From the NCBI GenBank assembly GCA_964503485.1, contig CAZDBH010000003.1:678-64677 (forward strand): a stretch of 64,000 nucleotides of DNA, written 5' to 3'. The position numbers were made by a program, and so were the translations under genes. This document shows positions 1-64,000 of this stretch, one piece after another. Within the stretch, counting starts at the first letter, position 1; every line of letters starts with the position of its first letter. The stretch comes from an uncultured Bradymonadales bacterium. Its GTDB lineage: Bacteria; Myxococcota_A; Bradymonadia; JAFGEP01. The notes below the pieces were generated by a model. It searched no databases, was not told the origin of the DNA, and saw only the letters and a program-made list of their open reading frames with translations.

Positions 1-762
1 ATCCAGGGCGGCGTTCTGAGAGGCGAAGTGGCTGACGTCTTGCTGATTGACGTCACACCGTTGTCCCTGGGTGTAGAAACCCAAGGCGGTGTGTTCACCA
101 AGCTCATCGACCGAAACTCGAAACTGCCCTGCTCCTCTTTTCAGGTGTTCAGTACGACGGTCGATAATCAATCTCTGGTTACCGTGCACGTTCTACAGGG
201 AGAGCGGCCACTGGCGGCAGACAATCACTCCTTGGCCAGATTCGATCTCATCGGAATTCCCCCGGCCCCTCGTGGTGTTCCCCAGATCGAAGTGAAGTTC
301 GCGATCGATGCCAATGGCCTGGTCTCGGTAGAAGCGACCGAGCTCGGTACCGGGAAGAAACAGTCGGTTGTCGTGACCGCGACCGGTGGCCTCAATGAGG
401 AGGACATCGACGAGCTGGTCGCGCTGGCCGACCAGCGAAGCGAAGACGATCGGGAACGGCGTGCTTTGGTGGAGCTAAGAAACCGAGCCAAAGGCCTGAT
501 CTACACCACGGAGCGAAGCCTAGTTGAGTACGCCGAATTTGTCGGTGTGGATGCGCTTGATATTCTGCAGCAGGAACTTGCGCACTGCTCCGAAGTAGTC
601 GGCAGAAAGCACGCTCTACCGGACGAGCTGCAAGAGGCCATCAACTCTTTGGAGGACGCGGCACACCAACTGGCCGACATGCTCTATCAGGAGATGTCCT
701 TTGACGATGACGGGGAGACCTACGACGACGAAGGTCCGGGTGAATACGAACAAGATATGTAG
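1..762 (+). CDS. dnaK: Molecular chaperone DnaK (Hsp70), C-terminal substrate-binding and lid region. Partial CDS; the 5' end lies outside the window.
   Basis: Frame 1 reads IQGGVLRGEVADVLLIDVTPLSLGVET.. without a start codon, the hallmark DnaK beta-sandwich region. It continues to an acidic EEVD-like tail and a stop at 760-762. Confidence 0.9.
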   Translation: MQGGVLRGEVADVLLIDVTPLSLGVETQGGVFTKLIDRNSKLPCSSFQVFSTTVDNQSLVTVHVLQGERPLAADNHSLARFDLIGIPPAPRGVPQIEVKFAIDANGLVSVEATELGTGKKQSVVVTATGGLNEEDIDELVALADQRSEDDRERRALVELRNRAKGLIYTTERSLVEYAEFVGVDALDILQQELAHCSEVVGRKHALPDELQEAINSLEDAAHQLADMLYQEMSFDDDGETYDDEGPGEYEQDM

Positions 763-1942
763 CCTGCTCGCCTTCGCGACCTGCCTTTTAGGCTATCACA
801 CAGCCGAAGCCCAAGTCCCGACCTCCCCTCGTATCGGCGTGATCCTACCACTCTCCGGCGACCACGCTCACATTGGGGAACAACTCCTGGATGCCATCAC
901 ACTCGCATTGGAGGATGCGCCCGGTGTTGTCTGGACCGTTGTCGATTCCGGCGGAACCGAAGAAGGCGCCAGGGAACGCGTTCGGGAGCTCACCGGGTTC
1001 CCTGATTTGCTCGCGATCGTCGGCCCAGTAGGGGCCAATGAATCGAGGGCGGCAGCGCAGGAAGCAGAGGTCATTGGCGTCCCCATTTTAACGTTGACCA
1101 GTCAGGACGGGATCGAAGACTTGGGGCCTATGACCTTTCGTTTGCGAGTCTCCCCCGAGGAACAGTCGCGCTGGATGGCTCGGTTCGCTGCAAATGACCT
1201 CGGGGTGGAGCGTGTCGCGATTCTCTACCCCGAAGACGAGTTCGGGAGGTCGTGCATGCGGGCATTTCTCGAGGCGCTCGAGGGCTCCTCGGTTCGGGTG
1301 GTGGGGGTGGAGTCCTACGAACTCGATGAAACCGACTTTGGGGATCCAGTAGAGCTGCTTGTGAATCGTCGTTACCGACAGATACGAATCGAGCCCTTTC
1401 GGCACGAGCCGCGAACTCGGGTTCGGCGTTTATCGCACACCAGCGATGTCGATTTCGATGCCATCTTCATCCCGGAGTTCGATCGCCAAGTCGGCCTCAT
1501 CGTACCGTTCCTAGCCTTCTGGGACGTCCCGATGGATCGTATTACACGCCTTCTAGGCCTCTCGAGCTGGGGTGGTGCCGGCCTTGCTAAGTCCGAAGAC
1601 CTCATCGAAGGCGCGACCTTCACGATGGTCTATCACGAGTCCCTCTACAACTCGGACGCCGAACGCTTCGCCCGCGCCTTTCGAGAAGCCTATGAGAGGG
1701 ACCCTTCTGAGGCCGAAGCTCAGGCATTCGACGCTGTCGGGATACTTCTCGAAGGGGTTCGGCCCTCATCCGCGACGCCGGCAACCCGGCTGAGTCTTGC
1801 TGCATGGCTTCGCGGTGGTCCGCGGCATCGCGGTGCGACGGGCGATTTGTCGATTTCTACAGATGGTGCGGTGGTCCACGACCTATCTCTCTTTGCGACC
1901 GACTCGGCTGGTTATATTTCACCGTGGATACATCTCCGATGA
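740..1942 (+). CDS. Periplasmic ligand-binding protein of the type-1 PBP fold (LivK/LpoA-like), secreted.
   Basis: ORF 701-1942. A signal-peptide-like segment (KICSLLAFATCLLGYHTAEAQ) is followed by IGVILPLSG..G, typical of Leu/Ile/Val-binding-protein and LpoA-like folds. The GTG at 740 with an upstream GAAGG avoids a 62-nt overlap with dnaK, so the start is uncertain. Confidence 0.55.
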   Translation: MNTNKICSLLAFATCLLGYHTAEAQVPTSPRIGVILPLSGDHAHIGEQLLDAITLALEDAPGVVWTVVDSGGTEEGARERVRELTGFPDLLAIVGPVGANESRAAAQEAEVIGVPILTLTSQDGIEDLGPMTFRLRVSPEEQSRWMARFAANDLGVERVAILYPEDEFGRSCMRAFLEALEGSSVRVVGVESYELDETDFGDPVELLVNRRYRQIRIEPFRHEPRTRVRRLSHTSDVDFDAIFIPEFDRQVGLIVPFLAFWDVPMDRITRLLGLSSWGGAGLAKSEDLIEGATFTMVYHESLYNSDAERFARAFREAYERDPSEAEAQAFDAVGILLEGVRPSSATPATRLSLAAWLRGGPRHRGATGDLSISTDGAVVHDLSLFATDSAGYISPWIHLR

Positions 1943-2021
1943 CTGCCTTGGATACGTCCCCGATAGAGATCGCGGCGCTTGAAGCTATTCCTGTCTCTCG
2001 GAATATCGTGTAGAAGCAGGC

Positions 2022-2951
2022 ATGGATTCGTCCCCCCAACTCGAGGCCGCTCCCCCGAAAAAGGACAGACGCTGGCTCCATTACCTCCTGTTCGGACTGA
2101 CCCTGGCGTCGACGCTCTATTTTGGTTTTGCGATGAGCGAAGGGTTCTATTTCGGGGCTGGCGGTACAGAAGGCGTCGTGCCCAGCTTTCCGTTGGTTGC
2201 TTTCGGCGCTGCGAGCTACTGCCTGTCGATCATGGGCATCCTTCTCGCACACGAAATGGGTCACTACCTGACCGCGAAAAAGTACGGTGTGGACGCGACG
2301 CCCCCGTTTTTTATCCCCATGTACACCATCTTCGGGACGATGGGGGCTTTTATACGAATGCGTGTGACCGAGAAGGTCCGGGGCGATCACTTCATGAAGA
2401 TCGCAGCCTACGGGCCGTTGGCCGGTTTCGCGGTGACTGTGCCTGTGGTCTTCTTTGGCCTGGCTCTCTCGTCGGTCGGTCCCGCGCCGGTCGATGGTGG
2501 CTCGGGAATGGCGTTGGGGGATTCCGCCCTCTTCCTGCTTTTCGAACCGATCTTCTTTAGCGAGCTACCGGCTGGGTACGACATTTGGCTGCACCCAATG
2601 GCCTTCGCGGGCTGGGCTGGCCTGTTCGTGACCGCGATCAACCTGATACCGGTCGGGCAGCTCGATGGCGGTCATATCTCCTATTGTCTTTTCGGCGAAA
2701 GTCACAACCGGGTAGTGCCTCTGGTTTTTGGCGGCTTTCTGGCCGTAACGTTTTTCGTTTTTGCAGGTTGGGTCGCGATCTGTATCTTCGTGTTCTTGAT
2801 GGGAATCAAACATCCTCCCCTTTGCACTGGGTTGCCGGTGGGGGGAGTGAGTCGAAGAATTGGTGTGCTCACCGTTGTAGTTTTCTTCCTGTCCTTTACA
2901 CCGATTCCTTTCGAGGGCTTTCCGTCTTTGTTGGAGATGCTTGCCCCATGA
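2022..2951 (+). CDS. Peptidase M50 (site-2 protease family) integral membrane zinc metalloprotease.
   Basis: Multiple predicted TM helices, an HEMGHY (HExxH) motif inside a helix, and a later LDGG motif. Confidence 0.8.
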   Translation: MDSSPQLEAAPPKKDRRWLHYLLFGLTLASTLYFGFAMSEGFYFGAGGTEGVVPSFPLVAFGAASYCLSIMGILLAHEMGHYLTAKKYGVDATPPFFIPMYTIFGTMGAFIRMRVTEKVRGDHFMKIAAYGPLAGFAVTVPVVFFGLALSSVGPAPVDGGSGMALGDSALFLLFEPIFFSELPAGYDIWLHPMAFAGWAGLFVTAINLIPVGQLDGGHISYCLFGESHNRVVPLVFGGFLAVTFFVFAGWVAICIFVFLMGIKHPPLCTGLPVGGVSRRIGVLTVVVFFLSFTPIPFEGFPSLLEMLAP

Positions 2952-3715
2952 AATTCGAGTGCGAAAGCTGTGGTCAGTTAGCCGAGGCCGCCAGTCTCGG
3001 CGTCGAGGACGGCCAAGTCGTCGTCAAATGTAGCCAGTGCGGAGCGATCAACCGCCCCGAATCCAAGGCCGGCAGCGGTCCCCACGAGGCCGCCCCCCTG
3101 GCCGAACAGCGAGAAGAGGTTGCCACCGGCAGCGTCTCGACCTCGGCGGAACCCGTCGAGGAAGAGCCTGAATCACACAGCCAGCCGGGCCCGGTTCGCA
3201 TCCACCACGACGAGATCAAGTGTCCGAAGTGTTTCCATACCCAGCTCGTGCGCTCCAATTGTGCTCGCTGTGGTCTGGACTTGAGTCAATCGGACCTGGA
3301 CAAAGCGCGGTGGGAGCCAGATCCATCAGGCAAGGAAGAGGCCTATGCGCGAGCGCTGGAGCTCTGGGCGCAGATAGAGATATCGCCGGGCGAACGCCAA
3401 CAGCACGAACGGTTTGTGTCTCACTGCACGAATCACCATCTTCTGGACCTGTGTACTAGGCGCTATCGAGAATGGATCTCGGAGAGGCCCGGCGACGAGC
3501 CTGCTACAGAATTCATGATGGTCGCTGTTCAGCGTATGGAGAAAGTGGCACTCGCGATGATGGGTACCCAGGCTTGGGCCGAGAATCTCAAGGACCGCGT
3601 GGCTTCAGTAAGGCGCTTGCTACTGTTTGTTTCGGTCGTGTTGGTCGTGCTCGGGTTGGCCCTGCTCTTCTTGATCATGAAAAAGAAACAAGAGGTACTT
3701 CCCGTCGATCTGTAG
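2948..3715 (+). CDS. MJ0042-type zinc-ribbon protein with a C-terminal transmembrane anchor.
   Basis: The ATG at 2948 overlaps the upstream stop (ATGA). MKFECESCGQ..CSQCGA forms a CxxC..CxxC ribbon and a second CPKC..CARCG pair follows. The terminal LLLFVSVVLVVLGLALLFLIM forms a TM helix. Confidence 0.55.
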   Translation: MKFECESCGQLAEAASLGVEDGQVVVKCSQCGAINRPESKAGSGPHEAAPLAEQREEVATGSVSTSAEPVEEEPESHSQPGPVRIHHDEIKCPKCFHTQLVRSNCARCGLDLSQSDLDKARWEPDPSGKEEAYARALELWAQIEISPGERQQHERFVSHCTNHHLLDLCTRRYREWISERPGDEPATEFMMVAVQRMEKVALAMMGTQAWAENLKDRVASVRRLLLFVSVVLVVLGLALLFLIMKKKQEVLPVDL

Positions 3716-3784
3716 CCTTCCGGTATGACTGATTCGGTGCCATAATGCTTGAACGACTTCAGCCAAGCGGTCGGTAGGAAACGA

Positions 3785-4471
3785 ATGGTTCAGTTCAATC
3801 TGAAAAAGCGCGAAGTTGCAATCAAGATCGTTTACTACGGCCCGCCGTTGAGCGGCAAAACCACGAACCTGCAAGCGCTTTTCGGAGAAGCCGACAAAAT
3901 GTCTCGTGGCCGGCTGGTCACTCTCGAGACACGCGACGACAGAACGATCTACTTCGACATGTTGCCGGTTGTCCTGTCCTCTCGCTCCGGCCATCGTCTG
4001 ACCTTCAAGCTCTACACAGTACCCGGGCAGCCGGTGCACAATGCGACCCGTCGAGTCGTGCTGCGGGGAGTGGATGGGGTTGCGTTTATTGCCAGCAGCG
4101 AGCGCAATGAGCTCGAGAACAACACACTGTCGTGGTCGAACCTATTGGAGAACCTCGAGGCCAATAACCTGAAAATTCAGGACGTCCCGGCGGTCATCCA
4201 GTTCAATAAACAAGACCTGCCAGACGTCCTTACGGCCGCCGAAATGAAGGCCGTGGAACGTTATTCCGGTGTACCGACCTTCGGAGCCACTGTCATTCGC
4301 GGAGAGGGGGCGTACGAAACCCTCAATGGGCTGCTGTTGCGGCTCTGGGATCAACTCTGTGAACGGCAGAACCTCGACAAGCGGCTCGGCTTGACCAAAG
4401 AAGAATTCGCTTCACACGTCAAAAAAGTCTTTGGAAAATCGTTAAATCCCTATGGACGACCTGGGTTCTGA
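3785..4471 (+). CDS. mglA: MglA-family Ras-like small GTPase (paralogue of the mutual gliding-motility protein A).
   Basis: IKIVYYGPPLSGKTTNLQ is the P-loop. RDDRTIYFD carries the intrinsic Arg finger and YTVPGQ the catalytic Gln. NKQDL is the G4 box. It aligns along its length to M. xanthus MglA. A start at 3749 is also possible. No Roadblock/LC7 (MglB) gene is adjacent, so it may be a paralogue rather than the true mglA. Confidence 0.7.
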   Translation: MVQFNLKKREVAIKIVYYGPPLSGKTTNLQALFGEADKMSRGRLVTLETRDDRTIYFDMLPVVLSSRSGHRLTFKLYTVPGQPVHNATRRVVLRGVDGVAFIASSERNELENNTLSWSNLLENLEANNLKIQDVPAVIQFNKQDLPDVLTAAEMKAVERYSGVPTFGATVIRGEGAYETLNGLLLRLWDQLCERQNLDKRLGLTKEEFASHVKKVFGKSLNPYGRPGF

Positions 4472-5828
4472 AATAAGCGTCTCCCTCGCGGAAGTCGTTC
4501 ACAAAGACCGCGAGCTCTTTCAAGAGGTTTGCCAGAGCTATGTCGATCTGTATCGAGTAGCGGTGAAACTTCTCGACAACCAGGGTAGCCGACTGATGGA
4601 CATCCCCAGTCGCGCCGAGCTCTGCCAGTATATCTATGGCTTCCAGACCTGCCGGCTGGGATGTGTTCGCACGGTAAACGCGATCCGATTCCACGAACCG
4701 GCCTTTCAAACAGTGGAACAATCCGTCTGTTTCAGCGGCGCAGAGTACCGAATCGTCCCAATCCACTATGCTACTGACGTAGTTGGCAAGGTCGTCTTCG
4801 GACCGTTTCTGCCGACCACTGTCACGGGCCCTCCAGCGCACTTCTTGGCCATGGATCCGGGTCTGGACGCACGAGCCGCATGGGAAAAAACCGTGCGCTT
4901 CCGAAAGATGAGCCCCACTCTCGCCGAAAAGGTAGCTCGAAACCTGGCGACCGTGATCGAGGTGATGTCGTTTGTCGGTTTCAAGGGGCAGATGACAACC
5001 GATATGCACGTCGAATCGATAACCGAGGCCTACGCGGAGCTCGAAGCGAAGAACAAAGCACTCGAAGCATCCGTTCATACCCTTCAAGGCCTCAACGAAG
5101 AACGCTCGACCTTCCTCGCGAGAATCAGCGATCAGGTCAAGAAGCCGCTCACTAATCTCATCGGATATGCAGAAATGTTGGCCGAAGGAATCGGCGGCGA
5201 CGTTACCGAGGATCAGACCGAGTTTCTCGGGACGATGATCGCCCAAGGCGAACTGATTCTCGGTCTTGCTGAAACGATGGATGAGTTGTCCCTGATCGAG
5301 CGAGGTCAGATCAACATCGCCCCCCATTCGGCGTCGATCGAAGAGCTGCTCATGTCGGTCTTGGACTTTGGGCAGAAGCAAGGCGAGCTACACGACGTCG
5401 AGGTCGAGATTCTCCCAGCCGATCCAGACCTGCCAAAGCTGTGGGTCGACGAAGACAGAATCCGCTCGATTCTGCTGAGAATCATCGACAACGCTGTTAA
5501 GTTCACCCCCGCTGGCGGTCGAGTTGTGATTTCGGCCTTTGGGGAGGACGACATAACCGATGGCGATCCTGTGCCACCCGGCTTCGTCGCATTAGCTGTA
5601 ACCGACAGCGGAATCGGCGTGTCCCCGGCCTATCACGACCAGCTCTTTCACCCGTTCTACAGTGTTCACGGCGCCGAGTCCGCATACACCGGAACGGGCG
5701 TTGGTCTCACGATTGCGGCCGCCTATGCCGAGGCACACGGCGGCAAGATACTCGTGCAGAGCAAGCCAAACGCCGGCTCGACGTTTAGCATCCTCCTGCC
5801 AACCAGTCCGTCGAGTTCACTTCCTTAG
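4452..5828 (+). CDS. Sensor histidine kinase with a Cys-containing N-terminal sensor domain (PocR-like?), HisKA and HATPase_c domains.
   Basis: The H-box is ERSTFLARISDQVKKPL. The N box (IIDNAVKF), G1 (DSGIGV) and G2 (GTGVGL) motifs are present. It overlaps the MglA-like gene by 20 nt. The N-terminal 190 aa are soluble and carry four Cys residues. Confidence 0.8.
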   Translation: MDDLGSEISVSLAEVVHKDRELFQEVCQSYVDLYRVAVKLLDNQGSRLMDIPSRAELCQYIYGFQTCRLGCVRTVNAIRFHEPAFQTVEQSVCFSGAEYRIVPIHYATDVVGKVVFGPFLPTTVTGPPAHFLAMDPGLDARAAWEKTVRFRKMSPTLAEKVARNLATVIEVMSFVGFKGQMTTDMHVESITEAYAELEAKNKALEASVHTLQGLNEERSTFLARISDQVKKPLTNLIGYAEMLAEGIGGDVTEDQTEFLGTMIAQGELILGLAETMDELSLIERGQINIAPHSASIEELLMSVLDFGQKQGELHDVEVEILPADPDLPKLWVDEDRIRSILLRIIDNAVKFTPAGGRVVISAFGEDDITDGDPVPPGFVALAVTDSGIGVSPAYHDQLFHPFYSVHGAESAYTGTGVGLTIAAAYAEAHGGKILVQSKPNAGSTFSILLPTSPSSSLP

Positions 5829-5831
5829 CTG

Positions 5832-6812
5832 ATGTCTGAGTTCTCGAACATCGATATCTTCGTAGACCGTCTTGGCGGAAGGGGCTCCTTTGGAGGTGTA
5901 GAGATCGGAAGTGGCGACGACGCCGCTGTTCTTCGAGGAGGGACCTGGCCAGTCGTGTCGGTCGACACGCTGGTCGAAGGTGTTCACTGGGATGAGAAAT
6001 ACTCGAGCTGGGAGGATGTGGGGTACAAATTGTTGGCCTGCAACCTGAGTGATATGGCCGCGATGGGTGCCATTCCAGGGCCCTTCTTGTTGGCGCTCAG
6101 TCTGCCCTCGGCACAGGACGCCGACCTAGCACGTCGGCTGGCCGAAGGCCTGGCCATGGCGCGGGAACCCCACGGCCTGAAAGCTGAAATGGTCCGCCCG
6201 ATTGGGGGAGACTTGACCCGAAGTCCGGGCCCGGCGGTCCTTTCCTTAACCCTTTTCGGACAACCCGGACCTGGCGAGCGCCTTCTGCTGAGGAGCGGCG
6301 CCCGAGTTGGCGACAGTATCTGGGTATCAGGACGCCTTGGCCTCTCCGCCAGTGGCCTTGCGGTTCTCGAAGCAGGCTGCGATCCACAACCGTTCGAAAG
6401 GGCGATTTCTCGTCACCGGCGTCCGGCGGCTCGGCTGGAGCTGGGTCTTGCGCTTGCTGAACATGCAGGGGTCAGCGCCGCCATCGACATCAGCGACGGC
6501 ATCGGCGGCGATCTCCCACATATTCTGCGGGCATCGGGCGGCCTTGGTGCGACCATCCGGGCGGACGACCTTCCGATCGCGGACGAGACCGAGCGCGCTG
6601 GGTCCATTCTCGGACTCGATCCGCTGGAGCTGGCGATTGGGGGCGGCGAGGACTTCGAGCTCTTGGTTACAGCAACGTCCGACGAAGACGCCAACCTGAC
6701 GGCGTTGGGATTGACACCTATCGGGCGCGTTGTGGAAGAGCCGGGCATCACTTACACTGCTCGAGGGGGGAAGCTATCGAATCACGTGATTTTTGGCTAC
6801 CAACACGAGTGA
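5832..6812 (+). CDS. thiL: Thiamine-monophosphate kinase (AIR-synthase-related fold).
   Basis: DDAAVL...VVSVDTLVEGVHW and a later ISDGIGGDL match the ThiL/PurM-like signature. Length 326 aa. Confidence 0.75.
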   Translation: MSEFSNIDIFVDRLGGRGSFGGVEIGSGDDAAVLRGGTWPVVSVDTLVEGVHWDEKYSSWEDVGYKLLACNLSDMAAMGAIPGPFLLALSLPSAQDADLARRLAEGLAMAREPHGLKAEMVRPIGGDLTRSPGPAVLSLTLFGQPGPGERLLLRSGARVGDSIWVSGRLGLSASGLAVLEAGCDPQPFERAISRHRRPAARLELGLALAEHAGVSAAIDISDGIGGDLPHILRASGGLGATIRADDLPIADETERAGSILGLDPLELAIGGGEDFELLVTATSDEDANLTALGLTPIGRVVEEPGITYTARGGKLSNHVIFGYQHE

Positions 6813-6818
6813 CCCCAG

Positions 6819-7766
6819 ATGGAGTACGGACTTCAGAGCGAAGGGTTTGCGTCAAGCTACGCCGCTGACGTAGCCCCGAAGTGGGACAAGGAACTCTGCG
6901 ACGCACTTCGGCCCTACCTGGCCCACGTCGACAATGAGAATGCGCTTGCGGCCGAGTGCCGCGCTGGGCAAATCTGCGACCTCATTTTGGAGTCCGTCGG
7001 AACCGGGCGGGTAATGGCTGTCGATCCGTCCCGAGAGATGCTCGATGTGGCGCGGGGCCGTCTCGCCGAACGGGACGGGCAGTCTGTGTTCTTCAACTGC
7101 CAGTCGACCACCAATCTCAGCTACGCAGGTGGCGTCTTTGGACGTGCAGTATGTCTGGCCGCACCGCTCACCAGGAAGAAGGCCAATCTCGTCGTGGGCG
7201 AACTCAATCGGGTTGTGAAGCCCGGTGGTCTCCTCGCGATTGCGGCACCGGTTTCGGGAACCGACGTGTTTCTCGACCTCCTAGTCGAATCGATCTGCGC
7301 CTGCGCGGCCCTCAACGAGAGATTGCTCGAGGACGTCGAGGCTTTTCGGAACGATCTGGTCAGCGCGGAATCACTGTCTGATTCCCTCGAGCGCCGGGGA
7401 GCCACGGTTGTGGCCAGCGGTCAAATCGACGCCGTGGCTCAGATCAATTATCCTCAAGCGCTCTACTTCACTCCCCTTCTGCAACACCTTTTGCTGCCAC
7501 ATTGGTTGGACGTGGTTTCAGTTCCAGCGCAGCGGAAAGAGCTGATGCAGGACGTCATTAAGAGGGTGCAGCACTACTTCGAGGGTATGGACCTGTCGAT
7601 CACAATCAGCGGCGCTTGGATCGTCGCCAGTACATCCGAAGAGCGACACGAAGAGATCTACGAGATCGAGGACCTCGATGTCGCCGAGGTCGAAGAGGCT
7701 GTGAGCGTCACCTCGAGAGACCTCTTCGATCCGCTGGATGACGACGCACACGAGCCGCCGCTGTGA
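6819..7766 (+). CDS. Class I SAM-dependent methyltransferase-like protein.
   Basis: ILESVGTGRVMAVDPS resembles motif I and VKPGGLL resembles the post-I/motif II region. The call is weak. Confidence 0.45.
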   Translation: MEYGLQSEGFASSYAADVAPKWDKELCDALRPYLAHVDNENALAAECRAGQICDLILESVGTGRVMAVDPSREMLDVARGRLAERDGQSVFFNCQSTTNLSYAGGVFGRAVCLAAPLTRKKANLVVGELNRVVKPGGLLAIAAPVSGTDVFLDLLVESICACAALNERLLEDVEAFRNDLVSAESLSDSLERRGATVVASGQIDAVAQINYPQALYFTPLLQHLLLPHWLDVVSVPAQRKELMQDVIKRVQHYFEGMDLSITISGAWIVASTSEERHEEIYEIEDLDVAEVEEAVSVTSRDLFDPLDDDAHEPPL

Positions 7767-10700
7767 TACCGAACGACCCAGCCAATCTCCGGCCGGGGTC
7801 TCTATTTGCAGGCCGGTATGTCATTCAGTTGAGAGTGGCCACCGGACCCCTATCAGTTGTCCATTTCGCCAGACGTACCGACACAGGACAGCGGGTCGCG
7901 ATCAAATGCCTGCGGGTTGACCGTATAGCCGACGCGGACGTCAGTCGCAGCTTCCGTTCCGAGTGTTTGGTGGCCTCTGGATTACGACATCGAAACACAG
8001 TCCAACTACTCGACTATGGTGCCACCGGTGGCATCCCGTATCTGGTTATGGAAGCCGTGCTGGGATCCAATCTGGGCGGTGTGCTCAAGACGGGAGGCAA
8101 ACTTTCCCCACAACGCGTGACACGCATCGTCAAACAGGTTCTGGATTCGCTCGAAGAGGCGCACAGCCTCGGAGTCCTACACCGCGACATCAAGCCAACC
8201 AACATCATGTTGGCTCAACACCCGTTCGAGAAGGACTTCGTCAAAGTCCTCGACTTCGGGACCGCCACGACGGTGGGCGCTGCAGCCTCGACCCCCTTGG
8301 CAGGGACACCGCTCTACATGGCTCCCGAGCTTACTCAGGGGACGTCGGCGAGCATCGGAAGCGACTTGTACTCGCTGGGCTGCGTGGCATACGAGCTCTC
8401 GGTTGGCAGACCGCCGTTCGAGGGTGAGTCGGCGATCGATACAATGATGATGCACGCCAAGGAGCCTTTTCCTTCGCTGCCCAACGACCTCCACTCACCC
8501 GCTCTGGTGGAGTTCATACAGTGGACTACTCAGAAGGACCCGACTTCGCGTTTGAGGGACGCTCGGACGGCCAGATTGACCCTGACGGGTGAGCGCCAGT
8601 TTGCAACCTTGCCACCGCCCCTATTCCATCGTTTTGGGCAGGTACCCGCAGTCCCGCTCAAAGCCGGAGAGACCTTGAGAGCGGTCGAGGTGGAGAGACG
8701 TGATGACTCCAACCGGCTGTTACGCGCGGTGGTTGAGGCCGTCGACTCGCCTCTTCCGACCTTTGTGTTCCTGACCGGATTGTCGGGTTCGGGGGTAAGT
8801 AGATTGGCAAGCGACGTGCTGGCTCTGGACGCTATCCAGAGACGAGTCGAGGTGAAGTCCGCTCGCTGTTGGCCGTCGAAAACATCCGAAGGCAAGCCAC
8901 TGGCGAATGCCTTCGCAGAGCCAGACGACGGCGATCCGCTTTCGAGGCTCGAAATGGCCACACGGCTGTGGGATAGGGCAAAGGAAAGGCCCTCGCTCCT
9001 GTTCTTGGACGAGATTCATCTTGCTGACGAGCTTACGCTCGGAATACTGGAACGCTGGCTCCATAAGGGTCGGGGAATCCCCCAGAATCTCACAGTGGTG
9101 GGAACGGTTCGTCTGCACGATCCGCGTACCAATCGCGGCTTCGATCAGATCTGCGGCCGCCTCGTGGGCCGATGGGCCCAACATCTGAGAGTCATCTCGA
9201 TCGAGAACCCGCCGGTATCGCAGGTGGGTGAGCTCGTATCCGAGACGTTCGGACCGTCAGACCAAGCAAAGCAGATCCTGTGGAATCTGACCCGTGGCCA
9301 TCTGCATTACCTGACCCAACTCTACCATCACTGCCACCAAGACCGCTCAGCGCGAATGGCGGTGGCGACCATCACCAAAACCACCGGCGCCAGAGGTCCA
9401 GAACTGCGAATGCCGACCAGTTTTCGCGATCTCGTAATCCGGCGGCTTGCGTCTACTCGAACCGAATCGCCGGGCCTCCACTATACGTTGCTCGCGCTCG
9501 CGGTGCTGGGCGGGAGCGCACGTGTAACCAAGCTCGACGAGATGGCAAAGGCTCTGCCCGACCAAGAGGAGGGCCTCTTCAGCCTCGATGATGTCGCCGA
9601 CTACGTTTCGCTCGGTTGCTCGCTCGGCTTACTAGTGGATGAGAGCACTGGTCACGAAACGCGCGTCCGGCTTGCCAACGACGCACTGTTCGAGGTCATC
9701 GTCTCGTCGATGATCGACAGTGGCCAATGGCAGACCGCCAACCTGAAAGCGGCACAAACTGCGCTGAGTACACAGCGAGGTGCATTCGGCCAACATTCTA
9801 CCTCGGCGTTTCACGCTCTCATCGGCGGAAACGTCGCAGAAGGATGCCGGCAGTTGATTCAAGCCTCTCACACCGCCCGTTCTGGCGGAGATCTGGTGCA
9901 CGCCGGCCAGCTTCTGGAGCTGGCCCACTTGCGTGCCGAGGCGGCAGAACTCTCGCCGCAAGAACGTCTACAGATCATGTTGCTGCTGGCCGAAATCAAA
10001 CGAACCTCGGGGGTCTGGGGAGCAGCCCAAGACTTGTTTGAACGAGCCCTCGAGTTCCCGCATACCGAGGACGACTCGGAACGCCGGTTGCGTTTGCGGC
10101 TCGATCTCGCCGACGTGATGATCTCCCGGGGCGACTTAGAGAACGCGAGGGAGCAACTGAGTTCCGCGCTGGGTGCAGCTGCGGAGCTGGAGCGATTCGA
10201 CCTCGAGGGGGAAACCTCTTTCCACCTCGGCAAGCTCGAAGCAGAGGCCGGCAATCCGGAACAAGCCCAGAGCCTATTTCAGCACGCTAGATTGCTGTTG
10301 AGTCAACAGGGCGATCGTGACTGGCTTCTGAAGATCGATGTCGCTCTCGCAAACTCACTCTTGGAGAGTGGGCAGAACACAGCCGCTCAGCAGTCCCTTT
10401 CACGGGTCGACGAGTCCGCGATCGCCCAATTGGGTGGCACTGTCGAGGCGTCGTTCTTTCACATCAGAGCGAAGTTGGCGTTGCGGTCAAAGGACTACTC
10501 CAAGGCCAAAGAGGACCTCCGAGCGGCGGTCAAGTTGAGGCAGGCCGCGGGGGAAGATCGACAACTCGGTCGATTGATCATGGACCTGGCCTGGACGTAC
10601 TTTCGAGAGGGCAGCTATCAGCGTGCTGCCCGGAGCGCAGCCAGCGCTGCCCGGAACTTTGCGATCGTCGACTATGCCTCCGGAGAATCGGCCGCTCGAG

Positions 10701-11347
10701 CGCTGCTGATCCGCGCCTCCTACCAGAGCAGGAACTTCAATGATGTGATCGACGGGGCGGAGGAGGCCTTGAGCTTGAGTGAATTCGTGGACAACACGGT
10801 CGAGTGGGCCTCAACCTCCCATTTCGCGTGTCGTGCTGCGCTCCGTGTGGGGTCCAGCGAGGAAGCCCTGAGGCATGCTCAGAACCTCAATGGTCATGTC
10901 GAGCAACACGGTCTGGAAAAACTCCGAGCTGCCGCGACACTCGATCTGGCTGACAGCCTGTTTTGCAATGGTAGATTCGAGGAAGCTCGCGGTCAGGTCG
11001 AGGCCGAATCGGCCGCGTTAGTTGCCCAGCCGTGGGCGACCGAAGCCGCCTTCCTGAGATTGCGCCTGGCCATTCTGGACCGACCGGCCGATATCGAAGC
11101 AGCTGCCGGCTTGGTCCTGTCACAACTCGACTCAGTCGACCCGTATGCCGATCTCGAGGGAAGGCTGCTCTTGGCCTTGTCAGCGGAACTCGGTTGGGCT
11201 GGGTGTCCGGGTGACAACCCGACTCGCCTCTTCGACCTATCAAAGCAGCCAGGCTCAGATCCAGCGGCAACACTCGACTATCTCTTGGGGTCTCATGCTT
11301 CAGATCAGGTCGAACACGCCCGACAGGCGGTGTTGAGGAAACTCTAG
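7763..11347 (+). CDS. Ser/Thr protein kinase fused to a STAND-type NTPase domain and C-terminal TPR-like repeats.
   Basis: Kinase motifs are VAIKCL, HRDIKPTNIM, DFG and APE. A central P-loop-like segment (FLTGLSGSGVSRL) and a Walker B (LLFLDEIH) follow. The C-terminal about 500 aa are alpha-helical repeats. The start overlaps the upstream stop. Confidence 0.8.
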   Translation: MIPNDPANLRPGSLFAGRYVIQLRVATGPLSVVHFARRTDTGQRVAIKCLRVDRIADADVSRSFRSECLVASGLRHRNTVQLLDYGATGGIPYLVMEAVLGSNLGGVLKTGGKLSPQRVTRIVKQVLDSLEEAHSLGVLHRDIKPTNIMLAQHPFEKDFVKVLDFGTATTVGAAASTPLAGTPLYMAPELTQGTSASIGSDLYSLGCVAYELSVGRPPFEGESAIDTMMMHAKEPFPSLPNDLHSPALVEFIQWTTQKDPTSRLRDARTARLTLTGERQFATLPPPLFHRFGQVPAVPLKAGETLRAVEVERRDDSNRLLRAVVEAVDSPLPTFVFLTGLSGSGVSRLASDVLALDAIQRRVEVKSARCWPSKTSEGKPLANAFAEPDDGDPLSRLEMATRLWDRAKERPSLLFLDEIHLADELTLGILERWLHKGRGIPQNLTVVGTVRLHDPRTNRGFDQICGRLVGRWAQHLRVISIENPPVSQVGELVSETFGPSDQAKQILWNLTRGHLHYLTQLYHHCHQDRSARMAVATITKTTGARGPELRMPTSFRDLVIRRLASTRTESPGLHYTLLALAVLGGSARVTKLDEMAKALPDQEEGLFSLDDVADYVSLGCSLGLLVDESTGHETRVRLANDALFEVIVSSMIDSGQWQTANLKAAQTALSTQRGAFGQHSTSAFHALIGGNVAEGCRQLIQASHTARSGGDLVHAGQLLELAHLRAEAAELSPQERLQIMLLLAEIKRTSGVWGAAQDLFERALEFPHTEDDSERRLRLRLDLADVMISRGDLENAREQLSSALGAAAELERFDLEGETSFHLGKLEAEAGNPEQAQSLFQHARLLLSQQGDRDWLLKIDVALANSLLESGQNTAAQQSLSRVDESAIAQLGGTVEASFFHIRAKLALRSKDYSKAKEDLRAAVKLRQAAGEDRQLGRLIMDLAWTYFREGSYQRAARSAASAARNFAIVDYASGESAARALLIRASYQSRNFNDVIDGAEEALSLSEFVDNTVEWASTSHFACRAALRVGSSEEALRHAQNLNGHVEQHGLEKLRAAATLDLADSLFCNGRFEEARGQVEAESAALVAQPWATEAAFLRLRLAILDRPADIEAAAGLVLSQLDSVDPYADLEGRLLLALSAELGWAGCPGDNPTRLFDLSKQPGSDPAATLDYLLGSHASDQVEHARQAVLRKL

Positions 11348-11363
11348 AGCGCCCGGAAGGCCT

Positions 11364-12182
11364 TCACTCGCTAGCAAGAGGCTGAACGGTGACGTTGTAG
11401 GTCGCTCTCACCCTCGGGTTGTGGCTTCCGACGTAGATCCTCACCAGTCCTTCTGAGAACCAGGCATCAATGGCTGGGTTGATTGAACCGCGGCTGTCGT
11501 CATTGCAGAAGATGCCATCGGACGATTTGACCACCAGCGTCAAGTCGCTCGACGACTCGGCCAAGATTCCCAGGTGCGCGTCGCTCGACAGCAAAATCGT
11601 GTGATTGGCCTCTTCCGAGATTGCCCCCAAGCAGGCTGCTCCATGAACCTGTGCGGACTGATCGCCCCCGCTGGTTCCCTGCAGCCGAAGCGGTCTGCTG
11701 CCCGTGACTTCTGGGGCGAGCGGCCGACCGGTATGGCTCACCAGAACGGAGTACTCACCCGTGGCATCACTGCTGGTGGTGCCGACGTAAAGCGAATACT
11801 CCCCGATTGCGAGGTAGTTGGTTAGCGCCGGGTCGCGATTCGTCTCAGATGCGTCATCGTTGCAGAAGCCCAAGTTCCCACCGCCCAGAAGTAAAGTCGG
11901 ATCGTGGTCTCCGTCTGTTGTGACTTCGACGCGAATGACGCCCTCTTCGATCACATCGAGAAGGAACTGGGGTTGGCGCGATACATAGCCCGGACAGCCG
12001 TGGACGACGGATCCGGCTGAAACCTCGCCACCATAGCTACCCGAGAAGTTTCCAGTGAATCCCTCGCGCACGATGATCCGGGATGGCCCCGTCTGGGCAC
12101 TGGCCACACAGGCTATGACCGTTACAATCATCCAGATAGTGATCGATATATGAACTCTCAGGGAGCGAGTTCCGTGTTGCAT
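11364..12182 (-). CDS. Secreted protein with two internally duplicated PPC-like (pre-peptidase C-terminal) beta-sandwich domains.
   Basis: A signal peptide (ITIWMIVTVIACVASAQ) is followed by two repeats, each ending in LGFCNDD or GIFCNDD with DPTLLL / DLTLVV motifs. Confidence 0.5.
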   Translation of the reverse strand: MQHGTRSLRVHISITIWMIVTVIACVASAQTGPSRIIVREGFTGNFSGSYGGEVSAGSVVHGCPGYVSRQPQFLLDVIEEGVIRVEVTTDGDHDPTLLLGGGNLGFCNDDASETNRDPALTNYLAIGEYSLYVGTTSSDATGEYSVLVSHTGRPLAPEVTGSRPLRLQGTSGGDQSAQVHGAACLGAISEEANHTILLSSDAHLGILAESSSDLTLVVKSSDGIFCNDDSRGSINPAIDAWFSEGLVRIYVGSHNPRVRATYNVTVQPLASE

Positions 12183-12321
12183 GCCTCTTCCTCGAATCCG
12201 TTATTGGGCGGCGGAATCATGGCGGATTCCGATCACAAGTACAACCCCACGTTCCGTTGGATTCTTGCATTGGCGCAGTGAACGTGTTAGCACGCTCTGA
12301 GAGCGTAACTTCAGGTGAGTA

Positions 12322-13251
12322 ATGGCAATCGTCCTCCTGATTGACCCGAGTCGAACGATTCGACGGGTTGTCGAAATGGCCTTCAAGGCTTCCGGGCATG
12401 ATATTGTGGCTGCCGATTCGGCTGCTGCGGGCAAAGAGGCGGTGGTTCGATATGATCCAGCAGTCGTCTTGCTCAACTACCGTCTGCCCGACGCCTCCGG
12501 TCTTGAATTGTTGGGTGCACTAAGAGCCGATCCTGCGACCTCTGGCGTGCCGATTGTCGTTATGGGTGGAACCTTCGAGGCCTTTGATGCGGACCAAGCC
12601 GCGCAAGCGGGCGCGAACTCGGTCCTGATGAAACCCTTCAAAACAGAAGCTTTGCGGCAAACCGTCGCCGGACTGATCAGTGGTGCAGGCGTTCCTGCTA
12701 GCGCACAGCCTTCGGCGCCACAGCCAGCCGCGCTTCCGCAGGCACCGCCACCACCGCCACCTGCACCGCAGGGAATGAGGCCTCCAGCTCCAATGGCCGC
12801 CCCTCGGCCGGCAGCAGCTGCGCCACCGGCACCGCCCGCACCTCCGAGAATGGCACCGCCTCCGGCGCCGCCAGTAAGGCAGGCTCCCGCAATGGCACCT
12901 CCGGTGGCACCGCCACCGGCCGCGCCGCCCGCGCCGCCAGTTGCGATGGCTGCTCCGGTTCCGCCGGTCGCTGCGCCAGTACCAGCTTCACCGCCTGTCC
13001 CGAGTGGCAGACCAGTCGGAGCGCCTCCTGCGGCCATGGTGACCGCCGATCCTGAAGCAGTCAGGGCGGCAGTTCGGGAGTTTCTACCCCAGGTAGTGCG
13101 CGACGCCCTCGCCCAGTTGCTTCGTGATGGACTAGAAAATCGCCTGCGCAGCTACGCCCAGGAACGGGTGGCGGCCATGTTCCGAGAGAACCTGCGCGAG
13201 ACTGCTCGCCAGCTCGTGGAACAAGAGCTTCAACGCTACCGAGGCGGATGA
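12322..13251 (+). CDS. Response-regulator-like protein: receiver domain with the phospho-acceptor Asp replaced (pseudo-receiver), a long Pro/Ala-rich linker and a conserved helical C-terminal domain (RomR/FrzS-like architecture).
   Basis: N-terminal LLIDPSRTIRR..VVLLNYRLPDASG..VMKPF has the receiver fold, but the residue at the canonical phosphorylation position is Asn (LLN). About 110 aa of P/A low complexity follow, then a helical 60-aa tail. Confidence 0.65.
   Translation: MAIVLLIDPSRTIRRVVEMAFKASGHDIVAADSAAAGKEAVVRYDPAVVLLNYRLPDASGLELLGALRADPATSGVPIVVMGGTFEAFDADQAAQAGANSVLMKPFKTEALRQTVAGLISGAGVPASAQPSAPQPAALPQAPPPPPPAPQGMRPPAPMAAPRPAAAAPPAPPAPPRMAPPPAPPVRQAPAMAPPVAPPPAAPPAPPVAMAAPVPPVAAPVPASPPVPSGRPVGAPPAAMVTADPEAVRAAVREFLPQVVRDALAQLLRDGLENRLRSYAQERVAAMFRENLRETARQLVEQELQRYRGG
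12700..13020 (+). repeat. GC-rich low-complexity tract encoding the Pro/Ala-rich linker of the pseudo-receiver protein.
   Basis: Reiterated ccgcc(a/g)ccggc(a/g)ccgcc units. It generates long spurious antisense ORFs. Confidence 0.6.
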
Positions 13252-13772
13252 ACGACCGACTGCGAGAACAGGTCCTCGCAGACCCGACTATTCCCAAACC
13301 AATCCGAAGTGCACTCGAACAGGGACTTCCGCTCGAAGAGATTCGTCTCGATCGGTTCGGAGCCTGGTGGCATGCCGGCCAACGGGTTGAGCATGAGCGG
13401 ATCTGCCGACTGTTTCATCGCAGTATCGAGCGGACTGAAGGCGGCACATACGTTTTGGCCATCTGGCATTTCACGTACCCAATTGTTGTCGAAGATACCC
13501 CGCTCTTTGTTTTGCGAGTCCGAATACCCGAAGACGGCACTGAGAAGGTGGCCGTTGAGCTCTCCGACGGTTCGACCGAGCAACTCGAGTTGGAGGATCT
13601 GAGGCTCGATGGCGAGCGCCTCACAACCACCTTCCAGAACCGACCCTTCGAGGCCCGCTTTCTGCGAGACCCCTACCATACGCTGTTGGACGCCGTTCGC
13701 GATTACCCCGGTGGCGGCTATGCACTGGCCGTCGGTGACACGCTCCAGCCACTGCCGTTTGATTCCGCGTGA
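13248..13772 (+). CDS. Conserved hypothetical protein, translationally coupled to the pseudo-receiver gene.
   Basis: ATGA overlap with the upstream stop. 174 aa, no recognised motif. Confidence 0.45.
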   Translation: MNDRLREQVLADPTIPKPIRSALEQGLPLEEIRLDRFGAWWHAGQRVEHERICRLFHRSIERTEGGTYVLAIWHFTYPIVVEDTPLFVLRVRIPEDGTEKVAVELSDGSTEQLELEDLRLDGERLTTTFQNRPFEARFLRDPYHTLLDAVRDYPGGGYALAVGDTLQPLPFDSA

Positions 13773-13898
13773 TTCGACCGTGCGGGCGGCTGCCCCCACC
13801 ATACCGTGCCTTTTCGGGCTGACTTTCGGGCTCTGCTTCGCTATCATCATGATGACAATAGCCTTTTAGAACAGTCGATTTGAATTGGAGGTAAAGCC

Positions 13899-14342
13899 AT
13901 GAAGCGCTTTCTTAGCGACGTATTGGCCCAGAAGGGGGGTACCGTTTACAGCGTGGCTCCTGATGCCACGGCTCTTGAGGCCGTTCACCTCATGAACGAA
14001 AAAGGCATCGGGGCGGTCCTCGTATTAGTCGATGGCAAAACTGTCGGCATCTTCTCCGAACGAGATGTACTTCGCCGGGTCCTGGACGACGGCTTGGATG
14101 CCGCAAAAACCGCGGTTAGCGAGGTCATGACCAAAAAAGTGGTCTCGATGCGTTCGGACAAGACAGTCAATGAGGCGATGGGCGTCATGACCGAGAAACG
14201 CTGCCGCCATCTTCCGATTATCGACGATGACGAACTGAAAGGAGTCCTCTCTGTCGGCGACCTAACGAAGTGGGTTTGTCGGGATCAGGAACATGAGATC
14301 GAGGAAATGATCGACTACATCGTGGGCCGGTATCCCGGCTAG
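13899..14342 (+). CDS. CBS-domain pair protein.
   Basis: Two CBS repeats are present (GAVLVLVDGKTVGIFSERDVLRRV and RHLPIIDDDELKGVLSVGDL). A good RBS (GGAGG) precedes the start. 147 aa. Confidence 0.75.
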   Translation: MKRFLSDVLAQKGGTVYSVAPDATALEAVHLMNEKGIGAVLVLVDGKTVGIFSERDVLRRVLDDGLDAAKTAVSEVMTKKVVSMRSDKTVNEAMGVMTEKRCRHLPIIDDDELKGVLSVGDLTKWVCRDQEHEIEEMIDYIVGRYPG

Positions 14343-17215
14343 TCGTGGTGAATCGATTCAGGCACTGGCGTTGTCGAGTGGACCGAGTCCTCCTCGTCGC
14401 TGACTTCTGTCTGAGAGACCTCGTCGATCAGAATCGAGTCTCCCTCCACGCCAGCCAGCAAGCATGTGGTCACCGGTTCGATAACACGCTCAGAGAACAA
14501 TCGGCGAAGGTCGCGAGCGTCAGTGAGCTTGAGGGCGTCTGCCTTGATGAGCTCCTCGGTTCGCGACTCGATATCAAGCTGCAGACCGTAGCCCTCTAGG
14601 AGACTGGCGCGAAATCGGGCCAGCTGTTGCTCGAAAAGTGCGCCGATTAAAGCACCGCCGGATGACGCGGCCGATTCGAACAAGATGGGGTGGTGAGCGT
14701 AACACTTCAGTTTAGCGCCCAGGCGCTCGTCATGAGCCTCCAGAAGGCGCGAGGCTCTTGCCCTCGTGTCCTTCACCGGATCGGCGCTTCCAAATCCGAT
14801 CCGCTTCAGTTCCTCTACGCCAGTGTTGACGGTCAGAACGAATACAGCGTGACTCGCGTCGGCGACCATACCCCGAGTATCCCTGATCTTGCCCTCTTCG
14901 AAGAGCGCAAAAAACCGGTCCTGAACTTGAGGATGGGCGAGATCGAAGTCTTCGAGTAGTACGACCGAAGTCGGCCGTCGCCTCAAGGGCGTCACGAGCG
15001 CGTCTTCGTCCTGATAACCTACGTAGCCTGGGGGCGAACCGATCAAACGACTGATCGCGTGCGCCTCCTGGAAATCGGTCATGTTGAGACGAATCAAGGC
15101 TCGAGTATCAGCGTAGATCTCCTTCGCGAGCGCTTTGGCCAGGTCGGTCTTGCCTACAGCCGGTGGCCCGACGAAGACGAAGACTGCTTGGGGACCGCTG
15201 CTCATTCCAGAGCGGAGGCGGCCCGACACCAGTGCGCGAGCCGATTGCTGGACTGCAGCCTCCTGTCCAATCACGTAGGGTTTGAGGCGAGATGCTAAAC
15301 CAACCCACCAACCCTGCTCGCCGTGAACGAGACGGTCGAGAGGCAGTCCCGTCTTCAGGGCGATTTGGGCGGCCACCGACTCCCGCGAAACCACGGGCAG
15401 CGTCGCCTGTGGCGCACCGCTATCGTTGTTCGAAGCCTCGTCCTGTGGCTGGTCGTCGACACTCTCGGCAGCCTTGATGGATTCAGCGATCGCCGCGTCC
15501 ATCAGCAGTTTCTTGGCCTTATCGGGCAGCCGTTGTTCTGGCAGGAAGCGGACAGAGAGCTCCAACGCCGCCACGACCGCTTCGTCAGAGACGCGAACTT
15601 CGTAGTCCTTTTCGTAGGCACTGACCAAACTGTGGAGGATCGATGCGCACAGCTCCTCTTCGGGCTCTGGGACCTCAATCCGCTCGAAGCGGCGCTTCAA
15701 GGCTGGATCTTGCTCGATCCAGCGGTGATATTCTGTCTCTGTGGTCGCTGCGACCACCGCAACATCGCCGTTAGCTAGCGCTGCTTTGAAGTGATTTGGA
15801 ACCTCGGCGGGCTGCCCGCTTCCACTCCTTGGCGAGAAAACCGCGTGGGCTTCGTCGATGAACAGGATGACTTTGTTGGTCGCTTCGAGAAGCAACGCTT
15901 TGATTCGCGCCTCGAGATCACCCCTGTAGCTCGTTCCGCCGATCAGGCTGGCGCCGTTGATCTCGACAACGCGGCAGCCGAGCAACTTGGCGGGGACGTT
16001 CCCTTGTTCGATGCGCGTTGCGAGCGCTGAGGCAAGGGCCGTCTTACCGACTCCAGCCTCTCCGGTCAGCAGTGGGTTGCGCTGTTCCGGTCGCAGTAGG
16101 ACGTTGATCATCCGTTGCAGCTCACGGTCTCGGCCGAGGATTTTCGGGAGGCGCCCGTTGGCAGCCTCGGCCGTCAGGTCCCGCCCCAGTAGGTCCAGCA
16201 TCGGCGTGGGCGACAGCGAACCGGCCAAATCGTCTCCGCGGTCCTGTTCGGCCAGAGCAGCACCCTCGAGCACTTTTGGATCGCCGAGCAAACTCCGGAT
16301 TTCGGATTCGAGACCTAGCGCTCGGATCAACTCGAGGCTGGAACCACCGTCTGCTAGAAAGCCCTCAACCAGATTGGCCTCGCCGACTCGACCCTTGAGG
16401 CCCGCCTTGTCCGATGCATAGGTCAGCATCCGAACCAGTCGAGGGGTCATCGTTCGGCGAGAGAGCAAGAACACGGGCTGTGCTGGAAAGCGAACCCCGA
16501 CAATCCGCAGGAGTTCCTCTCTCAGTTTTCGCGGATCGACGCCTGATGCTTCCGATGCCCGCCACAGGATGCTCTCTCTGAGGCTGCACAAAACTGCCAC
16601 GACGTGGGGAGTACCCAAGAAGGGCATTCCGTTCTTGGCCGCGAGTTGCATGGCGTCTTGCATGACTCGCCAGGTCTGCTCGATAAACGCAGTGGGTCGA
16701 AGCACGCCATCGGTATCGAAGAGGGTGTCGCTTCCCGGTGCAGCCAGCTGCCGAATCGCCCATCGTACTGATGCTGATTCCTGTACCTCGGCTCGCCAGC
16801 CGACGACTCGGGCAAGATCGTTCTCGGAGACCCGGTCCCAGCCAGCTTCGCGAGCCCAATTGAGAGCGTCGTCGAGAATACCGATGAATCCGAGGGAAAA
16901 GTTGTCGACCAGAAGCCTTGGCTCACCGTCCGTCTCGCGCTCGACGCGTCGTGCCAGTTCCTCGATGTCTGCAAGAATGTTCTGAGTCGTACCGGAACCT
17001 CGGGAAGCCCGAGCTAGCTGCTCGCCTAGTTCGTCGTGTCCGCTGCGGAGAAGGACGACAATCAAGTCGATCGGAAGGAACAGAGAGCGACCTACCTCGC
17101 CGAGCCAATCGCGAGTGTTTTCCAAGGCCTTCCAGGCCTTGGCGTCAAACAAATGACGTTGTAGATAACCTTCGCCGTCGTACAAACCCGACGACGTAGA
17201 CTGCCCTTTCATCAA
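14339..17215 (-). CDS. Clp/Hsp100-family double-AAA+ ATPase (ClpV/ClpA-like, short middle domain) with an extended duplicated N-terminal region.
   Basis: AAA1 has Walker A (GEAGVGKTA) and Walker B (ILFIDEAH). AAA2 has VGPPAVGKTDLAK, VVLLEDFD and a sensor-2 region. There is no long ClpB-type coiled-coil M-domain. About 360 aa precede AAA1. Confidence 0.8.
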   Translation of the reverse strand: MMKGQSTSSGLYDGEGYLQRHLFDAKAWKALENTRDWLGEVGRSLFLPIDLIVVLLRSGHDELGEQLARASRGSGTTQNILADIEELARRVERETDGEPRLLVDNFSLGFIGILDDALNWAREAGWDRVSENDLARVVGWRAEVQESASVRWAIRQLAAPGSDTLFDTDGVLRPTAFIEQTWRVMQDAMQLAAKNGMPFLGTPHVVAVLCSLRESILWRASEASGVDPRKLREELLRIVGVRFPAQPVFLLSRRTMTPRLVRMLTYASDKAGLKGRVGEANLVEGFLADGGSSLELIRALGLESEIRSLLGDPKVLEGAALAEQDRGDDLAGSLSPTPMLDLLGRDLTAEAANGRLPKILGRDRELQRMINVLLRPEQRNPLLTGEAGVGKTALASALATRIEQGNVPAKLLGCRVVEINGASLIGGTSYRGDLEARIKALLLEATNKVILFIDEAHAVFSPRSGSGQPAEVPNHFKAALANGDVAVVAATTETEYHRWIEQDPALKRRFERIEVPEPEEELCASILHSLVSAYEKDYEVRVSDEAVVAALELSVRFLPEQRLPDKAKKLLMDAAIAESIKAAESVDDQPQDEASNNDSGAPQATLPVVSRESVAAQIALKTGLPLDRLVHGEQGWWVGLASRLKPYVIGQEAAVQQSARALVSGRLRSGMSSGPQAVFVFVGPPAVGKTDLAKALAKEIYADTRALIRLNMTDFQEAHAISRLIGSPPGYVGYQDEDALVTPLRRRPTSVVLLEDFDLAHPQVQDRFFALFEEGKIRDTRGMVADASHAVFVLTVNTGVEELKRIGFGSADPVKDTRARASRLLEAHDERLGAKLKCYAHHPILFESAASSGGALIGALFEQQLARFRASLLEGYGLQLDIESRTEELIKADALKLTDARDLRRLFSERVIEPVTTCLLAGVEGDSILIDEVSQTEVSDEEDSVHSTTPVPESIHHD

Positions 17216-17372
17216 TCCTCCCTAATGGCCCCGCCAACCGGTGCGTCGCCAAGTATAGCAGGCTTGGCGGGTTCGGTAGATGGTCACTTTTGCAAAATCG
17301 GCAGTTTCAGCGGAAAAACAAATCTTTGTTACTTTACAACAACGCTTTAGGTGGCCAATACTCCCCGAAGCC

Positions 17373-18014
17373 ATGGCAAGAATTTGTCCCGAATGCGGTG
17401 TTACGAGCCCCGGAGAAGTCGACTTCTGCGAGCTCTGCGGTCACGACCTACGTGGGAGTGCGACCCCATCCGGCGGCCACCCCCACAGGATGCCGAGCGG
17501 CCTACTGCGTGTGCCTGGCGAGGCCGATAGCGGAACTGACCAGGGTTCCCGGCCGATCCAACACACTGAAGATCTCCCGGTGGTTCAGGTACAACCCGTC
17601 AACAAGGCGGCGGTCGGCGAAGCAGCTGCGCGGGTCTCTCTGTCAGGCGACTTCACCGGTCTCGAGGGCTCAATTGTCGGGCGAGTGAAACTCGTCGTCG
17701 AGCAGGGGAAGATCATTGGCGAGCAGTATCTACTGTCTGAGAGCCTCATGCTTATTGGACGCGTCGACCCCGAAGCCAATTTCTACCCCGATATCGATCT
17801 GAGCGGACAGGATAACGAATACGTGCATCGTCAACATGCCCGGATTCAATTCATCGACGGGGGCGCCAAAATCTCCGTGGAGCACATCGGCGGTCACAAC
17901 CAGACCCTTGTGAACAACTCGCCTCTCGAGGTCGGAGAACTCGTCGAACTCCGAGTCGGCGACAGACTCCGGGTCGGCCGAGTCGTCATGCGACTCGTGT
18001 GGTTTGAGTCGTGA
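17373..18014 (+). CDS. FHA-domain protein with an N-terminal zinc ribbon.
   Basis: MARICPECG..CELCGH forms a CxxC..CxxC ribbon. The C-terminal FHA signature is LIGR...D..L....VHRQHARI...G...V.H.GG.N.T.VN. Confidence 0.7.
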   Translation: MARICPECGVTSPGEVDFCELCGHDLRGSATPSGGHPHRMPSGLLRVPGEADSGTDQGSRPIQHTEDLPVVQVQPVNKAAVGEAAARVSLSGDFTGLEGSIVGRVKLVVEQGKIIGEQYLLSESLMLIGRVDPEANFYPDIDLSGQDNEYVHRQHARIQFIDGGAKISVEHIGGHNQTLVNNSPLEVGELVELRVGDRLRVGRVVMRLVWFES

Positions 18015-18058
18015 TCACCTATTGGCAAGACTATTGCTAGTATGACGATGACACTCAG

Positions 18059-20038
18059 TTGTGTGGGAGCGAACCGATTAACTTGCTACGTACCACTTTA
18101 TTTTTCCTATTTGGCCTCGCGCTAGTTCAGGGCACGGCCTGCACCAAGACCAAAAAGGTCATTGATGTCCGCTCCTCGTGCGCCGTGTGCCACTCTCCCA
18201 GACCGGCGACGGGAGGAGAACCTCATGGCATCGTCGATGCCCATCCGGGGCACGAGCTGTCATGCGTCGATTGCCATGGGGGAGACTCAACCTCCTATTC
18301 GCAAGACACAGCTCATGTTCAGCCCCCCGAAGAGGGAATGCAGCTGCGATTCCTCACCGCGGGCGAGCTGGACGAACTGGACCCGGAATACCTCAGATTC
18401 GTGAATCCGGGTGACTTGCGTGTCGCACCACAAGCATGCGGGCAATCTGACTGCCACGGTGATATCGTCGACCGTGTGTCGCGCTCTGTCATGACCCATA
18501 CCTCCGGTGAGGTCACAGTGGCCCGCTATCGCGCCGGAGTGCAGGACACACCCCTCGCAGAGGTCGGCGCCCAGGGACTGACCGATCCAGATTATGATCC
18601 AAATGTCCTGGGTTCGTCGGAGAGCATCACGCGATTTGATCCTCGTGTGGACGAAACACCCATCGAAGAACGCACCTACGGTCAGTTTCAGGATGACTAC
18701 ATGGTGAAATCCTGCTTCCGTTGCCACATCTCGGATTTCGGCGAGAACAGGTTTCCTGGTGACTACCGATCGTCCGGTTGCTCTGCCTGTCATATGTTGT
18801 ATGCAGACAACGGTGTGTCGGAGTCGGCAGATCCCACTATCAGCCGCGACCATATCCCGCGACCCATTACGCATGAAATGACCTCTGAGATAACGAGTGA
18901 GCAATGCATGCATTGCCACTATCGCGGCGCGAGAATCGGCCCCAGTTATTTTGGATATCGCGAAGCCGGAGGCGCCGGGTTTAACCCAGAGAATCCCGAA
19001 GTGCTGGGAATTGGGCTGCACGGGCATGATCCGGCCTTCTACTTAACCGACGAGGACACGACGAACTTCGTCGACGAAACACCGCCAGATGTTCATCAGC
19101 TGGGTGGTATGACCTGCATCGATTGCCATACCGAGCTCGAGGTTCACGGCGACGGCCACCTCTATGCAGATACACAGCTCGCGACCGAGATTCGGTGTGA
19201 GAGCTGTCATGGCTCAATCGACGAAGAAACCGACGGTCAGACAGCACTCGGCAATCCTGTGTCGCGGTTGACTCGCTCCGAGTCTGGCACCTGGACACTT
19301 GGCTCGGCAGACGGTCAGTCGACGTGGGAAGTGACGCAAATCGCCAACTCTGTCGACCCGAATAGCCCCACCTATTCCAGCCGAGCAGACTATGCGATGG
19401 GACGAACAGAAGACGGTTTCAGTCATTCAGATGGAATCAGCTGTGAAACCTGTCACGCAGGGTGGTTGCCGAGCTGCTACGGGTGCCATGTCACCATGAA
19501 CTACGACGGCACCGGGCGCGTTCAGAGTACTGGCCAGGTCACTCCGGGACGGCCCTCGGGCGACCGTTGGTGGGTGGTCACAGACGATCTTGTTCTCATG
19601 CACAAACCGGACGGCATGATCGGCCTGTCGATGCCCTCTGAGCGCTTCTTTCTGACGGTCCTAGACGGCTCTGATGAACCAATATTGGACCGCGTCGCTC
19701 GACCCTTTGAGGGGGAGGAGGGGATGGGCTTTGGCCAACGCACGGTTCAACCTCACACGATTCAGGAAAGGGCTGCCTTCAGCCAGTGCCCGCGCTGCCA
19801 CATCCTAGACGACCGCTCCAATGAGGATCAGTTGAGAGTCACCGTTGGTTTCGGTTCCGACCGATTCGTAGTGGAGGACGGCGCTGGCGTCAGCTACCGC
19901 CTCGATGCCATTCAGGATGAAGAGGGAAATCCGCTCGTCACGGTCGGCCACCCTGGCCAAGAGGAAAGCCGACCACTCGACATCGACCTAGCCCACTGGC
20001 TGCTCAACACGTCAATCGAAGATGAGGGGGCTGAGTGA
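18059..20038 (+). CDS. Multihaem c-type cytochrome (about 10-11 haem sites), probable lipoprotein.
   Basis: CxxCH motifs found: CAVCH, CVDCH, CFRCH, CSACH, CMHCH, CIDCH, CESCH, CETCH, CYGCH, CPRCH. There is one CX4CH-like site (CGQSDCH). The N-terminal signal has GTAC. Confidence 0.8.
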   Translation: MCGSEPINLLRTTLFFLFGLALVQGTACTKTKKVIDVRSSCAVCHSPRPATGGEPHGIVDAHPGHELSCVDCHGGDSTSYSQDTAHVQPPEEGMQLRFLTAGELDELDPEYLRFVNPGDLRVAPQACGQSDCHGDIVDRVSRSVMTHTSGEVTVARYRAGVQDTPLAEVGAQGLTDPDYDPNVLGSSESITRFDPRVDETPIEERTYGQFQDDYMVKSCFRCHISDFGENRFPGDYRSSGCSACHMLYADNGVSESADPTISRDHIPRPITHEMTSEITSEQCMHCHYRGARIGPSYFGYREAGGAGFNPENPEVLGIGLHGHDPAFYLTDEDTTNFVDETPPDVHQLGGMTCIDCHTELEVHGDGHLYADTQLATEIRCESCHGSIDEETDGQTALGNPVSRLTRSESGTWTLGSADGQSTWEVTQIANSVDPNSPTYSSRADYAMGRTEDGFSHSDGISCETCHAGWLPSCYGCHVTMNYDGTGRVQSTGQVTPGRPSGDRWWVVTDDLVLMHKPDGMIGLSMPSERFFLTVLDGSDEPILDRVARPFEGEEGMGFGQRTVQPHTIQERAAFSQCPRCHILDDRSNEDQLRVTVGFGSDRFVVEDGAGVSYRLDAIQDEEGNPLVTVGHPGQEESRPLDIDLAHWLLNTSIEDEGAE

Positions 20039-20601
20039 TTTCTGGTACGATTAACGCGATGAACACGAAACGCTATCAGCTACTTGCCATCGTTGGACTG
20101 GTTGCTCTCAGCTCGACCTTCACTGCATGTATCGAAGAAATTCTACTGATCGACCCGGCCGTCACGTTCTCACAATCGAACGAGCCGCCCGTCACTGGTG
20201 AGATTTCGATCACACTCGGAATGTACCAGGAACAGTTTTTTGACGAGCTGAACGAAGGCGATGACCTCCCCATCATCTTCGGGCTACAGGGCGGGACGTG
20301 GGTAATGCCTGCGATCCGATGCACCGGCATGGCAGTCTCGGTCGAAGTAACCGCTTCCGTGGTGACCGAAAACGGCGAGGACGTCGGAATACTTCCTGCT
20401 GATGGAATGCGACTGTTGCCTCAGCCGGACGGTTCGCTTCACATCGAGGCGATTCCAATTCCCATCGGGCATCCTGGCACCGCTTCGAACGAACCAATCG
20501 ACGACCTATATGGCCAAAATGCGATCCTCACGATATCGGTGGTCGATTCGGGTGGCCGGCGCGCTGAGGCCCATATTGACGTCGTGCTCACCAGCGGCTA
20601 A
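20035..20601 (+). CDS. Lipoprotein of unknown function, co-operonic with the multihaem cytochrome.
   Basis: ATGA overlap with the cytochrome stop. Lipobox LSSTFTAC. 188 aa. Confidence 0.5.
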   Translation: MISGTINAMNTKRYQLLAIVGLVALSSTFTACIEEILLIDPAVTFSQSNEPPVTGEISITLGMYQEQFFDELNEGDDLPIIFGLQGGTWVMPAIRCTGMAVSVEVTASVVTENGEDVGILPADGMRLLPQPDGSLHIEAIPIPIGHPGTASNEPIDDLYGQNAILTISVVDSGGRRAEAHIDVVLTSG

Positions 20602-20672
20602 CCACTATTTTCGCTCGACGAGTCCTCGAGGCTACGCTATAAGCCCCTGCGACAGGCTGGAGAGTCGTAGCG

Positions 20673-22544
20673 GTGAAGACATTTGATGCAATAGTTGTTG
20701 GGGGCGGTCACGCTGGCTGCGAGGCCGCCCATGCCACCGCTCGACTGGGCCTCAACACCCTCCTCCTCACTATGAACATCGATACAATCGGGCACATGAG
20801 CTGTAACCCAGCGATGGGTGGCCTCGCCAAGAGCCAGCTCGTCCGTGAGGTTGATGCACTCGGCGGCCTGATTGCCCGAATCGCCGATGCGTCCGCGATT
20901 CAGTATCGACGCCTGAACATGAGCAAAGGGCCGGCTGTACGAGCCACCCGCTGTCAGTGCGACATGCGCATCTATCGCCAGCAGATGCAGCAAACGCTTT
21001 TCCAAACCCCCAATCTCACAATTAAGCAGGGGACAGCGGACAAGTTCATAATCGCCAACGGGCGTGTCAGCGGCGTAGTTACTCGACTGGGCCAGACCTT
21101 TGAGGCAGACGCCGTGGTCTTGACGACCGGTACCTTTCTCCGCGGCCTCTGTCACGTCGGAATGCGCAACTTCGATGGCGGACGAGCTGGAAGCAAATCA
21201 GCCGTTGCGCTCGCTGAGGTCCTGGCAGGACTCGGCCTCGAGATGGGGCGCCTCAAAACGGGAACAACCCCGCGGATCGATGGCAGAACAATTGATTGGA
21301 GTGTCACCACCGAGCAGCCCAGCGAGGCGACAGCCCGTTTGAGCTACTTTCACGACAGCGATCTGCTGCCCCAACGGTCGTGCTTCATCACATACACCAA
21401 CGAGCAAACCCACGAAATCATCCGCGCTGCGACTGACCAATCACCGATGTTCACCGGTAAAATCGAAGGCGTAGGCCCCAGATATTGCCCCAGTATCGAG
21501 GACAAAGTCGTACGCTTTCCCGACAGGCCACGCCACCAGGTTTTTCTCGAACCGCACGGATTGGACACCCCGGAAATCTACCCGAACGGCCTGTCCACAA
21601 GCCTGCCAATTGAGGTTCAAGAGCGGTATGTCCAATCGATTGCCGGACTCGAGAACGCCCGAATCACTCGACCGGGCTACGCCGTAGAGTACGACTTCGT
21701 GCAACCCACGCAGCTTGCGCCCACTCTCGCTCTCAAGGCGCTGCCCGGCCTATATCTCGCGGGGCAGATCAACGGCACCAGCGGCTACGAGGAGGCCGCG
21801 GCGCAGGGACTGATGGCCGGCCTCAATGTCGCTCGTGAGATTCGAGGTGAGGATCCGGTTATCCTGGCCAGAGACCAAGCCTATATCGGCGTCTTAATCG
21901 ACGATCTCGTGACACTCGGTACTCAAGAACCCTATCGAATGTTCACCAGTCGGGCTGAGTTCAGACTTCTTCTTCGCGAAGACAACGCCGACGAACGCCT
22001 CAGCGATATCGGTCGGTCTGTCGGCCTCTTGCCCGACGCGGACTTTGAGCAATTCAGCCAGAAGATGCGCGCCATCGAGTCGCTTACCTCCAGGGTCAGG
22101 CGAATCGTCATACCTGTCAGCGAGCGCGGAAAGGAAATCGTCGCTGAACGGAACCTCGGCGGCCTGTCGAAAGCCATTACGGGCGCCGATCTGCTGGCTC
22201 GTCCCGGTTCATCGCTGGAGGATCTGGCCGTGTTGTCGGAGCAGCCCTTTGACGACGTGTCGCCAGAAGTCGCAGAAGCCGTCGAGATCAGGCTGCGTTA
22301 TCGTGGTTACATCGAGCGCCAGAAGGAACAAGCGGCCCGTTTTCACGTCATGGAGGATCGCAAGATCCCCGACTGGGTCGTCTACTGCGAGGTCGCTGGG
22401 CTCAGCGCGGAAGTGATTGAAAAACTGGCCTCGGTGAGGCCGATCACCTTTGGGCAGGCAGTTCGGATTTCTGGTGTCACACCAGCGGCAATTACGAACT
22501 TAATGGTTTATATCAGTTCACGTAAACGGGCAGGAACAGCCTAA
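20673..22544 (+). CDS. mnmG: tRNA uridine-5-carboxymethylaminomethyl(34) synthesis enzyme MnmG (GidA).
   Basis: The FAD-binding N-terminus (FDAIVVGGGHAGCEAA) and collinear MnmG motifs (NPAMGG, GQINGTSGYEEAAAQG) are present. Length 623 aa. Confidence 0.9.
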   Translation: MKTFDAIVVGGGHAGCEAAHATARLGLNTLLLTMNIDTIGHMSCNPAMGGLAKSQLVREVDALGGLIARIADASAIQYRRLNMSKGPAVRATRCQCDMRIYRQQMQQTLFQTPNLTIKQGTADKFIIANGRVSGVVTRLGQTFEADAVVLTTGTFLRGLCHVGMRNFDGGRAGSKSAVALAEVLAGLGLEMGRLKTGTTPRIDGRTIDWSVTTEQPSEATARLSYFHDSDLLPQRSCFITYTNEQTHEIIRAATDQSPMFTGKIEGVGPRYCPSIEDKVVRFPDRPRHQVFLEPHGLDTPEIYPNGLSTSLPIEVQERYVQSIAGLENARITRPGYAVEYDFVQPTQLAPTLALKALPGLYLAGQINGTSGYEEAAAQGLMAGLNVAREIRGEDPVILARDQAYIGVLIDDLVTLGTQEPYRMFTSRAEFRLLLREDNADERLSDIGRSVGLLPDADFEQFSQKMRAIESLTSRVRRIVIPVSERGKEIVAERNLGGLSKAITGADLLARPGSSLEDLAVLSEQPFDDVSPEVAEAVEIRLRYRGYIERQKEQAARFHVMEDRKIPDWVVYCEVAGLSAEVIEKLASVRPITFGQAVRISGVTPAAITNLMVYISSRKRAGTA

Positions 22545-22567
22545 GTACTAAGCTATGGAGAAGCAGC

Positions 22568-23509
22568 ATGGACTTTAAGGGCTCTGACATCATCACCGTA
22601 AAGAAGTTCGAGCGTGCCGATCTCGAGCGCGTTTTCAGCGTCGCCAAGGCACTGGAGCCGTATGCGCGAGCGGAGAAGACTACGGACGTGCTCAAGGGTC
22701 GAGTACTGGCCAACCTGTTCTTTGAAGCCAGTACACGTACTCGGCTCTCTTTCGGCAGTGCGTTCCTGCGGCTGGGCGGCTCCGTCGAGACGACGGTTGG
22801 TGTTCATTTCAGTTCCATCTCGAAGGGGGAGACCCTTGCCGACACCATCCGAGTAATCGACGGATACTCGGACTGCATCGTCTTGCGTCATCCCGAGGTC
22901 GGCTCGGCTGGCCTCGCCGCCGAGGTGGCACACTCCCCGGTTATCAACGGTGGCGACGGCCCCGGCGAGCACCCCACACAGGCTCTCCTGGACCTGTACA
23001 CGATTCAGAAAGAGCGCGGCAAAATCGACGGCAGCACGATCGCCTTCGTCGGCGACCTCCGCTTTGGCCGAACGGTTCATTCTCTTGTTGAGCTCCTCAG
23101 CCGATTCAGTGACATGCGAGTTATTCTGGCCTCTCCACCGGCTCTGAAACTGCCGAGTATGGTGGTCGAGCAACTTCGTGCCAGAGGCATCCCCTGTGAA
23201 GAAACAACAGACCTCAAACGCGCGGCGGCAGCCGCCGATGTCATGTACGTGACGCGGGTTCAGGCAGAGCGGTTCCCGGATCCAGCCGAAGCCGCCCGTT
23301 ATGTCGGTGCTTATGTCGTCGATCGGCGGCTGCTCGACGACGCCAAGGATGACGTCACGATTCTCCATCCGCTACCGCGACACGGCGACCTCGCTGAGGA
23401 TGTCGACGACCACCCAGGTGCGGCCTACTTCAGGCAAGCTCACAACGGCATACCGCTGAGGATGGCGATCTTCGCCCTCATCTTCGGCGTCGATTCGGCC
23501 TTTCTTTGA
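22568..23509 (+). CDS. pyrB: Aspartate carbamoyltransferase catalytic subunit.
   Basis: Motifs: STRTR in FFEASTRTRLSF, HPTQ, and the ATCase-type GDLRFGRTVHSL. The HPLP motif and the 313-aa length also fit. Confidence 0.8.
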   Translation: MDFKGSDIITVKKFERADLERVFSVAKALEPYARAEKTTDVLKGRVLANLFFEASTRTRLSFGSAFLRLGGSVETTVGVHFSSISKGETLADTIRVIDGYSDCIVLRHPEVGSAGLAAEVAHSPVINGGDGPGEHPTQALLDLYTIQKERGKIDGSTIAFVGDLRFGRTVHSLVELLSRFSDMRVILASPPALKLPSMVVEQLRARGIPCEETTDLKRAAAAADVMYVTRVQAERFPDPAEAARYVGAYVVDRRLLDDAKDDVTILHPLPRHGDLAEDVDDHPGAAYFRQAHNGIPLRMAIFALIFGVDSAFL

Positions 23510-23535
23510 GTTTTGAAGGGAGCTGACCTTCTCGG

Positions 23536-24231
23536 TCAGCGAGAGACTCTGAGCTCGCCAGTCACAAAGAAACTGACACCGACACTGAGGAGAATGTTGT
23601 GTGAGAACTCTTCTTCTGGTCGCTGTTCTCCCCGTTGCACCTCGGCCGACGAGAACATGTGATCCACGATGTTGATGGTCAGAGCCGTGTCCCCATTCAG
23701 GAAGAACCTTAGACCAGCACCGAATGCGGGCCCGAACTTGAAGCCCTCTAGAGAGGGTGAGTCAGAGGTGAGTAACGCCGCAGCGAGCCCACCGATGAGA
23801 TGCAGGTCGAAATTGACGGTCGTCGCCTCCAAGAAGTTGAACCGTCCATAATAGGGAACCCATCCGACGTGGAAGTTGAACAATAGCGTGGTCTCGGCGA
23901 AGCCCAGCGTTCGGGCAACCGACGGGTTGGTCGCTTCTACTTCGTCGAGGATGTTGCTGTTGTACTTCAGCGCGCCCCAACCGGCGTTGAGGCCGAGTGA
24001 GAACGTATTCGTCAGGTGGTAGTTTGCGCCCACATCCAGGAAGAGAGTTCGTCGATAGGGATCGTTCAGTGTGTGAGCCAGACTGGGCATCACTTCAATG
24101 CGATCACTTCGATATAGGAGCTGGCGGCGGACAATCGGTCCTTCTTCCAGACTTCGGCTCTGGGCGAACCCGGTTGCTTGGAAGGCAACGCAAACGAGAA
24201 GGACGATTGAGACTCTAATGATCATTTTCAT
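23536..24231 (-). CDS. Outer-membrane beta-barrel protein (small OMP family common in Myxococcota), paralogue 1.
   Basis: Signal peptide ...VAFQATGFAQS. Alternating amphipathic beta-strands and a C-terminal aromatic-rich strand. 231 aa. Confidence 0.6.
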   Translation of the reverse strand: MKMIIRVSIVLLVCVAFQATGFAQSRSLEEGPIVRRQLLYRSDRIEVMPSLAHTLNDPYRRTLFLDVGANYHLTNTFSLGLNAGWGALKYNSNILDEVEATNPSVARTLGFAETTLLFNFHVGWVPYYGRFNFLEATTVNFDLHLIGGLAAALLTSDSPSLEGFKFGPAFGAGLRFFLNGDTALTINIVDHMFSSAEVQRGEQRPEEEFSHNILLSVGVSFFVTGELRVSR

Positions 24232-24234
24232 GGT

Positions 24235-24930
24235 CTAATCCCAATCCAAGATGCGTTCTTCGTGCACTTCGTAGTCAAACGTGGTCGGCAAAAAGAATCC
24301 GAACCCGGCAGAGACAGAGACGATGTTGGTGAAGGCATTCCCAGAGGGCAATGGCTCGATGTAAATCCGGTCGCGCATCTCGAGGACGAGAGCCAACCAA
24401 TCGGTGATGAACGTCCGCTGACCAAATGAGACGGCCCCGGCAGGATGGATTTCGTCTAGACTCTGCACCACACCCAAACCAGCGGTGAGGTAGATGTCGT
24501 AGTAGACGATGAGTGCGTCGAAAAGAGCGAATTTACCGTTGATCGGGACCCAACCGAAGTCGGCCCCAGCATACATCGTCAGCGGGGCGACCTCAGGGAT
24601 GGTCGAACTGACGGTGATGACCTCATCGTACGTCTCGGTTGTGCCGCCGAAATCCGAACCGTAGTCGTACCACTCGAAGGTCGGACCCACGTGGTACCTT
24701 TCGGAAATGTGATAGTACAGACTTCCGCCGGTGTGGAATTGGCTGATTAGCGGATCGTTGAACGTCACGCCAAAACGGGGAATGAACTCGACCCGCTGCT
24801 GGACCAAAACCGGTTTTGGTTGGATGATTGCGATCTCACCTTCGTTGAGAGACTGCGCTACGGCAGGCCCTGCAGAGAGTAGTATCGCGATAACGATTAA
24901 TGCTATTCGCACAGCCAAAGAGAACCCCAT
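24235..24930 (-). CDS. Outer-membrane beta-barrel protein, paralogue 2 (tandem duplicate).
   Basis: The internal start MGFSLAVRIALIVIAILLSAGPAVAQS gives 232 aa. The strand pattern matches the neighbour, and 3 nt separate the two genes. The ORF-track start at 25152 is probably an over-extension. Confidence 0.55.
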   Translation of the reverse strand: MGFSLAVRIALIVIAILLSAGPAVAQSLNEGEIAIIQPKPVLVQQRVEFIPRFGVTFNDPLISQFHTGGSLYYHISERYHVGPTFEWYDYGSDFGGTTETYDEVITVSSTIPEVAPLTMYAGADFGWVPINGKFALFDALIVYYDIYLTAGLGVVQSLDEIHPAGAVSFGQRTFITDWLALVLEMRDRIYIEPLPSGNAFTNIVSVSAGFGFFLPTTFDYEVHEERILDWD

Positions 24931-25127
24931 TTCCCGCTGCGCCCTCACCATAGGTCCATTATCTAACACAGTTTCTGCCCACCTGCCAGCTCGTCTAATC
25001 TGGCCTTTCGAACTGTTCCACGTGTTTCCGTTGACAAGCGTCTTGTCAGCACTACACTCCCCCCGGATTCCGCTCGATATTCGCGGCTTCGTAAACCTCA
25101 AATCAAACCGGAACACCGAACAAAGAT

Positions 25128-26549
25128 ATGAACCTTTCAATCCCGGACGCAACCCTCATCGATCGGATTCCTGAACCTGGCCTCGCAGATCCCATTGAGG
25201 CCCTGGCACAAATCAACCAAGCAGCGGCTCCCGGCGTGCTCGTATGGGTCGGTTTAGCCGTTCTTTTCGGCCTTATATTTCTTCTGGTTCGAACTTTTGG
25301 CCGCGGCCAGATCGAGCAGGAGCCGCCGCCCAAGCAGCTCAAGACCGAAAAGGAAGTCGAATATGATGAAGACGGCAATCGCAAGCTGAGCCTGAAGGAG
25401 ATCAAGGCCGCGCGTGCTGAGAAGCTCACTGACGATCTGAGCAAACAAGCGCGCTTAGAGGCGCGCCAGCAACGCAAGGGTAAGAGCCGCGCTGCGCCCG
25501 ACTCTCTCGACGATTCTCAATCCGACGACGACAAGGAAGACAAAACGCCTGACGTCGAGGAGGACTCGGCGCCATCGTCTGACGCTGCCGAACAACCAGC
25601 CGACGCCGAGGAGCCCGTGGCCGACAGCGGCGCCGACCAGGCTGTCGTGGCGAAGTCGCTCAAAGAAGGCCTCGAAAAGACCCGTAGTGCGGGGTTTGTC
25701 GGTCGGCTCAAGAGCCTCTTCTCGAAGAAGACGGTGCTTGACGGCGATCTCTTGAGTGAACTCGAGGAAGTCCTCTTTACCGCCGACATCGGGGTCAAAA
25801 CGAGTCAGTACTTGCTCGAAACCCTCGAAGCCAAACTGTCTGACGCTGAGCCCGACTCTCAATCGGCCTGGGAGCTGCTCAAAGAAGAAACCGCTCGAAT
25901 ACTCCTGGCCAACCAAAAACCGTTCGAGGTGGGCGAGGAACGTCCCCAGGTCGTTTTGGTAATCGGAGTAAATGGGGTCGGAAAAACGACGACCATCGGC
26001 AAGTTGGCCGATCGCTATACAGAAAAAGGACTCAAAGTCCTGCTGGTAGCGGGCGACACATTCAGGGCGGCTGCCGTGGACCAACTCAAGGTGTGGGGCG
26101 ACAGAACGGGATGCGAAGTCGTCGCTGGCGCCGACCAGGCCGACCCATCTGCTGTCGTGTTCGATGCACTCGAGAAGGCAGAGAACGAGGGCATCGATCT
26201 CGTGCTCGTGGATACAGCGGGCCGTTTGCACACAAAAGTCAACCTAGTCGAGGAACTCAAGAAGGTGCGACGGGTCTGCGACAAAGCGATACCTGGCGCG
26301 CCCCATCAAACGCTTCTCGTCTTAGACGCCAACACGGGGCAAAACGCCATCAGTCAGGCCGACATGTTCTCGAAAGAGATCGGGTTGAGTGGTCTCATTC
26401 TGACCAAACTGGATGGTACCGCGAAGGGCGGCGTCGTGATTGGAATCAGCGACGAACTTCAAGTACCGATTCAATTCATTGGAATCGGCGAGCAGGTTGA
26501 GGATCTTCGTGAATTCAACGCTCCGGACTTCGTGGAAGCTCTGTTCTAG
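25128..26549 (+). CDS. ftsY: Signal-recognition-particle receptor FtsY.
   Basis: N-terminal TM/acidic region, then an NG domain with GVNGVGKTTTIGKLA, DTAGR and TKLDGTAKGG. Confidence 0.9.
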   Translation: MNLSIPDATLIDRIPEPGLADPIEALAQINQAAAPGVLVWVGLAVLFGLIFLLVRTFGRGQIEQEPPPKQLKTEKEVEYDEDGNRKLSLKEIKAARAEKLTDDLSKQARLEARQQRKGKSRAAPDSLDDSQSDDDKEDKTPDVEEDSAPSSDAAEQPADAEEPVADSGADQAVVAKSLKEGLEKTRSAGFVGRLKSLFSKKTVLDGDLLSELEEVLFTADIGVKTSQYLLETLEAKLSDAEPDSQSAWELLKEETARILLANQKPFEVGEERPQVVLVIGVNGVGKTTTIGKLADRYTEKGLKVLLVAGDTFRAAAVDQLKVWGDRTGCEVVAGADQADPSAVVFDALEKAENEGIDLVLVDTAGRLHTKVNLVEELKKVRRVCDKAIPGAPHQTLLVLDANTGQNAISQADMFSKEIGLSGLILTKLDGTAKGGVVIGISDELQVPIQFIGIGEQVEDLREFNAPDFVEALF

Positions 26550-27331
26550 CCCGGGTAGTACTCGCGGGATGTGACCTCGGGTTTGACGGCCGGTGTACTT
26601 CCGCTCAACTGGGCGTTGGCTGATTGCAATATCGACTTCGCGATCAAACGCCGAAAACGTCCATTTGTCAGGTAGCTATCCCAGTATTCGTTCCGGTCGT
26701 GGATATGAATGACCGCCGGTGGATAGCCTAACCTCAAGAGCCAAGCGTTCATGGCCATTCGAGCGACACAGCCGTTGTCTCGATGAAACGGGAACGTCTC
26801 GATCAGTTGCCGATGGATTTCGCAGGCCGTAGCGACGGCGTGCATTCCCCTGCCTTCGTCCTCGATCCAGCTGATCATCCGGCGTAGACGGTAGGAAATG
26901 CCAGTTGGGGGGGAGATATCGTGGCGGTAAGCCGTACTCGGACCAGCGTCCTTGCGGTATTTCCCGGCCGTATCATCGCCGTCACTGGTCAGCGCTCTGT
27001 GGATACTCTTGATGAAATCCAGGTCATACGGACTTCGGTGAGTCTCTGGGGCCTGAACCAGCTTGAGCGTACGCGCCATACAGCGCACCTTCTCTAGTAA
27101 TCGGTTCTCGGACCAGTTCGCGCCCTCACGCCCTCTCAGACCGCGCTCGAGTTCGTCGTCTCTGAAGATCGCACCTTCGATCGACAGGTCGTGGTAAATC
27201 CAACTGGCAACGAAACGTTCTTCGAGCCAGGGTGTGTCATTCCACTCCCGGCCCGGCCCTTCGCGGTTGATTGCGTGGAGCTTTTCGTCGATTTCAAAGA
27301 AGAGTAAATCCATTGGCGGCCTCCATCCCAT
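26546..27331 (-). CDS. Fic/DOC (Fido) family protein with a non-canonical active-site motif.
   Basis: The Fic-like core TFPFHRDNGCVARMAMNAWLL resembles HPFx[DE]GNGR but with substitutions (HRDNGC). It is convergent with ftsY, overlapping by 4 nt. Confidence 0.5.
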   Translation of the reverse strand: MGWRPPMDLLFFEIDEKLHAINREGPGREWNDTPWLEERFVASWIYHDLSIEGAIFRDDELERGLRGREGANWSENRLLEKVRCMARTLKLVQAPETHRSPYDLDFIKSIHRALTSDGDDTAGKYRKDAGPSTAYRHDISPPTGISYRLRRMISWIEDEGRGMHAVATACEIHRQLIETFPFHRDNGCVARMAMNAWLLRLGYPPAVIHIHDRNEYWDSYLTNGRFRRLIAKSILQSANAQLSGSTPAVKPEVTSREYYPG

Positions 27332-27537
27332 AGCAAGAGCGCTTCCCCAAAAAGGCTCGCCGATAGGCGTCGTCAGCCGCGACTCTTATAATCTAGGTAG
27401 CCTCTTACCCGATGTCAAACTGAGATGCCGCTGGGAACATCGGAAGACTCCCATCCGTTCCTCAGGCCGTGTATCATTTGGTGAGCTGGCGCCATCGAGT
27501 TACTATCTAAACGGTGTGTTCGGCGAAACAGGATTGA

Positions 27538-28800
27538 GTGATGATCGTACAATGCCCAGGCTGCAACTCTCGCTACCGAGTTAGGGAAGAAAAACTGCCC
27601 TCAGGAGGCGGGAACATCGAGTGCCCGAGTTGTCACTCTATCTTCCCAGCTGCCCCTGCTAGCCGAGTCGCAGCGCCGAGAAACACCCTTCCCGGATCGG
27701 GCCCCAAGGCCACGGCCACCAATTCGCCTCCTCCGCTGCCCGAAGGCGCTGAGGCGGGTGCGACCGTTCTCATCGAACCAGGGCAAAGCGAAGGTTCGAC
27801 GACCTGGAAGATTCGGACTCCGGTCGGCCTTGTGTATGATTTTCCGAACTTGGCCGCCCTCAAGAACTGGCTGTCTACCCGTGACAGCGTCGCCGATATG
27901 GTGGCCAGCACCGACGAAGGCACCACCTGGCAAAACTTGACCGCTTTTGACCAGCTCAAGGGCTCGTTACCCAAAGGGGGTAGGGCCGCCAAGGGCGCCG
28001 AACCACCCGCTCTCTCCAAAAAGGAAGGGCTGGCAGAGGCCATGGACGCCGTTCTCAGCAATCGTAAGAGCACTGAGATGCCTGGGTTCCAGCCGCCTCC
28101 CAAAGCGGTTCAAAAGCGGCCAGACCCGAAGACTATGCTCGAAAAACCCCGTAGGGCGAGCGCACCAGCCCGTCCCGCCTCGAGGGGTCCCGGCCAAAAG
28201 AACCGGCCGGCCACAAAACCAACTTTCCAGAGAATTCGGACCGCTCCCGCTCAAGAAGGCGGGGGTTTCGGGGCCATGCTGGGCATCCTTATCTTCGGTG
28301 CCGTGGTCTTCGGATTCACAGCCCAACTGGCTGGAGTCGACGTACTCGGTAAGATTGGAATCACCAATTCCGACGCCCCAGAGGTTGGAGACGACCCAGC
28401 ACGCATTGCGCCGGCTCCGTCAGAAGCCCTGCCGCCGATCGATGAGGTCGAATGGGTCGTCGTAGATGACCCGTATGTTCCGAATCAGGTCAGTCCCCAG
28501 CGCCCGCTCGGCAACGCAACTGAGTCGATAGGACTTATCCAACAGGGTGTCAGTCCCACCGATGTGCGTGTTGCGGGTCTCATACAGGAGGCGCAGCGCG
28601 AGATTCAGCAGGAGAACTACGACACCGCCGCCCAACTGCTCGGAAGCGCCTCCCATCGCGCGCCGACAAACCCAGAACCCGTCTGCCTCCTGGCTGGCGT
28701 AAACCGGGCTCAGGGCCGAATCGTAGAGGCGCAGACTCTTGAAGAGCGCTGTACGGCGTTGCGCGCAGCTCAGTCGCAAACCGCTGCTCAACAGAACTAG
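27538..28800 (+). CDS. MJ0042-type zinc-ribbon protein with a DUF4339-like domain, a Pro-rich linker, a TM helix and a TPR-like tail.
   Basis: MMIVQCPGCNSRYRV...IECPSCHS forms the ribbon. WKIRTPVGLVYDFPNLAALKNWL...WQNLTAFDQLKGSL is the DUF4339-like segment. The TM helix is LGILIFGAVVFGF. Confidence 0.6.
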   Translation: MMIVQCPGCNSRYRVREEKLPSGGGNIECPSCHSIFPAAPASRVAAPRNTLPGSGPKATATNSPPPLPEGAEAGATVLIEPGQSEGSTTWKIRTPVGLVYDFPNLAALKNWLSTRDSVADMVASTDEGTTWQNLTAFDQLKGSLPKGGRAAKGAEPPALSKKEGLAEAMDAVLSNRKSTEMPGFQPPPKAVQKRPDPKTMLEKPRRASAPARPASRGPGQKNRPATKPTFQRIRTAPAQEGGGFGAMLGILIFGAVVFGFTAQLAGVDVLGKIGITNSDAPEVGDDPARIAPAPSEALPPIDEVEWVVVDDPYVPNQVSPQRPLGNATESIGLIQQGVSPTDVRVAGLIQEAQREIQQENYDTAAQLLGSASHRAPTNPEPVCLLAGVNRAQGRIVEAQTLEERCTALRAAQSQTAAQQN

Positions 28801-28815
28801 CTGGGAGACCAACGG

Positions 28816-29619
28816 TTGACCGAGGCCCCGCAAATCCGAATCGCCTGCCCGGAATGTGAGAGGAAGTACAAGATACCCGCCTCGTCGCTCACCGGGAAAC
28901 CGCGCACGCTCAAATGCTCGAGTTGTGGGCACACCTTTCCCCTGCGAGCCCCCAAGAGAGTCGGGCGAGAACCCTCGGGCTTCAGGGTGAAAGATCCAGA
29001 CGGACTCCAGGTCAGAAGCGTGCCCTCTCTCGATACGATTCGGCGACTGATTATCGAGGGCCAATTGTCGGGCGACCACCAACTGGCCAAGGCAGCAGAC
29101 GGACCTTGGCAGCGGCTCGGCGATATCGAGCAACTCAAAGCCTCGTTGCGAATGGCAAAGTCGGGCGAATCGAAGGCCGCTCAGCCTCAAGACAGTCCCC
29201 CTGAAAGTGAAGCGGGCGGAAAGGCGGTCGCAGAGGGCGAAAGTGAGCCAGTGCCGGTCCCTGCCGTCCTGTCAGAGCTGGCGGCGACTCCAGAGCCCGA
29301 AACAACCCCAATACCAGACAACAGCGACGAAGACCCCCAAACGGAACCTGTCGAAGAATGTGCCGGCAGTTCGGACGATGTGAGCTCGTCGGAAGCGGGC
29401 CTAAGTGATGTGACGGTCCCTACCGCGAAGGGTGGACAACCGGTCGAACCCGCGCCTCAGCCCCAAGCGGCACCTCAGCCCGAAGCCTCGCCCCCAAGCA
29501 CTCAACCACCGGCACAGGTGGCTAAGAAGGAGGGTGGCTCTCCCATCGCCATCCTGAGTATACTCGCTGCAGTCGCTGCGATTGTGGTCTTTCTGCTGTT
29601 CTATTTCGAGGTAATCTAA
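28816..29619 (+). CDS. MJ0042-type zinc-ribbon protein with a DUF4339-like domain and a C-terminal TM anchor (paralogue of 27538-28800).
   Basis: IRIACPECERKYKI...LKCSSCGH forms the ribbon. GFRVKDPDGLQVRSVPSLDTIRRLIIEGQL...WQRLGDIEQLKASL is the DUF4339-like segment. The TM helix is ILSILAAVAAIVVFLLFY. Confidence 0.6.
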   Translation: MTEAPQIRIACPECERKYKIPASSLTGKPRTLKCSSCGHTFPLRAPKRVGREPSGFRVKDPDGLQVRSVPSLDTIRRLIIEGQLSGDHQLAKAADGPWQRLGDIEQLKASLRMAKSGESKAAQPQDSPPESEAGGKAVAEGESEPVPVPAVLSELAATPEPETTPIPDNSDEDPQTEPVEECAGSSDDVSSSEAGLSDVTVPTAKGGQPVEPAPQPQAAPQPEASPPSTQPPAQVAKKEGGSPIAILSILAAVAAIVVFLLFYFEVI

Positions 29620-29636
29620 CGGCCTACCGCCGCCTT

Positions 29637-30917
29637 TCAGCCCTTGTAACCGTTGATTACGGCCACAATTTCTTCCTCTTCGAGGGTGTGATTCGAGGCT
29701 TTTGCGACCTCGAAGATTGCTGAGACCAACCCCTCTTCAGGCTCGTACCCTCGGGAGCGCAACCAATACACAACGTTCGATTCGCCGCTCATATGTCCGA
29801 CGTCGATCTCTTGTCGGCGACCAAACATCCCAGCGGGAACCCCCGAATAGATCCGGTCGGCCAACCACTGGTCGCCTTTCTTCTCGGCTTTGATGATTGC
29901 TGACGCATGGACTCCAGTCGCCGTGCGGAATGCGTCCCGACCGGCCAGAGGATAGTTGAACGGGATTGGGGTGTGATACGCCTCGCCTACCACTCGGCAG
30001 TAATCCAGAAGATGGGTCAGATCCCAGTCGACTTCACCGAGCAGTTTGAGGTTCAGCAGGATTTGGTCCATCGCCGCGTTGCCGACTCGCTCGCCAACGC
30101 CCAGCGCTGTTCCATGAATTCGGGTGGCACCTGCCTCGATAGCGCGTATGGCGTTGGTGACCGCAAGACCCCGATCGTTGTGGCCATGCCAATCAATGCC
30201 AACATCGACGTTCATCGCCCGGATGAGGCCTTTTGTGAACTCGATGAGGTGTCGTAGCCCGTCGGGAGTCGCATGGCCCACGGTGTCGCAAAGACAAAGC
30301 CTAGACGCGCCATGGTTGATCGCATTGCGAAAGAGTGCGTCGAGTGTGTCCGGCCGAGCACGCGTTGTGTCTTCTGTGACGAAGGTCACTGTGAGGCCGG
30401 CTTTGACGCCTAGCTCGATGGCCTCGCCGGACATCTTGAGCATCCGATCCAGGTCCCAGTTCTCGGCGTACTGCCGAATAGGGCTACTTCCGAGGAACGC
30501 CATCACCTCGATGGGACGACCGACCTTTTGGCTGATGTCGATTATGGGGTTGATGTCATTGGGGTGAGTTCGGGCTGCGCAACTCGGCTTGACCTTGAGG
30601 TCGTTTCTGTCGATCTCTCGAGCAAGCTCGAGCACGTCTTCATAGGCTCTTGGACCCGCACCGGGGAGGCCGATGTCTGCGCACTGAACTCCGATGTTCT
30701 CGATCAGATTGAGAATCTCGATCTTCTTGGCGATAGGAGGGTCAACCACACTTGGGGACTGGACGCCGTCTCGCAGGGTTTCATCGTAGAAGGTGATTTC
30801 CTGCGATGAGAGGCTGCCTCGTTTCTCGAGGCTATTCCAATCGAAAATTATCTCGTCCGCGTGCGGTTGAGTCATCTCGACCTCCAAATTGTCGTCGAAG
30901 TACGAAGCATCAGGCAA
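29637..30917 (-). CDS. HMGL-like / LeuA-family synthase (2-isopropylmalate, citramalate or homocitrate synthase type).
   Basis: TFYDETLRDGVQSP is the DRE-TIM motif. HGHNDRGLAVTNAIRAIEAGA is the His-x-His metal-binding site. 426 aa, with no LeuA regulatory C-domain. Confidence 0.65.
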   Translation of the reverse strand: MPDASYFDDNLEVEMTQPHADEIIFDWNSLEKRGSLSSQEITFYDETLRDGVQSPSVVDPPIAKKIEILNLIENIGVQCADIGLPGAGPRAYEDVLELAREIDRNDLKVKPSCAARTHPNDINPIIDISQKVGRPIEVMAFLGSSPIRQYAENWDLDRMLKMSGEAIELGVKAGLTVTFVTEDTTRARPDTLDALFRNAINHGASRLCLCDTVGHATPDGLRHLIEFTKGLIRAMNVDVGIDWHGHNDRGLAVTNAIRAIEAGATRIHGTALGVGERVGNAAMDQILLNLKLLGEVDWDLTHLLDYCRVVGEAYHTPIPFNYPLAGRDAFRTATGVHASAIIKAEKKGDQWLADRIYSGVPAGMFGRRQEIDVGHMSGESNVVYWLRSRGYEPEEGLVSAIFEVAKASNHTLEEEEIVAVINGYKG

Positions 30918-30918
30918 A

Positions 30919-32589
30919 CTAGCCTCGGCGTTTTTTCCGAACCCAGAAGCTGGCGAACACTAGCACAAAACTAGGGAACCAAGAACGACCGCCCCTGGCC
31001 CCCACCTGAACGCAACCCTCCTCGCCCAGACCGTCCTCTCCGACGACTGCGAACCGTGACAACCCAGACTCTTCGGTAGTCGGGGTGCGGATGGCGTCAG
31101 GGGTTCGCCTATTGTCTTGGGTCACGCTGTCTGGCGTGTCCTCCGTCACGTCGGCTTCGGTGTTCAGGTCGGGTGCACTGTCGACCGATGGACTGTCCGG
31201 AGAAGACAGAACGACACTCGTCCAGTTATCGCGTCCCTCGCGGATCTCTACCGAGGTCTCAACCGTTGTGAATCCAGTAGCCGACACGGTGAGATCGTAC
31301 TGTCCTTCGTTCAAGGCATCGAAAACAAAGAACCCGCTCGAGTTGGTCGTCGTCTCGACTCCGCCCTCGAGGGAAACCGAGGCGCCGGGCACGCCCAGTC
31401 CAGTTTCAATCGACTCGGCGCGAACGACCCCGAGTAAGCGGGTACTGACGACTGGGTTCACACTTCGTGTCTGAAGGTTCGGTTGGTAGTGGGAAAGAAT
31501 CTCGAGGTAAGAGTCTCCTCGGGCCGAACGCTCAGCTGTCCCCCACTGGCAGATGCCCCTGACGAGGCAGCGGCCTTCGTCTGGGAAGTCCGGATTCACC
31601 TGGTGCGCTGCACATTGGGAATGACCGCACCAACCACCAGTCGTACACGCTTCTCCGCCTGTGATGTCTGGAATCGTTTCGTCTTGGTATTCCGGCAGGG
31701 TGCCGTGCCTACCGCAGGCCGCGGCGTATTCGTATTTGTCGATGGTGAATTCGCTGTCCTCTTTCACCAGGAACGTACCCGCAGTATCTGCAGCGGCCTG
31801 AACAATCAACTCATGGTAGGGCCCCGACACGTAGCGCTGGTTGCAGGCCGTGTCGTCCAGGTGGTAGTCCGCTTCTGGATCGCGCGCCCAAAACCAAAGA
31901 GCATAGGCTCGAGCAGCGATCGCGAACGTCTTGAAGCCCTCGAGCTGTCCGTCGGCACCGGTCGTAAGACTCCTGAACACGCCAATTTCGGCGGTCACTA
32001 CCCCGGCGGCATAGGTTTCGAGGTCGACCTCTTCGATCCTCAAGATCGGGTTGCCGCTGCAGCTCCCGGCATCGCGGCGACCGACACGAATGGTATTGGG
32101 AATGAGTTCGGGTAGCTCCAGACGGAAGATATCATCACCTGAGGGTGCGTCCGGGTCGCGATCTCGGGCCCAACGCTCCAGCAGGTCAATCGCGCCGCCC
32201 GTAGTAGTAGTAGAGGGCCTCTCGCCCGGCACGCCGACGGCGCCCGGCACGGTCGGAGCCCCGCCGTCGTCGAGCACGAAGGTGCGCCGCGGGTTAGTCA
32301 AATCGACATCGGCACGATCCAACCATTGGCGGAGTGGCTCGTAGCTGCCATCGGAGACCGGAATGAACATCTCGAGGAGGAAGCGTCCCTCTGAGGGTAC
32401 GGCGATCACGTAAAAGCCTTCGTCGTCGGTGAGGGTGTCGACGTCGCCAATTCTGACGATCGCGTCCTCAACCGCTGTTTCCGAAAAGGCGTTGACGACG
32501 TAGCCCATTAACTCGGTCGGCGCAGGCTCAGCTGCAGCCGTTGCCCCAAAACACAGCACAGTCGCTACTATCGCAAAAACAGCCCTCAT
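30919..32589 (-). CDS. SpoIID/LytB-domain protein flanked by carboxypeptidase-regulatory-like domains, with a MYXO-CTERM-like sorting tail.
   Basis: Signal peptide, then GYVVN..T..AIVRI at the N-terminus and a second copy near the C-terminus. The SpoIID core is FKTFAIAARAYALWFWARD. The tail is EEGCVQVGARGG-SWFPSFVLVFASFWV-RKKRRG. Confidence 0.7.
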   Translation of the reverse strand: MRAVFAIVATVLCFGATAAAEPAPTELMGYVVNAFSETAVEDAIVRIGDVDTLTDDEGFYVIAVPSEGRFLLEMFIPVSDGSYEPLRQWLDRADVDLTNPRRTFVLDDGGAPTVPGAVGVPGERPSTTTTGGAIDLLERWARDRDPDAPSGDDIFRLELPELIPNTIRVGRRDAGSCSGNPILRIEEVDLETYAAGVVTAEIGVFRSLTTGADGQLEGFKTFAIAARAYALWFWARDPEADYHLDDTACNQRYVSGPYHELIVQAAADTAGTFLVKEDSEFTIDKYEYAAACGRHGTLPEYQDETIPDITGGEACTTGGWCGHSQCAAHQVNPDFPDEGRCLVRGICQWGTAERSARGDSYLEILSHYQPNLQTRSVNPVVSTRLLGVVRAESIETGLGVPGASVSLEGGVETTTNSSGFFVFDALNEGQYDLTVSATGFTTVETSVEIREGRDNWTSVVLSSPDSPSVDSAPDLNTEADVTEDTPDSVTQDNRRTPDAIRTPTTEESGLSRFAVVGEDGLGEEGCVQVGARGGRSWFPSFVLVFASFWVRKKRRG

Positions 32590-32594
32590 CCGGC

Positions 32595-34367
32595 TTAGTC
32601 TCCTCCGGTGTCGTTCTCCAACAAGATCAATGGAGCCAGAAACTGTGCTTCGGTCGCAGGTCCACCTTGTAGCACGCCGTACTCGTCAATCAAGCGTTGT
32701 TTCACAGTGGAGGCCCACGTCCGGGCGAGGTGCGCTGTCGCGGGCGAAGCGTTCGCACTGCCCGCCGTCGAGGCTTTGTCTAGCGCAGCGGCAAGGGCCT
32801 CGGACAGTCCTTCGGCTCCGATCTCGTCGCTCAGAATCCGCCCGATCTCGGACGGCTTCACCAAACGGAAGTTCTGGACCCCATCCAGTAGCAATACGAC
32901 TGTCTCAGTTGCCAACAGCGAATCGAAGCTGATCTGATCGATGTTTGGTACGGCGCCTGGTGGCCCCAACAGGAGGGCGACGAGCTCGTCTTTCCGGTGA
33001 TGGCGCAGATTGTAGGTCCAGAGTTCCTTGTACGCGACCAGTGTTAGCTGTTTGGCCGCGTGCTCGATTTGCTCGAGTGTTCGAAAACCCTGCTGGTACA
33101 TTTTCGATCGCATGGGCCTCATCTCGGTGAGGCCGGCCAACAGATCTGTGACATCCGCGCCACACAGGGAAGAGCTCAAGCCTTCGACCAGCGTGAGATT
33201 CTCCCGTTGTAGTAGGATCTTTGCCTGCCGGGCCAGCGAGATACTCAAGCTGTGCCCCACTCGCAGGACGCGCTTCAGCGGCCAAAGATTGAGCAGGCGA
33301 CCTGCGGTCTCAACCTCGCTGTTGGCGAGGTAGCGAAGGCCTACGTTGAGATAGTCGTGGACCCGCCGGAAGGAGTCCTTCAACGCTTCCCCATCTGACG
33401 GACTCTCCAAATTAGCCGACACGGTGATGTTCACTAGTGTACTGATTTGGGAAAACAGAGCGTCCGCCGTCAGGCCATCAGTCACGGTCTGAGTCGCGCT
33501 GTCGAGCGCCTCGCCCAGGAAAGTGGGATTCTCTCTGGTGACCTGCCGGAGTTCGTCGATAATCGGCACCGGCAGCTGTACTGCCGTCCTCGTCGAGAAC
33601 GCCAGAACGTCGGGCTCTTCGGCGTTGAGATCGCGGTCTGCGGCCTCTTTCTCGCCACTGGGATCGACGGGTGCGAAGACGGCTGTAGCCTCTTCCGTCG
33701 GCAGGAACCCGTATTGCTCTATTCGGCCCTTGCGAACCTGGTATGCCGTTTCCTCGAGTGGCGCGTTGAGTTCCCAGCGAGCCGCATGCAGGAACTGGCG
33801 GGCAGCGTCCTGATCTGCTTGATAGAGACGGTGTATGATCAGGCGGATGAGGGCTGCCACATCTGGATCTTCCGGCATCACCAGCGCGTACACACCATCG
33901 GGTGAGGACTGAATCGGAGCGTCAATTACCTGTATCAGCGCTTCGTCCTCTTCCGATCGCCAGAACAGTACATGGACGTGCTCACGAAGAAACCGGCCCA
34001 ACACTTCGGCGTCCAATTCGTGGCTTAGGTCGACGATTTTTTCGTCGTCACCCTGAAACAACAGGGACAGCCAATGTGCCAACCGTTTGTGGTCGAGCGC
34101 ACCCTTAGTCCAACACTCGAAATCGAGGAAGGCCTGTGACTGCTCTCCAGAGGCGAGGTTCACCAGCTCGAGAGCGCTCTCAATCCCAACTTCTCGTATC
34201 AAGCTGTACAGCGCGAAGGCGTCGAGTGCGTGTACTTGGTCCCTGGCATCGTCAGCCGTTATGAGTGCGTCTAGGCGGTCCTTGATCGGGACCTCGGCTA
34301 GTTTTCTAGCCACTGGATCAAAGGGAAGGATGTCGCCCACTGGATGTCTCCTTTGCCGCCGGCACAC
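32595..34367 (-). CDS. Conserved hypothetical cytoplasmic protein (590 aa, helical).
   Basis: Long ORF with genome-typical codon bias. No recognised catalytic motif. The start could be an internal Met. Confidence 0.45.
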   Translation of the reverse strand: MCRRQRRHPVGDILPFDPVARKLAEVPIKDRLDALITADDARDQVHALDAFALYSLIREVGIESALELVNLASGEQSQAFLDFECWTKGALDHKRLAHWLSLLFQGDDEKIVDLSHELDAEVLGRFLREHVHVLFWRSEEDEALIQVIDAPIQSSPDGVYALVMPEDPDVAALIRLIIHRLYQADQDAARQFLHAARWELNAPLEETAYQVRKGRIEQYGFLPTEEATAVFAPVDPSGEKEAADRDLNAEEPDVLAFSTRTAVQLPVPIIDELRQVTRENPTFLGEALDSATQTVTDGLTADALFSQISTLVNITVSANLESPSDGEALKDSFRRVHDYLNVGLRYLANSEVETAGRLLNLWPLKRVLRVGHSLSISLARQAKILLQRENLTLVEGLSSSLCGADVTDLLAGLTEMRPMRSKMYQQGFRTLEQIEHAAKQLTLVAYKELWTYNLRHHRKDELVALLLGPPGAVPNIDQISFDSLLATETVVLLLDGVQNFRLVKPSEIGRILSDEIGAEGLSEALAAALDKASTAGSANASPATAHLARTWASTVKQRLIDEYGVLQGGPATEAQFLAPLILLENDTGGD

Positions 34368-34577
34368 GGCGAGCGTAGAGGCTTCCTAAAGCAGGTTTAC
34401 CGGGTGCTGGCAACAGAATTCTCCACTGGGTGGCGAGTAGAGGAACCAGGTGGCAAATATACTAGCCAGTGGGGGTCCCGGCTGGGGCCGAACCACCCCA
34501 GACCCGAACTTAAGCAAGGCATTACAACGACTTACACCTGGAAGGCGAGGGCGTACCGGGTGGATACTCCAGTTGAT

Positions 34578-34617
34578 CTGTCACAACAGACCCCAGATTC
34601 TGAGGGTCTGTGACACA
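34578..34617. promoter_or_regulatory. Imperfect palindrome TGTCAC-N3-AGACCC [11 nt] GGGTCT-G-TGACA, a candidate operator or RNA stem-loop.
   Basis: ctgtcacaacagacccc agattctga gggtctgtgacac. Located about 210-250 bp upstream of the start of ORF 32595-34367. Confidence 0.4.
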
Positions 34618-35150
34618 AATTTCTGGATCTGCGCACGCCACCCAATCGAGGGCGGACACCGGTAACACTCGGAGAGATGAGAAAAACCGGATACAAAACA
34701 ACGATTTAACTATAAACGTGAAATAAAAACAGGACGAAAACCTGTTTTGGCACACAGCTTGTATATGTACTGGTCATTCGCTGGCGATACTGAAAGAGCG
34801 CTGGCACAAATGATTTTTTTTGAATGTTTTTGCTGAATGGCCATCTAACGATTATTGAATGGCTCGAATGATTCGAATGGCTTTTTTTAATGGAATGATT
34901 TTCTTTTTTGACTTCCGCCCTGGATCGTAGTGGTCTTTGGTTTGGATTTAGGTTTCCTGGCGATACACTCGGGCCCCGTCATTGCGTACGGTGTGCTAGT
35001 CGAGTAAACGCCCGGTCGTCGAAAGGCGATAGTCGGGTCGCTTCGGATTACCAGCATTGCGAAGGTAATCAATCGAAGAAGTCAGGGAAGGATCGCAAAC
35101 TGCGATGGGCGTTATCGGCATCCATGCATTTTAATGTACTATTGGGTTGC

Positions 35151-38100
35151 CTATAGATTGGCCCTCGTCAAACGACGAGGGCCTTTTTTCTTTCTTGTTA
35201 GGCCAACCGCAATCAGTCCCATCCAGATCAGGAATCCCCGCGGCGATTCGGCGGTAATCGAACAGGCACAGTCTGAAGGCGGGGTTGTTCGGTCGTCCGC
35301 TGGGGTGTAGCCACCGGTGTCGAAGGAGAAGAGGTCGTCTGCGTCGCCACCGATCGACACCGCGTCAGATTCGTCCTCGACATCAGCACCCATATCTTCG
35401 CCAACCCGATTTGCTATCGTAATCGTGTGGCTGGTCGGCTGGCTGTTCGCACTGCCATCGAATACCACCAAGATGTACGTGCGCTCACTCCCGTCGGGTA
35501 GGTCGGGAACCAAGACGGTGATGAACTCGGTAGAAGGATCGTCGATGGCGACCGCTTCCGGCTCGAGAGGCGTCCAGTAGTGGGTCAACTCACCATCGTC
35601 GGAGGTGGAGTCACGGCCGTCCAATACGATCAGCTCACCGGGGACACCGGTCTCAGGCCCGGTTATCACAGCGGTCGGTATCTGGGCGTTGTTGAAGCGC
35701 TGAACGTCGATTGCGGTCACCCGAGCGTCACTGTCCGACAGGAAATCGCTGACCACGAGTTCGAACTCGAGCGTCACCTGCTCGCCCGGCCCGATGTCAG
35801 GGGCCTCGAGTGTGACGACTGCTTGTTCGTCGTCGAAGGATCCGACCTCTGGACCAGAGACCTGCACCCACAGGAACGAGAGTTCGTCGCCATCTGGGTC
35901 GAAAGACCGTCTGCCGTCGAGTGTAATCAAAGATTGGTCTGCCACCTGCTGGTTGGGGCCTGGATCTGCGATTGGAGGGCTGTTGGGTGGACGGCAGAGT
36001 CCGTCTCGGCAGAAGCCGGCGGTAGGGCACTCGTCGTCGTCGTCACACTCGAATTCGCACACCCCGCCACTGCAATCGGCCTCACCACAGTCGGTTCGCG
36101 TTCCCCGGACACACAGGCCACCGATGTCGCAAATGGCTGGGGGATCGGCGAACCGTCCGCTGCACAGGCCGTCTCCACAGACGTGTCCCACCTCGACCGC
36201 TGCGACTACACAGCTCTCAGCCATTTCGTCGCATGATCCACGCTGACACTCGGCGTCGAGCGAGCTGCAGTCGACGGGTTCGTCACCGCTAGTGCACACG
36301 CCGCTCCTGCAGTGGTCTGCGCCGTTACAATAGGAGCCATCGTCGCAGTCCTCACCCTCGAACTCGTCGCTGTCAACTTCACACTCGTCCGTTGTGGTGT
36401 TGCAAACGCCCAGGTTGCACGTGTCGGTGAGGTGTTCGCAGGTGGGCGCAGAGCCGGGGCGACACACGCCTGAGCCGCAGATTTCGGCGCCATTGCAGAA
36501 GACGCCGTCACTACAGGACTCACCGTTCAAGATTGACGCGTCGCGTTCGCACTCATCCGTTCTGACGTTACACACCCCGACACTACACTGATCATCTAGA
36601 TCAGAGCAGTCGGTCTCGCCACTGCCTACGCAGAGCCCTCGCGCATCGCACGTGTCATTTCGGGTGCAAAAGGTCTCATCGTCACAGACCGCTCCAACCT
36701 CAGGTACCCAGCCCGTTTCATCCACACTCGGATCGCAGATTTTACACTCGCCCTCGGCGGGTCGTTCATCCTCCCGGTAGCACTCGCCGTCGACCACGCA
36801 TCCAACGCAGCAGATCGAGTCCACACAGCGACTAGAGGCGCACTGCCGATCGTCACTGCAGGTAAGCCCCTCCTCCAGCAGGATCGTCGTCGCGACCCCC
36901 GTGAGTTGTGTCCAACCCAGCAGGTTCACCGCATCGCCGACCGGTGTTCCCGACGAAGAGACCATCTGGGCGTTCCCGTGGTCCCCCACGACGATGAACT
37001 GACTCCCTGTCCAAGCAGCAGAACGTACCGTCGCGCCCTCGAGGGCGACGTTCACTGCGCTGGCCCGCGAACCGAACGCATCGAGAAGCTGAACACCACC
37101 GCCGTCGCCCACAGCCAAAGCGTTCGTTCCATTCCAAACTAGAGCGTGAGTGCATTCCCCTTCGAGTATTTCGGCATAGGCATCCAGTCGGCCGATTGGA
37201 ATGCCTGCGGCGCTGACGCGTTGAATCGCATCGCAGCCCGCAATCAGCCACTCTTCACCGTTCCATTCGACGGCCTGCACCGCTTCCCCATCGAAAACCG
37301 AGATGCTTGCCACTGCCAGCTCGCCGTATTCGTCCGCTCGCCGAATCGCACCCGTGCTTCCGAAAAGAAACTCTCGGCCGTTCCAGGCTGCAGAGCTGAT
37401 CGTCAGACCGTCAAACACGGATACCGGGTCACTTGTCGGTGTTCCCGTGTCGTCCAGAAACACGAACTGACCGTTGCTCGAAGCCAACAGCCAACCGGCT
37501 CCTCGAAACAGGAGAATCGGTGTGGCACCAACGTCCTCGGCGAGTTCGGTATCGGCCGGTTCCTTTACCAGGGGCCCCTCGAGGACCAGCTGACGTGTCC
37601 ACCGGTGGGACGCAGCGAGCCAAAGAGAGCCGTCCCAACTCACCGTAGTGCGCCTAGTCTGCTCTGAAAACACCGTGAGCGGTACTGGGGGCTCGTCGGC
37701 TACGCCCGCATCCGAGACCGTGCTCACTGCCCCAAACTCTCCAACCAGGAGCCACTCGACTCCGGTCCAGGTCGCGGCGTGTATCGAATGACCACCCAGT
37801 GCGCGACCGACTTCTGAGGTCGGAACGCCCGAGGTGCTGAGCAAGCGAAACTGACCGTAGTCGCCCACTGCCACGATCGACTCGGAACCGTCAAAGGCTA
37901 GATCATGGATCCATCCGTCCAACACCTCGACGGGGTCGTCGATTGAGCCCCCTTCGTGAAGGAGCTGAACGAAGCCCGTATCGCCTGCAATCAACCAATC
38001 GGTGCCGTTGTAGAGGATACTCGTGACGACCTCAAAGCTGGTTTCGACACAGGTGCCGACCTCATCGGAAGCATCTACAAAACAGACGCTTCCACCCTGG

Positions 38101-38807
38101 CCGCCGACGATCCAACCCGCTCCGGCCTCGGCTGCCGCGAAGAGAGCGGAGCCGCCCGTCGGTTCGTAAATCGTACCAGTCGGCACGCCGCCGGATGTGA
38201 CCCGCTGCGCTTCTCCATTCAATCCGACAACAAGCCATTGGGTTCCGTTCCAGGCAGCGGCATTGACCGCGGTGCTGTTCAGCGCGGTCCGGGCAGGACC
38301 CACGTCGAAACTGGAGTCGATGCGGACAATCTGCCCTTTCGAACTCGTCACGAGCCAATCGGAACCACTCCAACTCGCACTGAGCGCATTGCCAGACTCG
38401 AACGGTGTGAGGCTCGAGTGGGTCCCTTGGAGACCGTCCTTGTCCAACTCTCCAACCGTGTTTTCATCTCCGAGGGCGAGTGCCGAGGCGTCGCCCCAGA
38501 TAACATCGTTTAGGGTCTCTTCACCCAGAGGTGGTGCCCAGGCGGATCCACCGTCGAGCGTCTCGAAACGCGTTGCGACTCCATCTTGCCCGACCACGAC
38601 GAACTGCGGCTGCGCTGCTAGGGCAGTGGGCAGAAGAAAGATGAGTGTGAATGGGAGCGCAAGGATCGAGTGTCGAAACTGAGTGGGGACTGTTTGGATG
38701 AGGCTACTGGAACCGTGCAAGAGTGCCCTCGTACGACGATGGAATAGGATCCCGTAGGGGCGCGGGCTGAGAAGAATCGAGGAGGCTAGAACTGACCTCC
38801 GAGCCAA
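35151..38807 (-). CDS. Giant secreted surface protein with N-terminal W-x-G propeller-like repeats, Cys-rich repeats (myxobacterial disulfide-repeat type), PKD-like domains and a MYXO-CTERM-like tail.
   Basis: Signal peptide, then eight or more copies of about 40 aa with [AV]xW[NT]G..[WF]L[IV][AV]G..G. A block of CxxGxCxxxxxxC / DxxCxxGxC repeats follows. PKD-like (IADPGPNQQV...LDG..S.DPDGD.L...W) and Ig-like domains come next. The terminal DCACS..FLIWMGLIAVGL-TRKKK is the MYXO-CTERM-like tail. Confidence 0.75.
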   Translation of the reverse strand: MARRSVLASSILLSPRPYGILFHRRTRALLHGSSSLIQTVPTQFRHSILALPFTLIFLLPTALAAQPQFVVVGQDGVATRFETLDGGSAWAPPLGEETLNDVIWGDASALALGDENTVGELDKDGLQGTHSSLTPFESGNALSASWSGSDWLVTSSKGQIVRIDSSFDVGPARTALNSTAVNAAAWNGTQWLVVGLNGEAQRVTSGGVPTGTIYEPTGGSALFAAAEAGAGWIVGGQGGSVCFVDASDEVGTCVETSFEVVTSILYNGTDWLIAGDTGFVQLLHEGGSIDDPVEVLDGWIHDLAFDGSESIVAVGDYGQFRLLSTSGVPTSEVGRALGGHSIHAATWTGVEWLLVGEFGAVSTVSDAGVADEPPVPLTVFSEQTRRTTVSWDGSLWLAASHRWTRQLVLEGPLVKEPADTELAEDVGATPILLFRGAGWLLASSNGQFVFLDDTGTPTSDPVSVFDGLTISSAAWNGREFLFGSTGAIRRADEYGELAVASISVFDGEAVQAVEWNGEEWLIAGCDAIQRVSAAGIPIGRLDAYAEILEGECTHALVWNGTNALAVGDGGGVQLLDAFGSRASAVNVALEGATVRSAAWTGSQFIVVGDHGNAQMVSSSGTPVGDAVNLLGWTQLTGVATTILLEEGLTCSDDRQCASSRCVDSICCVGCVVDGECYREDERPAEGECKICDPSVDETGWVPEVGAVCDDETFCTRNDTCDARGLCVGSGETDCSDLDDQCSVGVCNVRTDECERDASILNGESCSDGVFCNGAEICGSGVCRPGSAPTCEHLTDTCNLGVCNTTTDECEVDSDEFEGEDCDDGSYCNGADHCRSGVCTSGDEPVDCSSLDAECQRGSCDEMAESCVVAAVEVGHVCGDGLCSGRFADPPAICDIGGLCVRGTRTDCGEADCSGGVCEFECDDDDECPTAGFCRDGLCRPPNSPPIADPGPNQQVADQSLITLDGRRSFDPDGDELSFLWVQVSGPEVGSFDDEQAVVTLEAPDIGPGEQVTLEFELVVSDFLSDSDARVTAIDVQRFNNAQIPTAVITGPETGVPGELIVLDGRDSTSDDGELTHYWTPLEPEAVAIDDPSTEFITVLVPDLPDGSERTYILVVFDGSANSQPTSHTITIANRVGEDMGADVEDESDAVSIGGDADDLFSFDTGGYTPADDRTTPPSDCACSITAESPRGFLIWMGLIAVGLTRKKKGPRRLTRANL
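35161..35190 (+). terminator. Plus-strand intrinsic-terminator-like hairpin (GCCCTCGTC-AAAC-GACGAGGGC followed by CTTTTTTC) lying inside the last codons of the minus-strand adhesin gene.
   Basis: Perfect 9-bp GC-rich stem, 4-nt loop and a T-run on the plus strand only. It follows the small plus-strand ORF 34908-35156. Confidence 0.5.
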
Positions 38808-39859
38808 ACGCCGGCATCAGCGCCTCCTGGGTTGCCGATTCCCCAATCCCAGCAGACACCCGTGCAATCCGTTGTGTCGTCGCTAGCCCCACCTGCTGTG
38901 AGATACACGACCAGACCAGCTGCTACGCCGGCGATGCCTACGCCGTAGAGGATAAATGACAACGTCTTTGCACTGTCGAGGTCTTCTCTCAGCGAGTTGA
39001 ACTCGTCCTCGTCGCCCGCTGCTGCGGCTGCTTCATAGTCGTCAATGGTTCCGCCACCGGCGGCATCGTGAATGATCGCACCGAGAAGAACGGCACCGCC
39101 GACCCCAGTGATAACCAGTCCGAGAGTCCGTTGAGAGGCGCCGGCTGCTTCGAGGGCCTCCTCATTCTGTCTCTTGGTCTCTTCGCAAGCGGCTCGTGCT
39201 TCCTGGCAGCCGGTCGCGTCGACGCACTGTTCAGCGCGAACGAGGTCGCTTCGGGCCTCTTGTTTGATTCGTTCTTCGACGTCCGAGGCCTCGATGACCT
39301 GTGCGTTGAGGAACGTGATCGCGTCCTGACAGCGAGACAGGTGGTACAGAACGTCTGCATAGAGCATCCGCGCCTCTGGCTCGTCGCTGGATTCTCGCGC
39401 TTCAGCAATCAACTGCTCAGCCTCGGGTAGCTGCCCCGAGTTGATGGCGTTTTCGGCCGCTGTCAGAGCCGAGTCGTAGGCTTCAGCACACTCGGTCTGG
39501 CCTGGCTCGTGCTCTTCAGCTTGGCTCAACGCCTGAGTGTCTCCGCTGTTGAGGTACTGACGGAAGAACTGGCTGGCGGGCACACAGCGATCGGCCTGTT
39601 GGTAGGCTCGTGCAATATTGTAGAGCAGCACCGGTACCGCTTCGCAGTTGTAGGCTTGTTGAAGTACTTCAGCAGCTTCGAGGTAGCGATTGCTTCGGAA
39701 GTACTCCGCTCCTTGAGCGGCCAAGTCTTCTACGTTCTGGGTGCAGTCTTGAGCCCACGCATTTGAAGTCGCTAGTGATGTCAGCGTGATCAATGCGGTC
39801 ACGAGAACGCGTTTTGTTGTTCGTGTATTCATCAGCATCCACCTGGGCTCTTGGTCCAC
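38786..39859 (-). CDS. Secreted TPR-like repeat protein with C-terminal membrane-spanning segments.
   Basis: Signal peptide (LVTALITLTSLATSNAWAQD). TPR-like helices (YFRSNRYLEAAEVLQQAY, YNIARAYQQADRC). C-terminal hydrophobic segments (LGLVITGVGGAVLLGAII, FILYGVGIAGVAAGLVVYL). An alternative start is at 39838. The ORF-track frame overlaps the 3' end of the adhesin ORF by 22 nt. Confidence 0.5.
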   Translation of the reverse strand: MDQEPRWMLMNTRTTKRVLVTALITLTSLATSNAWAQDCTQNVEDLAAQGAEYFRSNRYLEAAEVLQQAYNCEAVPVLLYNIARAYQQADRCVPASQFFRQYLNSGDTQALSQAEEHEPGQTECAEAYDSALTAAENAINSGQLPEAEQLIAEARESSDEPEARMLYADVLYHLSRCQDAITFLNAQVIEASDVEERIKQEARSDLVRAEQCVDATGCQEARAACEETKRQNEEALEAAGASQRTLGLVITGVGGAVLLGAIIHDAAGGGTIDDYEAAAAAGDEDEFNSLREDLDSAKTLSFILYGVGIAGVAAGLVVYLTAGGASDDTTDCTGVCWDWGIGNPGGADAGVWLGGQF

Positions 39860-40305
39860 GTAACAGTGATGGGCGAGAGGACATCGTGTTCCGTACTGTC
39901 ATTGTTGTACGGCACGACCAGTAGCTCGTGGTCCTCCGGGTGGTCGGAGGCCAACGAGCACACCCTCACGTCGAGCTGGACTGAGGTCAGGGCGCGATCG
40001 CCTTGAACAATTGGCTCTCCGTCGATGTAGATCCTCACATGCCCCTGCGTTTCGACGTTTTCCCCTCCCGGGTCGACTAGCGAGAAATTCGTCGCCTCCA
40101 AACGTATTCGCAGAATATTCTCCACTGATTCGCCATCCGTTGGCGAAGTAACGGTCAGCTTTGGCGTTCCGTCGACGGTGCCGAGCTCGACGCCATCTGG
40201 ATCATAAGCAATCAAACAGCCAGACAGACCCAGAATTAAGGTGGTCAGTCCAAGCCATGCGATCAAGGAAAGCATCCGTGGTTTTCCGAACTGCCTCATA
40301 CCCAT
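39832..40305 (-). CDS. Lipoprotein of unknown function.
   Basis: Lipobox LILGLSGC after a basic n-region. 157 aa, beta-rich. Apparently co-operonic with the TPR protein. Confidence 0.5.
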   Translation of the reverse strand: MGMRQFGKPRMLSLIAWLGLTTLILGLSGCLIAYDPDGVELGTVDGTPKLTVTSPTDGESVENILRIRLEATNFSLVDPGGENVETQGHVRIYIDGEPIVQGDRALTSVQLDVRVCSLASDHPEDHELLVVPYNNDSTEHDVLSPITVTWTKSPGGC

Positions 40306-40632
40306 CCCGTCTCCCTGAGCGTTCTGGTCGACTCGGATTGTCCCGAGTGTCGAACCGAAAAAGAAAAAAACGTCTGTTAAATAACGACTATGACTTCATA
40401 CGTTCGGGGACTGTAACACAAGGCGATTCAGGCTTCCACAAATCCGGATTGTCTGTGTAAATCGGACGCCCGCCCCCAATCAGACCTCGGAAATCGCCTC
40501 CAAAATCGTGACGATCTCTGTGGGGCTTTGACCTGAGTCAGGAATTTGGTAATGCTGCTGGCCTGTTTTGACGTGGAACCTGCAGTACCGCCCTCCGCCG
40601 TGTTGCAGCATCAGATAACTCAAGGAGAGATT

Positions 40633-41316
40633 ATGAAAACTGGTCTTATCGCCGTGCTGTTCGTCTCGACCGCTATCGCGGGGGTCGCCTTCGCAGCCTC
40701 CGACTACCCGATTTCTGAAGATGTCGACGACGCGCGCGTTGCCCAAGACGTACCAGCGGTGGGAAGTGAAACCGCCGAAGACATTCTCGCCACGGTCCCC
40801 GGTGAAGGTCGGATTCACATGACTCTGACAACGTCCCTCGGCGCACTGCACTGCGTGATGTTCGACAACCTCGTGCCGAACACGGTGGCCAACTTCGTAG
40901 GTCTTGCCACGGGCATCAAAACCTTCGTCGACCCCGCGACCGGCGAACCGACCCGTCGTCGTTTCTACGATGGTCTGATTTTCCACCGAGTGATTCCTGA
41001 CTTCATGATTCAGGGTGGAGATCCACTCGGCAACGGCACGGGTGGACCCGGCTATCGCTTCAATGATGAGTTTCATCCCGAGCTGCGCCACGATCGTGGC
41101 GGACTCTTGTCCATGGCGAATTCGGGTCCCAACACCAATGGCAGCCAGTTCTTCGTCACAGAGCGGCCAACTCCGCACCTGGACAACCGTCACAGCGTCT
41201 TCGGCGCCTGCGACGAAATCGACCTGATTCGCACAATCGCTCGCGTACCGACGGGGCCCCGCGACAGGCCGCTGGAGCCAGTCACGATCGACTCCGTCGA
41301 GTTCGAGCGGCGCTGA
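40633..41316 (+). CDS. Peptidyl-prolyl cis-trans isomerase, cyclophilin type, secreted.
   Basis: AAGGAGAG RBS, then MKTGLIAVLFVSTAIAGVAFA as signal peptide. Cyclophilin motifs: FHRVIPDFMIQGGDP, GLLSMANSGPNTNGSQFF. Confidence 0.85.
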   Translation: MKTGLIAVLFVSTAIAGVAFAASDYPISEDVDDARVAQDVPAVGSETAEDILATVPGEGRIHMTLTTSLGALHCVMFDNLVPNTVANFVGLATGIKTFVDPATGEPTRRRFYDGLIFHRVIPDFMIQGGDPLGNGTGGPGYRFNDEFHPELRHDRGGLLSMANSGPNTNGSQFFVTERPTPHLDNRHSVFGACDEIDLIRTIARVPTGPRDRPLEPVTIDSVEFERR

Positions 41317-41324
41317 GCGAAACC

Positions 41325-41801
41325 ATGTCGAACGAACACGACGATAGCGAAGCCACCCACGCCCCAATTGACGGCGAAAGTGAAGCGGACCGGCAGGAAC
41401 GGGAACGCGACAGTTGGCTGAAAGAGCGCCTAGAGGGAATCGTTCCCGGAGTTGTCAAAAAGGCGATGCTGTCCGGGCTGGGTGCCATCGTCGTTACCGA
41501 AGAGACCATCCGAAGTGCTGTAACCGATGCCCCCAAAGAGGCGATGGGTTACGTCTTGTCACAGGCCGACAACACCAAAGACCAATTCCTCGGTCTAGTT
41601 GCCGCTGAGGTGCGTGATTTTCTTCGTGAGATGGACATCGAGACCACACTCGCCCGGGTCCTCTCTACGATGACCATGCAGATCAACACCGAGATCAAAT
41701 TCTCCCCAACCCAACCTGCAGATTCTGAGCAGGGTGACGTGGAACCGGAAGTGAAGACGGACGTCACTCTGAAGCGAACTCGGAAGAAAAAGAAGGACTG
41801 A
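41325..41801 (+). CDS. Hypothetical acidic/helical protein with a K-rich tail.
   Basis: 158 aa. Codon usage typical of the window. No recognised motif. Confidence 0.4.
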   Translation: MSNEHDDSEATHAPIDGESEADRQERERDSWLKERLEGIVPGVVKKAMLSGLGAIVVTEETIRSAVTDAPKEAMGYVLSQADNTKDQFLGLVAAEVRDFLREMDIETTLARVLSTMTMQINTEIKFSPTQPADSEQGDVEPEVKTDVTLKRTRKKKKD

Positions 41802-41803
41802 AC

Positions 41804-42181
41804 TCAGTCCTCCCCTTCCGGCAGCGCTTTGCACAATGCTTGCAGTTTCGAAGCCAGGCCTTGTTGCTCGTTTTCGATCGCCTCCAGGCGAGCAGCTATC
41901 GATCGGTGTAAGACCTCGCTCTGGTCGGATAGCTCCACAACGCGAGCAGTCGTCTCACTGACACGGGCTTGGAGGGCGGAAAACTCGGCTTTGACGAGGG
42001 CTCCGAGCCCAGCGGCAGCAGCTTCGAGTCGTTGAGTCGACTGTTCGATGGCCTGGCCCAACTCCCCACCGACTGCGGCCAGGGCGGCTGGGGTCGAACG
42101 ATTGGACTTCTTTAGGTGGTCCTCGATCTGAGCGAGTAGATCGAGTACCGACGCGACTATTCCTGATTCAGAGAGCTTCAT
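41804..42181 (-). CDS. Hypothetical coiled-coil protein.
   Basis: 125 aa, Ala/Leu/Glu-rich heptad-like. Convergent with 41325-41801. Confidence 0.4.
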   Translation of the reverse strand: MKLSESGIVASVLDLLAQIEDHLKKSNRSTPAALAAVGGELGQAIEQSTQRLEAAAAGLGALVKAEFSALQARVSETTARVVELSDQSEVLHRSIAARLEAIENEQQGLASKLQALCKALPEGED

Positions 42182-42378
42182 TGAACTGCCGGTATTGTGG
42201 GGACGACGTCGCTCACGAGAGTCTCGAGAAAACCCATCAGTTGGGCGTGTGCATCGTCGTTGTCGAAGATAACGAAGTGGCCGTCCTCGTTCTCAGCAGG
42301 TTGATACTGACCGATGGCCGCAGTAGCGGCGCCGTCGGCCACGTTCCCAGAGACGGGAGGGTCAATTTCTGGGCGGCC

Positions 42379-44667
42379 CTAGTCGTCGATAACTGGCCTC
42401 AGAATCGAGAGGCCCAGCACCCCCGAGAGCGCTTCTATCGAGCGATCGGGCGTGTAGGAATCGCCGATACCGAAGGTCTGAAACAGACTGGGAACGGCTG
42501 CCTCTTCAGGGCGCTGACGGATGATCCGGGCCGCGTAATTGAGTGGGTCGACCTGTTCGAAGTACATCTGGATCAGATTGAGAACAGGATGAAACTCGGA
42601 AGTGGACTCCTGCAGAACCAGACTGATACCGGAGGCGATATCGACCGGTTCGCTCTTTTCGAGCAGCGACAACAGAAGCCCCCCACCTGTTCCGCTGAGA
42701 ACGATAGCCGCGTAACTGTGGTCGGCTGCGGCCGCAATCGAACCGACGGTGCCTCCTTGCGAGTGACCAAAAAACACCAGGTTGGCTGGATTGAAGCGGA
42801 TAATGCCCGTGGTCGGTGAGTCGGCCCCAGCCACAGAAAAAGTCTCGGCAAATCGGCCATAGCTCAACACGTCGACTGCGCCTTGCAGCACGTTGCCGTG
42901 ACTGGCCCTGGGGTTGATGAAGTTGAAGAAGAGGCCGTCCGGTGGATCGGTCGAGTCGCCCCTGCGGTTGCCGTGCTGGACTCCGTCGTACCCGATCGTG
43001 GCGTATCCCATCTCGGACAACTCACTGCCAAGTTCGTCGACGTGGCCGCGGAAATTGCCCCCAGTCCCGTGGGCATAAACGACGACGGGCCAACCTTCAG
43101 CCGGCATGCTCGAGGTCTTCGGGACAGTGATCGTTGTACATACCGGCTCAGTGCGCTGCAGAATGGCGACTCCGCCGTCATCGAAGAGCAGTCCCCCGTC
43201 CTGTTCTAGATAGGGCGGTTCACCCACCTGAAAGACCGGAATCTCAACCGTGGTGTGAATCTCGAAGTGGTCTTCGCTTTCGGTGAAACAACCGCGGACA
43301 TGGTCTTCACCGTCCAATCCATCGTCGCATGGAGAAGTAGCGCCCTGACTGCAAAGCACGAGTTCGTCGTTCGTCGGCGGGTCCAACAGATCGAGTGCGG
43401 CCGAAATGCCATCGATCGGTTGGTCGGGATCGTCGATCGTGAAAACGGCCGCGGCCATGATGGTGCCTGAGGGTACGCCGACATCCAGGAGGTAAGTCCG
43501 CAGGGGGGCGTAGGCGTCCCATGCAGCGACCAGTTCTTGGTCCTCGGGCTCTCGCCCGTTCATCATGAGGGTAAAATCGTCTGACTGGACTGGCCGGTCG
43601 CCGTTTCGGCTGCGTATCCCATCAGTGATGATTGTGGCGTAAGTCGATCCGTGCTCGAAAGCCTGTGACCAAAGCGGTCGCACTGCTAGCCAGTTGTTGC
43701 AGATGAACGAACCGCGACCGTCGGTTGCCGACCAACTCAGCGATGTCCTGCGACCGTAGTTTCGGGATTCCGGAGTGATGTTGACCAGAGAGAGCACGGG
43801 GCTGTCGCCCGAGATGGTCACGCTGTCTGGATCGGGAAACTCATTGAAGCGAAAGAAGCCGGCTTGGTGGGTGCCAAACCCTGAGATATCGGCCTCGGCC
43901 TGCTCGATGAGTGTCTTGATGACATTGCCCACCACGTCGAGTTCTGGGCGTGGGTGCCCTGAAAGATCGACCCGACCGCCTGAGATGCGGATATCGTTTG
44001 GAAAGGGGAGTCGATAGAACTCCGTGACCTCTTCGTCCGAACGTGGAATTTCAAAAAACACTTGGAAATCACCGCCGTCTGGGATGCCTGGTGGCTCGCA
44101 CTCGATGGGTGTCACGAGCACCAACCCGCCGCCGGCTGCACCAGGTGTGCAGGCGGTTGCGTTCACCGTGGGATCGGGCTGAATGCATCCCAGGCCTGCT
44201 AGGCAATCAGCGGTCGATTCGCACTCGTCGCCCGAGTCGCCGATGCCAGGCTCTGCACAGACACCCACGAAGCCGCGCAGCTCACAGTAGAGTCCGGACA
44301 CACAATCACCGCTAGAATTGCAGGATTCGTCGATTTCGGATTCGCCCGCCTGAGCGCAGATACTGATCTCACTGCAGTACAGATCGTCTGCACACTCGCC
44401 ACTCAACGTGCAGCGACCGCCCTCGGGTTGGCTTCCCGTGGCAGTGCACAAGCCATCGTCGCAGCGGAGGCCGGTTCTGCAATCGCCGGCCACCGAACAG
44501 CTTTCGCCGACTCCTGCCCCTTCCGGCACTGCTGTAGGGGACTCTTCGCCTCCGAAAACAGCGTCGCAGCCGGCCATACAGAACAAGAAGGCACCGAGGC
44601 CGAAAAGCATCGCGGTGCGTTTTTTCCAGGCATGATGAGAACCGTTACTACGGTTTGATTGGTACAC
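42379..44667 (-). CDS. Secreted Cys-rich alpha/beta-hydrolase (lipase/esterase-like).
   Basis: Signal peptide, N-terminal CxxxxC-rich modules, then the nucleophile elbow FFGHSQGGTVGS and downstream Asp/His candidates. 762 aa. Confidence 0.6.
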   Translation of the reverse strand: MYQSNRSNGSHHAWKKRTAMLFGLGAFLFCMAGCDAVFGGEESPTAVPEGAGVGESCSVAGDCRTGLRCDDGLCTATGSQPEGGRCTLSGECADDLYCSEISICAQAGESEIDESCNSSGDCVSGLYCELRGFVGVCAEPGIGDSGDECESTADCLAGLGCIQPDPTVNATACTPGAAGGGLVLVTPIECEPPGIPDGGDFQVFFEIPRSDEEVTEFYRLPFPNDIRISGGRVDLSGHPRPELDVVGNVIKTLIEQAEADISGFGTHQAGFFRFNEFPDPDSVTISGDSPVLSLVNITPESRNYGRRTSLSWSATDGRGSFICNNWLAVRPLWSQAFEHGSTYATIITDGIRSRNGDRPVQSDDFTLMMNGREPEDQELVAAWDAYAPLRTYLLDVGVPSGTIMAAAVFTIDDPDQPIDGISAALDLLDPPTNDELVLCSQGATSPCDDGLDGEDHVRGCFTESEDHFEIHTTVEIPVFQVGEPPYLEQDGGLLFDDGGVAILQRTEPVCTTITVPKTSSMPAEGWPVVVYAHGTGGNFRGHVDELGSELSEMGYATIGYDGVQHGNRRGDSTDPPDGLFFNFINPRASHGNVLQGAVDVLSYGRFAETFSVAGADSPTTGIIRFNPANLVFFGHSQGGTVGSIAAAADHSYAAIVLSGTGGGLLLSLLEKSEPVDIASGISLVLQESTSEFHPVLNLIQMYFEQVDPLNYAARIIRQRPEEAAVPSLFQTFGIGDSYTPDRSIEALSGVLGLSILRPVIDD

Positions 44668-44687
44668 GGCTTCCTCTTTGCTTCGGG

Positions 44688-45356
44688 CTATCGGCTGAGG
44701 AATTTCATCGCCTGACCCAAAGTCGGCAATTCGTCCTCGTCTTCATCGTGGTCGATTTCCAAGACCTGATAGCCCAGTTTCGCTGCTGGGTCGAGGTCGG
44801 CTATTCGGTCGTTAGATACAACCAGTATCTCGTTGCGCTCCTCGACTTCGAGCTGGGTGGGCAACAGGTCGTAGAACCGCTGAGACGGTTTGTAGGCGCG
44901 GGCGAGATCGGTCGTCAGAAAGCGATCGAAACGACAGGATATTGTCGGCATGCACGGTCCCAAGGTGGCGCCGTCCAGCTGAGTCATTATCGCCGTGTCC
45001 AACTTTCGAGGCAGCAGGGCGACGAGCGAGGCATCTTCGTAGAGCGGCCAGCGCCTTACTGAATCGATCAGGTCGCGTTTCGTCCAGCCGGTCCATCGGA
45101 TGCCGTGGGTCTTGCAGACGTGTCGGAGCGTGAGCAAAGCGAGCTTGCTCCAAGGCTCGTAGCGTTTGTGCATCGCCCGCCACAGCAACTTTCGCCAAGC
45201 GAGCGCCATGCCTTCGAGATCCACATCAATCCGTTGCGCGCCGCATACCTTCACCAAGGCCTGCTGCATACCTGCCAGCTCGTCCATGAAGGTTCCAAAC
45301 CAACCAAAGATCACGATCTTGATGGGGCGGCGCTCGATGTGATTGAACCAGTCCAA
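44688..45356 (-). CDS. HAD-superfamily-like protein with a degenerate motif I.
   Basis: IKIVIFGWFGTF stands in place of the canonical hhhhDxDGT motif I, with the catalytic Asp absent. Motif III/IV-like VVSNDRIADLD is near the C-terminus. Confidence 0.45.
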   Translation of the reverse strand: MDWFNHIERRPIKIVIFGWFGTFMDELAGMQQALVKVCGAQRIDVDLEGMALAWRKLLWRAMHKRYEPWSKLALLTLRHVCKTHGIRWTGWTKRDLIDSVRRWPLYEDASLVALLPRKLDTAIMTQLDGATLGPCMPTISCRFDRFLTTDLARAYKPSQRFYDLLPTQLEVEERNEILVVSNDRIADLDPAAKLGYQVLEIDHDEDEDELPTLGQAMKFLSR

Positions 45357-45366
45357 AGTGCCTACC

Positions 45367-47358
45367 TCAATCGGAAATAGTCGGGATACCGTCGACTGCC
45401 GTACTCCAAAAGTTCACGGCGCGGAGGCGAGCCTCCTCGATATTATAGATCGTATAGTGCCCCTGTGAACCATCTAGAATCGTCGCGATTGTAAGAGACG
45501 ACCCGTCCACCGCACTCGTATTGCCTGACAGAGGCAAGCTCTGCGCCTCCATGTCCCACACGCCAAAGGGATCGACGTCCCAGCCAGCCGGGTCGATGGG
45601 CGTCACCGACCCCGCGATGGTGATCGCGTTCAATGACCGCGTGGGCGTGGTCACGTCGAGCATTCCGTTGATGAGCAGTAGATTCGAGCCCTCGGTATGC
45701 TCTTGCCATCCGCGCCATCTCGACGCGTAGCTGAGCGTATCGGACACCTCCCCTCCCATCTGTGCAAGCGCGACCAATGGATGAAACCGAGTCAGGGGGC
45801 GGCTGAGCCCCAATATGCCCTGAATCTGGGCATTGATGTCGATCGGGTCCTTTCGGTCAACGATCGTAATCGACAGATAACCACCAATCCCGTTTAGGGC
45901 GTAGGCGGCGATTTCGGTTTCAACACCAGCTGCGATCGCCCCGACCAACGCCCCCTGCGACTGGCCCCCGTAGATCAGCCGGTCAGTATTCAGCTCGGGT
46001 AGACCCTCTAGGCCGTCGAGCCCCTCCCTCAACAGCCTGACGAAGTACGCGGTATCGACGACCTGCTGCCTGAGGACGGTCCTTCCCGACTCGGGGTTCA
46101 GGTAATTGAAGGTGTGAGTGGTTGGGTCCGCACCTGTAGAGGCGCGTTGACCGTGGAACTGGGCCTCGAAACTGGCGATTGCAATGCCTTCGCGGAGTAG
46201 CAGCCGGGTGATCGGAGAGGTGACGAAGCTGTCGAGTGTCGCGCCAGTTCCGTCTTCCCAGATGAAGACCGGAAACGGTGGTTCACGATTTTCTGGAAAG
46301 GTAATGATGAAAGGCACCTCTTCGTAGCGTTGAATCCTCGGCAACCCGTCGCTGTCGTACTCGACACCTCCGCCCGAGTTATAAGGAGATTGACCTCGTT
46401 GAAAAATCGGCGACTCGAATGTTCCAGTGTAGGTCGCCGTCTGACCCGAGATCGACGCGTCATCATCTATCGCCCAGTTGCTTACAGTTGGGGCCTGAGT
46501 GGCGTCCGGATCGACCGCCACTGCTCGCATCGCAATGAGTTCTTCGGTCGGGTCTTGGGTGGTGAACACCGTCGCGACGGCGATCTCCTCGCTCGTCAAC
46601 CCCGCACCGTCCAGGCAGTCTCGCAGCGGGGCGAGGCTGTCGTTGAGAGCCTGATCCGATGAGCTGCCCGCGAGGGCCTCGGCGAAGAGCGAAGGCGTCG
46701 CAGTGACGTAGCCGGCCTCTGAACCAAAGGTTGTTGTAACGACGAGAGCATAACTGGTCACGGGCTCGAGAACGAAGCCTGGGACTGGTGCGATGGACAG
46801 CACACCCTCATCGACGAAGGCGTCCCCCTCTTCCTCGAAGACCGACTCCACCGGTATCCTCTGGTCGCAGCCCTCACTGAGGTTGATCAACTGGATCGAC
46901 GAGTCGGCCGCCAGGGTCTCGGACGGCTCGGGAATGGCCTCAGGGAGCGGGGTGTCGAATCGGACATAAATCACTGGAACGGTGGCAAAACCGTGCACGA
47001 ACTCGGTCAACACGCCCAGATACAGGTCGACGAATGGGTTGTTCGATTCCGGGAAATCGCCCAAGTCGAGGCTTCCGTCGTCCGTCACTCTGTGGTCCGA
47101 GGGCCACGGAAAGGCATAAAAACCGCTGTCGTCCGCTGCGTAGCTAGGCGTGAGCGTGCCGCTGTTTTGGGTCTCGTCTGGTGCGTCCGCGGTCGCGTCG
47201 ACCGTGTCGTCCGATGTGGCGTCATCGCCGCAAGACAGCTGAAACAGGACAGTCGCACACAATAATAGCCGGCCGAGTGGCCGTGTTCTACTCATCTTCG
47301 TTCGCTCCATACGCCAATGCGGCGCGGATTGTAGCAGAATCCGTGCAGAGGAAAACAA
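45367..47358 (-). CDS. Secreted alpha/beta-hydrolase, paralogue of 42379-44667.
   Basis: Signal peptide (LLLCATVLFQLSCG), a GxSxG elbow (YGGQSQGALVGA) and collinear similarity to the upstream hydrolase. 663 aa. Confidence 0.6.
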   Translation of the reverse strand: MFSSARILLQSAPHWRMERTKMSRTRPLGRLLLCATVLFQLSCGDDATSDDTVDATADAPDETQNSGTLTPSYAADDSGFYAFPWPSDHRVTDDGSLDLGDFPESNNPFVDLYLGVLTEFVHGFATVPVIYVRFDTPLPEAIPEPSETLAADSSIQLINLSEGCDQRIPVESVFEEEGDAFVDEGVLSIAPVPGFVLEPVTSYALVVTTTFGSEAGYVTATPSLFAEALAGSSSDQALNDSLAPLRDCLDGAGLTSEEIAVATVFTTQDPTEELIAMRAVAVDPDATQAPTVSNWAIDDDASISGQTATYTGTFESPIFQRGQSPYNSGGGVEYDSDGLPRIQRYEEVPFIITFPENREPPFPVFIWEDGTGATLDSFVTSPITRLLLREGIAIASFEAQFHGQRASTGADPTTHTFNYLNPESGRTVLRQQVVDTAYFVRLLREGLDGLEGLPELNTDRLIYGGQSQGALVGAIAAGVETEIAAYALNGIGGYLSITIVDRKDPIDINAQIQGILGLSRPLTRFHPLVALAQMGGEVSDTLSYASRWRGWQEHTEGSNLLLINGMLDVTTPTRSLNAITIAGSVTPIDPAGWDVDPFGVWDMEAQSLPLSGNTSAVDGSSLTIATILDGSQGHYTIYNIEEARLRAVNFWSTAVDGIPTISD

Positions 47359-47415
47359 CCGCGGCTTCCCGCCTGGCCCGCATCGTTCTACGAGCCGATT
47401 CGACCATCACTCTGC

Positions 47416-48234
47416 CTATCCCACGATCATCCGTATGGACAAGCCGATTGCCGTGACCAGGAAGACCGCCCTGATCAGTTTGTCGCCCTGTCGAATGACC
47501 GCGATCGTACCCAAGAACCCACCCAGCCCCGTAGCGAGCGAGAGAACGATTCCGTGGCCCCACGCGATATCATCCGCCAGCGAGAAAATCACGATCGACA
47601 CCAGCGCAAATGCTGAGATAGTGAGGACCTTGACTGCGTTCGCCTGGATCAAGCCGAGGCCGCCGAACATGCTGAGAGCCGTCAAGGCCAGCATGCCAAC
47701 TCCGGCCTGGATGAAGCCGGCGTAGAGACCAACGAAGAAGTAGGCGATCATCAGTGATTTGTTCTTCGAACCATCAAGGTGAGCGTCGTCTGAAGGCTTC
47801 TTGCGCAGGAAAATCACTGCGGCGAGCGGAATCATGGCCAGTCCGAAAATTTGGCGGAACAAATCCGGGTCCGTAATCGTCGCCAGATAGGTGCCAAGCG
47901 CCGCTCCAATCAGGCCTGCAGGCAGGAGCTTGGCCCCGAGCGTCACCCCCGAGAGTCCCCGTTTGTGGAATGTTCGAGTCGCCACGACTGACTGGACGAA
48001 CACTGCCACTCGATTGGTTCCGTTCGCCACGTTCGGGGGCAAACCGACCAACACGAGCAGCGGGAAGGTCAGCAGCGTACCGCCTCCCGCCATTGTATTG
48101 ATTGCACCCGCCGCCACACCGCCTGCGAGTAACAGCGCCCAGCTCAGGATATCCATCGCCCCTCCGCTCGCGTGAGTAGGTCGCAGATCGAGGAAAGTTG
48201 CAAGCTGGTCAGCTGCCAATTCCCACAGAAACAA
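47416..48234 (-). CDS. TauE/SafE-family (sulfite exporter-like) membrane permease.
   Basis: Seven to eight TM helices with the characteristic repeated G-rich motifs (INTMAGGGTLLTFPLL, FVGLYAGFIQAGVGML). The start is possibly at 48156. Confidence 0.7.
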   Translation of the reverse strand: MFLWELAADQLATFLDLRPTHASGGAMDILSWALLLAGGVAAGAINTMAGGGTLLTFPLLVLVGLPPNVANGTNRVAVFVQSVVATRTFHKRGLSGVTLGAKLLPAGLIGAALGTYLATITDPDLFRQIFGLAMIPLAAVIFLRKKPSDDAHLDGSKNKSLMIAYFFVGLYAGFIQAGVGMLALTALSMFGGLGLIQANAVKVLTISAFALVSIVIFSLADDIAWGHGIVLSLATGLGGFLGTIAVIRQGDKLIRAVFLVTAIGLSIRMIVG

Positions 48235-48304
48235 GAATCATTGCGAATCCCGTGTTCGCGAATTATTGTGTGGCTGCAACGTGTCCTATTGGAGAGAGTT
48301 TTTC

Positions 48305-48631
48305 ATGAATACGAACCGTCTTGGCAATTTCCGCGCTGTCCTCGTTTTGACTGCGCTTGTTTTCATGCTCCTCGGAGCTGCTTGCAAGGGTAGCGGAACC
48401 TCGGATGGAAGCGGCGAAGGAACGGGCGACAATGCGCCTACAGTAGAGGAACCGACGTCGGCGCCGGCTGCTACGCCAACTCCAACACCGACATCTGCAC
48501 CGACGCCAACTCCGACTCCAACTCCGACACCAACACCGACGTCCGCACCCACTGGGTCGGCACCCGCACCAACTGGCGCTGCGACTGCTCCCGCGACTGG
48601 CCAACCGACCAGCGCCCCAAGCGGACACTAG
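48305..48631 (+). CDS. Small lipoprotein with a (Thr-Pro)n low-complexity tail.
   Basis: Lipobox LLGAAC. TPTPTPTSAPTPTPTPTPTPTPTS repeats. Confidence 0.5.
   Translation: MNTNRLGNFRAVLVLTALVFMLLGAACKGSGTSDGSGEGTGDNAPTVEEPTSAPAATPTPTPTSAPTPTPTPTPTPTPTSAPTGSAPAPTGAATAPATGQPTSAPSGH
48480..48560 (+). repeat. Hexanucleotide (ACNCCN)n microsatellite-like tract encoding the TP repeats.
   Basis: ccaactccaacaccgacatctgcaccgacgccaactccgactccaactccgacaccaacaccgacg. Confidence 0.6.
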
Positions 48632-48855
48632 CCGATCCCACACGTTCGGCTCACAACAAGACAGGAAACCGTCAGCATCGAGATCGTGTGATGTCTCGCT
48701 CGGACTGCGCGTAGCGCGCCTCGTGTCCGGGCGCCGGGGGACGGAAGCCGAGATTGACGGGCGATCCCGACTCCGCTAAACCAGTCGTTGTCTCTTAATG
48801 AGTGTGAACGTTTAACTCCAGCGAGTGCCCCATCTGGCAGACTCCAGAGGTAGCG

Positions 48856-50955
48856 ATGACCAAGCGCCCGATAGTCTCAATTTCTCTTGCTCTACTGCTC
48901 GTTTCGGCCTGTGGAGACGAAACAGTTCCCGTCGAAGAAGATACCCGTTGCTCGTCCAGCGAAACCTGCCCCGATGGGGAGGTCTGCCGGTCTGGCTTCT
49001 GCGCCGATGCGCCTGAATGCGATCTTCTGACCGACTGCGGCGAGGGCGAAAACTGTCTCGAAAGCGTGTGCGCATGGGATCCGGACGTCTGCTTGTCAGA
49101 CAACGACTGCGACGAGAACTTGATCTGTGATGTCGGTGAGTGCCGAGAAGGCTGTCGTAATGACAACCAATGCGGTGACACAGAACTGTGTACCAGCGAT
49201 TTGGTCTGCGAGCGGAAGCCATGCACAGAACTGGCTTGCGATGAGGGCTACGACTGCATTGAGGACACTGGGCTCTGTCAGCTCCGACCCTGTAACGGCG
49301 GATGTGATGAGCCCTTACAGTGCCGGGAGAGCGACGATCAGTGTGTCGAGTGTTTCGAAACCGACGAGTGTGGCACCTCGCAAACCTGTACAGAGGACGG
49401 TTTCTGTCTCGAGGACTCCTGTGAGGTCCACGAACAATGTGAAGAGGGCACCTTCTGCATCAACGAGTTCTGCGAAGCACCTCCCGAGTGCGAAGACGAC
49501 GAGTTTGAAGACAACGACGAATACGACGACGGTGGCCTACTCGCCGAAGGCGTGTACACCGACATCGTGTCGTGTCCTTATGACGAGGATTTCTTCAAGG
49601 TCGTGGCCGACGCCAACCACAGCCTGACGGTCACCGTCGACTTTTTGCACGAAGACGGCAACGTCGAGCTCGAAATCTTCAACACAGTCGGTGTGCTATT
49701 CGCCCGTCGCATCAGTAGTGATGACGACGAGTCGATTACCGTGAACATCGGAACAACCGGCGTCTACACGATCCGTATCTGGCAAGATGCTGGCACGCAG
49801 GGCGTCGACTACTCCTTGACGATGGAGACGGGTCAACCGGTGGAAGTCGCTGCTGACCTTTGCGTCCCCGACGCATTCGAACCCAACGAAGACGTCGAAT
49901 CAGCCACCGAGATTTTCTCAGGACGGTGGACGGGCATGTCGATCTGTGAGGACGACTCCGACTACTACGATATCCCGGCCCAACCCGGCGAGATTATCGA
50001 AGTTTGCGTCACCCCGTCCGAGCTCTACGACAAGACACTGGGTCTCGAGGTTCTGGCAGAAGGTGAAGGCGTCATCTTGACGGCCGCCGGGCGAACCGAA
50101 TTCTGCGTCGATGAAGACCTTTCACTCGGCACCGCCTTCTACGCACATGTCTTCTCAACGGCCGATGGTGACGAAACGCCATACCACGTAACCTTCGACG
50201 TCAGGCCAGGCTGTCGCATCTACGACGACGCCTACGACCAGGCCGGCACACACGATCGTATGCCGCGGGATGGTGAAGATCCGCTCGCCCCCCTCGAAGA
50301 GCTTCCGGCCGAGCTTCGAGTCTGCCCAAGTGACTCGGACTACTGGCCTGTCGATCTGCTCTGGCGCGATCAACTCTCGGCGAACATCACGTTCGTTCAC
50401 GATGATGGCGATTTGCAGCTGAAACTCCACCGGCCCAATGGCAGTGCGAGATTGGGCAGTTCCGGGAGGACGGACACCGAGGTTATTGAATACCAAGCCG
50501 AAGAGAGCGGTACCTACTTTCTGCGAGTCTACGGAGAGGCCGACGCCATGGGACCGTACACTATCGACTACTCGGTTACTGCCTACTGCGAAGAAGACGA
50601 GCATGAAGACAACGATGACAGCGACTCTGCTGCGGAACTTGCCATTGGCGACCACGTCGACCTTTGGCTGTGCAACGAAGACGATGACTTCTTCAAGTTC
50701 AGCGTTGCCGACGACGCGGAGGCCGAACTGACCGTGGCGCTCAGTTTTGAGGCCAGCCAGGGCATCTTGTCTTTGTCAGTCGCACCGCCCGGCGGCGACT
50801 TCGTCGAAGCCGAGGGTTCGGGTGGCGAGTGGGCGGTCGTGGTTTGGCCCGCCCCCCGGTTCAAGGGGGGCACGCAAATTTTAACAATCAAGGTTGACGG
50901 GGCCGACGGAACAGAGAACACCTACGACCTGAGTATCGCGTTAGGCGGAGAGTAA
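48856..50955 (+). CDS. Lipoprotein with an N-terminal Cys-rich (CxxGxC) repeat region followed by four PPC (bacterial pre-peptidase C-terminal) domains.
   Basis: Lipobox LLLVSAC. About 200 aa contain more than 30 Cys in CxDGxC / CxxxxC spacing. Four modules each carry E[DP]N[DE]....A and a downstream D.D[YF][YFW] motif (DEDFFKV, DSDYYDI, DSDYWPV, DDDFFKF). Confidence 0.7.
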   Translation: MTKRPIVSISLALLLVSACGDETVPVEEDTRCSSSETCPDGEVCRSGFCADAPECDLLTDCGEGENCLESVCAWDPDVCLSDNDCDENLICDVGECREGCRNDNQCGDTELCTSDLVCERKPCTELACDEGYDCIEDTGLCQLRPCNGGCDEPLQCRESDDQCVECFETDECGTSQTCTEDGFCLEDSCEVHEQCEEGTFCINEFCEAPPECEDDEFEDNDEYDDGGLLAEGVYTDIVSCPYDEDFFKVVADANHSLTVTVDFLHEDGNVELEIFNTVGVLFARRISSDDDESITVNIGTTGVYTIRIWQDAGTQGVDYSLTMETGQPVEVAADLCVPDAFEPNEDVESATEIFSGRWTGMSICEDDSDYYDIPAQPGEIIEVCVTPSELYDKTLGLEVLAEGEGVILTAAGRTEFCVDEDLSLGTAFYAHVFSTADGDETPYHVTFDVRPGCRIYDDAYDQAGTHDRMPRDGEDPLAPLEELPAELRVCPSDSDYWPVDLLWRDQLSANITFVHDDGDLQLKLHRPNGSARLGSSGRTDTEVIEYQAEESGTYFLRVYGEADAMGPYTIDYSVTAYCEEDEHEDNDDSDSAAELAIGDHVDLWLCNEDDDFFKFSVADDAEAELTVALSFEASQGILSLSVAPPGGDFVEAEGSGGEWAVVVWPAPRFKGGTQILTIKVDGADGTENTYDLSIALGGE

Positions 50956-50959
50956 ACAG

Positions 50960-52936
50960 GTGCGACAGTCTCGTTTGGTTCTCGCTTGCAGTATCGCTGT
51001 TACCACTGCCTGCTCCGGCACCAACGTGGTCGTTTCGGACGGCTCCCTTCAAAGTCTAGAATCGTGCCAACAACTCATACAGCCCTATGATCTGTGGGGT
51101 GCCACTGAAGACGGCCTCGAGTGCCTCGGAGATTGGCTGGAAGAGGCTGAATACCCCTACTCGGTCGCCGGAAAAGAGGTGCGGAGCAATGCCCTCTTGG
51201 ATCTATGGGTGTTTTCCCAGCTGACGACCGATGACCAAGGCCGGCAACGCGCAATCGAACTAGTCGATGGGACGGTCGCTGCCTCGGGAGCGGAGAGTTT
51301 TGATGAATTGATTCGGTCCGATTTGGCCGAGGCCGAGGTCGAACGGGACGAACTCGCCACCGCCCTTGAACTACTCGAATTCGACATTCAAGCCGCCAGT
51401 GCGGCGTGGGACTTCGGACAGTGGAACGGCGCCACCCATTCTGGGCCCCGTTTGCGCCTCATTCTGGCGAGTTTGCTGGCCCGCCACGCCCCCGAATGGC
51501 TGGTGCCCGGTGTGCAAGCCAACCCAGCCTCCCTCGATCGCTTCGGTTGGCTGTGTGGCGCCGAACGAGGTGTCCCGCTGGCGCATATTGCTGGCCGGTG
51601 CGGCTATTGGTGCGATTCGGTTTCAGAGGCGGAGCCCACAGCCCCCCCGATCGAACGGGAAGCCCATGAGCTGGTGGAAGATGATACACCCGTCGAGGTT
51701 GACCTCGAACCGGACCCAAGCGACCCGGCTCCGGTGGTTGAAGACGATGACCGTGAGAGTGCCTGGCGACCCACGATCGGCGATGTGGGTTACGAACTGG
51801 TGAGCATGTGTGGCAGCGACTACTTCAGGCTTCCGAGTACAGGTGACTTGGTTCTGCTCAACGAGGCCAATTTTGTCCGGCTGGTCTACCTCGACTTCGT
51901 GGGCCAACTGCTGTCCGACATCGAAGGCGACCTGATTATGGGCGAGCCACTCACTGTCCTATCGTCCGACTTGCTGGCGGACTATTCGGTGACCTTCCTC
52001 GATGGTGCGGCGGCACAGGAGCTAACCCCTGCCGCCCTTGTGTTCGATGTCCGCCTCGAGCTTCCCCGGCTACTTGGAGCCCTCGCCGAGCGACGCTTGG
52101 ATCTCAGGGGGCCTGAGCTGCGAATCGTCTCGGTGCTGAGCTCCGGCGTTCATGTCGGTGTCCGCCCACACCTCCAATTGGCTCGCTCGGAGGCGGGTGG
52201 CTACGAATTAGACTACCCCGAGGGGAGATTCGGCCTGCATTACCCAGGTGAAGAGGTCGTCCCGTTTCCTCGACTCAACCGACTAGATGAAGGCGTGATC
52301 GAAGACGGCCGCCTTCCGGCCCTCGAGACCCGACTCAGCGAGCTCGAAGATCACCTGGGCGCGCTCGGATGGGCAACAGGCCGCGACACAGGCGCATGTC
52401 GAGTTGAACCGGGTACGACAGTCTCGGTTTTGGTAGATGGCTCCACCCCATTCGGCATCGTCAAGGCCGTGCTGGCGTCGCTACTACACTGCGGCTACGA
52501 ACCGACCCTTCACGGGCTCACGGATGAGCAGATTTTGACCGACGTACCGGGCTCGCTAGCCCAGGAGTCGATCTCGGAGCCCCACCACACCCTCACATTG
52601 CGCAGCCGAAACTACTCACTCGAACAATCGGGAGCGGCTGAAGACGAAGACCCCTTCTTGCTGCCCCGCTCCGAGTATGCGCCTATCTCCCGAATCGCTT
52701 CCCGTCTGTCGGAGTGGGTTGCCTCGGACTCGACCGCACCCCTCGTGGTCGTGGTTGAGGACTCTACCGACTTCGGAACAGTCGCCAACGTCCTCCAAGG
52801 ACTCGGCTTCCGCCGGATCGCTGTTGACGAAGTCGAGCGCGACGCGGACTTCCTTCGCCTCGATCTCGAATACGACGGCACGGGCTCACCGAGACCGCTG
52901 GTTCCTGCCGGTGTTGTGATTCGTCTCGCTCAGTAG
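50960..52936 (+). CDS. Lipoprotein of unknown function (GTG start).
   Basis: LVLACSIAVTTACSG lipobox. 658 aa with genome-typical codon bias. 4 nt after the upstream stop. Confidence 0.5.
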   Translation: MRQSRLVLACSIAVTTACSGTNVVVSDGSLQSLESCQQLIQPYDLWGATEDGLECLGDWLEEAEYPYSVAGKEVRSNALLDLWVFSQLTTDDQGRQRAIELVDGTVAASGAESFDELIRSDLAEAEVERDELATALELLEFDIQAASAAWDFGQWNGATHSGPRLRLILASLLARHAPEWLVPGVQANPASLDRFGWLCGAERGVPLAHIAGRCGYWCDSVSEAEPTAPPIEREAHELVEDDTPVEVDLEPDPSDPAPVVEDDDRESAWRPTIGDVGYELVSMCGSDYFRLPSTGDLVLLNEANFVRLVYLDFVGQLLSDIEGDLIMGEPLTVLSSDLLADYSVTFLDGAAAQELTPAALVFDVRLELPRLLGALAERRLDLRGPELRIVSVLSSGVHVGVRPHLQLARSEAGGYELDYPEGRFGLHYPGEEVVPFPRLNRLDEGVIEDGRLPALETRLSELEDHLGALGWATGRDTGACRVEPGTTVSVLVDGSTPFGIVKAVLASLLHCGYEPTLHGLTDEQILTDVPGSLAQESISEPHHTLTLRSRNYSLEQSGAAEDEDPFLLPRSEYAPISRIASRLSEWVASDSTAPLVVVVEDSTDFGTVANVLQGLGFRRIAVDEVERDADFLRLDLEYDGTGSPRPLVPAGVVIRLAQ

Positions 52937-53070
52937 CGCCGAGCGTTCATGGCCGGTAGGCGACCCACCCGTGCCGGCAAAACACCCCTTTACTTTCGAT
53001 TCGATCTGGATACACTGACCGGCCAGTCACACCTACTTGAGCTTGGGCGGCTTAGGGTAGTGCTACATCG

Positions 53071-54351
53071 ATGGATGGTGATACGCCGATGCGAACCGCT
53101 CTATCTTTTTCTCTGATGGGAAGTCTTGTCGTTTGTTGTTTTGCAACTGCCGTCAGCGGCTGTGCGGAGGACAAGATCGACCGGAACGCGTTTTCTGCGG
53201 CAGATAACTCGCAGAACGACGACACAGACCGAACTCGTCCCACCGACGACGACAACGATGATACGACCGATCCTCAGGTCGGTACTACCGACAACCCCGA
53301 TCCGAATCTTGCGGAGTTGGTTTACGAGGTGGACGAACCAATTGATCAGCCACTAGACGACGAAGAGCCAGACGATCCAATCGACCCGCCTCTCGACGAA
53401 CTAGAAGGTTTCATTGGTTCGCCCTGCGAAACGGCTAGCGACTGCGAGTTCGACAACCCGATGTGTCTGACCGACGAAGAGGGTTATCCAAACGGCATGT
53501 GCGCCGAGGCGTGCGATCGGCTGTGCCCAGACAGAGAGGGTTTTCCAACGACATTCTGCGTAGACAGCGAGGCGTCGGTTAGCGGCGCTTGCCACTCGCG
53601 ATGCGACTACCTCGCTTATCCCGGTATCGGATGCCGAGCTGGCTACAGTTGCCAAGTCACCGGCCGATACAACGAGTCCAGTACACAATATGGAACCTGC
53701 CTGCCGGGCGAAGGGCCGATCCAAGCCGAGTCCGAGTGTTTGCAATGGTTGATCGATCAGGGCGTGCCATTCGAGCCAACGACGTATACACCGCGCCATC
53801 CCAGCGGCGACACGAGCTTGACCTGCACCGTCGAGGACCCAGTCAGGCTGCATTCGCCCGTACATGGCGTCAACTTCCGCTACTACAGTGACAGCCCCGG
53901 CGAGTTCCGATCCATGCTCATGTCATGCGAACTGGCGCGGTCGCTCACCGAGATGTCGGACATCTTGTCCGAGGAATTCAACATCAACGAGACGCTGCAC
54001 ATCGGCACCACGGTCTGTCGCAAGATATCGGGCACGAGTCGGTTGAGCGAGCATGGCCGCGGCACGGCGATTGACCTGTATGGGTTCTTCGATGACGACG
54101 CCAACTGGTACGGTCTAGAAGACCATTGGGAACACGACACCACCAGCCCCACCACGGCTGAGGGACAAATGCTATACGAGTTCTCCGAGCGGCTGTACGA
54201 AGAGTGGGTCTTCAATGTCATCTTGACCCCGAACTACAACGCGGGGCACGACAACCACTTCCACGTAGACTTAACCGTAGGCTCCCATTTCATCGGGGTC
54301 CACGACGAGTACTGGGGTCCCTTTCTCGGGCCCAACACTCATGGCGATTGA
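53071..54351 (+). CDS. Lipoprotein with an acidic Asp/Pro-rich linker, a Cys-rich module and a C-terminal LAS/peptidase-M15-like (VanY/extensin-like) zinc hydrolase domain.
   Basis: Lipobox TAVSGC. SEHGRGTAIDL matches the SxHxxGxAxD zinc-ligand motif of D-Ala-D-Ala carboxypeptidase-like folds. A downstream GHDNHFHVDL matches the second His ligand region. Confidence 0.5.
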   Translation: MDGDTPMRTALSFSLMGSLVVCCFATAVSGCAEDKIDRNAFSAADNSQNDDTDRTRPTDDDNDDTTDPQVGTTDNPDPNLAELVYEVDEPIDQPLDDEEPDDPIDPPLDELEGFIGSPCETASDCEFDNPMCLTDEEGYPNGMCAEACDRLCPDREGFPTTFCVDSEASVSGACHSRCDYLAYPGIGCRAGYSCQVTGRYNESSTQYGTCLPGEGPIQAESECLQWLIDQGVPFEPTTYTPRHPSGDTSLTCTVEDPVRLHSPVHGVNFRYYSDSPGEFRSMLMSCELARSLTEMSDILSEEFNINETLHIGTTVCRKISGTSRLSEHGRGTAIDLYGFFDDDANWYGLEDHWEHDTTSPTTAEGQMLYEFSERLYEEWVFNVILTPNYNAGHDNHFHVDLTVGSHFIGVHDEYWGPFLGPNTHGD

Positions 54352-54382
54352 TTCGTTCGGTTGATCTGGCCTAAAAGAGGCC

Positions 54383-56107
54383 ATGAACGCAATCGAATAC
54401 TCCGTTAGCTTTCCTAATCCACACACTCACCGAATCGCTGTGACGCTGCGCTTTTGTGCGGCCAGCGACCGGCCTGAGGTCGCCATGCCCGCCTGGACTC
54501 CCGGCTCTTACCTACTTCGGGAGTTTGGGCGCCATATCGAGCACCTGTCTGCTCAAACAGGCGGGAAAGAGACCACGACCCACAAGATCGGGAAGGCAAC
54601 TTGGCGAATTGATGCCGTGGCAGGAGATGAGGTTGTCGTCGAGTATGGCATCTACGCCCATGAGTTGACTGTCCGAACCAGCCATGTCGACGGAACCCAC
54701 GCCTTTCTTTCTGGCACTTCGACCTTCCTCTTCGTCAAAGGACAGAAGGACCTGCCCGCCACCGTCCGGATTGCGACTCCTGATGGATGGCAGACCTTCA
54801 CAACCCTGCCGGAGGCCGGGCAGGATACCTTCAGCGCAAGCGACTACGATCATCTCGTGGACTGTCCGATCGAGATCGGACCCGACCACCACCACTTCGC
54901 ATTCAACGCACTCGGCGTCGAGCACCAGGTCGTGTTTTGGGGCCCGACCAATGCGGATTACGAAGAGCTCGCTGAAGACATGGCGGAGATTGTAAGGGCA
55001 AACGCAGCTCTCTTCGGTGGTCTGCCCTACGAGCGTTATCTGTTCATCGTTCACACCTCGAGCAAGGGTCAGGGTGGACTCGAACACCGCGACAGTTGTG
55101 CCCTGCAGTGGCAACGACACCGCTTCGAGGGTTCCGATTATGATGAGTTTCTGCGCCTCGTCTCGCACGAGCACTTCCACGTCTGGAATGTGAAACGCAT
55201 TCGTCCCGACAACCTGGGACCATTTGACTACCTCGCGGAGAGTCCAACGACCGTACTTTGGGCGATGGAGGGCGTAACCAGCTATTACGACAAGCGCCAG
55301 GTTCTTCGCTCGGGCCTGGTGGACGGCGAGCGGTACCTCGATTGGGTGGCAGAATCCATCAACAAGTTGAACCTCATCCCCGGCCGCAAGCTGACCTCAC
55401 TCGAAGAATCGAGCTTTGACGCCTGGATCAAGCTCTACCGACCGACTGAAAACTCGGCCAATGCCACGGTCAGCTACTACCTCTTGGGCAGCTTGGTCAC
55501 CATGGCGCTCGACCTCGAGATCCGGCGCACCACCAATGGGAATTCGAGCTACGACGACGTGATGGCAACCCTGTGGCAACGCTATCAGGACACCCGTTCC
55601 GGTCTAGACGAACTCGAGTTCAAACAGATCATCAAGGACATCGGCGGCGAACACCTCGATTCTTGGGTTCACGAATTGATCGAGACTCCCGCCGATCCGG
55701 ACTGGGATCATCACCTCAGCGTTGTGGGAATGAAACTCGAGGCCGAGAAGAACGGCAAACAACCCTACTTTGGTCTCGTCTTCTCGCGAGGAGCGAGGAT
55801 GCGGGTTACCACGGTGCTGACCGATGGACCGAACGCCGAGTCAGACATTTACCCGGGCGACGAAGTGATCGCGCTAAACGGCTTTGAAGTCGACCCAGGC
55901 AAATGGAAACGAGTTCTGTCGATGCTACCCAACGACGAGACAGTCGAGGCGACGCTCTTTCGGAAGGGGTTGCTTCACACCAGTACCATTCAATGCGGGC
56001 CACCCCGAGTGAAATTCAAGGTTGTGCCGGTCAGCGATCCGAGTCCGGAACAGTTAGAACACCGTGCCAGCTGGCTGTTTCAGACCGACTTGCCAGAGTC
56101 GGAGTAA
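54383..56107 (+). CDS. Peptidase M61 (glycyl aminopeptidase family) with a C-terminal PDZ domain.
   Basis: HEHFHVWNVKRIRP contains the HExxH zinc motif in the M61 context. The C-terminal PDZ-like segment is GDEVIALNGFEV. Confidence 0.75.
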   Translation: MNAIEYSVSFPNPHTHRIAVTLRFCAASDRPEVAMPAWTPGSYLLREFGRHIEHLSAQTGGKETTTHKIGKATWRIDAVAGDEVVVEYGIYAHELTVRTSHVDGTHAFLSGTSTFLFVKGQKDLPATVRIATPDGWQTFTTLPEAGQDTFSASDYDHLVDCPIEIGPDHHHFAFNALGVEHQVVFWGPTNADYEELAEDMAEIVRANAALFGGLPYERYLFIVHTSSKGQGGLEHRDSCALQWQRHRFEGSDYDEFLRLVSHEHFHVWNVKRIRPDNLGPFDYLAESPTTVLWAMEGVTSYYDKRQVLRSGLVDGERYLDWVAESINKLNLIPGRKLTSLEESSFDAWIKLYRPTENSANATVSYYLLGSLVTMALDLEIRRTTNGNSSYDDVMATLWQRYQDTRSGLDELEFKQIIKDIGGEHLDSWVHELIETPADPDWDHHLSVVGMKLEAEKNGKQPYFGLVFSRGARMRVTTVLTDGPNAESDIYPGDEVIALNGFEVDPGKWKRVLSMLPNDETVEATLFRKGLLHTSTIQCGPPRVKFKVVPVSDPSPEQLEHRASWLFQTDLPESE

Positions 56108-56114
56108 GACTGGC

Positions 56115-57680
56115 TCAGTTAGTCGGAAAGATCTGCTCGAATCGAGGCAGAGGTTCCTTGATTCGTTCAAGAAATGCCCGATCCCGGTCTAAATCAAGCT
56201 GGGCCGCCGAGATTATTGCGCTCGCCCGTTGCCAGCTCAGCACCAGCTCGAGGGGTGATGGGGGTGCTGCATAGGCCCGATACAAACTTGCGTAGGGCTG
56301 GTTTGCGGCCACCGACAGTGCTGCGATACGCTGCAGGGGCATGAACATTACGTTGCTGTTCACCTTTGGGGCGAATGGGTCTAGGGCATAAATGAACGCG
56401 TTGCGCGTCTTTGTTGTACCGGAGTGGACCGATTCCCAGGCGATTCGGGCGGGCACATTGTTGACCACGCCGCCGTCTGCCAACCCCCACAGTTTTCGCT
56501 CCTCGAACATCGCGTTGATGGTCGCTCGCGTTCCTTCGTGGACGTCGGATGGCAGGTCGTAGCAAAAAAGGCCGGGTACCGCGCACGAAAAGCCGACCGC
56601 ATCGATTATGGTCGTCTTTGCAGTTGCTTCATCGCGCCCAAACACGACCTCTTCGAGAAAACGTGGGTTGTCGACTAGGGTCGACAGGACCCGCATGAGT
56701 CCCGACACCCGCTTTCGAACCTTCAGCCCGGTGTACGTACGGAAGCTCCCTGGTGAGCCGGGCACTTCTCGCAACGCCGCTTTCATACCCACGCGAATTC
56801 CGGTCGTCACGATCTCGAGCGGAATCTGAAGCTCCTCGAAAGTGATTCGCGGTTGGTTGATGAGCAAATCGAGGGTGAGGCGCGAGATTTCGTTGAGCCT
56901 CAGATAGAACGCGCCAGGAAAGCCATATTTCAGCTTCCCACGATTGGGCCGAAAGAGGTCCCCGCGGTCGAAACGTCTGGGCAGAGCCAACATGGTGCCG
57001 ACCGGGTCCCAATCCTCTTTGATCGCTCTAAATAAGCCGATCAAGCTCCCCATAGAGGCGCCGACGATCAGGCTGGGCGTCCACGAGATGGCGTGCAACA
57101 AGGACAACACGCCGAGGTGGGCGAAGCCGGAGCCTCCGCCACCGCCGAGTGCCAGAACCAGTTCTTTGTTGCACACCTCGTTTTCGATGAGTTCGGGAGG
57201 CATTCGGTCGGCCGACTGCTCCTTCAACCGCTTTCTGGTCCTCACCATGCGCCGTTTGATGTCGGGAAGCAGGTAACTGAGGCCGGCCGGATCGATCGGT
57301 CCTTTGAGGCTGATCCGTTTGAAATTGTCGATCAGCCAACCGCGAAAGTCGCCTAGCGACCCGCTCAAATCGACGTCGTGGCCGCCGGGTGTGCGTATCA
57401 GACTCAGTTTTGCGAGGTTCAGGGCGTAGCGAGTGGTCAGCTCTTGGGACGACGCCATCGGCGTCTTGTTCGAGACAATCTGCTCGACCAACCGCCTCTC
57501 GAAGTCGATGAGAGGCCGTACTGACTCGAAGTGGGCTTTTGCTGAAACGACCAAATGGTTACCCGCTGCCAAACCATATAAAGACGCTTGCGATGACGCA
57601 CTGCGTCGGCTAAGTAACTCTCGAACCGCCTGAAAGTCCAGGGAGCTGTAGACATGGCTGAAGAAAGCAACGAACAACAA
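56115..57680 (-). CDS. Patatin-like phospholipase family protein.
   Basis: LVLALGGGGGSGFAHLGVL is the Gly-rich oxyanion loop. GASMG is the GxSxG nucleophile. The downstream DGG-type Asp is LADGGVVNN. The start may be internal. Confidence 0.75.
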   Translation of the reverse strand: MLFVAFFSHVYSSLDFQAVRELLSRRSASSQASLYGLAAGNHLVVSAKAHFESVRPLIDFERRLVEQIVSNKTPMASSQELTTRYALNLAKLSLIRTPGGHDVDLSGSLGDFRGWLIDNFKRISLKGPIDPAGLSYLLPDIKRRMVRTRKRLKEQSADRMPPELIENEVCNKELVLALGGGGGSGFAHLGVLSLLHAISWTPSLIVGASMGSLIGLFRAIKEDWDPVGTMLALPRRFDRGDLFRPNRGKLKYGFPGAFYLRLNEISRLTLDLLINQPRITFEELQIPLEIVTTGIRVGMKAALREVPGSPGSFRTYTGLKVRKRVSGLMRVLSTLVDNPRFLEEVVFGRDEATAKTTIIDAVGFSCAVPGLFCYDLPSDVHEGTRATINAMFEERKLWGLADGGVVNNVPARIAWESVHSGTTKTRNAFIYALDPFAPKVNSNVMFMPLQRIAALSVAANQPYASLYRAYAAPPSPLELVLSWQRASAIISAAQLDLDRDRAFLERIKEPLPRFEQIFPTN

Positions 57681-59192
57681 GAAGCTGCTGCCAAAGAAGA
57701 AAAGACCGCCGAGAAAAAGGCGGCTGCAAAGCCAAAGACCGCCAAGAAGAAGGCTGCCCCCAAAACGAAGAAGGCGGCGAGCTCAAAGGCTAAAGCCACT
57801 GCAAAGCCAAAAGCCAAGAAGGCTCCGGCCAAGGCGAAAAAAGCGACTACAAAGGCAAAAGCTGCCAAAGCTCCAGCCAAAGCAAAGAAGGCGCCTGCCA
57901 AAGCGAAGAAAGCACCCGCCAAGGCCAAGAAGGCGCCCGCCAAAGCGAAGACCAAGAAGGCACCTGCCAAAGCCAAGGCCAGTAAAGCACCTGCCAAGAC
58001 TGAAGAGGCGGCTGCCAAGGTAGAGACCGCCAAGGCACCTGCCAAAGCTGAGAAGGCGGCGAGTAACGGTGCCCCCAAGAAGGCGAAGGCGCCGAAGAAG
58101 AAGGTTCAGAACGTTCACCTCATCACTGGTTTTCCGGGCTTCATCGGCCGCCGGTTGGTTGGCGAGATACTGCGCACACAGCCCGACTCAACCGTCGTCG
58201 CGCTGGTTCAACCGCAGATGGTTGGGCACGCCAAGAAAGCCGTGGCCAACCTGACTGAAGAGAACGCTGGTAGCCGAGTTGAACTGGTGGTCGGCGACAT
58301 CACCCAGCCGAAATTGGGCATTGAGCCCAGCGTGCACTCGAGCCTTCTCGAGCGCGTGGGGACTGTCTGGCACCTCGCTGCGATCTACGACCTGGCCGTC
58401 GACGAACAAGTTGCCTATCGGGTCAACGTGGTCGGCACCTCCCACATTTTGGATTTCTGCGAGGCACTTCGCAATCTCGTTCGACTGAATTACGTATCCA
58501 CCTGCTACGTGGCTGGCGAGCGCGACGGGTTGGTGCTGGAAAGTGAGCTCGATGTCGGGCAAGGACACAAAAACCACTACGAGTCGACCAAGTTCTGGGC
58601 CGAACTCGAAGTTCAGCGACGTTGGGGGACCTTGCCGACCTCAATCTTCCGCCCAGGTATCGTAGTGGGCGACTCCAAGACGGGGGCCACGGACAAATAC
58701 GATGGCCCGTACTTCCTCATCAATCTGCTTCTACGCATTCCCAAGTGGTTGCCGATGGTCAACGTTGGTGCCGGTGACGCTACAGTCAACTTGGTACCGG
58801 TCGACTACGTGGTCGACGCAATGGTCTCGATCGGAAGCAGGGAGGGCACCACAGGAAAGGTCTATCAGCTCGGCGATCCCAACCCGATGCGCGCCAGAGA
58901 CTTGATCAGCTTGCTGCTTCAGCGATTGGGACGGAAGCAGGCGATCGGGACGATCCCTTCGTCGTTGTTCGAGGGGGCTCTCGGTGTTGCACCGATACGG
59001 CGACTGGTCGGCATCCCGAGAGAATCCGTGGTCTACTTCAATCATCCGGTTCGCTTCGATGTGAGTGCGACCCTCGAGGCTCTCGAAGGGACGGGCATCC
59101 GCTGCCCGCACTTCTCGGACTACGCGACCACAATGATCGATTACATGAAGCGAAACCCCGACAAGGGTTTCCTCGACAACCGCCGGATCTGA
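57654..59192 (+). CDS. Histone-H1-like Lys/Ala/Pro-repeat N-terminal domain fused to an SDR-type thioester/fatty-acyl reductase (NAD_binding_4-like) domain.
   Basis: About 145 aa of KAPAKAKKA repeats. Then VHLITGFPGFIGRRL (a GxxGxxG Rossmann loop) and YESTK in NHYESTKFWAE (the YxxxK catalytic motif). Confidence 0.7.
   Translation: MAEESNEQQEAAAKEEKTAEKKAAAKPKTAKKKAAPKTKKAASSKAKATAKPKAKKAPAKAKKATTKAKAAKAPAKAKKAPAKAKKAPAKAKKAPAKAKTKKAPAKAKASKAPAKTEEAAAKVETAKAPAKAEKAASNGAPKKAKAPKKKVQNVHLITGFPGFIGRRLVGEILRTQPDSTVVALVQPQMVGHAKKAVANLTEENAGSRVELVVGDITQPKLGIEPSVHSSLLERVGTVWHLAAIYDLAVDEQVAYRVNVVGTSHILDFCEALRNLVRLNYVSTCYVAGERDGLVLESELDVGQGHKNHYESTKFWAELEVQRRWGTLPTSIFRPGIVVGDSKTGATDKYDGPYFLINLLLRIPKWLPMVNVGAGDATVNLVPVDYVVDAMVSIGSREGTTGKVYQLGDPNPMRARDLISLLLQRLGRKQAIGTIPSSLFEGALGVAPIRRLVGIPRESVVYFNHPVRFDVSATLEALEGTGIRCPHFSDYATTMIDYMKRNPDKGFLDNRRI
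57790..57995 (+). repeat. Imperfect 27-bp tandem DNA repeats (about 6-7 copies) encoding AKAKKAPAK units.
   Basis: gccaaagcgaagaaagcacccgcc / aaggccaagaaggcgcccgcc ... reiterated. Confidence 0.65.
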
Positions 59193-59411
59193 AGCCGATG
59201 GCTCTCTCCTAAAACGCAGACGGCCTCCGACTTTCTTGCGACAGCCTCGTTGTGGGTGAGTGTAAGTTTTTGGCTTGATTCTTCCGCGTCAATTCGGTAA
59301 ATACGGTGTGTCTGGTCATGGTCCGTGGCGGCCCTTTGCGTCCCCTGGCCGGGCATTGTCGCAATCCACGGAATCCCATGTGTCCTTAACCGGCGCACTT
59401 TGGAGGCCAGG

Positions 59412-60707
59412 ATGCGATTCAACTCCCTATTCATTTGTAACATCACCCTAATCACTGCCCTGTTTTCGATTGGATGCGTCGAAGAACCGGTCGGCGATCT
59501 CGACGAGACCGGCGATTTGGCCACATCGACCCATGCCGTGCTCGAGGGAACGCCGCAGGCCATCGGCCTTCTGGCGTTGCTCAACGATCCGGCGCCCACT
59601 CTCGACATTCTGGATCATGACGTTCGGCTCGACAGTCGTGCCGCAAAGAACCTGATTCACCGCCGCGATGGTTACGACCAGACTCCCGGCACATCCGACG
59701 ACAACTTGTTCGAGAGTGTTGCCGAGGTAGATCGCGTTCGTTGGGTAGGCAACTCGGCGATCGGCCGCTTGCTTCACGCCGCGGAGAACTGGGGCTGGGT
59801 CCCGGAAGGCGACGAGCGTTTGGGACGCTGGGACCGCGTGGCCTTCACCGTCACCGAGGCCGCACTCACACTCGAGTTCGTCAATCAGGCCTCTCATGAC
59901 CTGCTTGATCACGATCTAGGTCTGGATCGGCGCGCCGCCGACTCGATTGTAGCTGCACAGCCCATCACGTCAGTCGCGACGCTGGCTGGCCTCTACTACG
60001 TAGGTCACAGCGCCTTGGACACGCTCAAGGAAGTGGCGAACCACGTGCCAGTGGTCGACTCCGTCCAATTCTCAGACCAGTTCAATCACGACGAAGCGGA
60101 CGAGATTCCCGATGGCGACAACTATGGCCTCACGACTCGAGTGCATGTGGCCAGCGTGCCGGATGTACGAGTCGGCGTTGTCATGGTCGTCGATTTTCTT
60201 CACGATGCTCAAGACGAGCTCCACCTGGAACTTACCAGCCCGACTGGCGACTCGTGGGAGTTCGTGGCCAACGACAAAGGGACCTATCCGATCGGCGCTC
60301 TGTTGAACCCGAACGGTTACTGGAGACTGACGGTTTCGGACCGAACAGACGGCAATGTGGGTGAACTCTACGGGTGGGCCCTGGAAGTCAGCACAGACAC
60401 GACTGAGTCCGTCATGCAGGACCGATTCAAACTCGACCTCGCCTGGTGGCTCGGTCACTGGTATCGCTCCTACGGCGCCGATGCCGTCCAAGCGGGAGGC
60501 CACTCCCTCGAGGAAGCAAGAGAGGCCATCGATGCCGGTACGGTCACAGAATTGGCGGACTACCAGGACGACCCCGAAGGCAACGATCCAGCCACAACGC
60601 TGGTCTTGACTCACAGTGACGTCGTATTCCCGGGTGGCGATACCGTGTGGTTCGTGTCCTACGACCGCGAGACCGGTACGATCGTCGACGTCTACGACTT
60701 CCAGTAG
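59412..60707 (+). CDS. Lipoprotein with two helix-hairpin-helix (ComEA-like) motifs and a C-terminal proprotein-convertase P-domain-like beta-sandwich.
   Basis: GGAGG RBS and lipobox LFSIGC. Two HhH-like motifs: LDHDVRLDSRAAKNLI and LDHDLGLDRRAADSIV...LAGLYYVGHSALDTL. The tail VVMVVDFLHDAQDELHLELTSPTGDSWEF...YWRLTVSDRTDGNVGELYGWALEV resembles P_proprotein. Confidence 0.55.
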   Translation: MRFNSLFICNITLITALFSIGCVEEPVGDLDETGDLATSTHAVLEGTPQAIGLLALLNDPAPTLDILDHDVRLDSRAAKNLIHRRDGYDQTPGTSDDNLFESVAEVDRVRWVGNSAIGRLLHAAENWGWVPEGDERLGRWDRVAFTVTEAALTLEFVNQASHDLLDHDLGLDRRAADSIVAAQPITSVATLAGLYYVGHSALDTLKEVANHVPVVDSVQFSDQFNHDEADEIPDGDNYGLTTRVHVASVPDVRVGVVMVVDFLHDAQDELHLELTSPTGDSWEFVANDKGTYPIGALLNPNGYWRLTVSDRTDGNVGELYGWALEVSTDTTESVMQDRFKLDLAWWLGHWYRSYGADAVQAGGHSLEEAREAIDAGTVTELADYQDDPEGNDPATTLVLTHSDVVFPGGDTVWFVSYDRETGTIVDVYDFQ

Positions 60708-60802
60708 CAATGTGCCCGTTCATCGGGTGGCGCCTCCTGCGGGGCTCGATCTCTGGTTAGGTAAACTTGTCAGCAGATCGGGTCTGGTGCTCTGCGAAGC
60801 AC

Positions 60803-60856
60803 ACTCTCAGCCACCAACTCCAAACTCTCAACTCTCAACTACCAACTTCCAACTGG
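60803..60856 (+). repeat. Heptameric direct-repeat tract (CAACTNN x6-7) in the nifS-like upstream region.
   Basis: ccaactc caaactc tcaactc tcaacta ccaactt ccaactg. Confidence 0.6.
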
Positions 60857-60917
60857 TCCCGTCCCAGGGTAGGTTGTCCCTGATCAAACCCGACAAAACG
60901 ACGCGACGGACTGGATC

Positions 60918-62141
60918 ATGAGCGAACAGAGAATCGTCTACTTCGACAACAACGCGACCAGCCAGGTCGACGAGAGAGCCATCACAGCGATGGTCGGAAT
61001 GCTGCGAGACACCTACGGCAATCCCTCGAGCTTGCACCATTTTGCGGAGCGAGCCAAAGAGGCGCGAGAGCAAGCCCGTCAGTCGGTTGCTACTCTGTTG
61101 GGATGCCGAAGGGCGGAGGTCATCTTCACCAGCGGAGCTACCGAAGCCATTGCGACAGCCTTTCATGGCGCTCTCAACGGTCTCGAGGGTGCTCATTTTG
61201 TGACGACGACTGTCGAACACCCAGCGGTGTTGAGCAACGCCGAGGTGTGGCGTGAGCGTGGCTGCCGCGAGACGCGAGTTGGCGTCAACGAGCACGGAGA
61301 ACTCGATTTAGAGGCCTTCGAGGCGGCACTGGCAGACGGAGCCGACTTTGCGGCCGTTATGGTCGCGAACAACGAGACTGGAGTTCTTTTTCCGGTTGGC
61401 GACATCGCCAGGCTGTGCAAGGAGCACGGCGTGAGCCTGCTCCTTGATGCCTCCCAGGCAGTAGGCAAAATCCCGTTCGACATCAAGAGCCTAAAACCGG
61501 ATTACGTGGCACTCTCAGGCCACAAGTTCAACGCCCCCAAAGGGGTTGGAGCCCTCTATCTGAAGCGCGGCGGGCGTTTCTCCCCTCTCTTCCCCGGGGG
61601 TGGGCAGGAACGCAACCGGCGGAGCGGCACCGAGAATATGCCTGGTATCGTCGCTTTGGGCGTCGCGGCTAGTATCGCGGGTGCACGTCTCGAAGCGGGA
61701 GAGATGGACCGCGTCGCCGAATTGAGAGACTACCTCGAATCCGAGATTCTTCAGCGCTTTCCAGAAGCCAGAGTCAATGGGAAGCGAGATTCCAGGTTGC
61801 CCAATACGTCGAACCTGAGCTTCAAGCATGCATCGGGAGAAGCAATTCTGCAGCACCTCGACGAACTCGGGATCGCCGCGTCCAGTAGCTCGGCGTGCTC
61901 GTCGAACGAACAGGAGCCGTCTCATGTACTGAGGGCCATGCGCGTGCCCGAATCGCACATTCACGGCTCCGTGCGCATTGGGTTAGGAGCGCACAACACC
62001 CGCTCTGAGATCGACTATTTGCTCGAACATCTGCCGCGAGTCATCGCAGCCGCGCGAGCGGCGAGTCCGTTTGTGGGCACCTCCCAAGGCGATGACTATT
62101 TCGAAGGAAACGCCAGAACTGGCGAGCGCTACTGCGAGTAG
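60918..62141 (+). CDS. Cysteine desulfurase, class V aminotransferase (NifS/IscS-like).
   Basis: FTSGATEA, and SGHKFNAPKGVGALY containing the PLP-Lys. SSSSACSS carries the catalytic Cys loop. 407 aa. Confidence 0.85.
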   Translation: MSEQRIVYFDNNATSQVDERAITAMVGMLRDTYGNPSSLHHFAERAKEAREQARQSVATLLGCRRAEVIFTSGATEAIATAFHGALNGLEGAHFVTTTVEHPAVLSNAEVWRERGCRETRVGVNEHGELDLEAFEAALADGADFAAVMVANNETGVLFPVGDIARLCKEHGVSLLLDASQAVGKIPFDIKSLKPDYVALSGHKFNAPKGVGALYLKRGGRFSPLFPGGGQERNRRSGTENMPGIVALGVAASIAGARLEAGEMDRVAELRDYLESEILQRFPEARVNGKRDSRLPNTSNLSFKHASGEAILQHLDELGIAASSSSACSSNEQEPSHVLRAMRVPESHIHGSVRIGLGAHNTRSEIDYLLEHLPRVIAAARAASPFVGTSQGDDYFEGNARTGERYCE

Positions 62142-62145
62142 GCCT

Positions 62146-62844
62146 GTGATTATTCGAGCCGGTACCAGTGGATTCCAGTACAAAGGCTGGAAGGGGTATT
62201 TCTACCCCGAAAAAATCGCCAACGCAGACATGCTCACCTACTACTCGAAGCAGCTGCCGACGGTCGAACTCAACAACACCTTCTACAGGATGCCAAAACG
62301 CGAGGTCGTCGCGAAATGGGCCGAACAGACGACCGACGACTTTCGCTTCGTGCTGAAGGCATCCCGGCGCATCAGCCATGTCAAACGGCTGAAGGACCCA
62401 GACGAACCCCTCGCCTTTCTGTATCGATCCATCGCTGAATTGGGTGACAAGCACGGGGCAACGCTCTTTCAGTTGCCGCCAAACGCCAAGCAGAACCTCG
62501 ACCGCCTGCGCACGTTTTTCGAGGCGCTTCCCGACCAGCATCACGCCGTGATGGAGTTCCGAAACCCCTCCTGGTTCGTCAAAGAGACCTATGATCTCAT
62601 GTCGGAATTCGGGGTGGGACTGTGCATGTCAGACTCGGAGGAGACCCCGCTCACGGATATCGTAGCAACCGCAGCACTGGGCTATTTGCGTCTTCGCAGA
62701 ATGGACTACGACAAAGCGCAGTTGGAACGCTTCGCCGAGCAGATTCGAGCCCAGAGTTGGACGGAAGCCTACGTCTTCTTCAAGCACGAAGACGAGGGGG
62801 CGGGGCCGCGCATGGCGGGACGTTTTCTCGAGATGCTCGCGTGA
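62146..62844 (+). CDS. DUF72 (YecE/UPF0759) family protein.
   Basis: The GTG at 62146, 4 nt after the desulfurase stop, gives VIIRAGTSGFQYKGWKGYFYP...ELNNTFYRMP...FRFVLKASRRISH, the DUF72 signature. Confidence 0.7.
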   Translation: MIIRAGTSGFQYKGWKGYFYPEKIANADMLTYYSKQLPTVELNNTFYRMPKREVVAKWAEQTTDDFRFVLKASRRISHVKRLKDPDEPLAFLYRSIAELGDKHGATLFQLPPNAKQNLDRLRTFFEALPDQHHAVMEFRNPSWFVKETYDLMSEFGVGLCMSDSEETPLTDIVATAALGYLRLRRMDYDKAQLERFAEQIRAQSWTEAYVFFKHEDEGAGPRMAGRFLEMLA

Positions 62845-62940
62845 ATTGAGGAACCCAAACGGCTGGCCTCTGCCGTATTCCAGCACTTTCCAATGTTTTC
62901 AATTGAACTCCACCTAGAAGTGCACTAGTGTCTTAATTCG

Positions 62941-63804
62941 GTGTATTCTGGAAAAACTATGACGACCAACTGGAAACCTGACATATTCAGTTATCTCGAC
63001 TACCGGAAGTACCTCGCGGACTACTACGATGCTGCGAAGGTGCACAACCGTGCCTTCTCTTATCGCTATTTCTCGCGAAAGGCGGGCTACAGCTCGCCCA
63101 ACTTCCTCAAGCTGGTCATTCTGGGTCAGCGAAACATCAGCTCAGATAGCATCGAGCGATTTGCCTCAGCCCTCAAACTGACGGTGACCGAATCCCGCTT
63201 CTTTGGGAATCTGGTGGCCTTCAATCAGGCGAGCAACGAGGAAGAAAAGAACGAGGCCTTCGAGCGGGTGGCGGCTAGTCGGCGTTTCAGGCAGGCCAGA
63301 AAGCTCGATCGAGACTTCTACACCTACCTTTCTCGTTGGTATTATCCCGCGATACGCGAAATGGTAGCGCGGGCCGACTTCGTTGAAGACCCCGAGTGGA
63401 TCGCGAGTCAACTTCTCCCTACAATCCAGCCGGCGCGTGCCAAAGCCTGTTTGGAGCTACTTTTGGATCTGGGACTAGTCGAACGAGACGAAACTGGACG
63501 TCTGACTCGGGGGGAATCCAGTATCACCACTGGGCACGAAGTGCGCTCACTGGCGGTCGGCAACTACCACCGGCAGATGCTCAAACGTGCCGCCGAGTCG
63601 ATTGAGTTGGTTCGGAGTGAGAGTCGGGACATCAGCGCCCTGACGGTCTCTATATCTGCCGACACGGTGCCCGAACTCAAAGAGAGAATACACAACTTCC
63701 GGGAGGTCCTGATCGACCTGTGCGATCGGGACGAGGCGCCCAATTCGGTGTACCAAATCAATATCCAGCTGTTCCCGCTGACCCAAACAGAGAGAGAGTC
63801 GTAA
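62941..63804 (+). CDS. TIGR02147/DUF4423-like helix-turn-helix family protein (hypothetical).
   Basis: YLDYRKYLADYYDAAKVHNRAFSYRYFSRKAGYSSPNFLKLVILGQRNIS matches the N-terminal region conserved in that family. 287 aa. Confidence 0.5.
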   Translation: MYSGKTMTTNWKPDIFSYLDYRKYLADYYDAAKVHNRAFSYRYFSRKAGYSSPNFLKLVILGQRNISSDSIERFASALKLTVTESRFFGNLVAFNQASNEEEKNEAFERVAASRRFRQARKLDRDFYTYLSRWYYPAIREMVARADFVEDPEWIASQLLPTIQPARAKACLELLLDLGLVERDETGRLTRGESSITTGHEVRSLAVGNYHRQMLKRAAESIELVRSESRDISALTVSISADTVPELKERIHNFREVLIDLCDRDEAPNSVYQINIQLFPLTQTERES

Positions 63805-63805
63805 A

Positions 63806-64000
63806 TGAAGGCGCTTCTTACTGCATTGATACTCGTAATCGCGTCTCTGGGCTGTGTTGCCACCGACGTGGGTAACCCCGCGCAGGAGGACGCAACTTCC
63901 TTGGAAGACTATAACGGTACCGGGCAGGACATGAGTTCCAGCATCGATGTTGGGCTCGACGAGTTCAACACCTCGGACGCCGGAGTCGAAGACACGAATT
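63806..64000 (+). CDS. Lipoprotein, 5' partial. The CDS continues beyond the window.
   Basis: MKALLTALILVIASLGC lipobox, 1 nt after the upstream stop. Confidence 0.4.

Follow-up and report, generated by a model that had tools for sequence, protein, structure and literature searches.

A run of four consecutive lipoprotein genes in the window, the 64,000-nucleotide stretch of DNA analyzed here, is tentatively best explained, with somewhat less than even confidence, as a mosaic of three envelope units and not as one cassette: a P2–P3 pair, P4, and P1. In this model, P2 and P3 would form a coupled lipoprotein pair restricted to one small, uncultured, Myxococcota-like clade. P2 would extend from an N-terminal lipid anchor through a disulfide-rich stalk to four PPC modules that are probably ligand-binding and calcium-stabilized, the distal module being the most variable. 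P3 would be lipid-anchored, without the transmembrane helix that makes motor stators of TolR and ExbD, and may position or hold P2 in the envelope by binding to the wall or to a partner in the periplasm. P4, an independently regulated putative peptidoglycan peptidase, belongs to the 'extensin family' that occurs across Myxococcota; preceded by a conserved stretch of its own, it would have been recruited beside P2–P3 only in this clade, and it most likely cleaves peptidoglycan peptide stems or cross-links. P1, a small low-complexity lipoprotein, would be a separate unit.

Organization of the gene run

All four open reading frames lie on the plus strand: P1 (48,305–48,631, 108 aa), P2 (48,856–50,955, 699 aa), P3 (50,960–52,936, 658 aa), and P4 (53,071–54,351, 426 aa), separated by gaps of 224, 4 and 134 nt. 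This bears out the initial annotation, which had placed four closely spaced, same-strand genes at 48,305–54,351 and had called every product a lipoprotein. Each N-terminus indeed comprises a signal peptide and a lipobox, as judged by a regular expression plus inspection by eye. A crude regular expression flagged 8 of the 49 open reading frames in the window while P1 and P3 escaped it, implying a background rate of lipoprotein genes of ~10–15%. Four such genes in a row are unlikely to occur by chance; clustering of lipoprotein genes is common.

Family searches matched none of the four to a well-characterized housekeeping family, in keeping with their earlier description as envelope proteins without a characterized function: they are extracytoplasmic, lipid-anchored and disulfide-rich. 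The indicators are a very acidic composition, the lipoboxes, and 33 patterned cysteines, and the sequences support placing the products in an extracytoplasmic, oxidizing compartment. Predation, cell-wall editing and adhesion, the functions first suggested, would be hypothetical roles for them. Family profile searches detected no secretion-system, toxin or sorting-tag family in the run, and no published experiments on the P1–P4 proteins were found in the searchable literature.

P2–P3 is the constant core of the locus

A single four-gene cassette, as first proposed, is not supported by the relatives, in which only P2–P3 is constant and coupled and both P4 and P1 vary. The core conserved in six P2-bearing lineages is a TauE/SafE-family gene next to P2–P3 (L001, L003, L006, L089, L090 and L091), and the P2–P3 order is constant in all six, down to 31–42% identity. 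P3 starts with GTG 4 nt past the P2 stop, with GGAG within the 3' end of P2; elsewhere the two genes overlap or are 0–2 nt apart (L003, L090, L089) or lie 63 nt apart (L091). P2 and P3 are thus predicted to be translationally coupled.

P4 behaves differently. It adjoins P3, in either orientation, in the window, L001, L003, L005, L006 and L091; it is inverted beside P3 in L006, L091 and L005, and absent from that position in L089 and L090. Through these rearrangements, 5 of 7 lineages keep P4 adjacent to P3, and so lasting an adjacency could reflect a functional tie closer than that of a recruited neighbor. Among 80 loci examined, none had P2 or P3 within 9 kb of a P4-family gene.

P1, P2 and P4 are each preceded by a distinct, highly conserved stretch, and the P2–P3 junction has none; conservation here was measured against one close relative, L001. 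The stretch before P2 (48,728–48,855, plus strand) is 81–97% identical to L001 per 32-nt segment, compared with 31–59% for the distal intergenic part and 73–78% for flanking coding DNA, making it a candidate promoter or leader of P2–P3. The stretch before P4 (52,976–53,070, plus strand) is 95.8% identical over 95 nt, compared with 73% for P3 coding sequence and 81% for P4 coding sequence, and is a candidate promoter or operator of P4's own; the distal 39 nt reach 31%. Neither stretch has an unusual RNA fold (z = +1.05 and z = +0.43, respectively) or an Rfam match, and a consensus sigma-70 scan of the P4 stretch scored at chance level.

P2 combines a cysteine-repeat stalk with four PPC modules

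P2 is an acidic lipoprotein whose lipobox (LVSAC/G, Cys19) keeps its cysteine in at least 90% of the family alignment. Eight 4-Cys repeats follow (aa 30–212; 48,943–49,491, plus strand, delimited by Cys spacing): residues 32–212 hold 33 cysteines in 8 repeats of ~23 aa with the spacing C-x5-C-x5-C-x4-C. A Cys-repeat region had been noted earlier and is present, but its proposed unit, a literal CxDGxC, is not the one that repeats. Searched alone, the Cys-rich region matches DUF7107 at 1.2e-6.

The remainder of P2 is made of four PPC-type beta-sandwich modules of ~120 aa each (aa 212–335, 336–452, 453–577 and 578–699, assigned by Pfam and HHalign). P2 passes the Pfam PPC model (PF04151) at 40 bits against a gathering cut-off of 25.9, and only modules 1 and 3 match it individually (1.8e-4 and 2.4e-6). 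The earlier count of four PPC-type modules is nonetheless correct, because module-versus-module HHalign gave 95–99% probability in 6 of 6 pairs. Module 4 is the most variable, at 37% identity versus 50–55%. A P2 relative with 44% identity is named 'PPC domain-containing protein' by NCBI. Unlike PPC (pre-peptidase C-terminal) proteins, P2 has no attached protease domain and carries its four PPC copies atop a lipid-anchored Cys-repeat stalk, an architecture seen in 16 relatives only. With those 16 relatives in 5.8 billion clusters, the P2 family is very rare.

P3 carries two modules read as TolR/ExbD-like

P3 had been described as a lipoprotein of unassigned function, and no Pfam or NCBIfam family reached its cut-off against it. 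It is acidic, with a lipobox (VTTAC/S, Cys18) whose cysteine is retained in 30 of 30 family sequences covering that position. The AlphaFold2 model, built from 35 sequences (pLDDT 88.3, pTM 0.84), divides the protein into a helical N-domain (aa 27–215), a disordered acidic linker (aa ~220–270), a helical mid-region (aa 271–385), and two C-terminal modules (aa ~386–525; 52,115–52,534 and aa ~540–658; 52,577–52,933, plus strand). The order beta-beta-beta-alpha-beta-alpha-beta occurs twice in the model, and we take it to resemble the TolR periplasmic domain. Foldseek returned local matches to TolR (5by4, probability 0.95, TM 0.52 on target) and ExbD (8pek, probability 0.77), but nothing matched the whole protein at E<1e-3. 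By sequence, P3 scores 13.8 bits against Pfam ExbD (PF02472), under the 25.4 cut-off, and HHalign against a single TolR sequence was not significant; in the family member P0128, two stretches pass the ExbD gathering score (26.3 bits). On the predicted structure, we read the C-terminal modules as TolR/ExbD-like.

P3 differs from TolR and ExbD in several respects. The N-terminal transmembrane helix, which in stators pairs with TolQ/ExbB, is absent from P3 and its relatives, which have only a lipoprotein signal peptide; P3 therefore presumably also lacks the conserved membrane Asp of the TolR/ExbD stators. The module that we read as TolR/ExbD-like occurs twice, joined to ~380 aa of helical sequence unrelated to it, and the scanned P3 neighbors include no TolQ/ExbB gene. 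D493, D604, G606, R619 and D628 are near-invariant in the family, and conservation is lowest in the helical N-domain (21% identity). The family is very rare: a word search found 4 relatives, and 39 representatives turned up in a set of 1.84 billion. We infer that P3 would contact P2 and bind the wall.

P4 is an Extensin-like_C lipoprotein with LAS motifs

P4 has a lipobox (AVSGC/A, Cys31) whose cysteine is kept in at least 90% of the family alignment. The D/P-rich acidic linker reported previously spans aa 32–112 and is the least conserved part of P4 (18% identity). It leads into a domain of 10 invariant cysteines (aa 113–215; 53,407–53,715, plus strand), which has no Pfam counterpart, and then an Extensin-like_C/LAS zinc-peptidase-type domain (aa 220–410; 53,728–54,300, plus strand). 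The latter matches PF06904 at 9.4e-17 (62.2 bits, cut-off 25.4), as do 25 of 25 relatives. The predicted LAS motifs SxHxxGxAxD (54,046–54,075, plus strand) and HxH (54,256–54,264, plus strand) are present, and across 25 sequences S326, H328, A333, D335, H396 and H398 are invariant together with the 10 cysteines.

P4 scores weakly against Peptidase_M15_4 (15.1 bits, cut-off 25), and 18 of 25 relatives match that family weakly, at best 5.8e-5. Its motifs align locally with the corresponding segments, which include zinc-binding residues, of E. coli MepK (KSYHTKGQAMDF) and MepA (HRAHMHV), LAS-type zinc peptidases of M15/M74 type; HHalign against single MepK and MepA sequences gave no significant whole-domain match, and no solved structure related to P4 was detectable by sequence. 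The motifs support an LAS/M15-like assignment; the peptidoglycan substrate proposed above is a prediction.

The P4 family extends to 201 species genomes, with names including Myxococcota, Bradymonadia, Polyangia, Nannocystaceae and Enhygromyxa. Proteins of Azospirillum, Rhizobium and Klebsiella that are annotated as 'extensin family' share 25–29% identity with P4; the Myxococcota form adds the lipid anchor, the acidic linker and the conserved 10-Cys domain. No activity test of any PF06904 member was found in the searchable literature.

P1 is a small Thr/Pro-rich lipoprotein

P1 has its lipobox cysteine at Cys27, Lys at +2, and a low-complexity Thr/Pro-rich tail; the TP tract, as annotated before, derives from an imperfect 6-nt repeat (48,476–48,549). 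The -3 position of the lipobox (LLGAAC/K) is non-canonical, yet it is kept in L001 and L006. Both loci encode P1 orthologues (78% identity in L001) that share the signal, the lipobox and the +2 Lys. P1 is absent from L003, no conserved equivalent was seen in L090 or L091, and a 206-aa lipoprotein occupies its position in L089. A family search with P1 returned only low-complexity matches, far under cut-off.

Architectural analogy to TraA–TraB

The P2–P3 pair recalls TraA–TraB, the outer-membrane exchange receptor and partner of Myxococcus xanthus (PMC3325183). TraA is a membrane-anchored surface protein with an anchor-proximal, Cys-rich tandem-repeat 'rigid stalk' and a distal beta-sandwich head; traA lies just upstream of and overlaps traB, whose product has a wall-binding domain at its C-terminus and a large N-region without assignment (PMC3325183). 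The likeness, in coupled genes and an anchor-stalk-head layout, is one of architecture only, and no sequence relationship between P2/P3 and TraA–TraB was found. At E<=0.1, P2 lacks the PA14 domain, TIGR04201 repeat and MYXO-CTERM tag of TraA; its anchor is an N-terminal lipid, not a C-terminal tag, and its heads are PPC modules. P3 likewise has no OmpA domain (E<=0.1), unlike TraB, and only TolR/ExbD-like modules.

By this analogy, P2–P3 would be an undescribed TraA–TraB-like two-lipoprotein surface apparatus of uncultured Myxococcota in which P3 ties P2 to the wall and P4 opens the wall, an idea we regard as improbable. Were it true, variable PPC heads borne on a rigid disulfide stalk would serve in recognizing other cells or prey, P3 would have put tandem periplasmic domains of TolR/ExbD type to a motor-free use, and the LAS lipoprotein P4 would open the wall locally for assembly or action of the apparatus.

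Alternative explanations

The genes may have no functional link at all, being unrelated envelope lipoprotein genes whose products work singly and whose adjacency was simply inherited within one small clade. The P2-bearing loci all come from fairly close relatives (P2 identity 42–85%) in which other flanks, namely TauE, U663, U222, U762 and a patatin, are syntenic too; P4 is usually found without P2 or P3, and neither P2 nor P4 accompanies the distant P3 relatives. Against this, the few-base P2–P3 gap or overlap persists while everything downstream of P3 rearranges, which is typical of co-translated partners, and the P4 adjacency survives two kinds of inversion. We consider the absence of any link unlikely, though a serious contender. 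A single co-regulated, secreted four-gene cassette that serves to lyse prey or to adhere, P4 being the lytic enzyme and P2/P3 the targeting parts, would suit the shared strand, the tight spacing, the putative secreted hydrolases nearby, and a host lineage akin to the predatory Bradymonadia and Myxococcota. It appears quite improbable given that P4 varies in orientation and is missing from L089 and L090, that P1 is missing from L003 and has no conserved equivalent in L090 and L091, that the conserved upstream regions are separate, and that secretion-system, toxin and sorting-tag families were not detected. Within the mosaic of three units that we favor, any joint role of the units would likewise be putative.

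Two further readings concern P3. It might act on the P4 hydrolase as an adaptor or inhibitor, in a controlling or protective role as in NlpI/MepS or Bd3460/Bd3459, with P2 incidental; P3–P4 adjacency in the six loci listed above, in either orientation, would fit, and helical-repeat domains like that at the P3 N-terminus are of a kind used in protein binding. We find this very doubtful, because at least 80 genomes have P4 relatives with no P3 nearby, separate contigs of genome 7_bin.36 carry L009, a relative of P4, and L095, a relative of P3, and the helical N-domain is the part of P3 that is least conserved. Finally, P3 might serve in the periplasm as a sensor or protease of the TPR-CHAT (caspase-like) type, kin of Csx29 and of the periplasmic domain of DdvA, a periplasmic TPR-CHAT protein of Myxococcus (PMC11506125). 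DdvA (8rw5) and Csx29 (8eex, 8eey, 7y9x chain B) do rank among the top Foldseek matches, over ~700 columns, but with TM 0.10–0.14, rmsd ~25 Å and probabilities of 0.07–0.21. The P3 family has no conserved His-Cys pair (best His columns 23–24 of 35) and, by a conserved-column check, no Cys in its C-terminal half, and P3 has no CHAT or TPR Pfam match, leaving this kinship barely credible.

Flanking genes

The TauE/SafE-family membrane protein (47,416–48,234, minus strand; PF01925, 3.6e-39) is divergent from P1, and the 70 nt between the two genes match L001 at 88.6% identity. On the other side, 31 nt downstream of P4, begins P5, an M61 peptidase (54,383–56,107, plus strand; Peptidase_M61_N 3.1e-51 from residue 5, Peptidase_M61 9.4e-42) with a weak PDZ_2 match (15.8 bits, cut-off 27). 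P5 has no signal peptide and is probably a neighbor outside the envelope set. An M61 peptidase, paired with a patatin, also adjoins the distant P3 relatives, in convergent orientation. The wider neighborhood of the run encodes many putative secreted hydrolases, among them two GxSxG-motif lipoproteins and one patatin.

A lipoprotein gene run with three putative transcription units

The initial annotation described four consecutive lipoprotein genes on one strand, and on inspection the open reading frames are real, each encoding a leader and a lipobox. On the + strand, P1, a small Thr/Pro-rich lipoprotein (window 48305–48631; 108 aa, lipobox LLGAAC/K), is followed by the Cys-rich P2 (48856–50955; 699 aa, LVSAC/G), P3 (50960–52936; 658 aa, GTG start, VTTAC/S) and P4 (53071–54351; 426 aa, AVSGC/A), with intergenic gaps of 224, 4 and 134 nt. 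A gene for a TauE/SafE-family membrane protein (TauE; 47416–48234, − strand) lies divergently upstream of P1, and an M61 peptidase gene (54383–56107), whose product lacks a signal peptide and has a weak sub-threshold PDZ_2 match, starts 31 nt downstream of P4. Read from the translations, all four N-termini consist of a basic and hydrophobic leader closing in the lipobox. The lipid-acceptor Cys is kept in 30/30 P3-family sequences covering that position and in at least 90% of each of the P2 and P4 family alignments, while P1 orthologues at two related loci, L001 and L006, share its signal, lipobox and +2 Lys. Because of their cysteine pattern and lipid anchors, we place P1–P4 outside the cytoplasm as predicted extracytoplasmic proteins. 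The locus encodes hypothetical, lineage-restricted envelope proteins of an uncultured organism, and nothing in it is at odds with what the envelope of Myxococcota-like bacteria would be expected to contain.

Conservation upstream of the genes was assessed against one close relative, L001, on which all of the following figures rest. Identity between window and L001 is 95.8% over the 95 nt preceding P4, against 73–81% in flanking coding DNA; it is 81–97% over the ~130 nt preceding P2, 88.6% in the 70-nt divergent region between TauE and P1, and 31–59% in distal intergenic parts. These conserved stretches gave no Rfam match and no unusual RNA fold, and are more likely to be promoter or operator DNA. 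A scan for promoter and terminator consensus sequences returned counts at chance level. Overall, the layout points to three putative transcription units, namely P1, P2–P3, and P4, perhaps with M61. The TauE/P1 intergenic region also contains an inverted repeat, GCGAA-N-TTCGC (48241–48261), partly conserved in L001.

P2–P3 is the constant pair

We next compared gene order across loci holding P2 and P3 relatives. The window and L001 share TauE (−), then P1, P2, P3, P4 and M61 (+), then a patatin gene (−), and L003 keeps this order with P1 missing. In L006, TauE, a P1-like gene, P2 and P3 lie on one strand with P4 convergent and unrelated genes beyond; L091 has TauE, P2 and P3, then a convergent P4. 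In L005, P3 and an oppositely oriented P4 in two ORFs flank a single unrelated gene, and M61 follows P4. L089 and L090 carry TauE, P2 and P3, then unrelated genes, and lack P4. The unvarying unit is TauE with P2–P3. The P2–P3 junction spans 4 nt in the window, 0 nt in L003, 2 nt in L090 and 63 nt in L091, and is an overlap in L089. The proposed four-gene cassette therefore stands in part: the genes share a strand and P2–P3 is a constant pair, but P1 is missing in L003, P4 is inverted or absent at several loci, and tblastn found P2 or P3 relatives within 9 kb of P4-family genes at 0/80 genome loci. As a pair, P2 and P3 combine known parts in a new way.

Distant P3 relatives (26–27% identity) at L093 and L095/L096 occur without P2 and P4, with P3 convergent with an overlapping M61–patatin pair. 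The oldest linkage appears to be that of P3, M61 and patatin. These distant relatives (L093 7371–12705, L095 8001–13025, and L096) are also lipoproteins, and the M61–patatin overlap is ~10 nt. A small two-helix membrane protein precedes the P3 relative in L093 and L094, and overlaps P3 in L093. In genome 7_bin.36, the P4 relative and the P3 relative are on separate contigs. Across 80 loci of the wider P4 family, any given neighbour recurred at most 8 times. The one exception, a cluster of 20 loci, is probably an ORF-calling artefact on the antisense strand; the count used a naive ORF caller, poor in GC-rich DNA. The P4 orthologue in L005 (2828–4113, − strand) is broken into 275-aa and 142-aa ORFs, either an assembly frameshift or a pseudogene.

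P2 combines a Cys-repeat region with four PPC-type modules

P2 is strongly acidic (D+E 166 versus K+R 32). Residues 32–212 contain 33 Cys with a spacing of 6-6-5-6, giving eight ~23-aa repeats of four Cys each. The ~200 aa of Cys repeats in the initial annotation are present, but with a repeat unit other than the literal CxDGxC. Searched alone, this region matched DUF7107 (1.2e-6). The remainder of P2 consists of four ~120-aa modules, each opening with C-x-(D/E)-D-x-x-E-x-N-D. Whole P2 passes the Pfam PPC cut-off (40 bits versus 25.9), and modules searched singly matched PPC for modules 1 and 3 only. The four PPC-type modules are nonetheless confirmed, because profile–profile comparison across 13 family members gave 95–99% probability in all six module pairs. 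Module 4, the distal one, is the most variable, with a mean pairwise identity of 37% versus 50–55% in modules 1–3.

This architecture is rare: 5.8 billion clusters yielded 16 relatives, of which only one carries a name, a 44% identical 'PPC domain-containing protein [Myxococcales bacterium]'. The single NCBIfam match, Por_Secre_tail, falls within PPC module 1 and, at 21 bits under a 23-bit cut-off, was rejected as beta-sandwich cross-talk. No meaningful match came from sequence and profile searches of the PDB; the top entry, TTHA1528 (E=0.004), was judged noise. P2 is a new member of a known but functionally blank domain family.

P3 founds a rare family with putative TolR/ExbD-like modules

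P3 reached no Pfam or NCBIfam family at cut-off, with no NCBIfam match at all, and a PDB sequence search gave no match. A word-indexed search returned 4 matches and an exhaustive profile search 39 representatives among 1.84 billion; scanning GTDB species genomes with two patterns from the P3 alignment found no relative. P3 is the founder of an unnamed, very rare family. AlphaFold2 reached pLDDT 50 from four sequences, and pLDDT 88.3 and pTM 0.84 from a 35-sequence alignment. The model comprises a helical N-domain (~27–215), a disordered acidic linker (~220–270), a helical mid-region, and two C-terminal beta-beta-beta-alpha-beta-alpha-beta modules (~386–525 and 540–658), with boundaries read from the model's secondary structure. 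The near-invariant family residues D493, D604, G606, R619 and D628 all fall in these two modules.

Foldseek matched no PDB entry over the whole of P3 at E<1e-3 and returned nothing from the viral BFVD. Locally, it matched the periplasmic domain of E. coli TolR (5by4; 88 columns, prob 0.95, target TM 0.52) and, with prob 0.77, ExbD (8pek). The L006 orthologue, P0128, clears the gathering threshold of Pfam ExbD with 26.3 bits in two stretches, whereas P3 itself scores only 13.8 bits; HHalign against a single E. coli TolR sequence gave a short, motif-level alignment that was not significant. P3 is not a TolR/ExbD stator, because it lacks a transmembrane helix. A TPR-CHAT identity (DdvA, Csx29) was also considered and rejected, with a Foldseek TM of 0.10–0.14, an rmsd of ~25 Å and no conserved His-Cys pair.

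P4 is a putative LAS-type member of the extensin-like family

The M15/LAS-like assignment of P4 holds at the motif and family level. P4 scores 62 bits on Pfam Extensin-like_C (cut-off 25.4). Across 25 aligned relatives, S326-x-H328-x-x-G-x-A333-x-D335 and H396-x-H398 do not vary, and neither do R317, N390, H393 and D400. Peptidase_M15_4 was matched by 18 of these 25 (best 5.8e-5). In short local alignments, both motifs coincide with matching segments of MepK and MepA, characterised E. coli endopeptidases in which those segments carry the zinc ligands; HHalign against the single MepK and MepA sequences gave no significant whole-domain match. Sequence and profile searches of the PDB found no solved relative, and NCBIfam gave no match. 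Across the same alignment the design is constant, running from the lipobox through a variable low-complexity linker (18% identity) and a 10-Cys domain to the catalytic-type domain. The 10-Cys domain (aa 113–215, ~100 aa; window 53407–53715) has ten invariant Cys in the pattern WIGxPC...CDRxCPD...TFC...RCD...GCRxGYxC and lies outside Pfam coverage. It is doubled in two P4 relatives, P0101 and P0105.

The family is present in 201 GTDB species genomes, the named ones being Myxococcota, Bradymonadia, Polyangia, Nannocystaceae and Enhygromyxa salina, with distant matches (25–29% identity) to 'extensin family proteins' of Proteobacteria. We found no study testing any member of PF06904 or a bacterial 'extensin family protein'. 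P4 is a new member of this known, large but functionally blank domain family and, if read correctly, provides a testable prediction for it: the family would consist of zinc-dependent peptidases of peptidoglycan, with H328, D335 and H398 invariant.

Several further loci were observed. In Klebsiella pneumoniae (CP125156.1, 1020770–1021453), the gene of an 'extensin family protein' with 28% identity to the catalytic domain of P4 is divergent from ddlA, the D-Ala-D-Ala ligase gene, a single hint at D-Ala-containing wall peptides. An unannotated relative of the catalytic domain (28% identity, E = 4e-7) in Pseudomonas phage Y1 (OQ572403.1, 48700–49131) is the only phage match among 50,697 records. 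In E. coli K-12 (2444751–2446384), the LAS-type endopeptidase gene mepA directly adjoins the TauE-family yfcA, 27% identical to the window TauE (E = 8e-17). The window likewise has a TauE-family gene beside that of a putative wall peptidase; the parallel may be coincidence.

A model for P2–P3 and its analogy to TraA–TraB

Periplasmic domains of TolR and ExbD bind peptidoglycan or periplasmic proteins. The tandem TolR/ExbD-type modules of P3 could do the same, with P3 acting as a lipid-anchored partner of P2, which would extend from its lipid anchor through a rigid disulfide stalk to four beta-sandwich heads. The simplest reading of P4 would be a zinc peptidase that targets the peptides of peptidoglycan, in the producer's own wall or in that of prey. 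We infer the P2–P3 contact, the wall binding and the P4 substrate from these features.

The putative layout resembles a described myxobacterial system. TraA of Myxococcus xanthus bears a membrane tag, a 'rigid stalk' of Cys repeats and, as its head, a beta-sandwich PA14 domain, and its gene overlaps that of its partner TraB, which carries an OmpA wall-binding domain (PMC3325183). P2–P3 would parallel this anchor/stalk/head protein and coupled partner, but because every TraAB-defining family is absent, the relation is one of analogy, not membership. If this is correct, P2–P3 would share with TraAB the design of a stalked head and a partner tethered to the wall, reached a second time from unrelated proteins. 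P3 would then be a case in which TolR/ExbD-type periplasmic domains, duplicated and lipid-anchored, stand alone rather than form part of a proton-motive motor.

Other genes in the window

Two paralogous lipoproteins of 762 and 663 aa (42379–44667 and 45367–47358, both − strand) have no Pfam match; their GxSxG motifs (GHSQGG, GGQSQGA) suggest alpha/beta-hydrolase esterases. The 762-aa protein also has an N-terminal Cys-rich repeat region. Both genes, a 222-aa gene and TauE are syntenic with P2–P3 in L001, L006 and L091. Further envelope-related or poorly known proteins are a SpoIID and CarboxypepD_reg protein (30919–32589, −), a protein with a proprotein-convertase P-domain (59325–60707, +) and a DUF4423 protein (62941–63804, +).

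Follow-up and report, generated by a model that had tools for sequence, protein, structure and literature searches.

A histone H1-like Lys/Ala/Pro tail at the N-terminus of a thioester-reductase-type enzyme from an uncultured Bradymonadales bacterium: a possible polyanion tether

The locus described here raises the question of why a reductase should begin with a long, histone H1-like tail, and whether such a protein is real at all. The window, that is, the whole stretch of 64,000 nucleotides that was analyzed, contains a gene whose product had been described in a sequence-only reading as a Lys/Ala/Pro-rich (K/A/P) repeat region fused to a reductase domain. The gene is a single ORF without interruption in the ORF list (Table 1), and the 512-aa protein was found identically in the NCBI, JGI and ENA gene calls. 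ATG 57654 is the sole in-frame ATG, GTG or TTG ahead of codon 168, which is located past the NAD-binding motif (residues 158-165). Since no other in-frame start codon precedes this motif, the tail must be translated; any product made without it would be devoid of the motif. The MAEE... N-terminus is common to the 512-aa protein and to P0001, P0002, P0003 and P0005, and the orthologues with this start also bear a tail. No hydrophobic or signal segment was found in the 512-aa protein. The gene product was thus shown to be one cytoplasmic protein. The antisense ORF 57437..58078 (213 aa, A/L/F/G-rich) was rejected as a gene, being a shadow of the Lys/Ala codon repeats.

Table 1. Positions of the features of the locus within the window.
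Feature	Position	Strand	Basis
Patatin-like phospholipase, 479 aa from TTG 57554	56115..57554	-	Pfam Patatin 4e-20; homologue starts
Divergent intergenic region, 99 bp	57555..57653	.	Conservation vs L001
Shine-Dalgarno-like GGGAG	57641..57645	+	8 nt 5' of ATG; read from sequence; conserved in L001
K/A/P tail + NAD_binding_4 reductase, complete CDS	57654..59192	+	512 aa plus stop; ORF list, public gene calls
Acidic N-terminal cap, residues 1-23, MAEESNEQQEAAAKEEKTAEKKA	57654..57722	+	AF2 low-confidence helix; conserved with P0001
Disordered (predicted) polycationic Lys/Ala/Pro tail, residues 24-153	57723..58112	+	Composition, AF2 pLDDT
Four tandem perfect KAPAKAK heptads, residues 72-99	57867..57950	+	21-bp period; TRF, heptad table
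Thioester-reductase-type extended SDR, residues 154-505 (Rossmann + C-terminal substrate subdomain)	58113..59168	+	Pfam PF07993, AF2, Foldseek
Glycine-rich dinucleotide-binding motif TGFPGFIG, residues 158-165	58125..58148	+	120-sequence alignment
Catalytic YxxxK, Y309-E-S-T-K313	58578..58592	+	120-sequence alignment

An artefact, in which a frameshift, a misassembly or a wrong start fuses an ordinary reductase of ~365 aa to a small separate K-rich ORF or to a leader that is not translated, would agree with the size of most family members (~364 aa, of which 6-12 precede the Rossmann strand) and with the proneness of low-complexity repeats to assembly errors. It is opposed by the start codons described above, by the good Shine-Dalgarno sequence ahead of ATG 57654, by the codon-aware substitution pattern in the repeats, and by the tail ORF itself, which is unbroken in at least 10 orthologues with differing tail sequences. 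Moreover, three other metagenome assemblies contain the gene without any change, so that four independent assemblies are base-for-base identical across the tail tract. The artefact, extremely improbable in our estimation, is effectively refuted already. The repeat region is not a separate small ORF or one half of a frameshifted pair, and the claim that tail and reductase form one protein stands. The fusion is genuine and only moderately surprising, because similar tails recur on this reductase family in predatory Bradymonadales-like bacteria.

The composition and the predicted structure of the tail were analyzed next to those of the catalytic domain. The N-terminal 157 residues include 51 Lys, 54 Ala, 13 Pro and 11 Glu, which gives 75% K+A+P and a net charge of +40; the tail lies above a threshold of at least 70% Lys+Ala+Pro over at least 100 residues with short tandem repeats. 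A search of the 64-kb window in six frames showed that it is the only K/A/P-rich ORF segment. In the AF2 model, a helix was placed at residues 4-23 (pLDDT 55-75), and DSSP assigned no elements to residues 24-153. The pLDDT values were mostly below 50 over residues ~28-120 (mostly 45-49 from residue ~31 on), 56-59 over residues 121-140, and 79 over residues 141-150. The ~150-residue N-terminal tail is therefore predicted to be intrinsically disordered. Its description as H1-like was borne out by the residues it is made of, by its repeats and by its predicted lack of order. At E≤10, no family in Pfam or NCBIfam matched the tail, the PAKKA and [ST]PKK motifs were each counted zero times, and Pfam gave no match to the winged-helix domain of linker histone H1/H5 (PF00538), with no folded element in the tail other than the low-confidence helix.

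The tail contains six perfect KAPAKAK heptads, two of which lie outside the tandem block (57819-57839 and 57957-57977), and two 9-residue spacings come after that block. TRF detected periods of 21 (3.6 copies, 81% matches), 42 (88%) and 27 (3.0 copies, 83%), and the autocorrelation of the tail peptide had maxima at lags 7, 9 and 16. Because periods of 21 and 42 are present besides 27, the earlier description as 27-bp nonapeptide repeats is right in the K/A/P repetitiveness and fits only part of the tract in its unit, the core being a heptad (21 bp) and not 9 aa. The six DNA copies of the heptad differ by at least 10 substitutions, all of them at the third codon position and all synonymous (P ~6e-7 under neutrality), which indicates that the KAPAKAK peptide is under selection. 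This analysis showed that the tail is translated and kept by selection. At the same time, the tail is the least conserved stretch of the gene in comparison with L001 (35-70% nucleotide identity), and in the nearest species it has another length and another repeat unit (proteins of 512 vs 484 aa; four indels, all in frame). Judged by these comparisons, tail length and repeat unit evolve quickly. The suggestion that the tract is a hotspot of copy-number variation could not be demonstrated: length and repeat unit differ between relatives, and in the sampled population the four assemblies showed no variation in copy number; the likeness of the repeat copies at the DNA level, just 81-88% according to TRF, was also counted against it.

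In the case of the catalytic domain, residues 156-390 matched Pfam NAD_binding_4 (PF07993) with an E-value of 9e-50 and a score of 169.6 bits against a cut-off of 20.1, residues 157-390 being aligned to positions 1-258 of the 258-position model. In the alignment of 120 family sequences, T158, G159 and G162 are invariant, F160, P161 and F163 are at least 90% conserved, and Y309, E310, T312 and K313 are again invariant. The claim of a complete SDR/NAD_binding_4 domain with GFPGFIG and YxxxK motifs was confirmed by these data. The pLDDT over the domain was mostly above 90. The best phmmer match in the PDB was MxaA (4u7w, 3e-23, residues 7-358 of the domain), and the Foldseek search was headed by 4u7w and 4w4t (TM 0.76-0.77), followed by 8v1x, 7eoz (rice FAR) and 5msv, with CAR R domains among the matches. 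The AF2 model and Foldseek agree in the two-subdomain R-domain fold. The domain shares TGxxGxxG, YxxxK and the whole 350-residue length with PKS/NRPS R domains (MxaA, 4u7w) and CAR R domains, and the MxaA match covers the C-terminal substrate subdomain too (E 3e-23, TM 0.76). The window's domain differs from MxaA-type R domains in being stand-alone, with ~27% identity and no PCP/ACP or adenylation domain in the protein. The profile and motif matches show a complete stand-alone SDR of predicted acyl-thioester-reductase type in which both the NAD(P)-binding motif and the catalytic Tyr/Lys pair are intact, and the closest folds to that of the model were shown to be those of terminal PKS/NRPS R domains and of fatty acyl reductases.

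The domain scored 125.7 bits with NCBIfam TIGR01746 (thioester reductase), below the cut-off of 213.35, which makes it a relative and not a member by the NCBI threshold. The best NCBIfam match was PRK07201, the model of two-domain SDRs of the bacterial fatty acyl-CoA reductase type, with 267.5 bits over model positions 3-356 of 657, that is, the N-terminal NAD_binding_4 half; the score is far below the equivalog cut-off of 549 bits and the protein ends before the C-terminal short-chain dehydrogenase half (~357-657). The K/A/P tail replaces nothing in that architecture. Both scores below the cut-offs were counted against the reading, considered below, of a tethered lipid-type reductase. FCR1 (Rv3391) of M. 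tuberculosis is presumably a member of the PRK07201-type family. FCR1 converts fatty acyl-CoA to aldehyde and alcohol (PMC3522743). The PRK07201 match suggests a long-chain acyl substrate. Pfam gave no match to the C-terminal ('Sterile') domain of FAR at E≤0.01, and the sequence match to rice FAR 7eoz was limited to residues 6-153 of the domain. An OleD-type assignment was rejected, the score being only 33 bits where 580 are required. The conserved neighbours include neither an acyl-activating enzyme nor a carrier protein, so that the substrate class is a guess from the fold alone. What is conserved nearby is an M61 peptidase, CcmH-like proteins and a large repeat protein that is secreted, along with other proteins; these neighbours reflect synteny and not a lipid pathway, and operon logic was therefore discarded as a guide to the substrate.

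A patatin-like phospholipase gene is transcribed divergently from the reductase gene. The two genes had been reported to overlap by 27 bp at their starts, which requires the first possible TTG (57680) and a patatin of 521 aa. This overlap turned out to be an artefact of the longest ORF. A 1-nt indel relative to the nearest relative breaks the patatin frame upstream of codon 18, most of the 19 aligned homologues start at codon 43-44 of the window's version (TTG 57554), the gene call for the orthologue in L001 has 479 aa, and the public gene calls for the source contig give 458 aa. With the start at TTG 57554, ~99 bp separate the two genes. The segment 57483-57660 has 93% nucleotide identity to L001, compared with ~79% in the flanking coding sequence, so that the intergenic region and the first ~70 nt of the patatin gene form the most conserved block of the locus. 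In this block, no sigma-70 consensus was found, an Rfam search at E≤1 gave no match, the MFE z-scores of the RNA fold were -0.7 and -1.0 (not significant), and the repeat tool detected no inverted repeat of 8 nt or more. A structured RNA or riboswitch was rejected on the basis of the Rfam and folding results. No intergenic motif common to the window and the more distant L086 and L088 was found. The divergent patatin-reductase pair itself is kept in L001, L086 and L088 at 50-60% identity and is missing from the second tail-bearing clade.

The distribution of tails was followed through the family. Named homologues were found at 57% identity or less (GTDB species representatives), and the members, from Bradymonadales/Myxococcota, are mostly ~364-365 aa long. 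N-terminal extensions range from 6 to 157 residues and from -11 to +40 in net charge. Basic tails were found in two separate NJ clades and additionally in L027 and L063; such tails recur in at least two lineages and probably in four. In 893 kb of related loci, K/A/P-rich segments were present in 8 reductase genes and in 2 of ~800 other ORFs. This distribution shows that a single enzyme family of the Bradymonadales-like Myxococcota has repeatedly acquired, or retained, tails of this kind. The fusion is therefore not the one-off oddity it had seemed, and the architecture recurs in the family, yet the combination of a K/A/P tail with a reductase is nowhere annotated or described in the databases and literature searched. 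A large Persicimonas-type clade has acidic extensions, other sister members have none, and the tail of P0003, which belongs to the same clade as the window's protein, is mixed and has a net charge of -9. This variation of charge was counted against a tether. Tail charge correlates positively with the charge of the catalytic domain (r = 0.45), with acidic tails on very acidic, halophile-like domains. Charge compensation or autoinhibition by the basic tail was rejected, as the catalytic domain in the window carries almost no net charge (-1) and the correlation is positive.

The tail resembles in composition those of AlgP, PhaF and PhaM (Pseudomonas, Cupriavidus) and the PAKKA tails of MLDS, Ku, HupB and TopA (Actinobacteria). 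Like AlgP/PhaF tails, it has short tandem Lys/Ala/Pro repeats, predicted disorder and a large net positive charge, and like AlgP-type tails it varies in length between relatives and is joined to a domain with another job. The partner domains of known K/A/P or PAKKA tails serve in granule binding, as topoisomerase or in end-binding, whereas that of the window is a metabolic oxidoreductase with no known tie to DNA or granules. The window's tail is N-terminal and built of KAPAKAK, while AlgP/PhaF-type tails are C-terminal and the known repeats are KPAA or PAKKA. No profile matched the tail to the AlgP/PhaF C-terminal domain or to H1, and the resemblance is compositional. The net charge is +55 in the AlgP tail and +35 in that of PhaF, and the KPAA tail of AlgP binds DNA and is needed for the spacing of polyP granules (PMC9239181). 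In PhaM and PhaF, a histone-like domain serves to tether PHB granules to the nucleoid (PMC13052382), and the PAKKA tail of MLDS binds DNA non-specifically, the binding being abolished by a Lys-to-Glu change (PMC5504291). Lysine repeats stabilise the TopA-DNA complex, and lysine-repeat tails are also common in GC-rich bacteria on proteins not annotated as DNA-binding (PMC5714199). In Streptomyces, 175 of the 554 proteins with such tails are annotated as DNA-binding (PMC5714199); as about two thirds are not, a tail of this kind need not mean nucleoid association. The heptad KAPAKAK occurs literally in histone H1 tails (PMC7037223).

Based on these precedents, a tether to the nucleoid or another polyanion is a reasonable reading. 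The tail would tether the enzyme electrostatically, and without sequence specificity, to a polyanion inside the cell, most likely nucleoid DNA and/or polyphosphate granules by analogy with AlgP, PhaF, PhaM and MLDS, and would concentrate or position the reductase with its chemistry unchanged. Tethering would not be essential to catalysis, because most family members have no tail. The enzyme would most likely reduce a long-chain acyl-CoA, an acyl-ACP thioester or a fatty aldehyde with NAD(P)H and may act in lipid remodelling alongside the patatin-like lipase. A possible context is given by named relatives that feed on prey lipids and have no complete fatty-acid synthase; Bradymonabacteria accumulate granules of polyP and of PHA, and FabF and FabI are missing from them (PMC7460792). 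We put the chances at about even that the tail tethers a lipid-type reductase to a polyanion and that the enzyme works with the patatin lipase in lipid remodelling. The narrower proposal, that an H1-like tail acquired convergently several times within the family holds a lipid-type reductase of acyl groups or aldehydes at the nucleoid or at polyP granules, is possible and is put forward tentatively.

The tail could also be a non-specific disordered appendage without a dedicated partner, its charge being incidental to lineage-specific composition; it might serve as an entropic bristle or solubility enhancer, serve as a spacer, or be a repeat expansion tolerated at a permissive N-terminus. The wide range of extension lengths and charges, the correlation of tail and domain charge, the low conservation of the tail within the gene and the lack of any profile match are all consistent with it. 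The solely synonymous differences among the six heptads argue for selection on the exact peptide and so against an appendage, as do the strong enrichment of K/A/P tails on the reductase family relative to neighbouring genes and their appearance in separate clades; furthermore, a polycation of +40 is expected to bind cellular polyanions, 'intended' or not. We find this explanation rather doubtful.

Another candidate target for the tail is an anionic lipid surface instead of DNA or polyP, either the PG-/cardiolipin-rich inner membrane or the phospholipid monolayer of neutral-lipid/PHA inclusions, which would bring a soluble reductase near the hydrophobic acyl substrates freed by the neighbouring patatin lipase. 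The fold of fatty-acyl and thioester reductases and the conserved, divergently transcribed patatin partner point in this direction, PHA inclusions are made by Bradymonabacteria (PMC7460792), and MLDS (PMC5504291) and HBHA (PMC6176652) are examples of lipid-droplet proteins that have a Lys-rich tail. However, the tail has no hydrophobic or amphipathic segment, the second tail-bearing clade lacks the patatin pairing, and in MLDS, PhaM and PhaF it is the Lys-rich part that binds DNA while a separate domain binds the droplet or granule. Lipid-surface targeting is unlikely.

If the tail positions the enzyme, the locus would be a clear natural case, in bacteria, of a disordered tail that binds polyanions in general and so gives a metabolic enzyme its location. 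The nucleoid or granule reading, if true, would carry over to an enzyme the tether principle of the structural proteins AlgP, PhaF, PhaM and MLDS, with possible roles in clearing reactive lipid aldehydes beside DNA or in coupling prey-lipid processing to storage granules. If the tail is inert, the locus is a well-documented example of rapid low-complexity evolution at a permissive N-terminus. The tail-less, acidic-tailed and basic-tailed orthologues of one enzyme form a built-in comparative series, which could test how charge-patterned disordered regions control enzyme location. The analysis also brings to attention a widespread family of stand-alone thioester-reductase-type enzymes, linked in one clade to a patatin lipase, whose hosts have named relatives that are predators unable to make their own fatty acids.

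A homology search with the tail only gave two marginal matches, P0121 and P0122 (E 0.014 and 0.9), both metagenomic CheY-like receivers; the scores are marginal because of the composition correction. The partner domain in these proteins is PF00072, unlike the window's reductase. In both, the same KKAPAKA heptad is repeated 5-6 times in tandem, also N-terminal to a globular domain.

The reductase gene (57654..59192, plus strand) is one unbroken ORF encoding 512 residues. Residues 1-157, which precede the Rossmann motif, comprise 51 K, 54 A, 13 P and 11 E with a few T or S; this part is 75% K+A+P, with a net charge of +40 and a pI of 10.5. Scanned in all six frames, the 64-kb window showed no second segment of this Lys/Ala/Pro (K/A/P) type. 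The sequence-only reading had treated the repeats and the reductase as one protein, with a frameshift or a separate small ORF as the alternative. No in-frame ATG, GTG or TTG was found between codon 1 and codon 168, which lies past the glycine-rich NAD-binding motif (158-165), so a tail-less product would also lose the cofactor site. A Shine-Dalgarno sequence (GGGAG) is located 8 nt 5′ of ATG 57654, the MAEE... N-terminus is common to the orthologues P0001, P0002, P0003 and P0005, and public gene calls include an identical 512-aa protein. The gene is present without any base difference in three more metagenome assemblies (JGI 3300009008, JGI 3300008954 and ENA ERZ23498660). Moreover, the DNA copies of the six tail heptads vary at six third-codon positions through at least 10 substitutions, all of them synonymous. 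As synonymous changes are expected to make up only ~24% of random substitutions in the heptad codons, the probability of this pattern under neutrality is ~6e-7. The start-codon, Shine-Dalgarno, orthologue, assembly and substitution evidence therefore led us to reject the frameshift, separate-ORF and artefact explanations. The long disordered polycation of about +40 on an intact reductase is maintained by selection.

The tail had been described as KAPAKAKKA nonapeptides encoded by 27-bp repeats. The perfect repeat copies are KAPAKAK heptads, the autocorrelation of the tail peptide has peaks at lags 7, 9 and 16, and TRF detected periods of 21 bp (3.6 copies, 81%), 42 bp (88%) and 27 bp (3.0 copies, 83%). 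The earlier description is therefore only partly right: the 27-bp period and two 9-residue spacings agree with it, but the core is a heptad with a 21-bp period.

The reductase domain is a complete thioester-reductase-type SDR, as had been proposed, and it is stand-alone. Pfam NAD_binding_4 matched residues 156-390 over the full model (9e-50), and T158, G159, G162, S282, Y309 and K313 are invariant in the alignment of 120 family members. The enzyme is apparently active. The best NCBIfam match, the N-terminal half of PRK07201, scored 267 bits against a cut-off of 549, and the thioester-reductase domain TIGR01746 126 bits against 213, both below threshold. The closest solved structure is 4u7w, the terminal R domain of myxalamid synthetase MxaA (E 3e-23), and the alignment reaches the C-terminal end of the protein. 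An AlphaFold2 model built from 120 homologues had a pLDDT mostly >90 over residues 154-505. In the tail, pLDDT was mostly 45-49 without secondary structure over residues ~28-120 and still low to ~140; an acidic helix at 4-23 was modelled with low confidence. The top Foldseek match in the PDB was MxaA (TM 0.76); behind it came DPW, a fatty acyl reductase of rice, the thioreductase domain of a PKS and R domains of carboxylic acid reductases. Across the family loci, neither a carrier protein nor an acyl-activating enzyme nor a lipid gene was found as a conserved neighbour.

Homologues numbered 252 at E<=1e-10 and were mostly unnamed or annotated as "SDR family oxidoreductase" or "thioester reductase-like"; those with names belong to Bradymonadales (Persicimonas, Lujinxingia, Microvenator), to other Myxococcota or to a scatter of further phyla. 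A typical member has 364 aa, with 6-12 residues N-terminal to the Rossmann strand, and 14 of 118 close relatives carry an extension of at least 40 residues. The proteins with strongly basic tails (Table) are split between at least two separate clades in a neighbour-joining tree of catalytic domains. A large Persicimonas-type clade has acidic extensions of 26-53 residues instead, and the tail of P0003, from the clade of the window protein itself, is mixed (net -9). The charge of the tail correlates with that of the catalytic domain (r = 0.45): acidic tails are borne by domains that are themselves very acidic (net -15 to -29), and basic tails by near-neutral ones. The DNA around 82 family members (893 kb in total) holds 10 ORFs with K/A/P-rich segments, each at a different locus. 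Reductase genes account for eight of them (seven distinct proteins, as L001 and L002, contigs of the nearest relative, carry the same one), against only 2 of ~800 non-reductase ORFs. Thus, the K/A/P tail is specifically and repeatedly associated with this reductase family, in which it is neither universal nor charge-conserved. The Persicimonas-type orthologues (e.g., P0030, P0057 and P0104; loci L005, L008 and L009), with domains of net -15 to -29 and short acidic extensions, give the impression of a general halophile-type acidification of the proteome in a single branch of the family; the clade of the window protein is near neutral.

The nearest relative, P0001, shares 89% protein identity (best local alignment) and ~79% DNA identity across the locus. 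Its tail is 28 residues shorter and built on another repeat unit, of 15 residues (KKAPAKAKAAAKPKA), and four in-frame indels (27, 24, 45 and 9 nt) separate the two tails; therefore, repeat number and unit change between species. Nowhere in the locus is conservation lower than in the tail, with 35-70% nucleotide identity to L001 in 60-nt windows. A copy-number hotspot had been predicted, which fits the difference between species but not the sampled population, where four assemblies compared base by base showed no variation in the tract. With DNA copies only 81-88% alike, the tract is too diverged to be an obvious slippage hotspot.

The tail and the reductase are each of a known kind; their combination was not found described in the literature searched. 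Profile searches placed the tail in no curated family, and a literal literature search for the repeat peptide gave matches only within plant-type histone H1 sequences. A tail-only search retrieved only uncharacterised CheY-like receivers with the same heptad: P0121 and P0122, metagenomic proteins of ~200 aa with 5-6 tandem KKAPAKA/KAPAKAK heptads at the N-terminus. The heptad module is therefore found on at least one unrelated domain. In GC-rich bacteria, lysine-repeat tails are numerous on proteins not annotated as DNA-binding (379 of 554 lysine-repeat proteins in Streptomyces; PMC5714199), and the fusion is therefore notable rather than startling to a specialist.

Several characterised tails suggest a role by analogy. 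AlgP has a KPAA tail that both associates with polyphosphate granules and binds DNA, and even granule spacing depends on it (PMC9239181). A histone-like domain lets PhaM and PhaF tether PHB granules to the nucleoid (PMC13052382). In Rhodococcus, the lipid-droplet protein MLDS binds DNA non-specifically through a PAKKA tail, and this binding is lost when Lys is changed to Glu (PMC5504291); lysine repeats stabilise Streptomyces TopA on DNA (PMC5714199). By this analogy, the most probable role of the reductase tail is that of a non-specific electrostatic tether to DNA and/or polyphosphate, and the enzyme would be concentrated in this way at the nucleoid or at granules. The characterised tails are C-terminal and have KPAA, PAKKA or S/TPKK motifs, whereas the reductase tail is N-terminal and lacks these. 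Tethering to DNA or polyphosphate specifically is a tentative proposal; the demonstrated anatomy taken together with a generic polyanion tether is an even call. That the tail has no dedicated partner seems rather unlikely, and anionic lipid surfaces as its target improbable. Cultured Bradymonabacteria store polyphosphate and PHA granules, lack FabF and FabI, and rely on prey fatty acids (PMC7460792), which makes a localised acyl/aldehyde reductase beside the patatin lipase plausible.

The divergent patatin-reductase pair is kept in the subclade of the window (50-60% protein identity), which suggests co-regulated lipid metabolism in this lineage. It is not conserved in other Bradymonadales loci, and the tail occurs both with and without it. 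The commonest reductase neighbour in Bradymonadales loci is an M61 glycyl-aminopeptidase gene, divergent in some and downstream in others; the patatin gene appears to have been inserted between the two in the lineage of the window. Downstream of the reductase, before a cysteine-desulfurase-like (Aminotran_5) gene, lies a gene with a weak proprotein-convertase P-domain match. The nearest relative (L001/L002) lacks it at this place, which makes it a lineage-specific insertion or loss. The Aminotran_5 gene is linked to the pair in the window, L001/L002 and L088, where it lies directly downstream of patatin with a 4-nt overlap. In L089, a 409-aa gene follows the reductase.

Table. Features of the reductase locus and of related proteins and loci (window coordinates unless a residue, protein or locus is named).
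Feature	Position or carrier	Strand	Size	Net charge	Remark
KAPAKAK heptad, perfect copies	start residues 56, 72, 79, 86, 93, 102
Directly tandem heptads	57867-57950		4 copies		then two 9-residue spacings
Antisense ORF	57437-58078	-	213 aa		A/L/F/G-rich; opposite tail
M61 glycyl-aminopeptidase gene	54383-56107	+			also ~20 related loci
P-domain-like gene	59325-60707	+	431-460 aa		called 59412-60707 in L083
Aminotran_5 (NifS/IscS-like) gene	60918-62141	+			L088 530-1756
Patatin-reductase pair	L001
Patatin-reductase pair	L086				P0003 + P0138
Patatin-reductase pair	L088				P0010 + P0136
Basic K/A/P extension	window protein		157 aa	+40
Basic K/A/P extension	P0001		129 aa	+31
Basic K/A/P extension	P0002		95 aa	+24
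Basic K/A/P extension	P0005		83 aa	+15
Basic K/A/P extension	P0010		32 aa	+12
Basic K/A/P extension	P0012		96 aa	+15
Basic K/A/P extension	P0034		55 aa	+12
Basic K/A/P extension	P0064		55 aa	+11
Basic K/A/P extension	P0065		42 aa	+9
Basic K/A/P extension	L014 (Microvenator sp.)		at least 61 aa	+13
Basic K/A/P extension	L027 (Lujinxingiaceae)		~60 aa
Basic K/A/P extension	L063		62 aa	+19

With TTG 57680 as its start, the longest minus-strand patatin ORF (56115-57680) would extend 27 bp into the reductase gene, an overlap that the sequence-only reading had reported. Among 19 aligned patatin homologues, most start at window codon 43-44, including those of Bradymonas sediminis and Persicimonas caeni, and a conserved F..hR.L...ERR motif runs on from this position. 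A 1-nt indel near 57630 relative to L001 alters the frame upstream of codon 18, and the gene call for the L001 orthologue has 479 aa. The best-supported predicted start is consequently TTG 57554 (479 aa), which leaves a divergent intergenic region of 99 bp and no overlap. The antisense ORF opposite the tail was rejected as a gene; it arises as a shadow of the repeated Lys/Ala codons, whose CTT/GGC runs contain no stops, and explains the artificial extension of the patatin ORF over the reductase start. Public calls of the patatin start are inconsistent, with 458 aa for this contig (JGI) and 479 aa and 447 aa for the two contigs of the nearest relative. Over the 4.8-kb aligned locus, conservation peaks at 57483-57660 (93% nucleotide identity to L001, against ~79% in flanking coding DNA), a block that spans the intergenic region together with the 5′ ~70 nt of the patatin gene and is probably a shared regulatory region. 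An imperfect hairpin/palindrome, GACGCTTGCGATGACGCACTGCGTC, is located at 57583-57607 and is fully conserved in L001.
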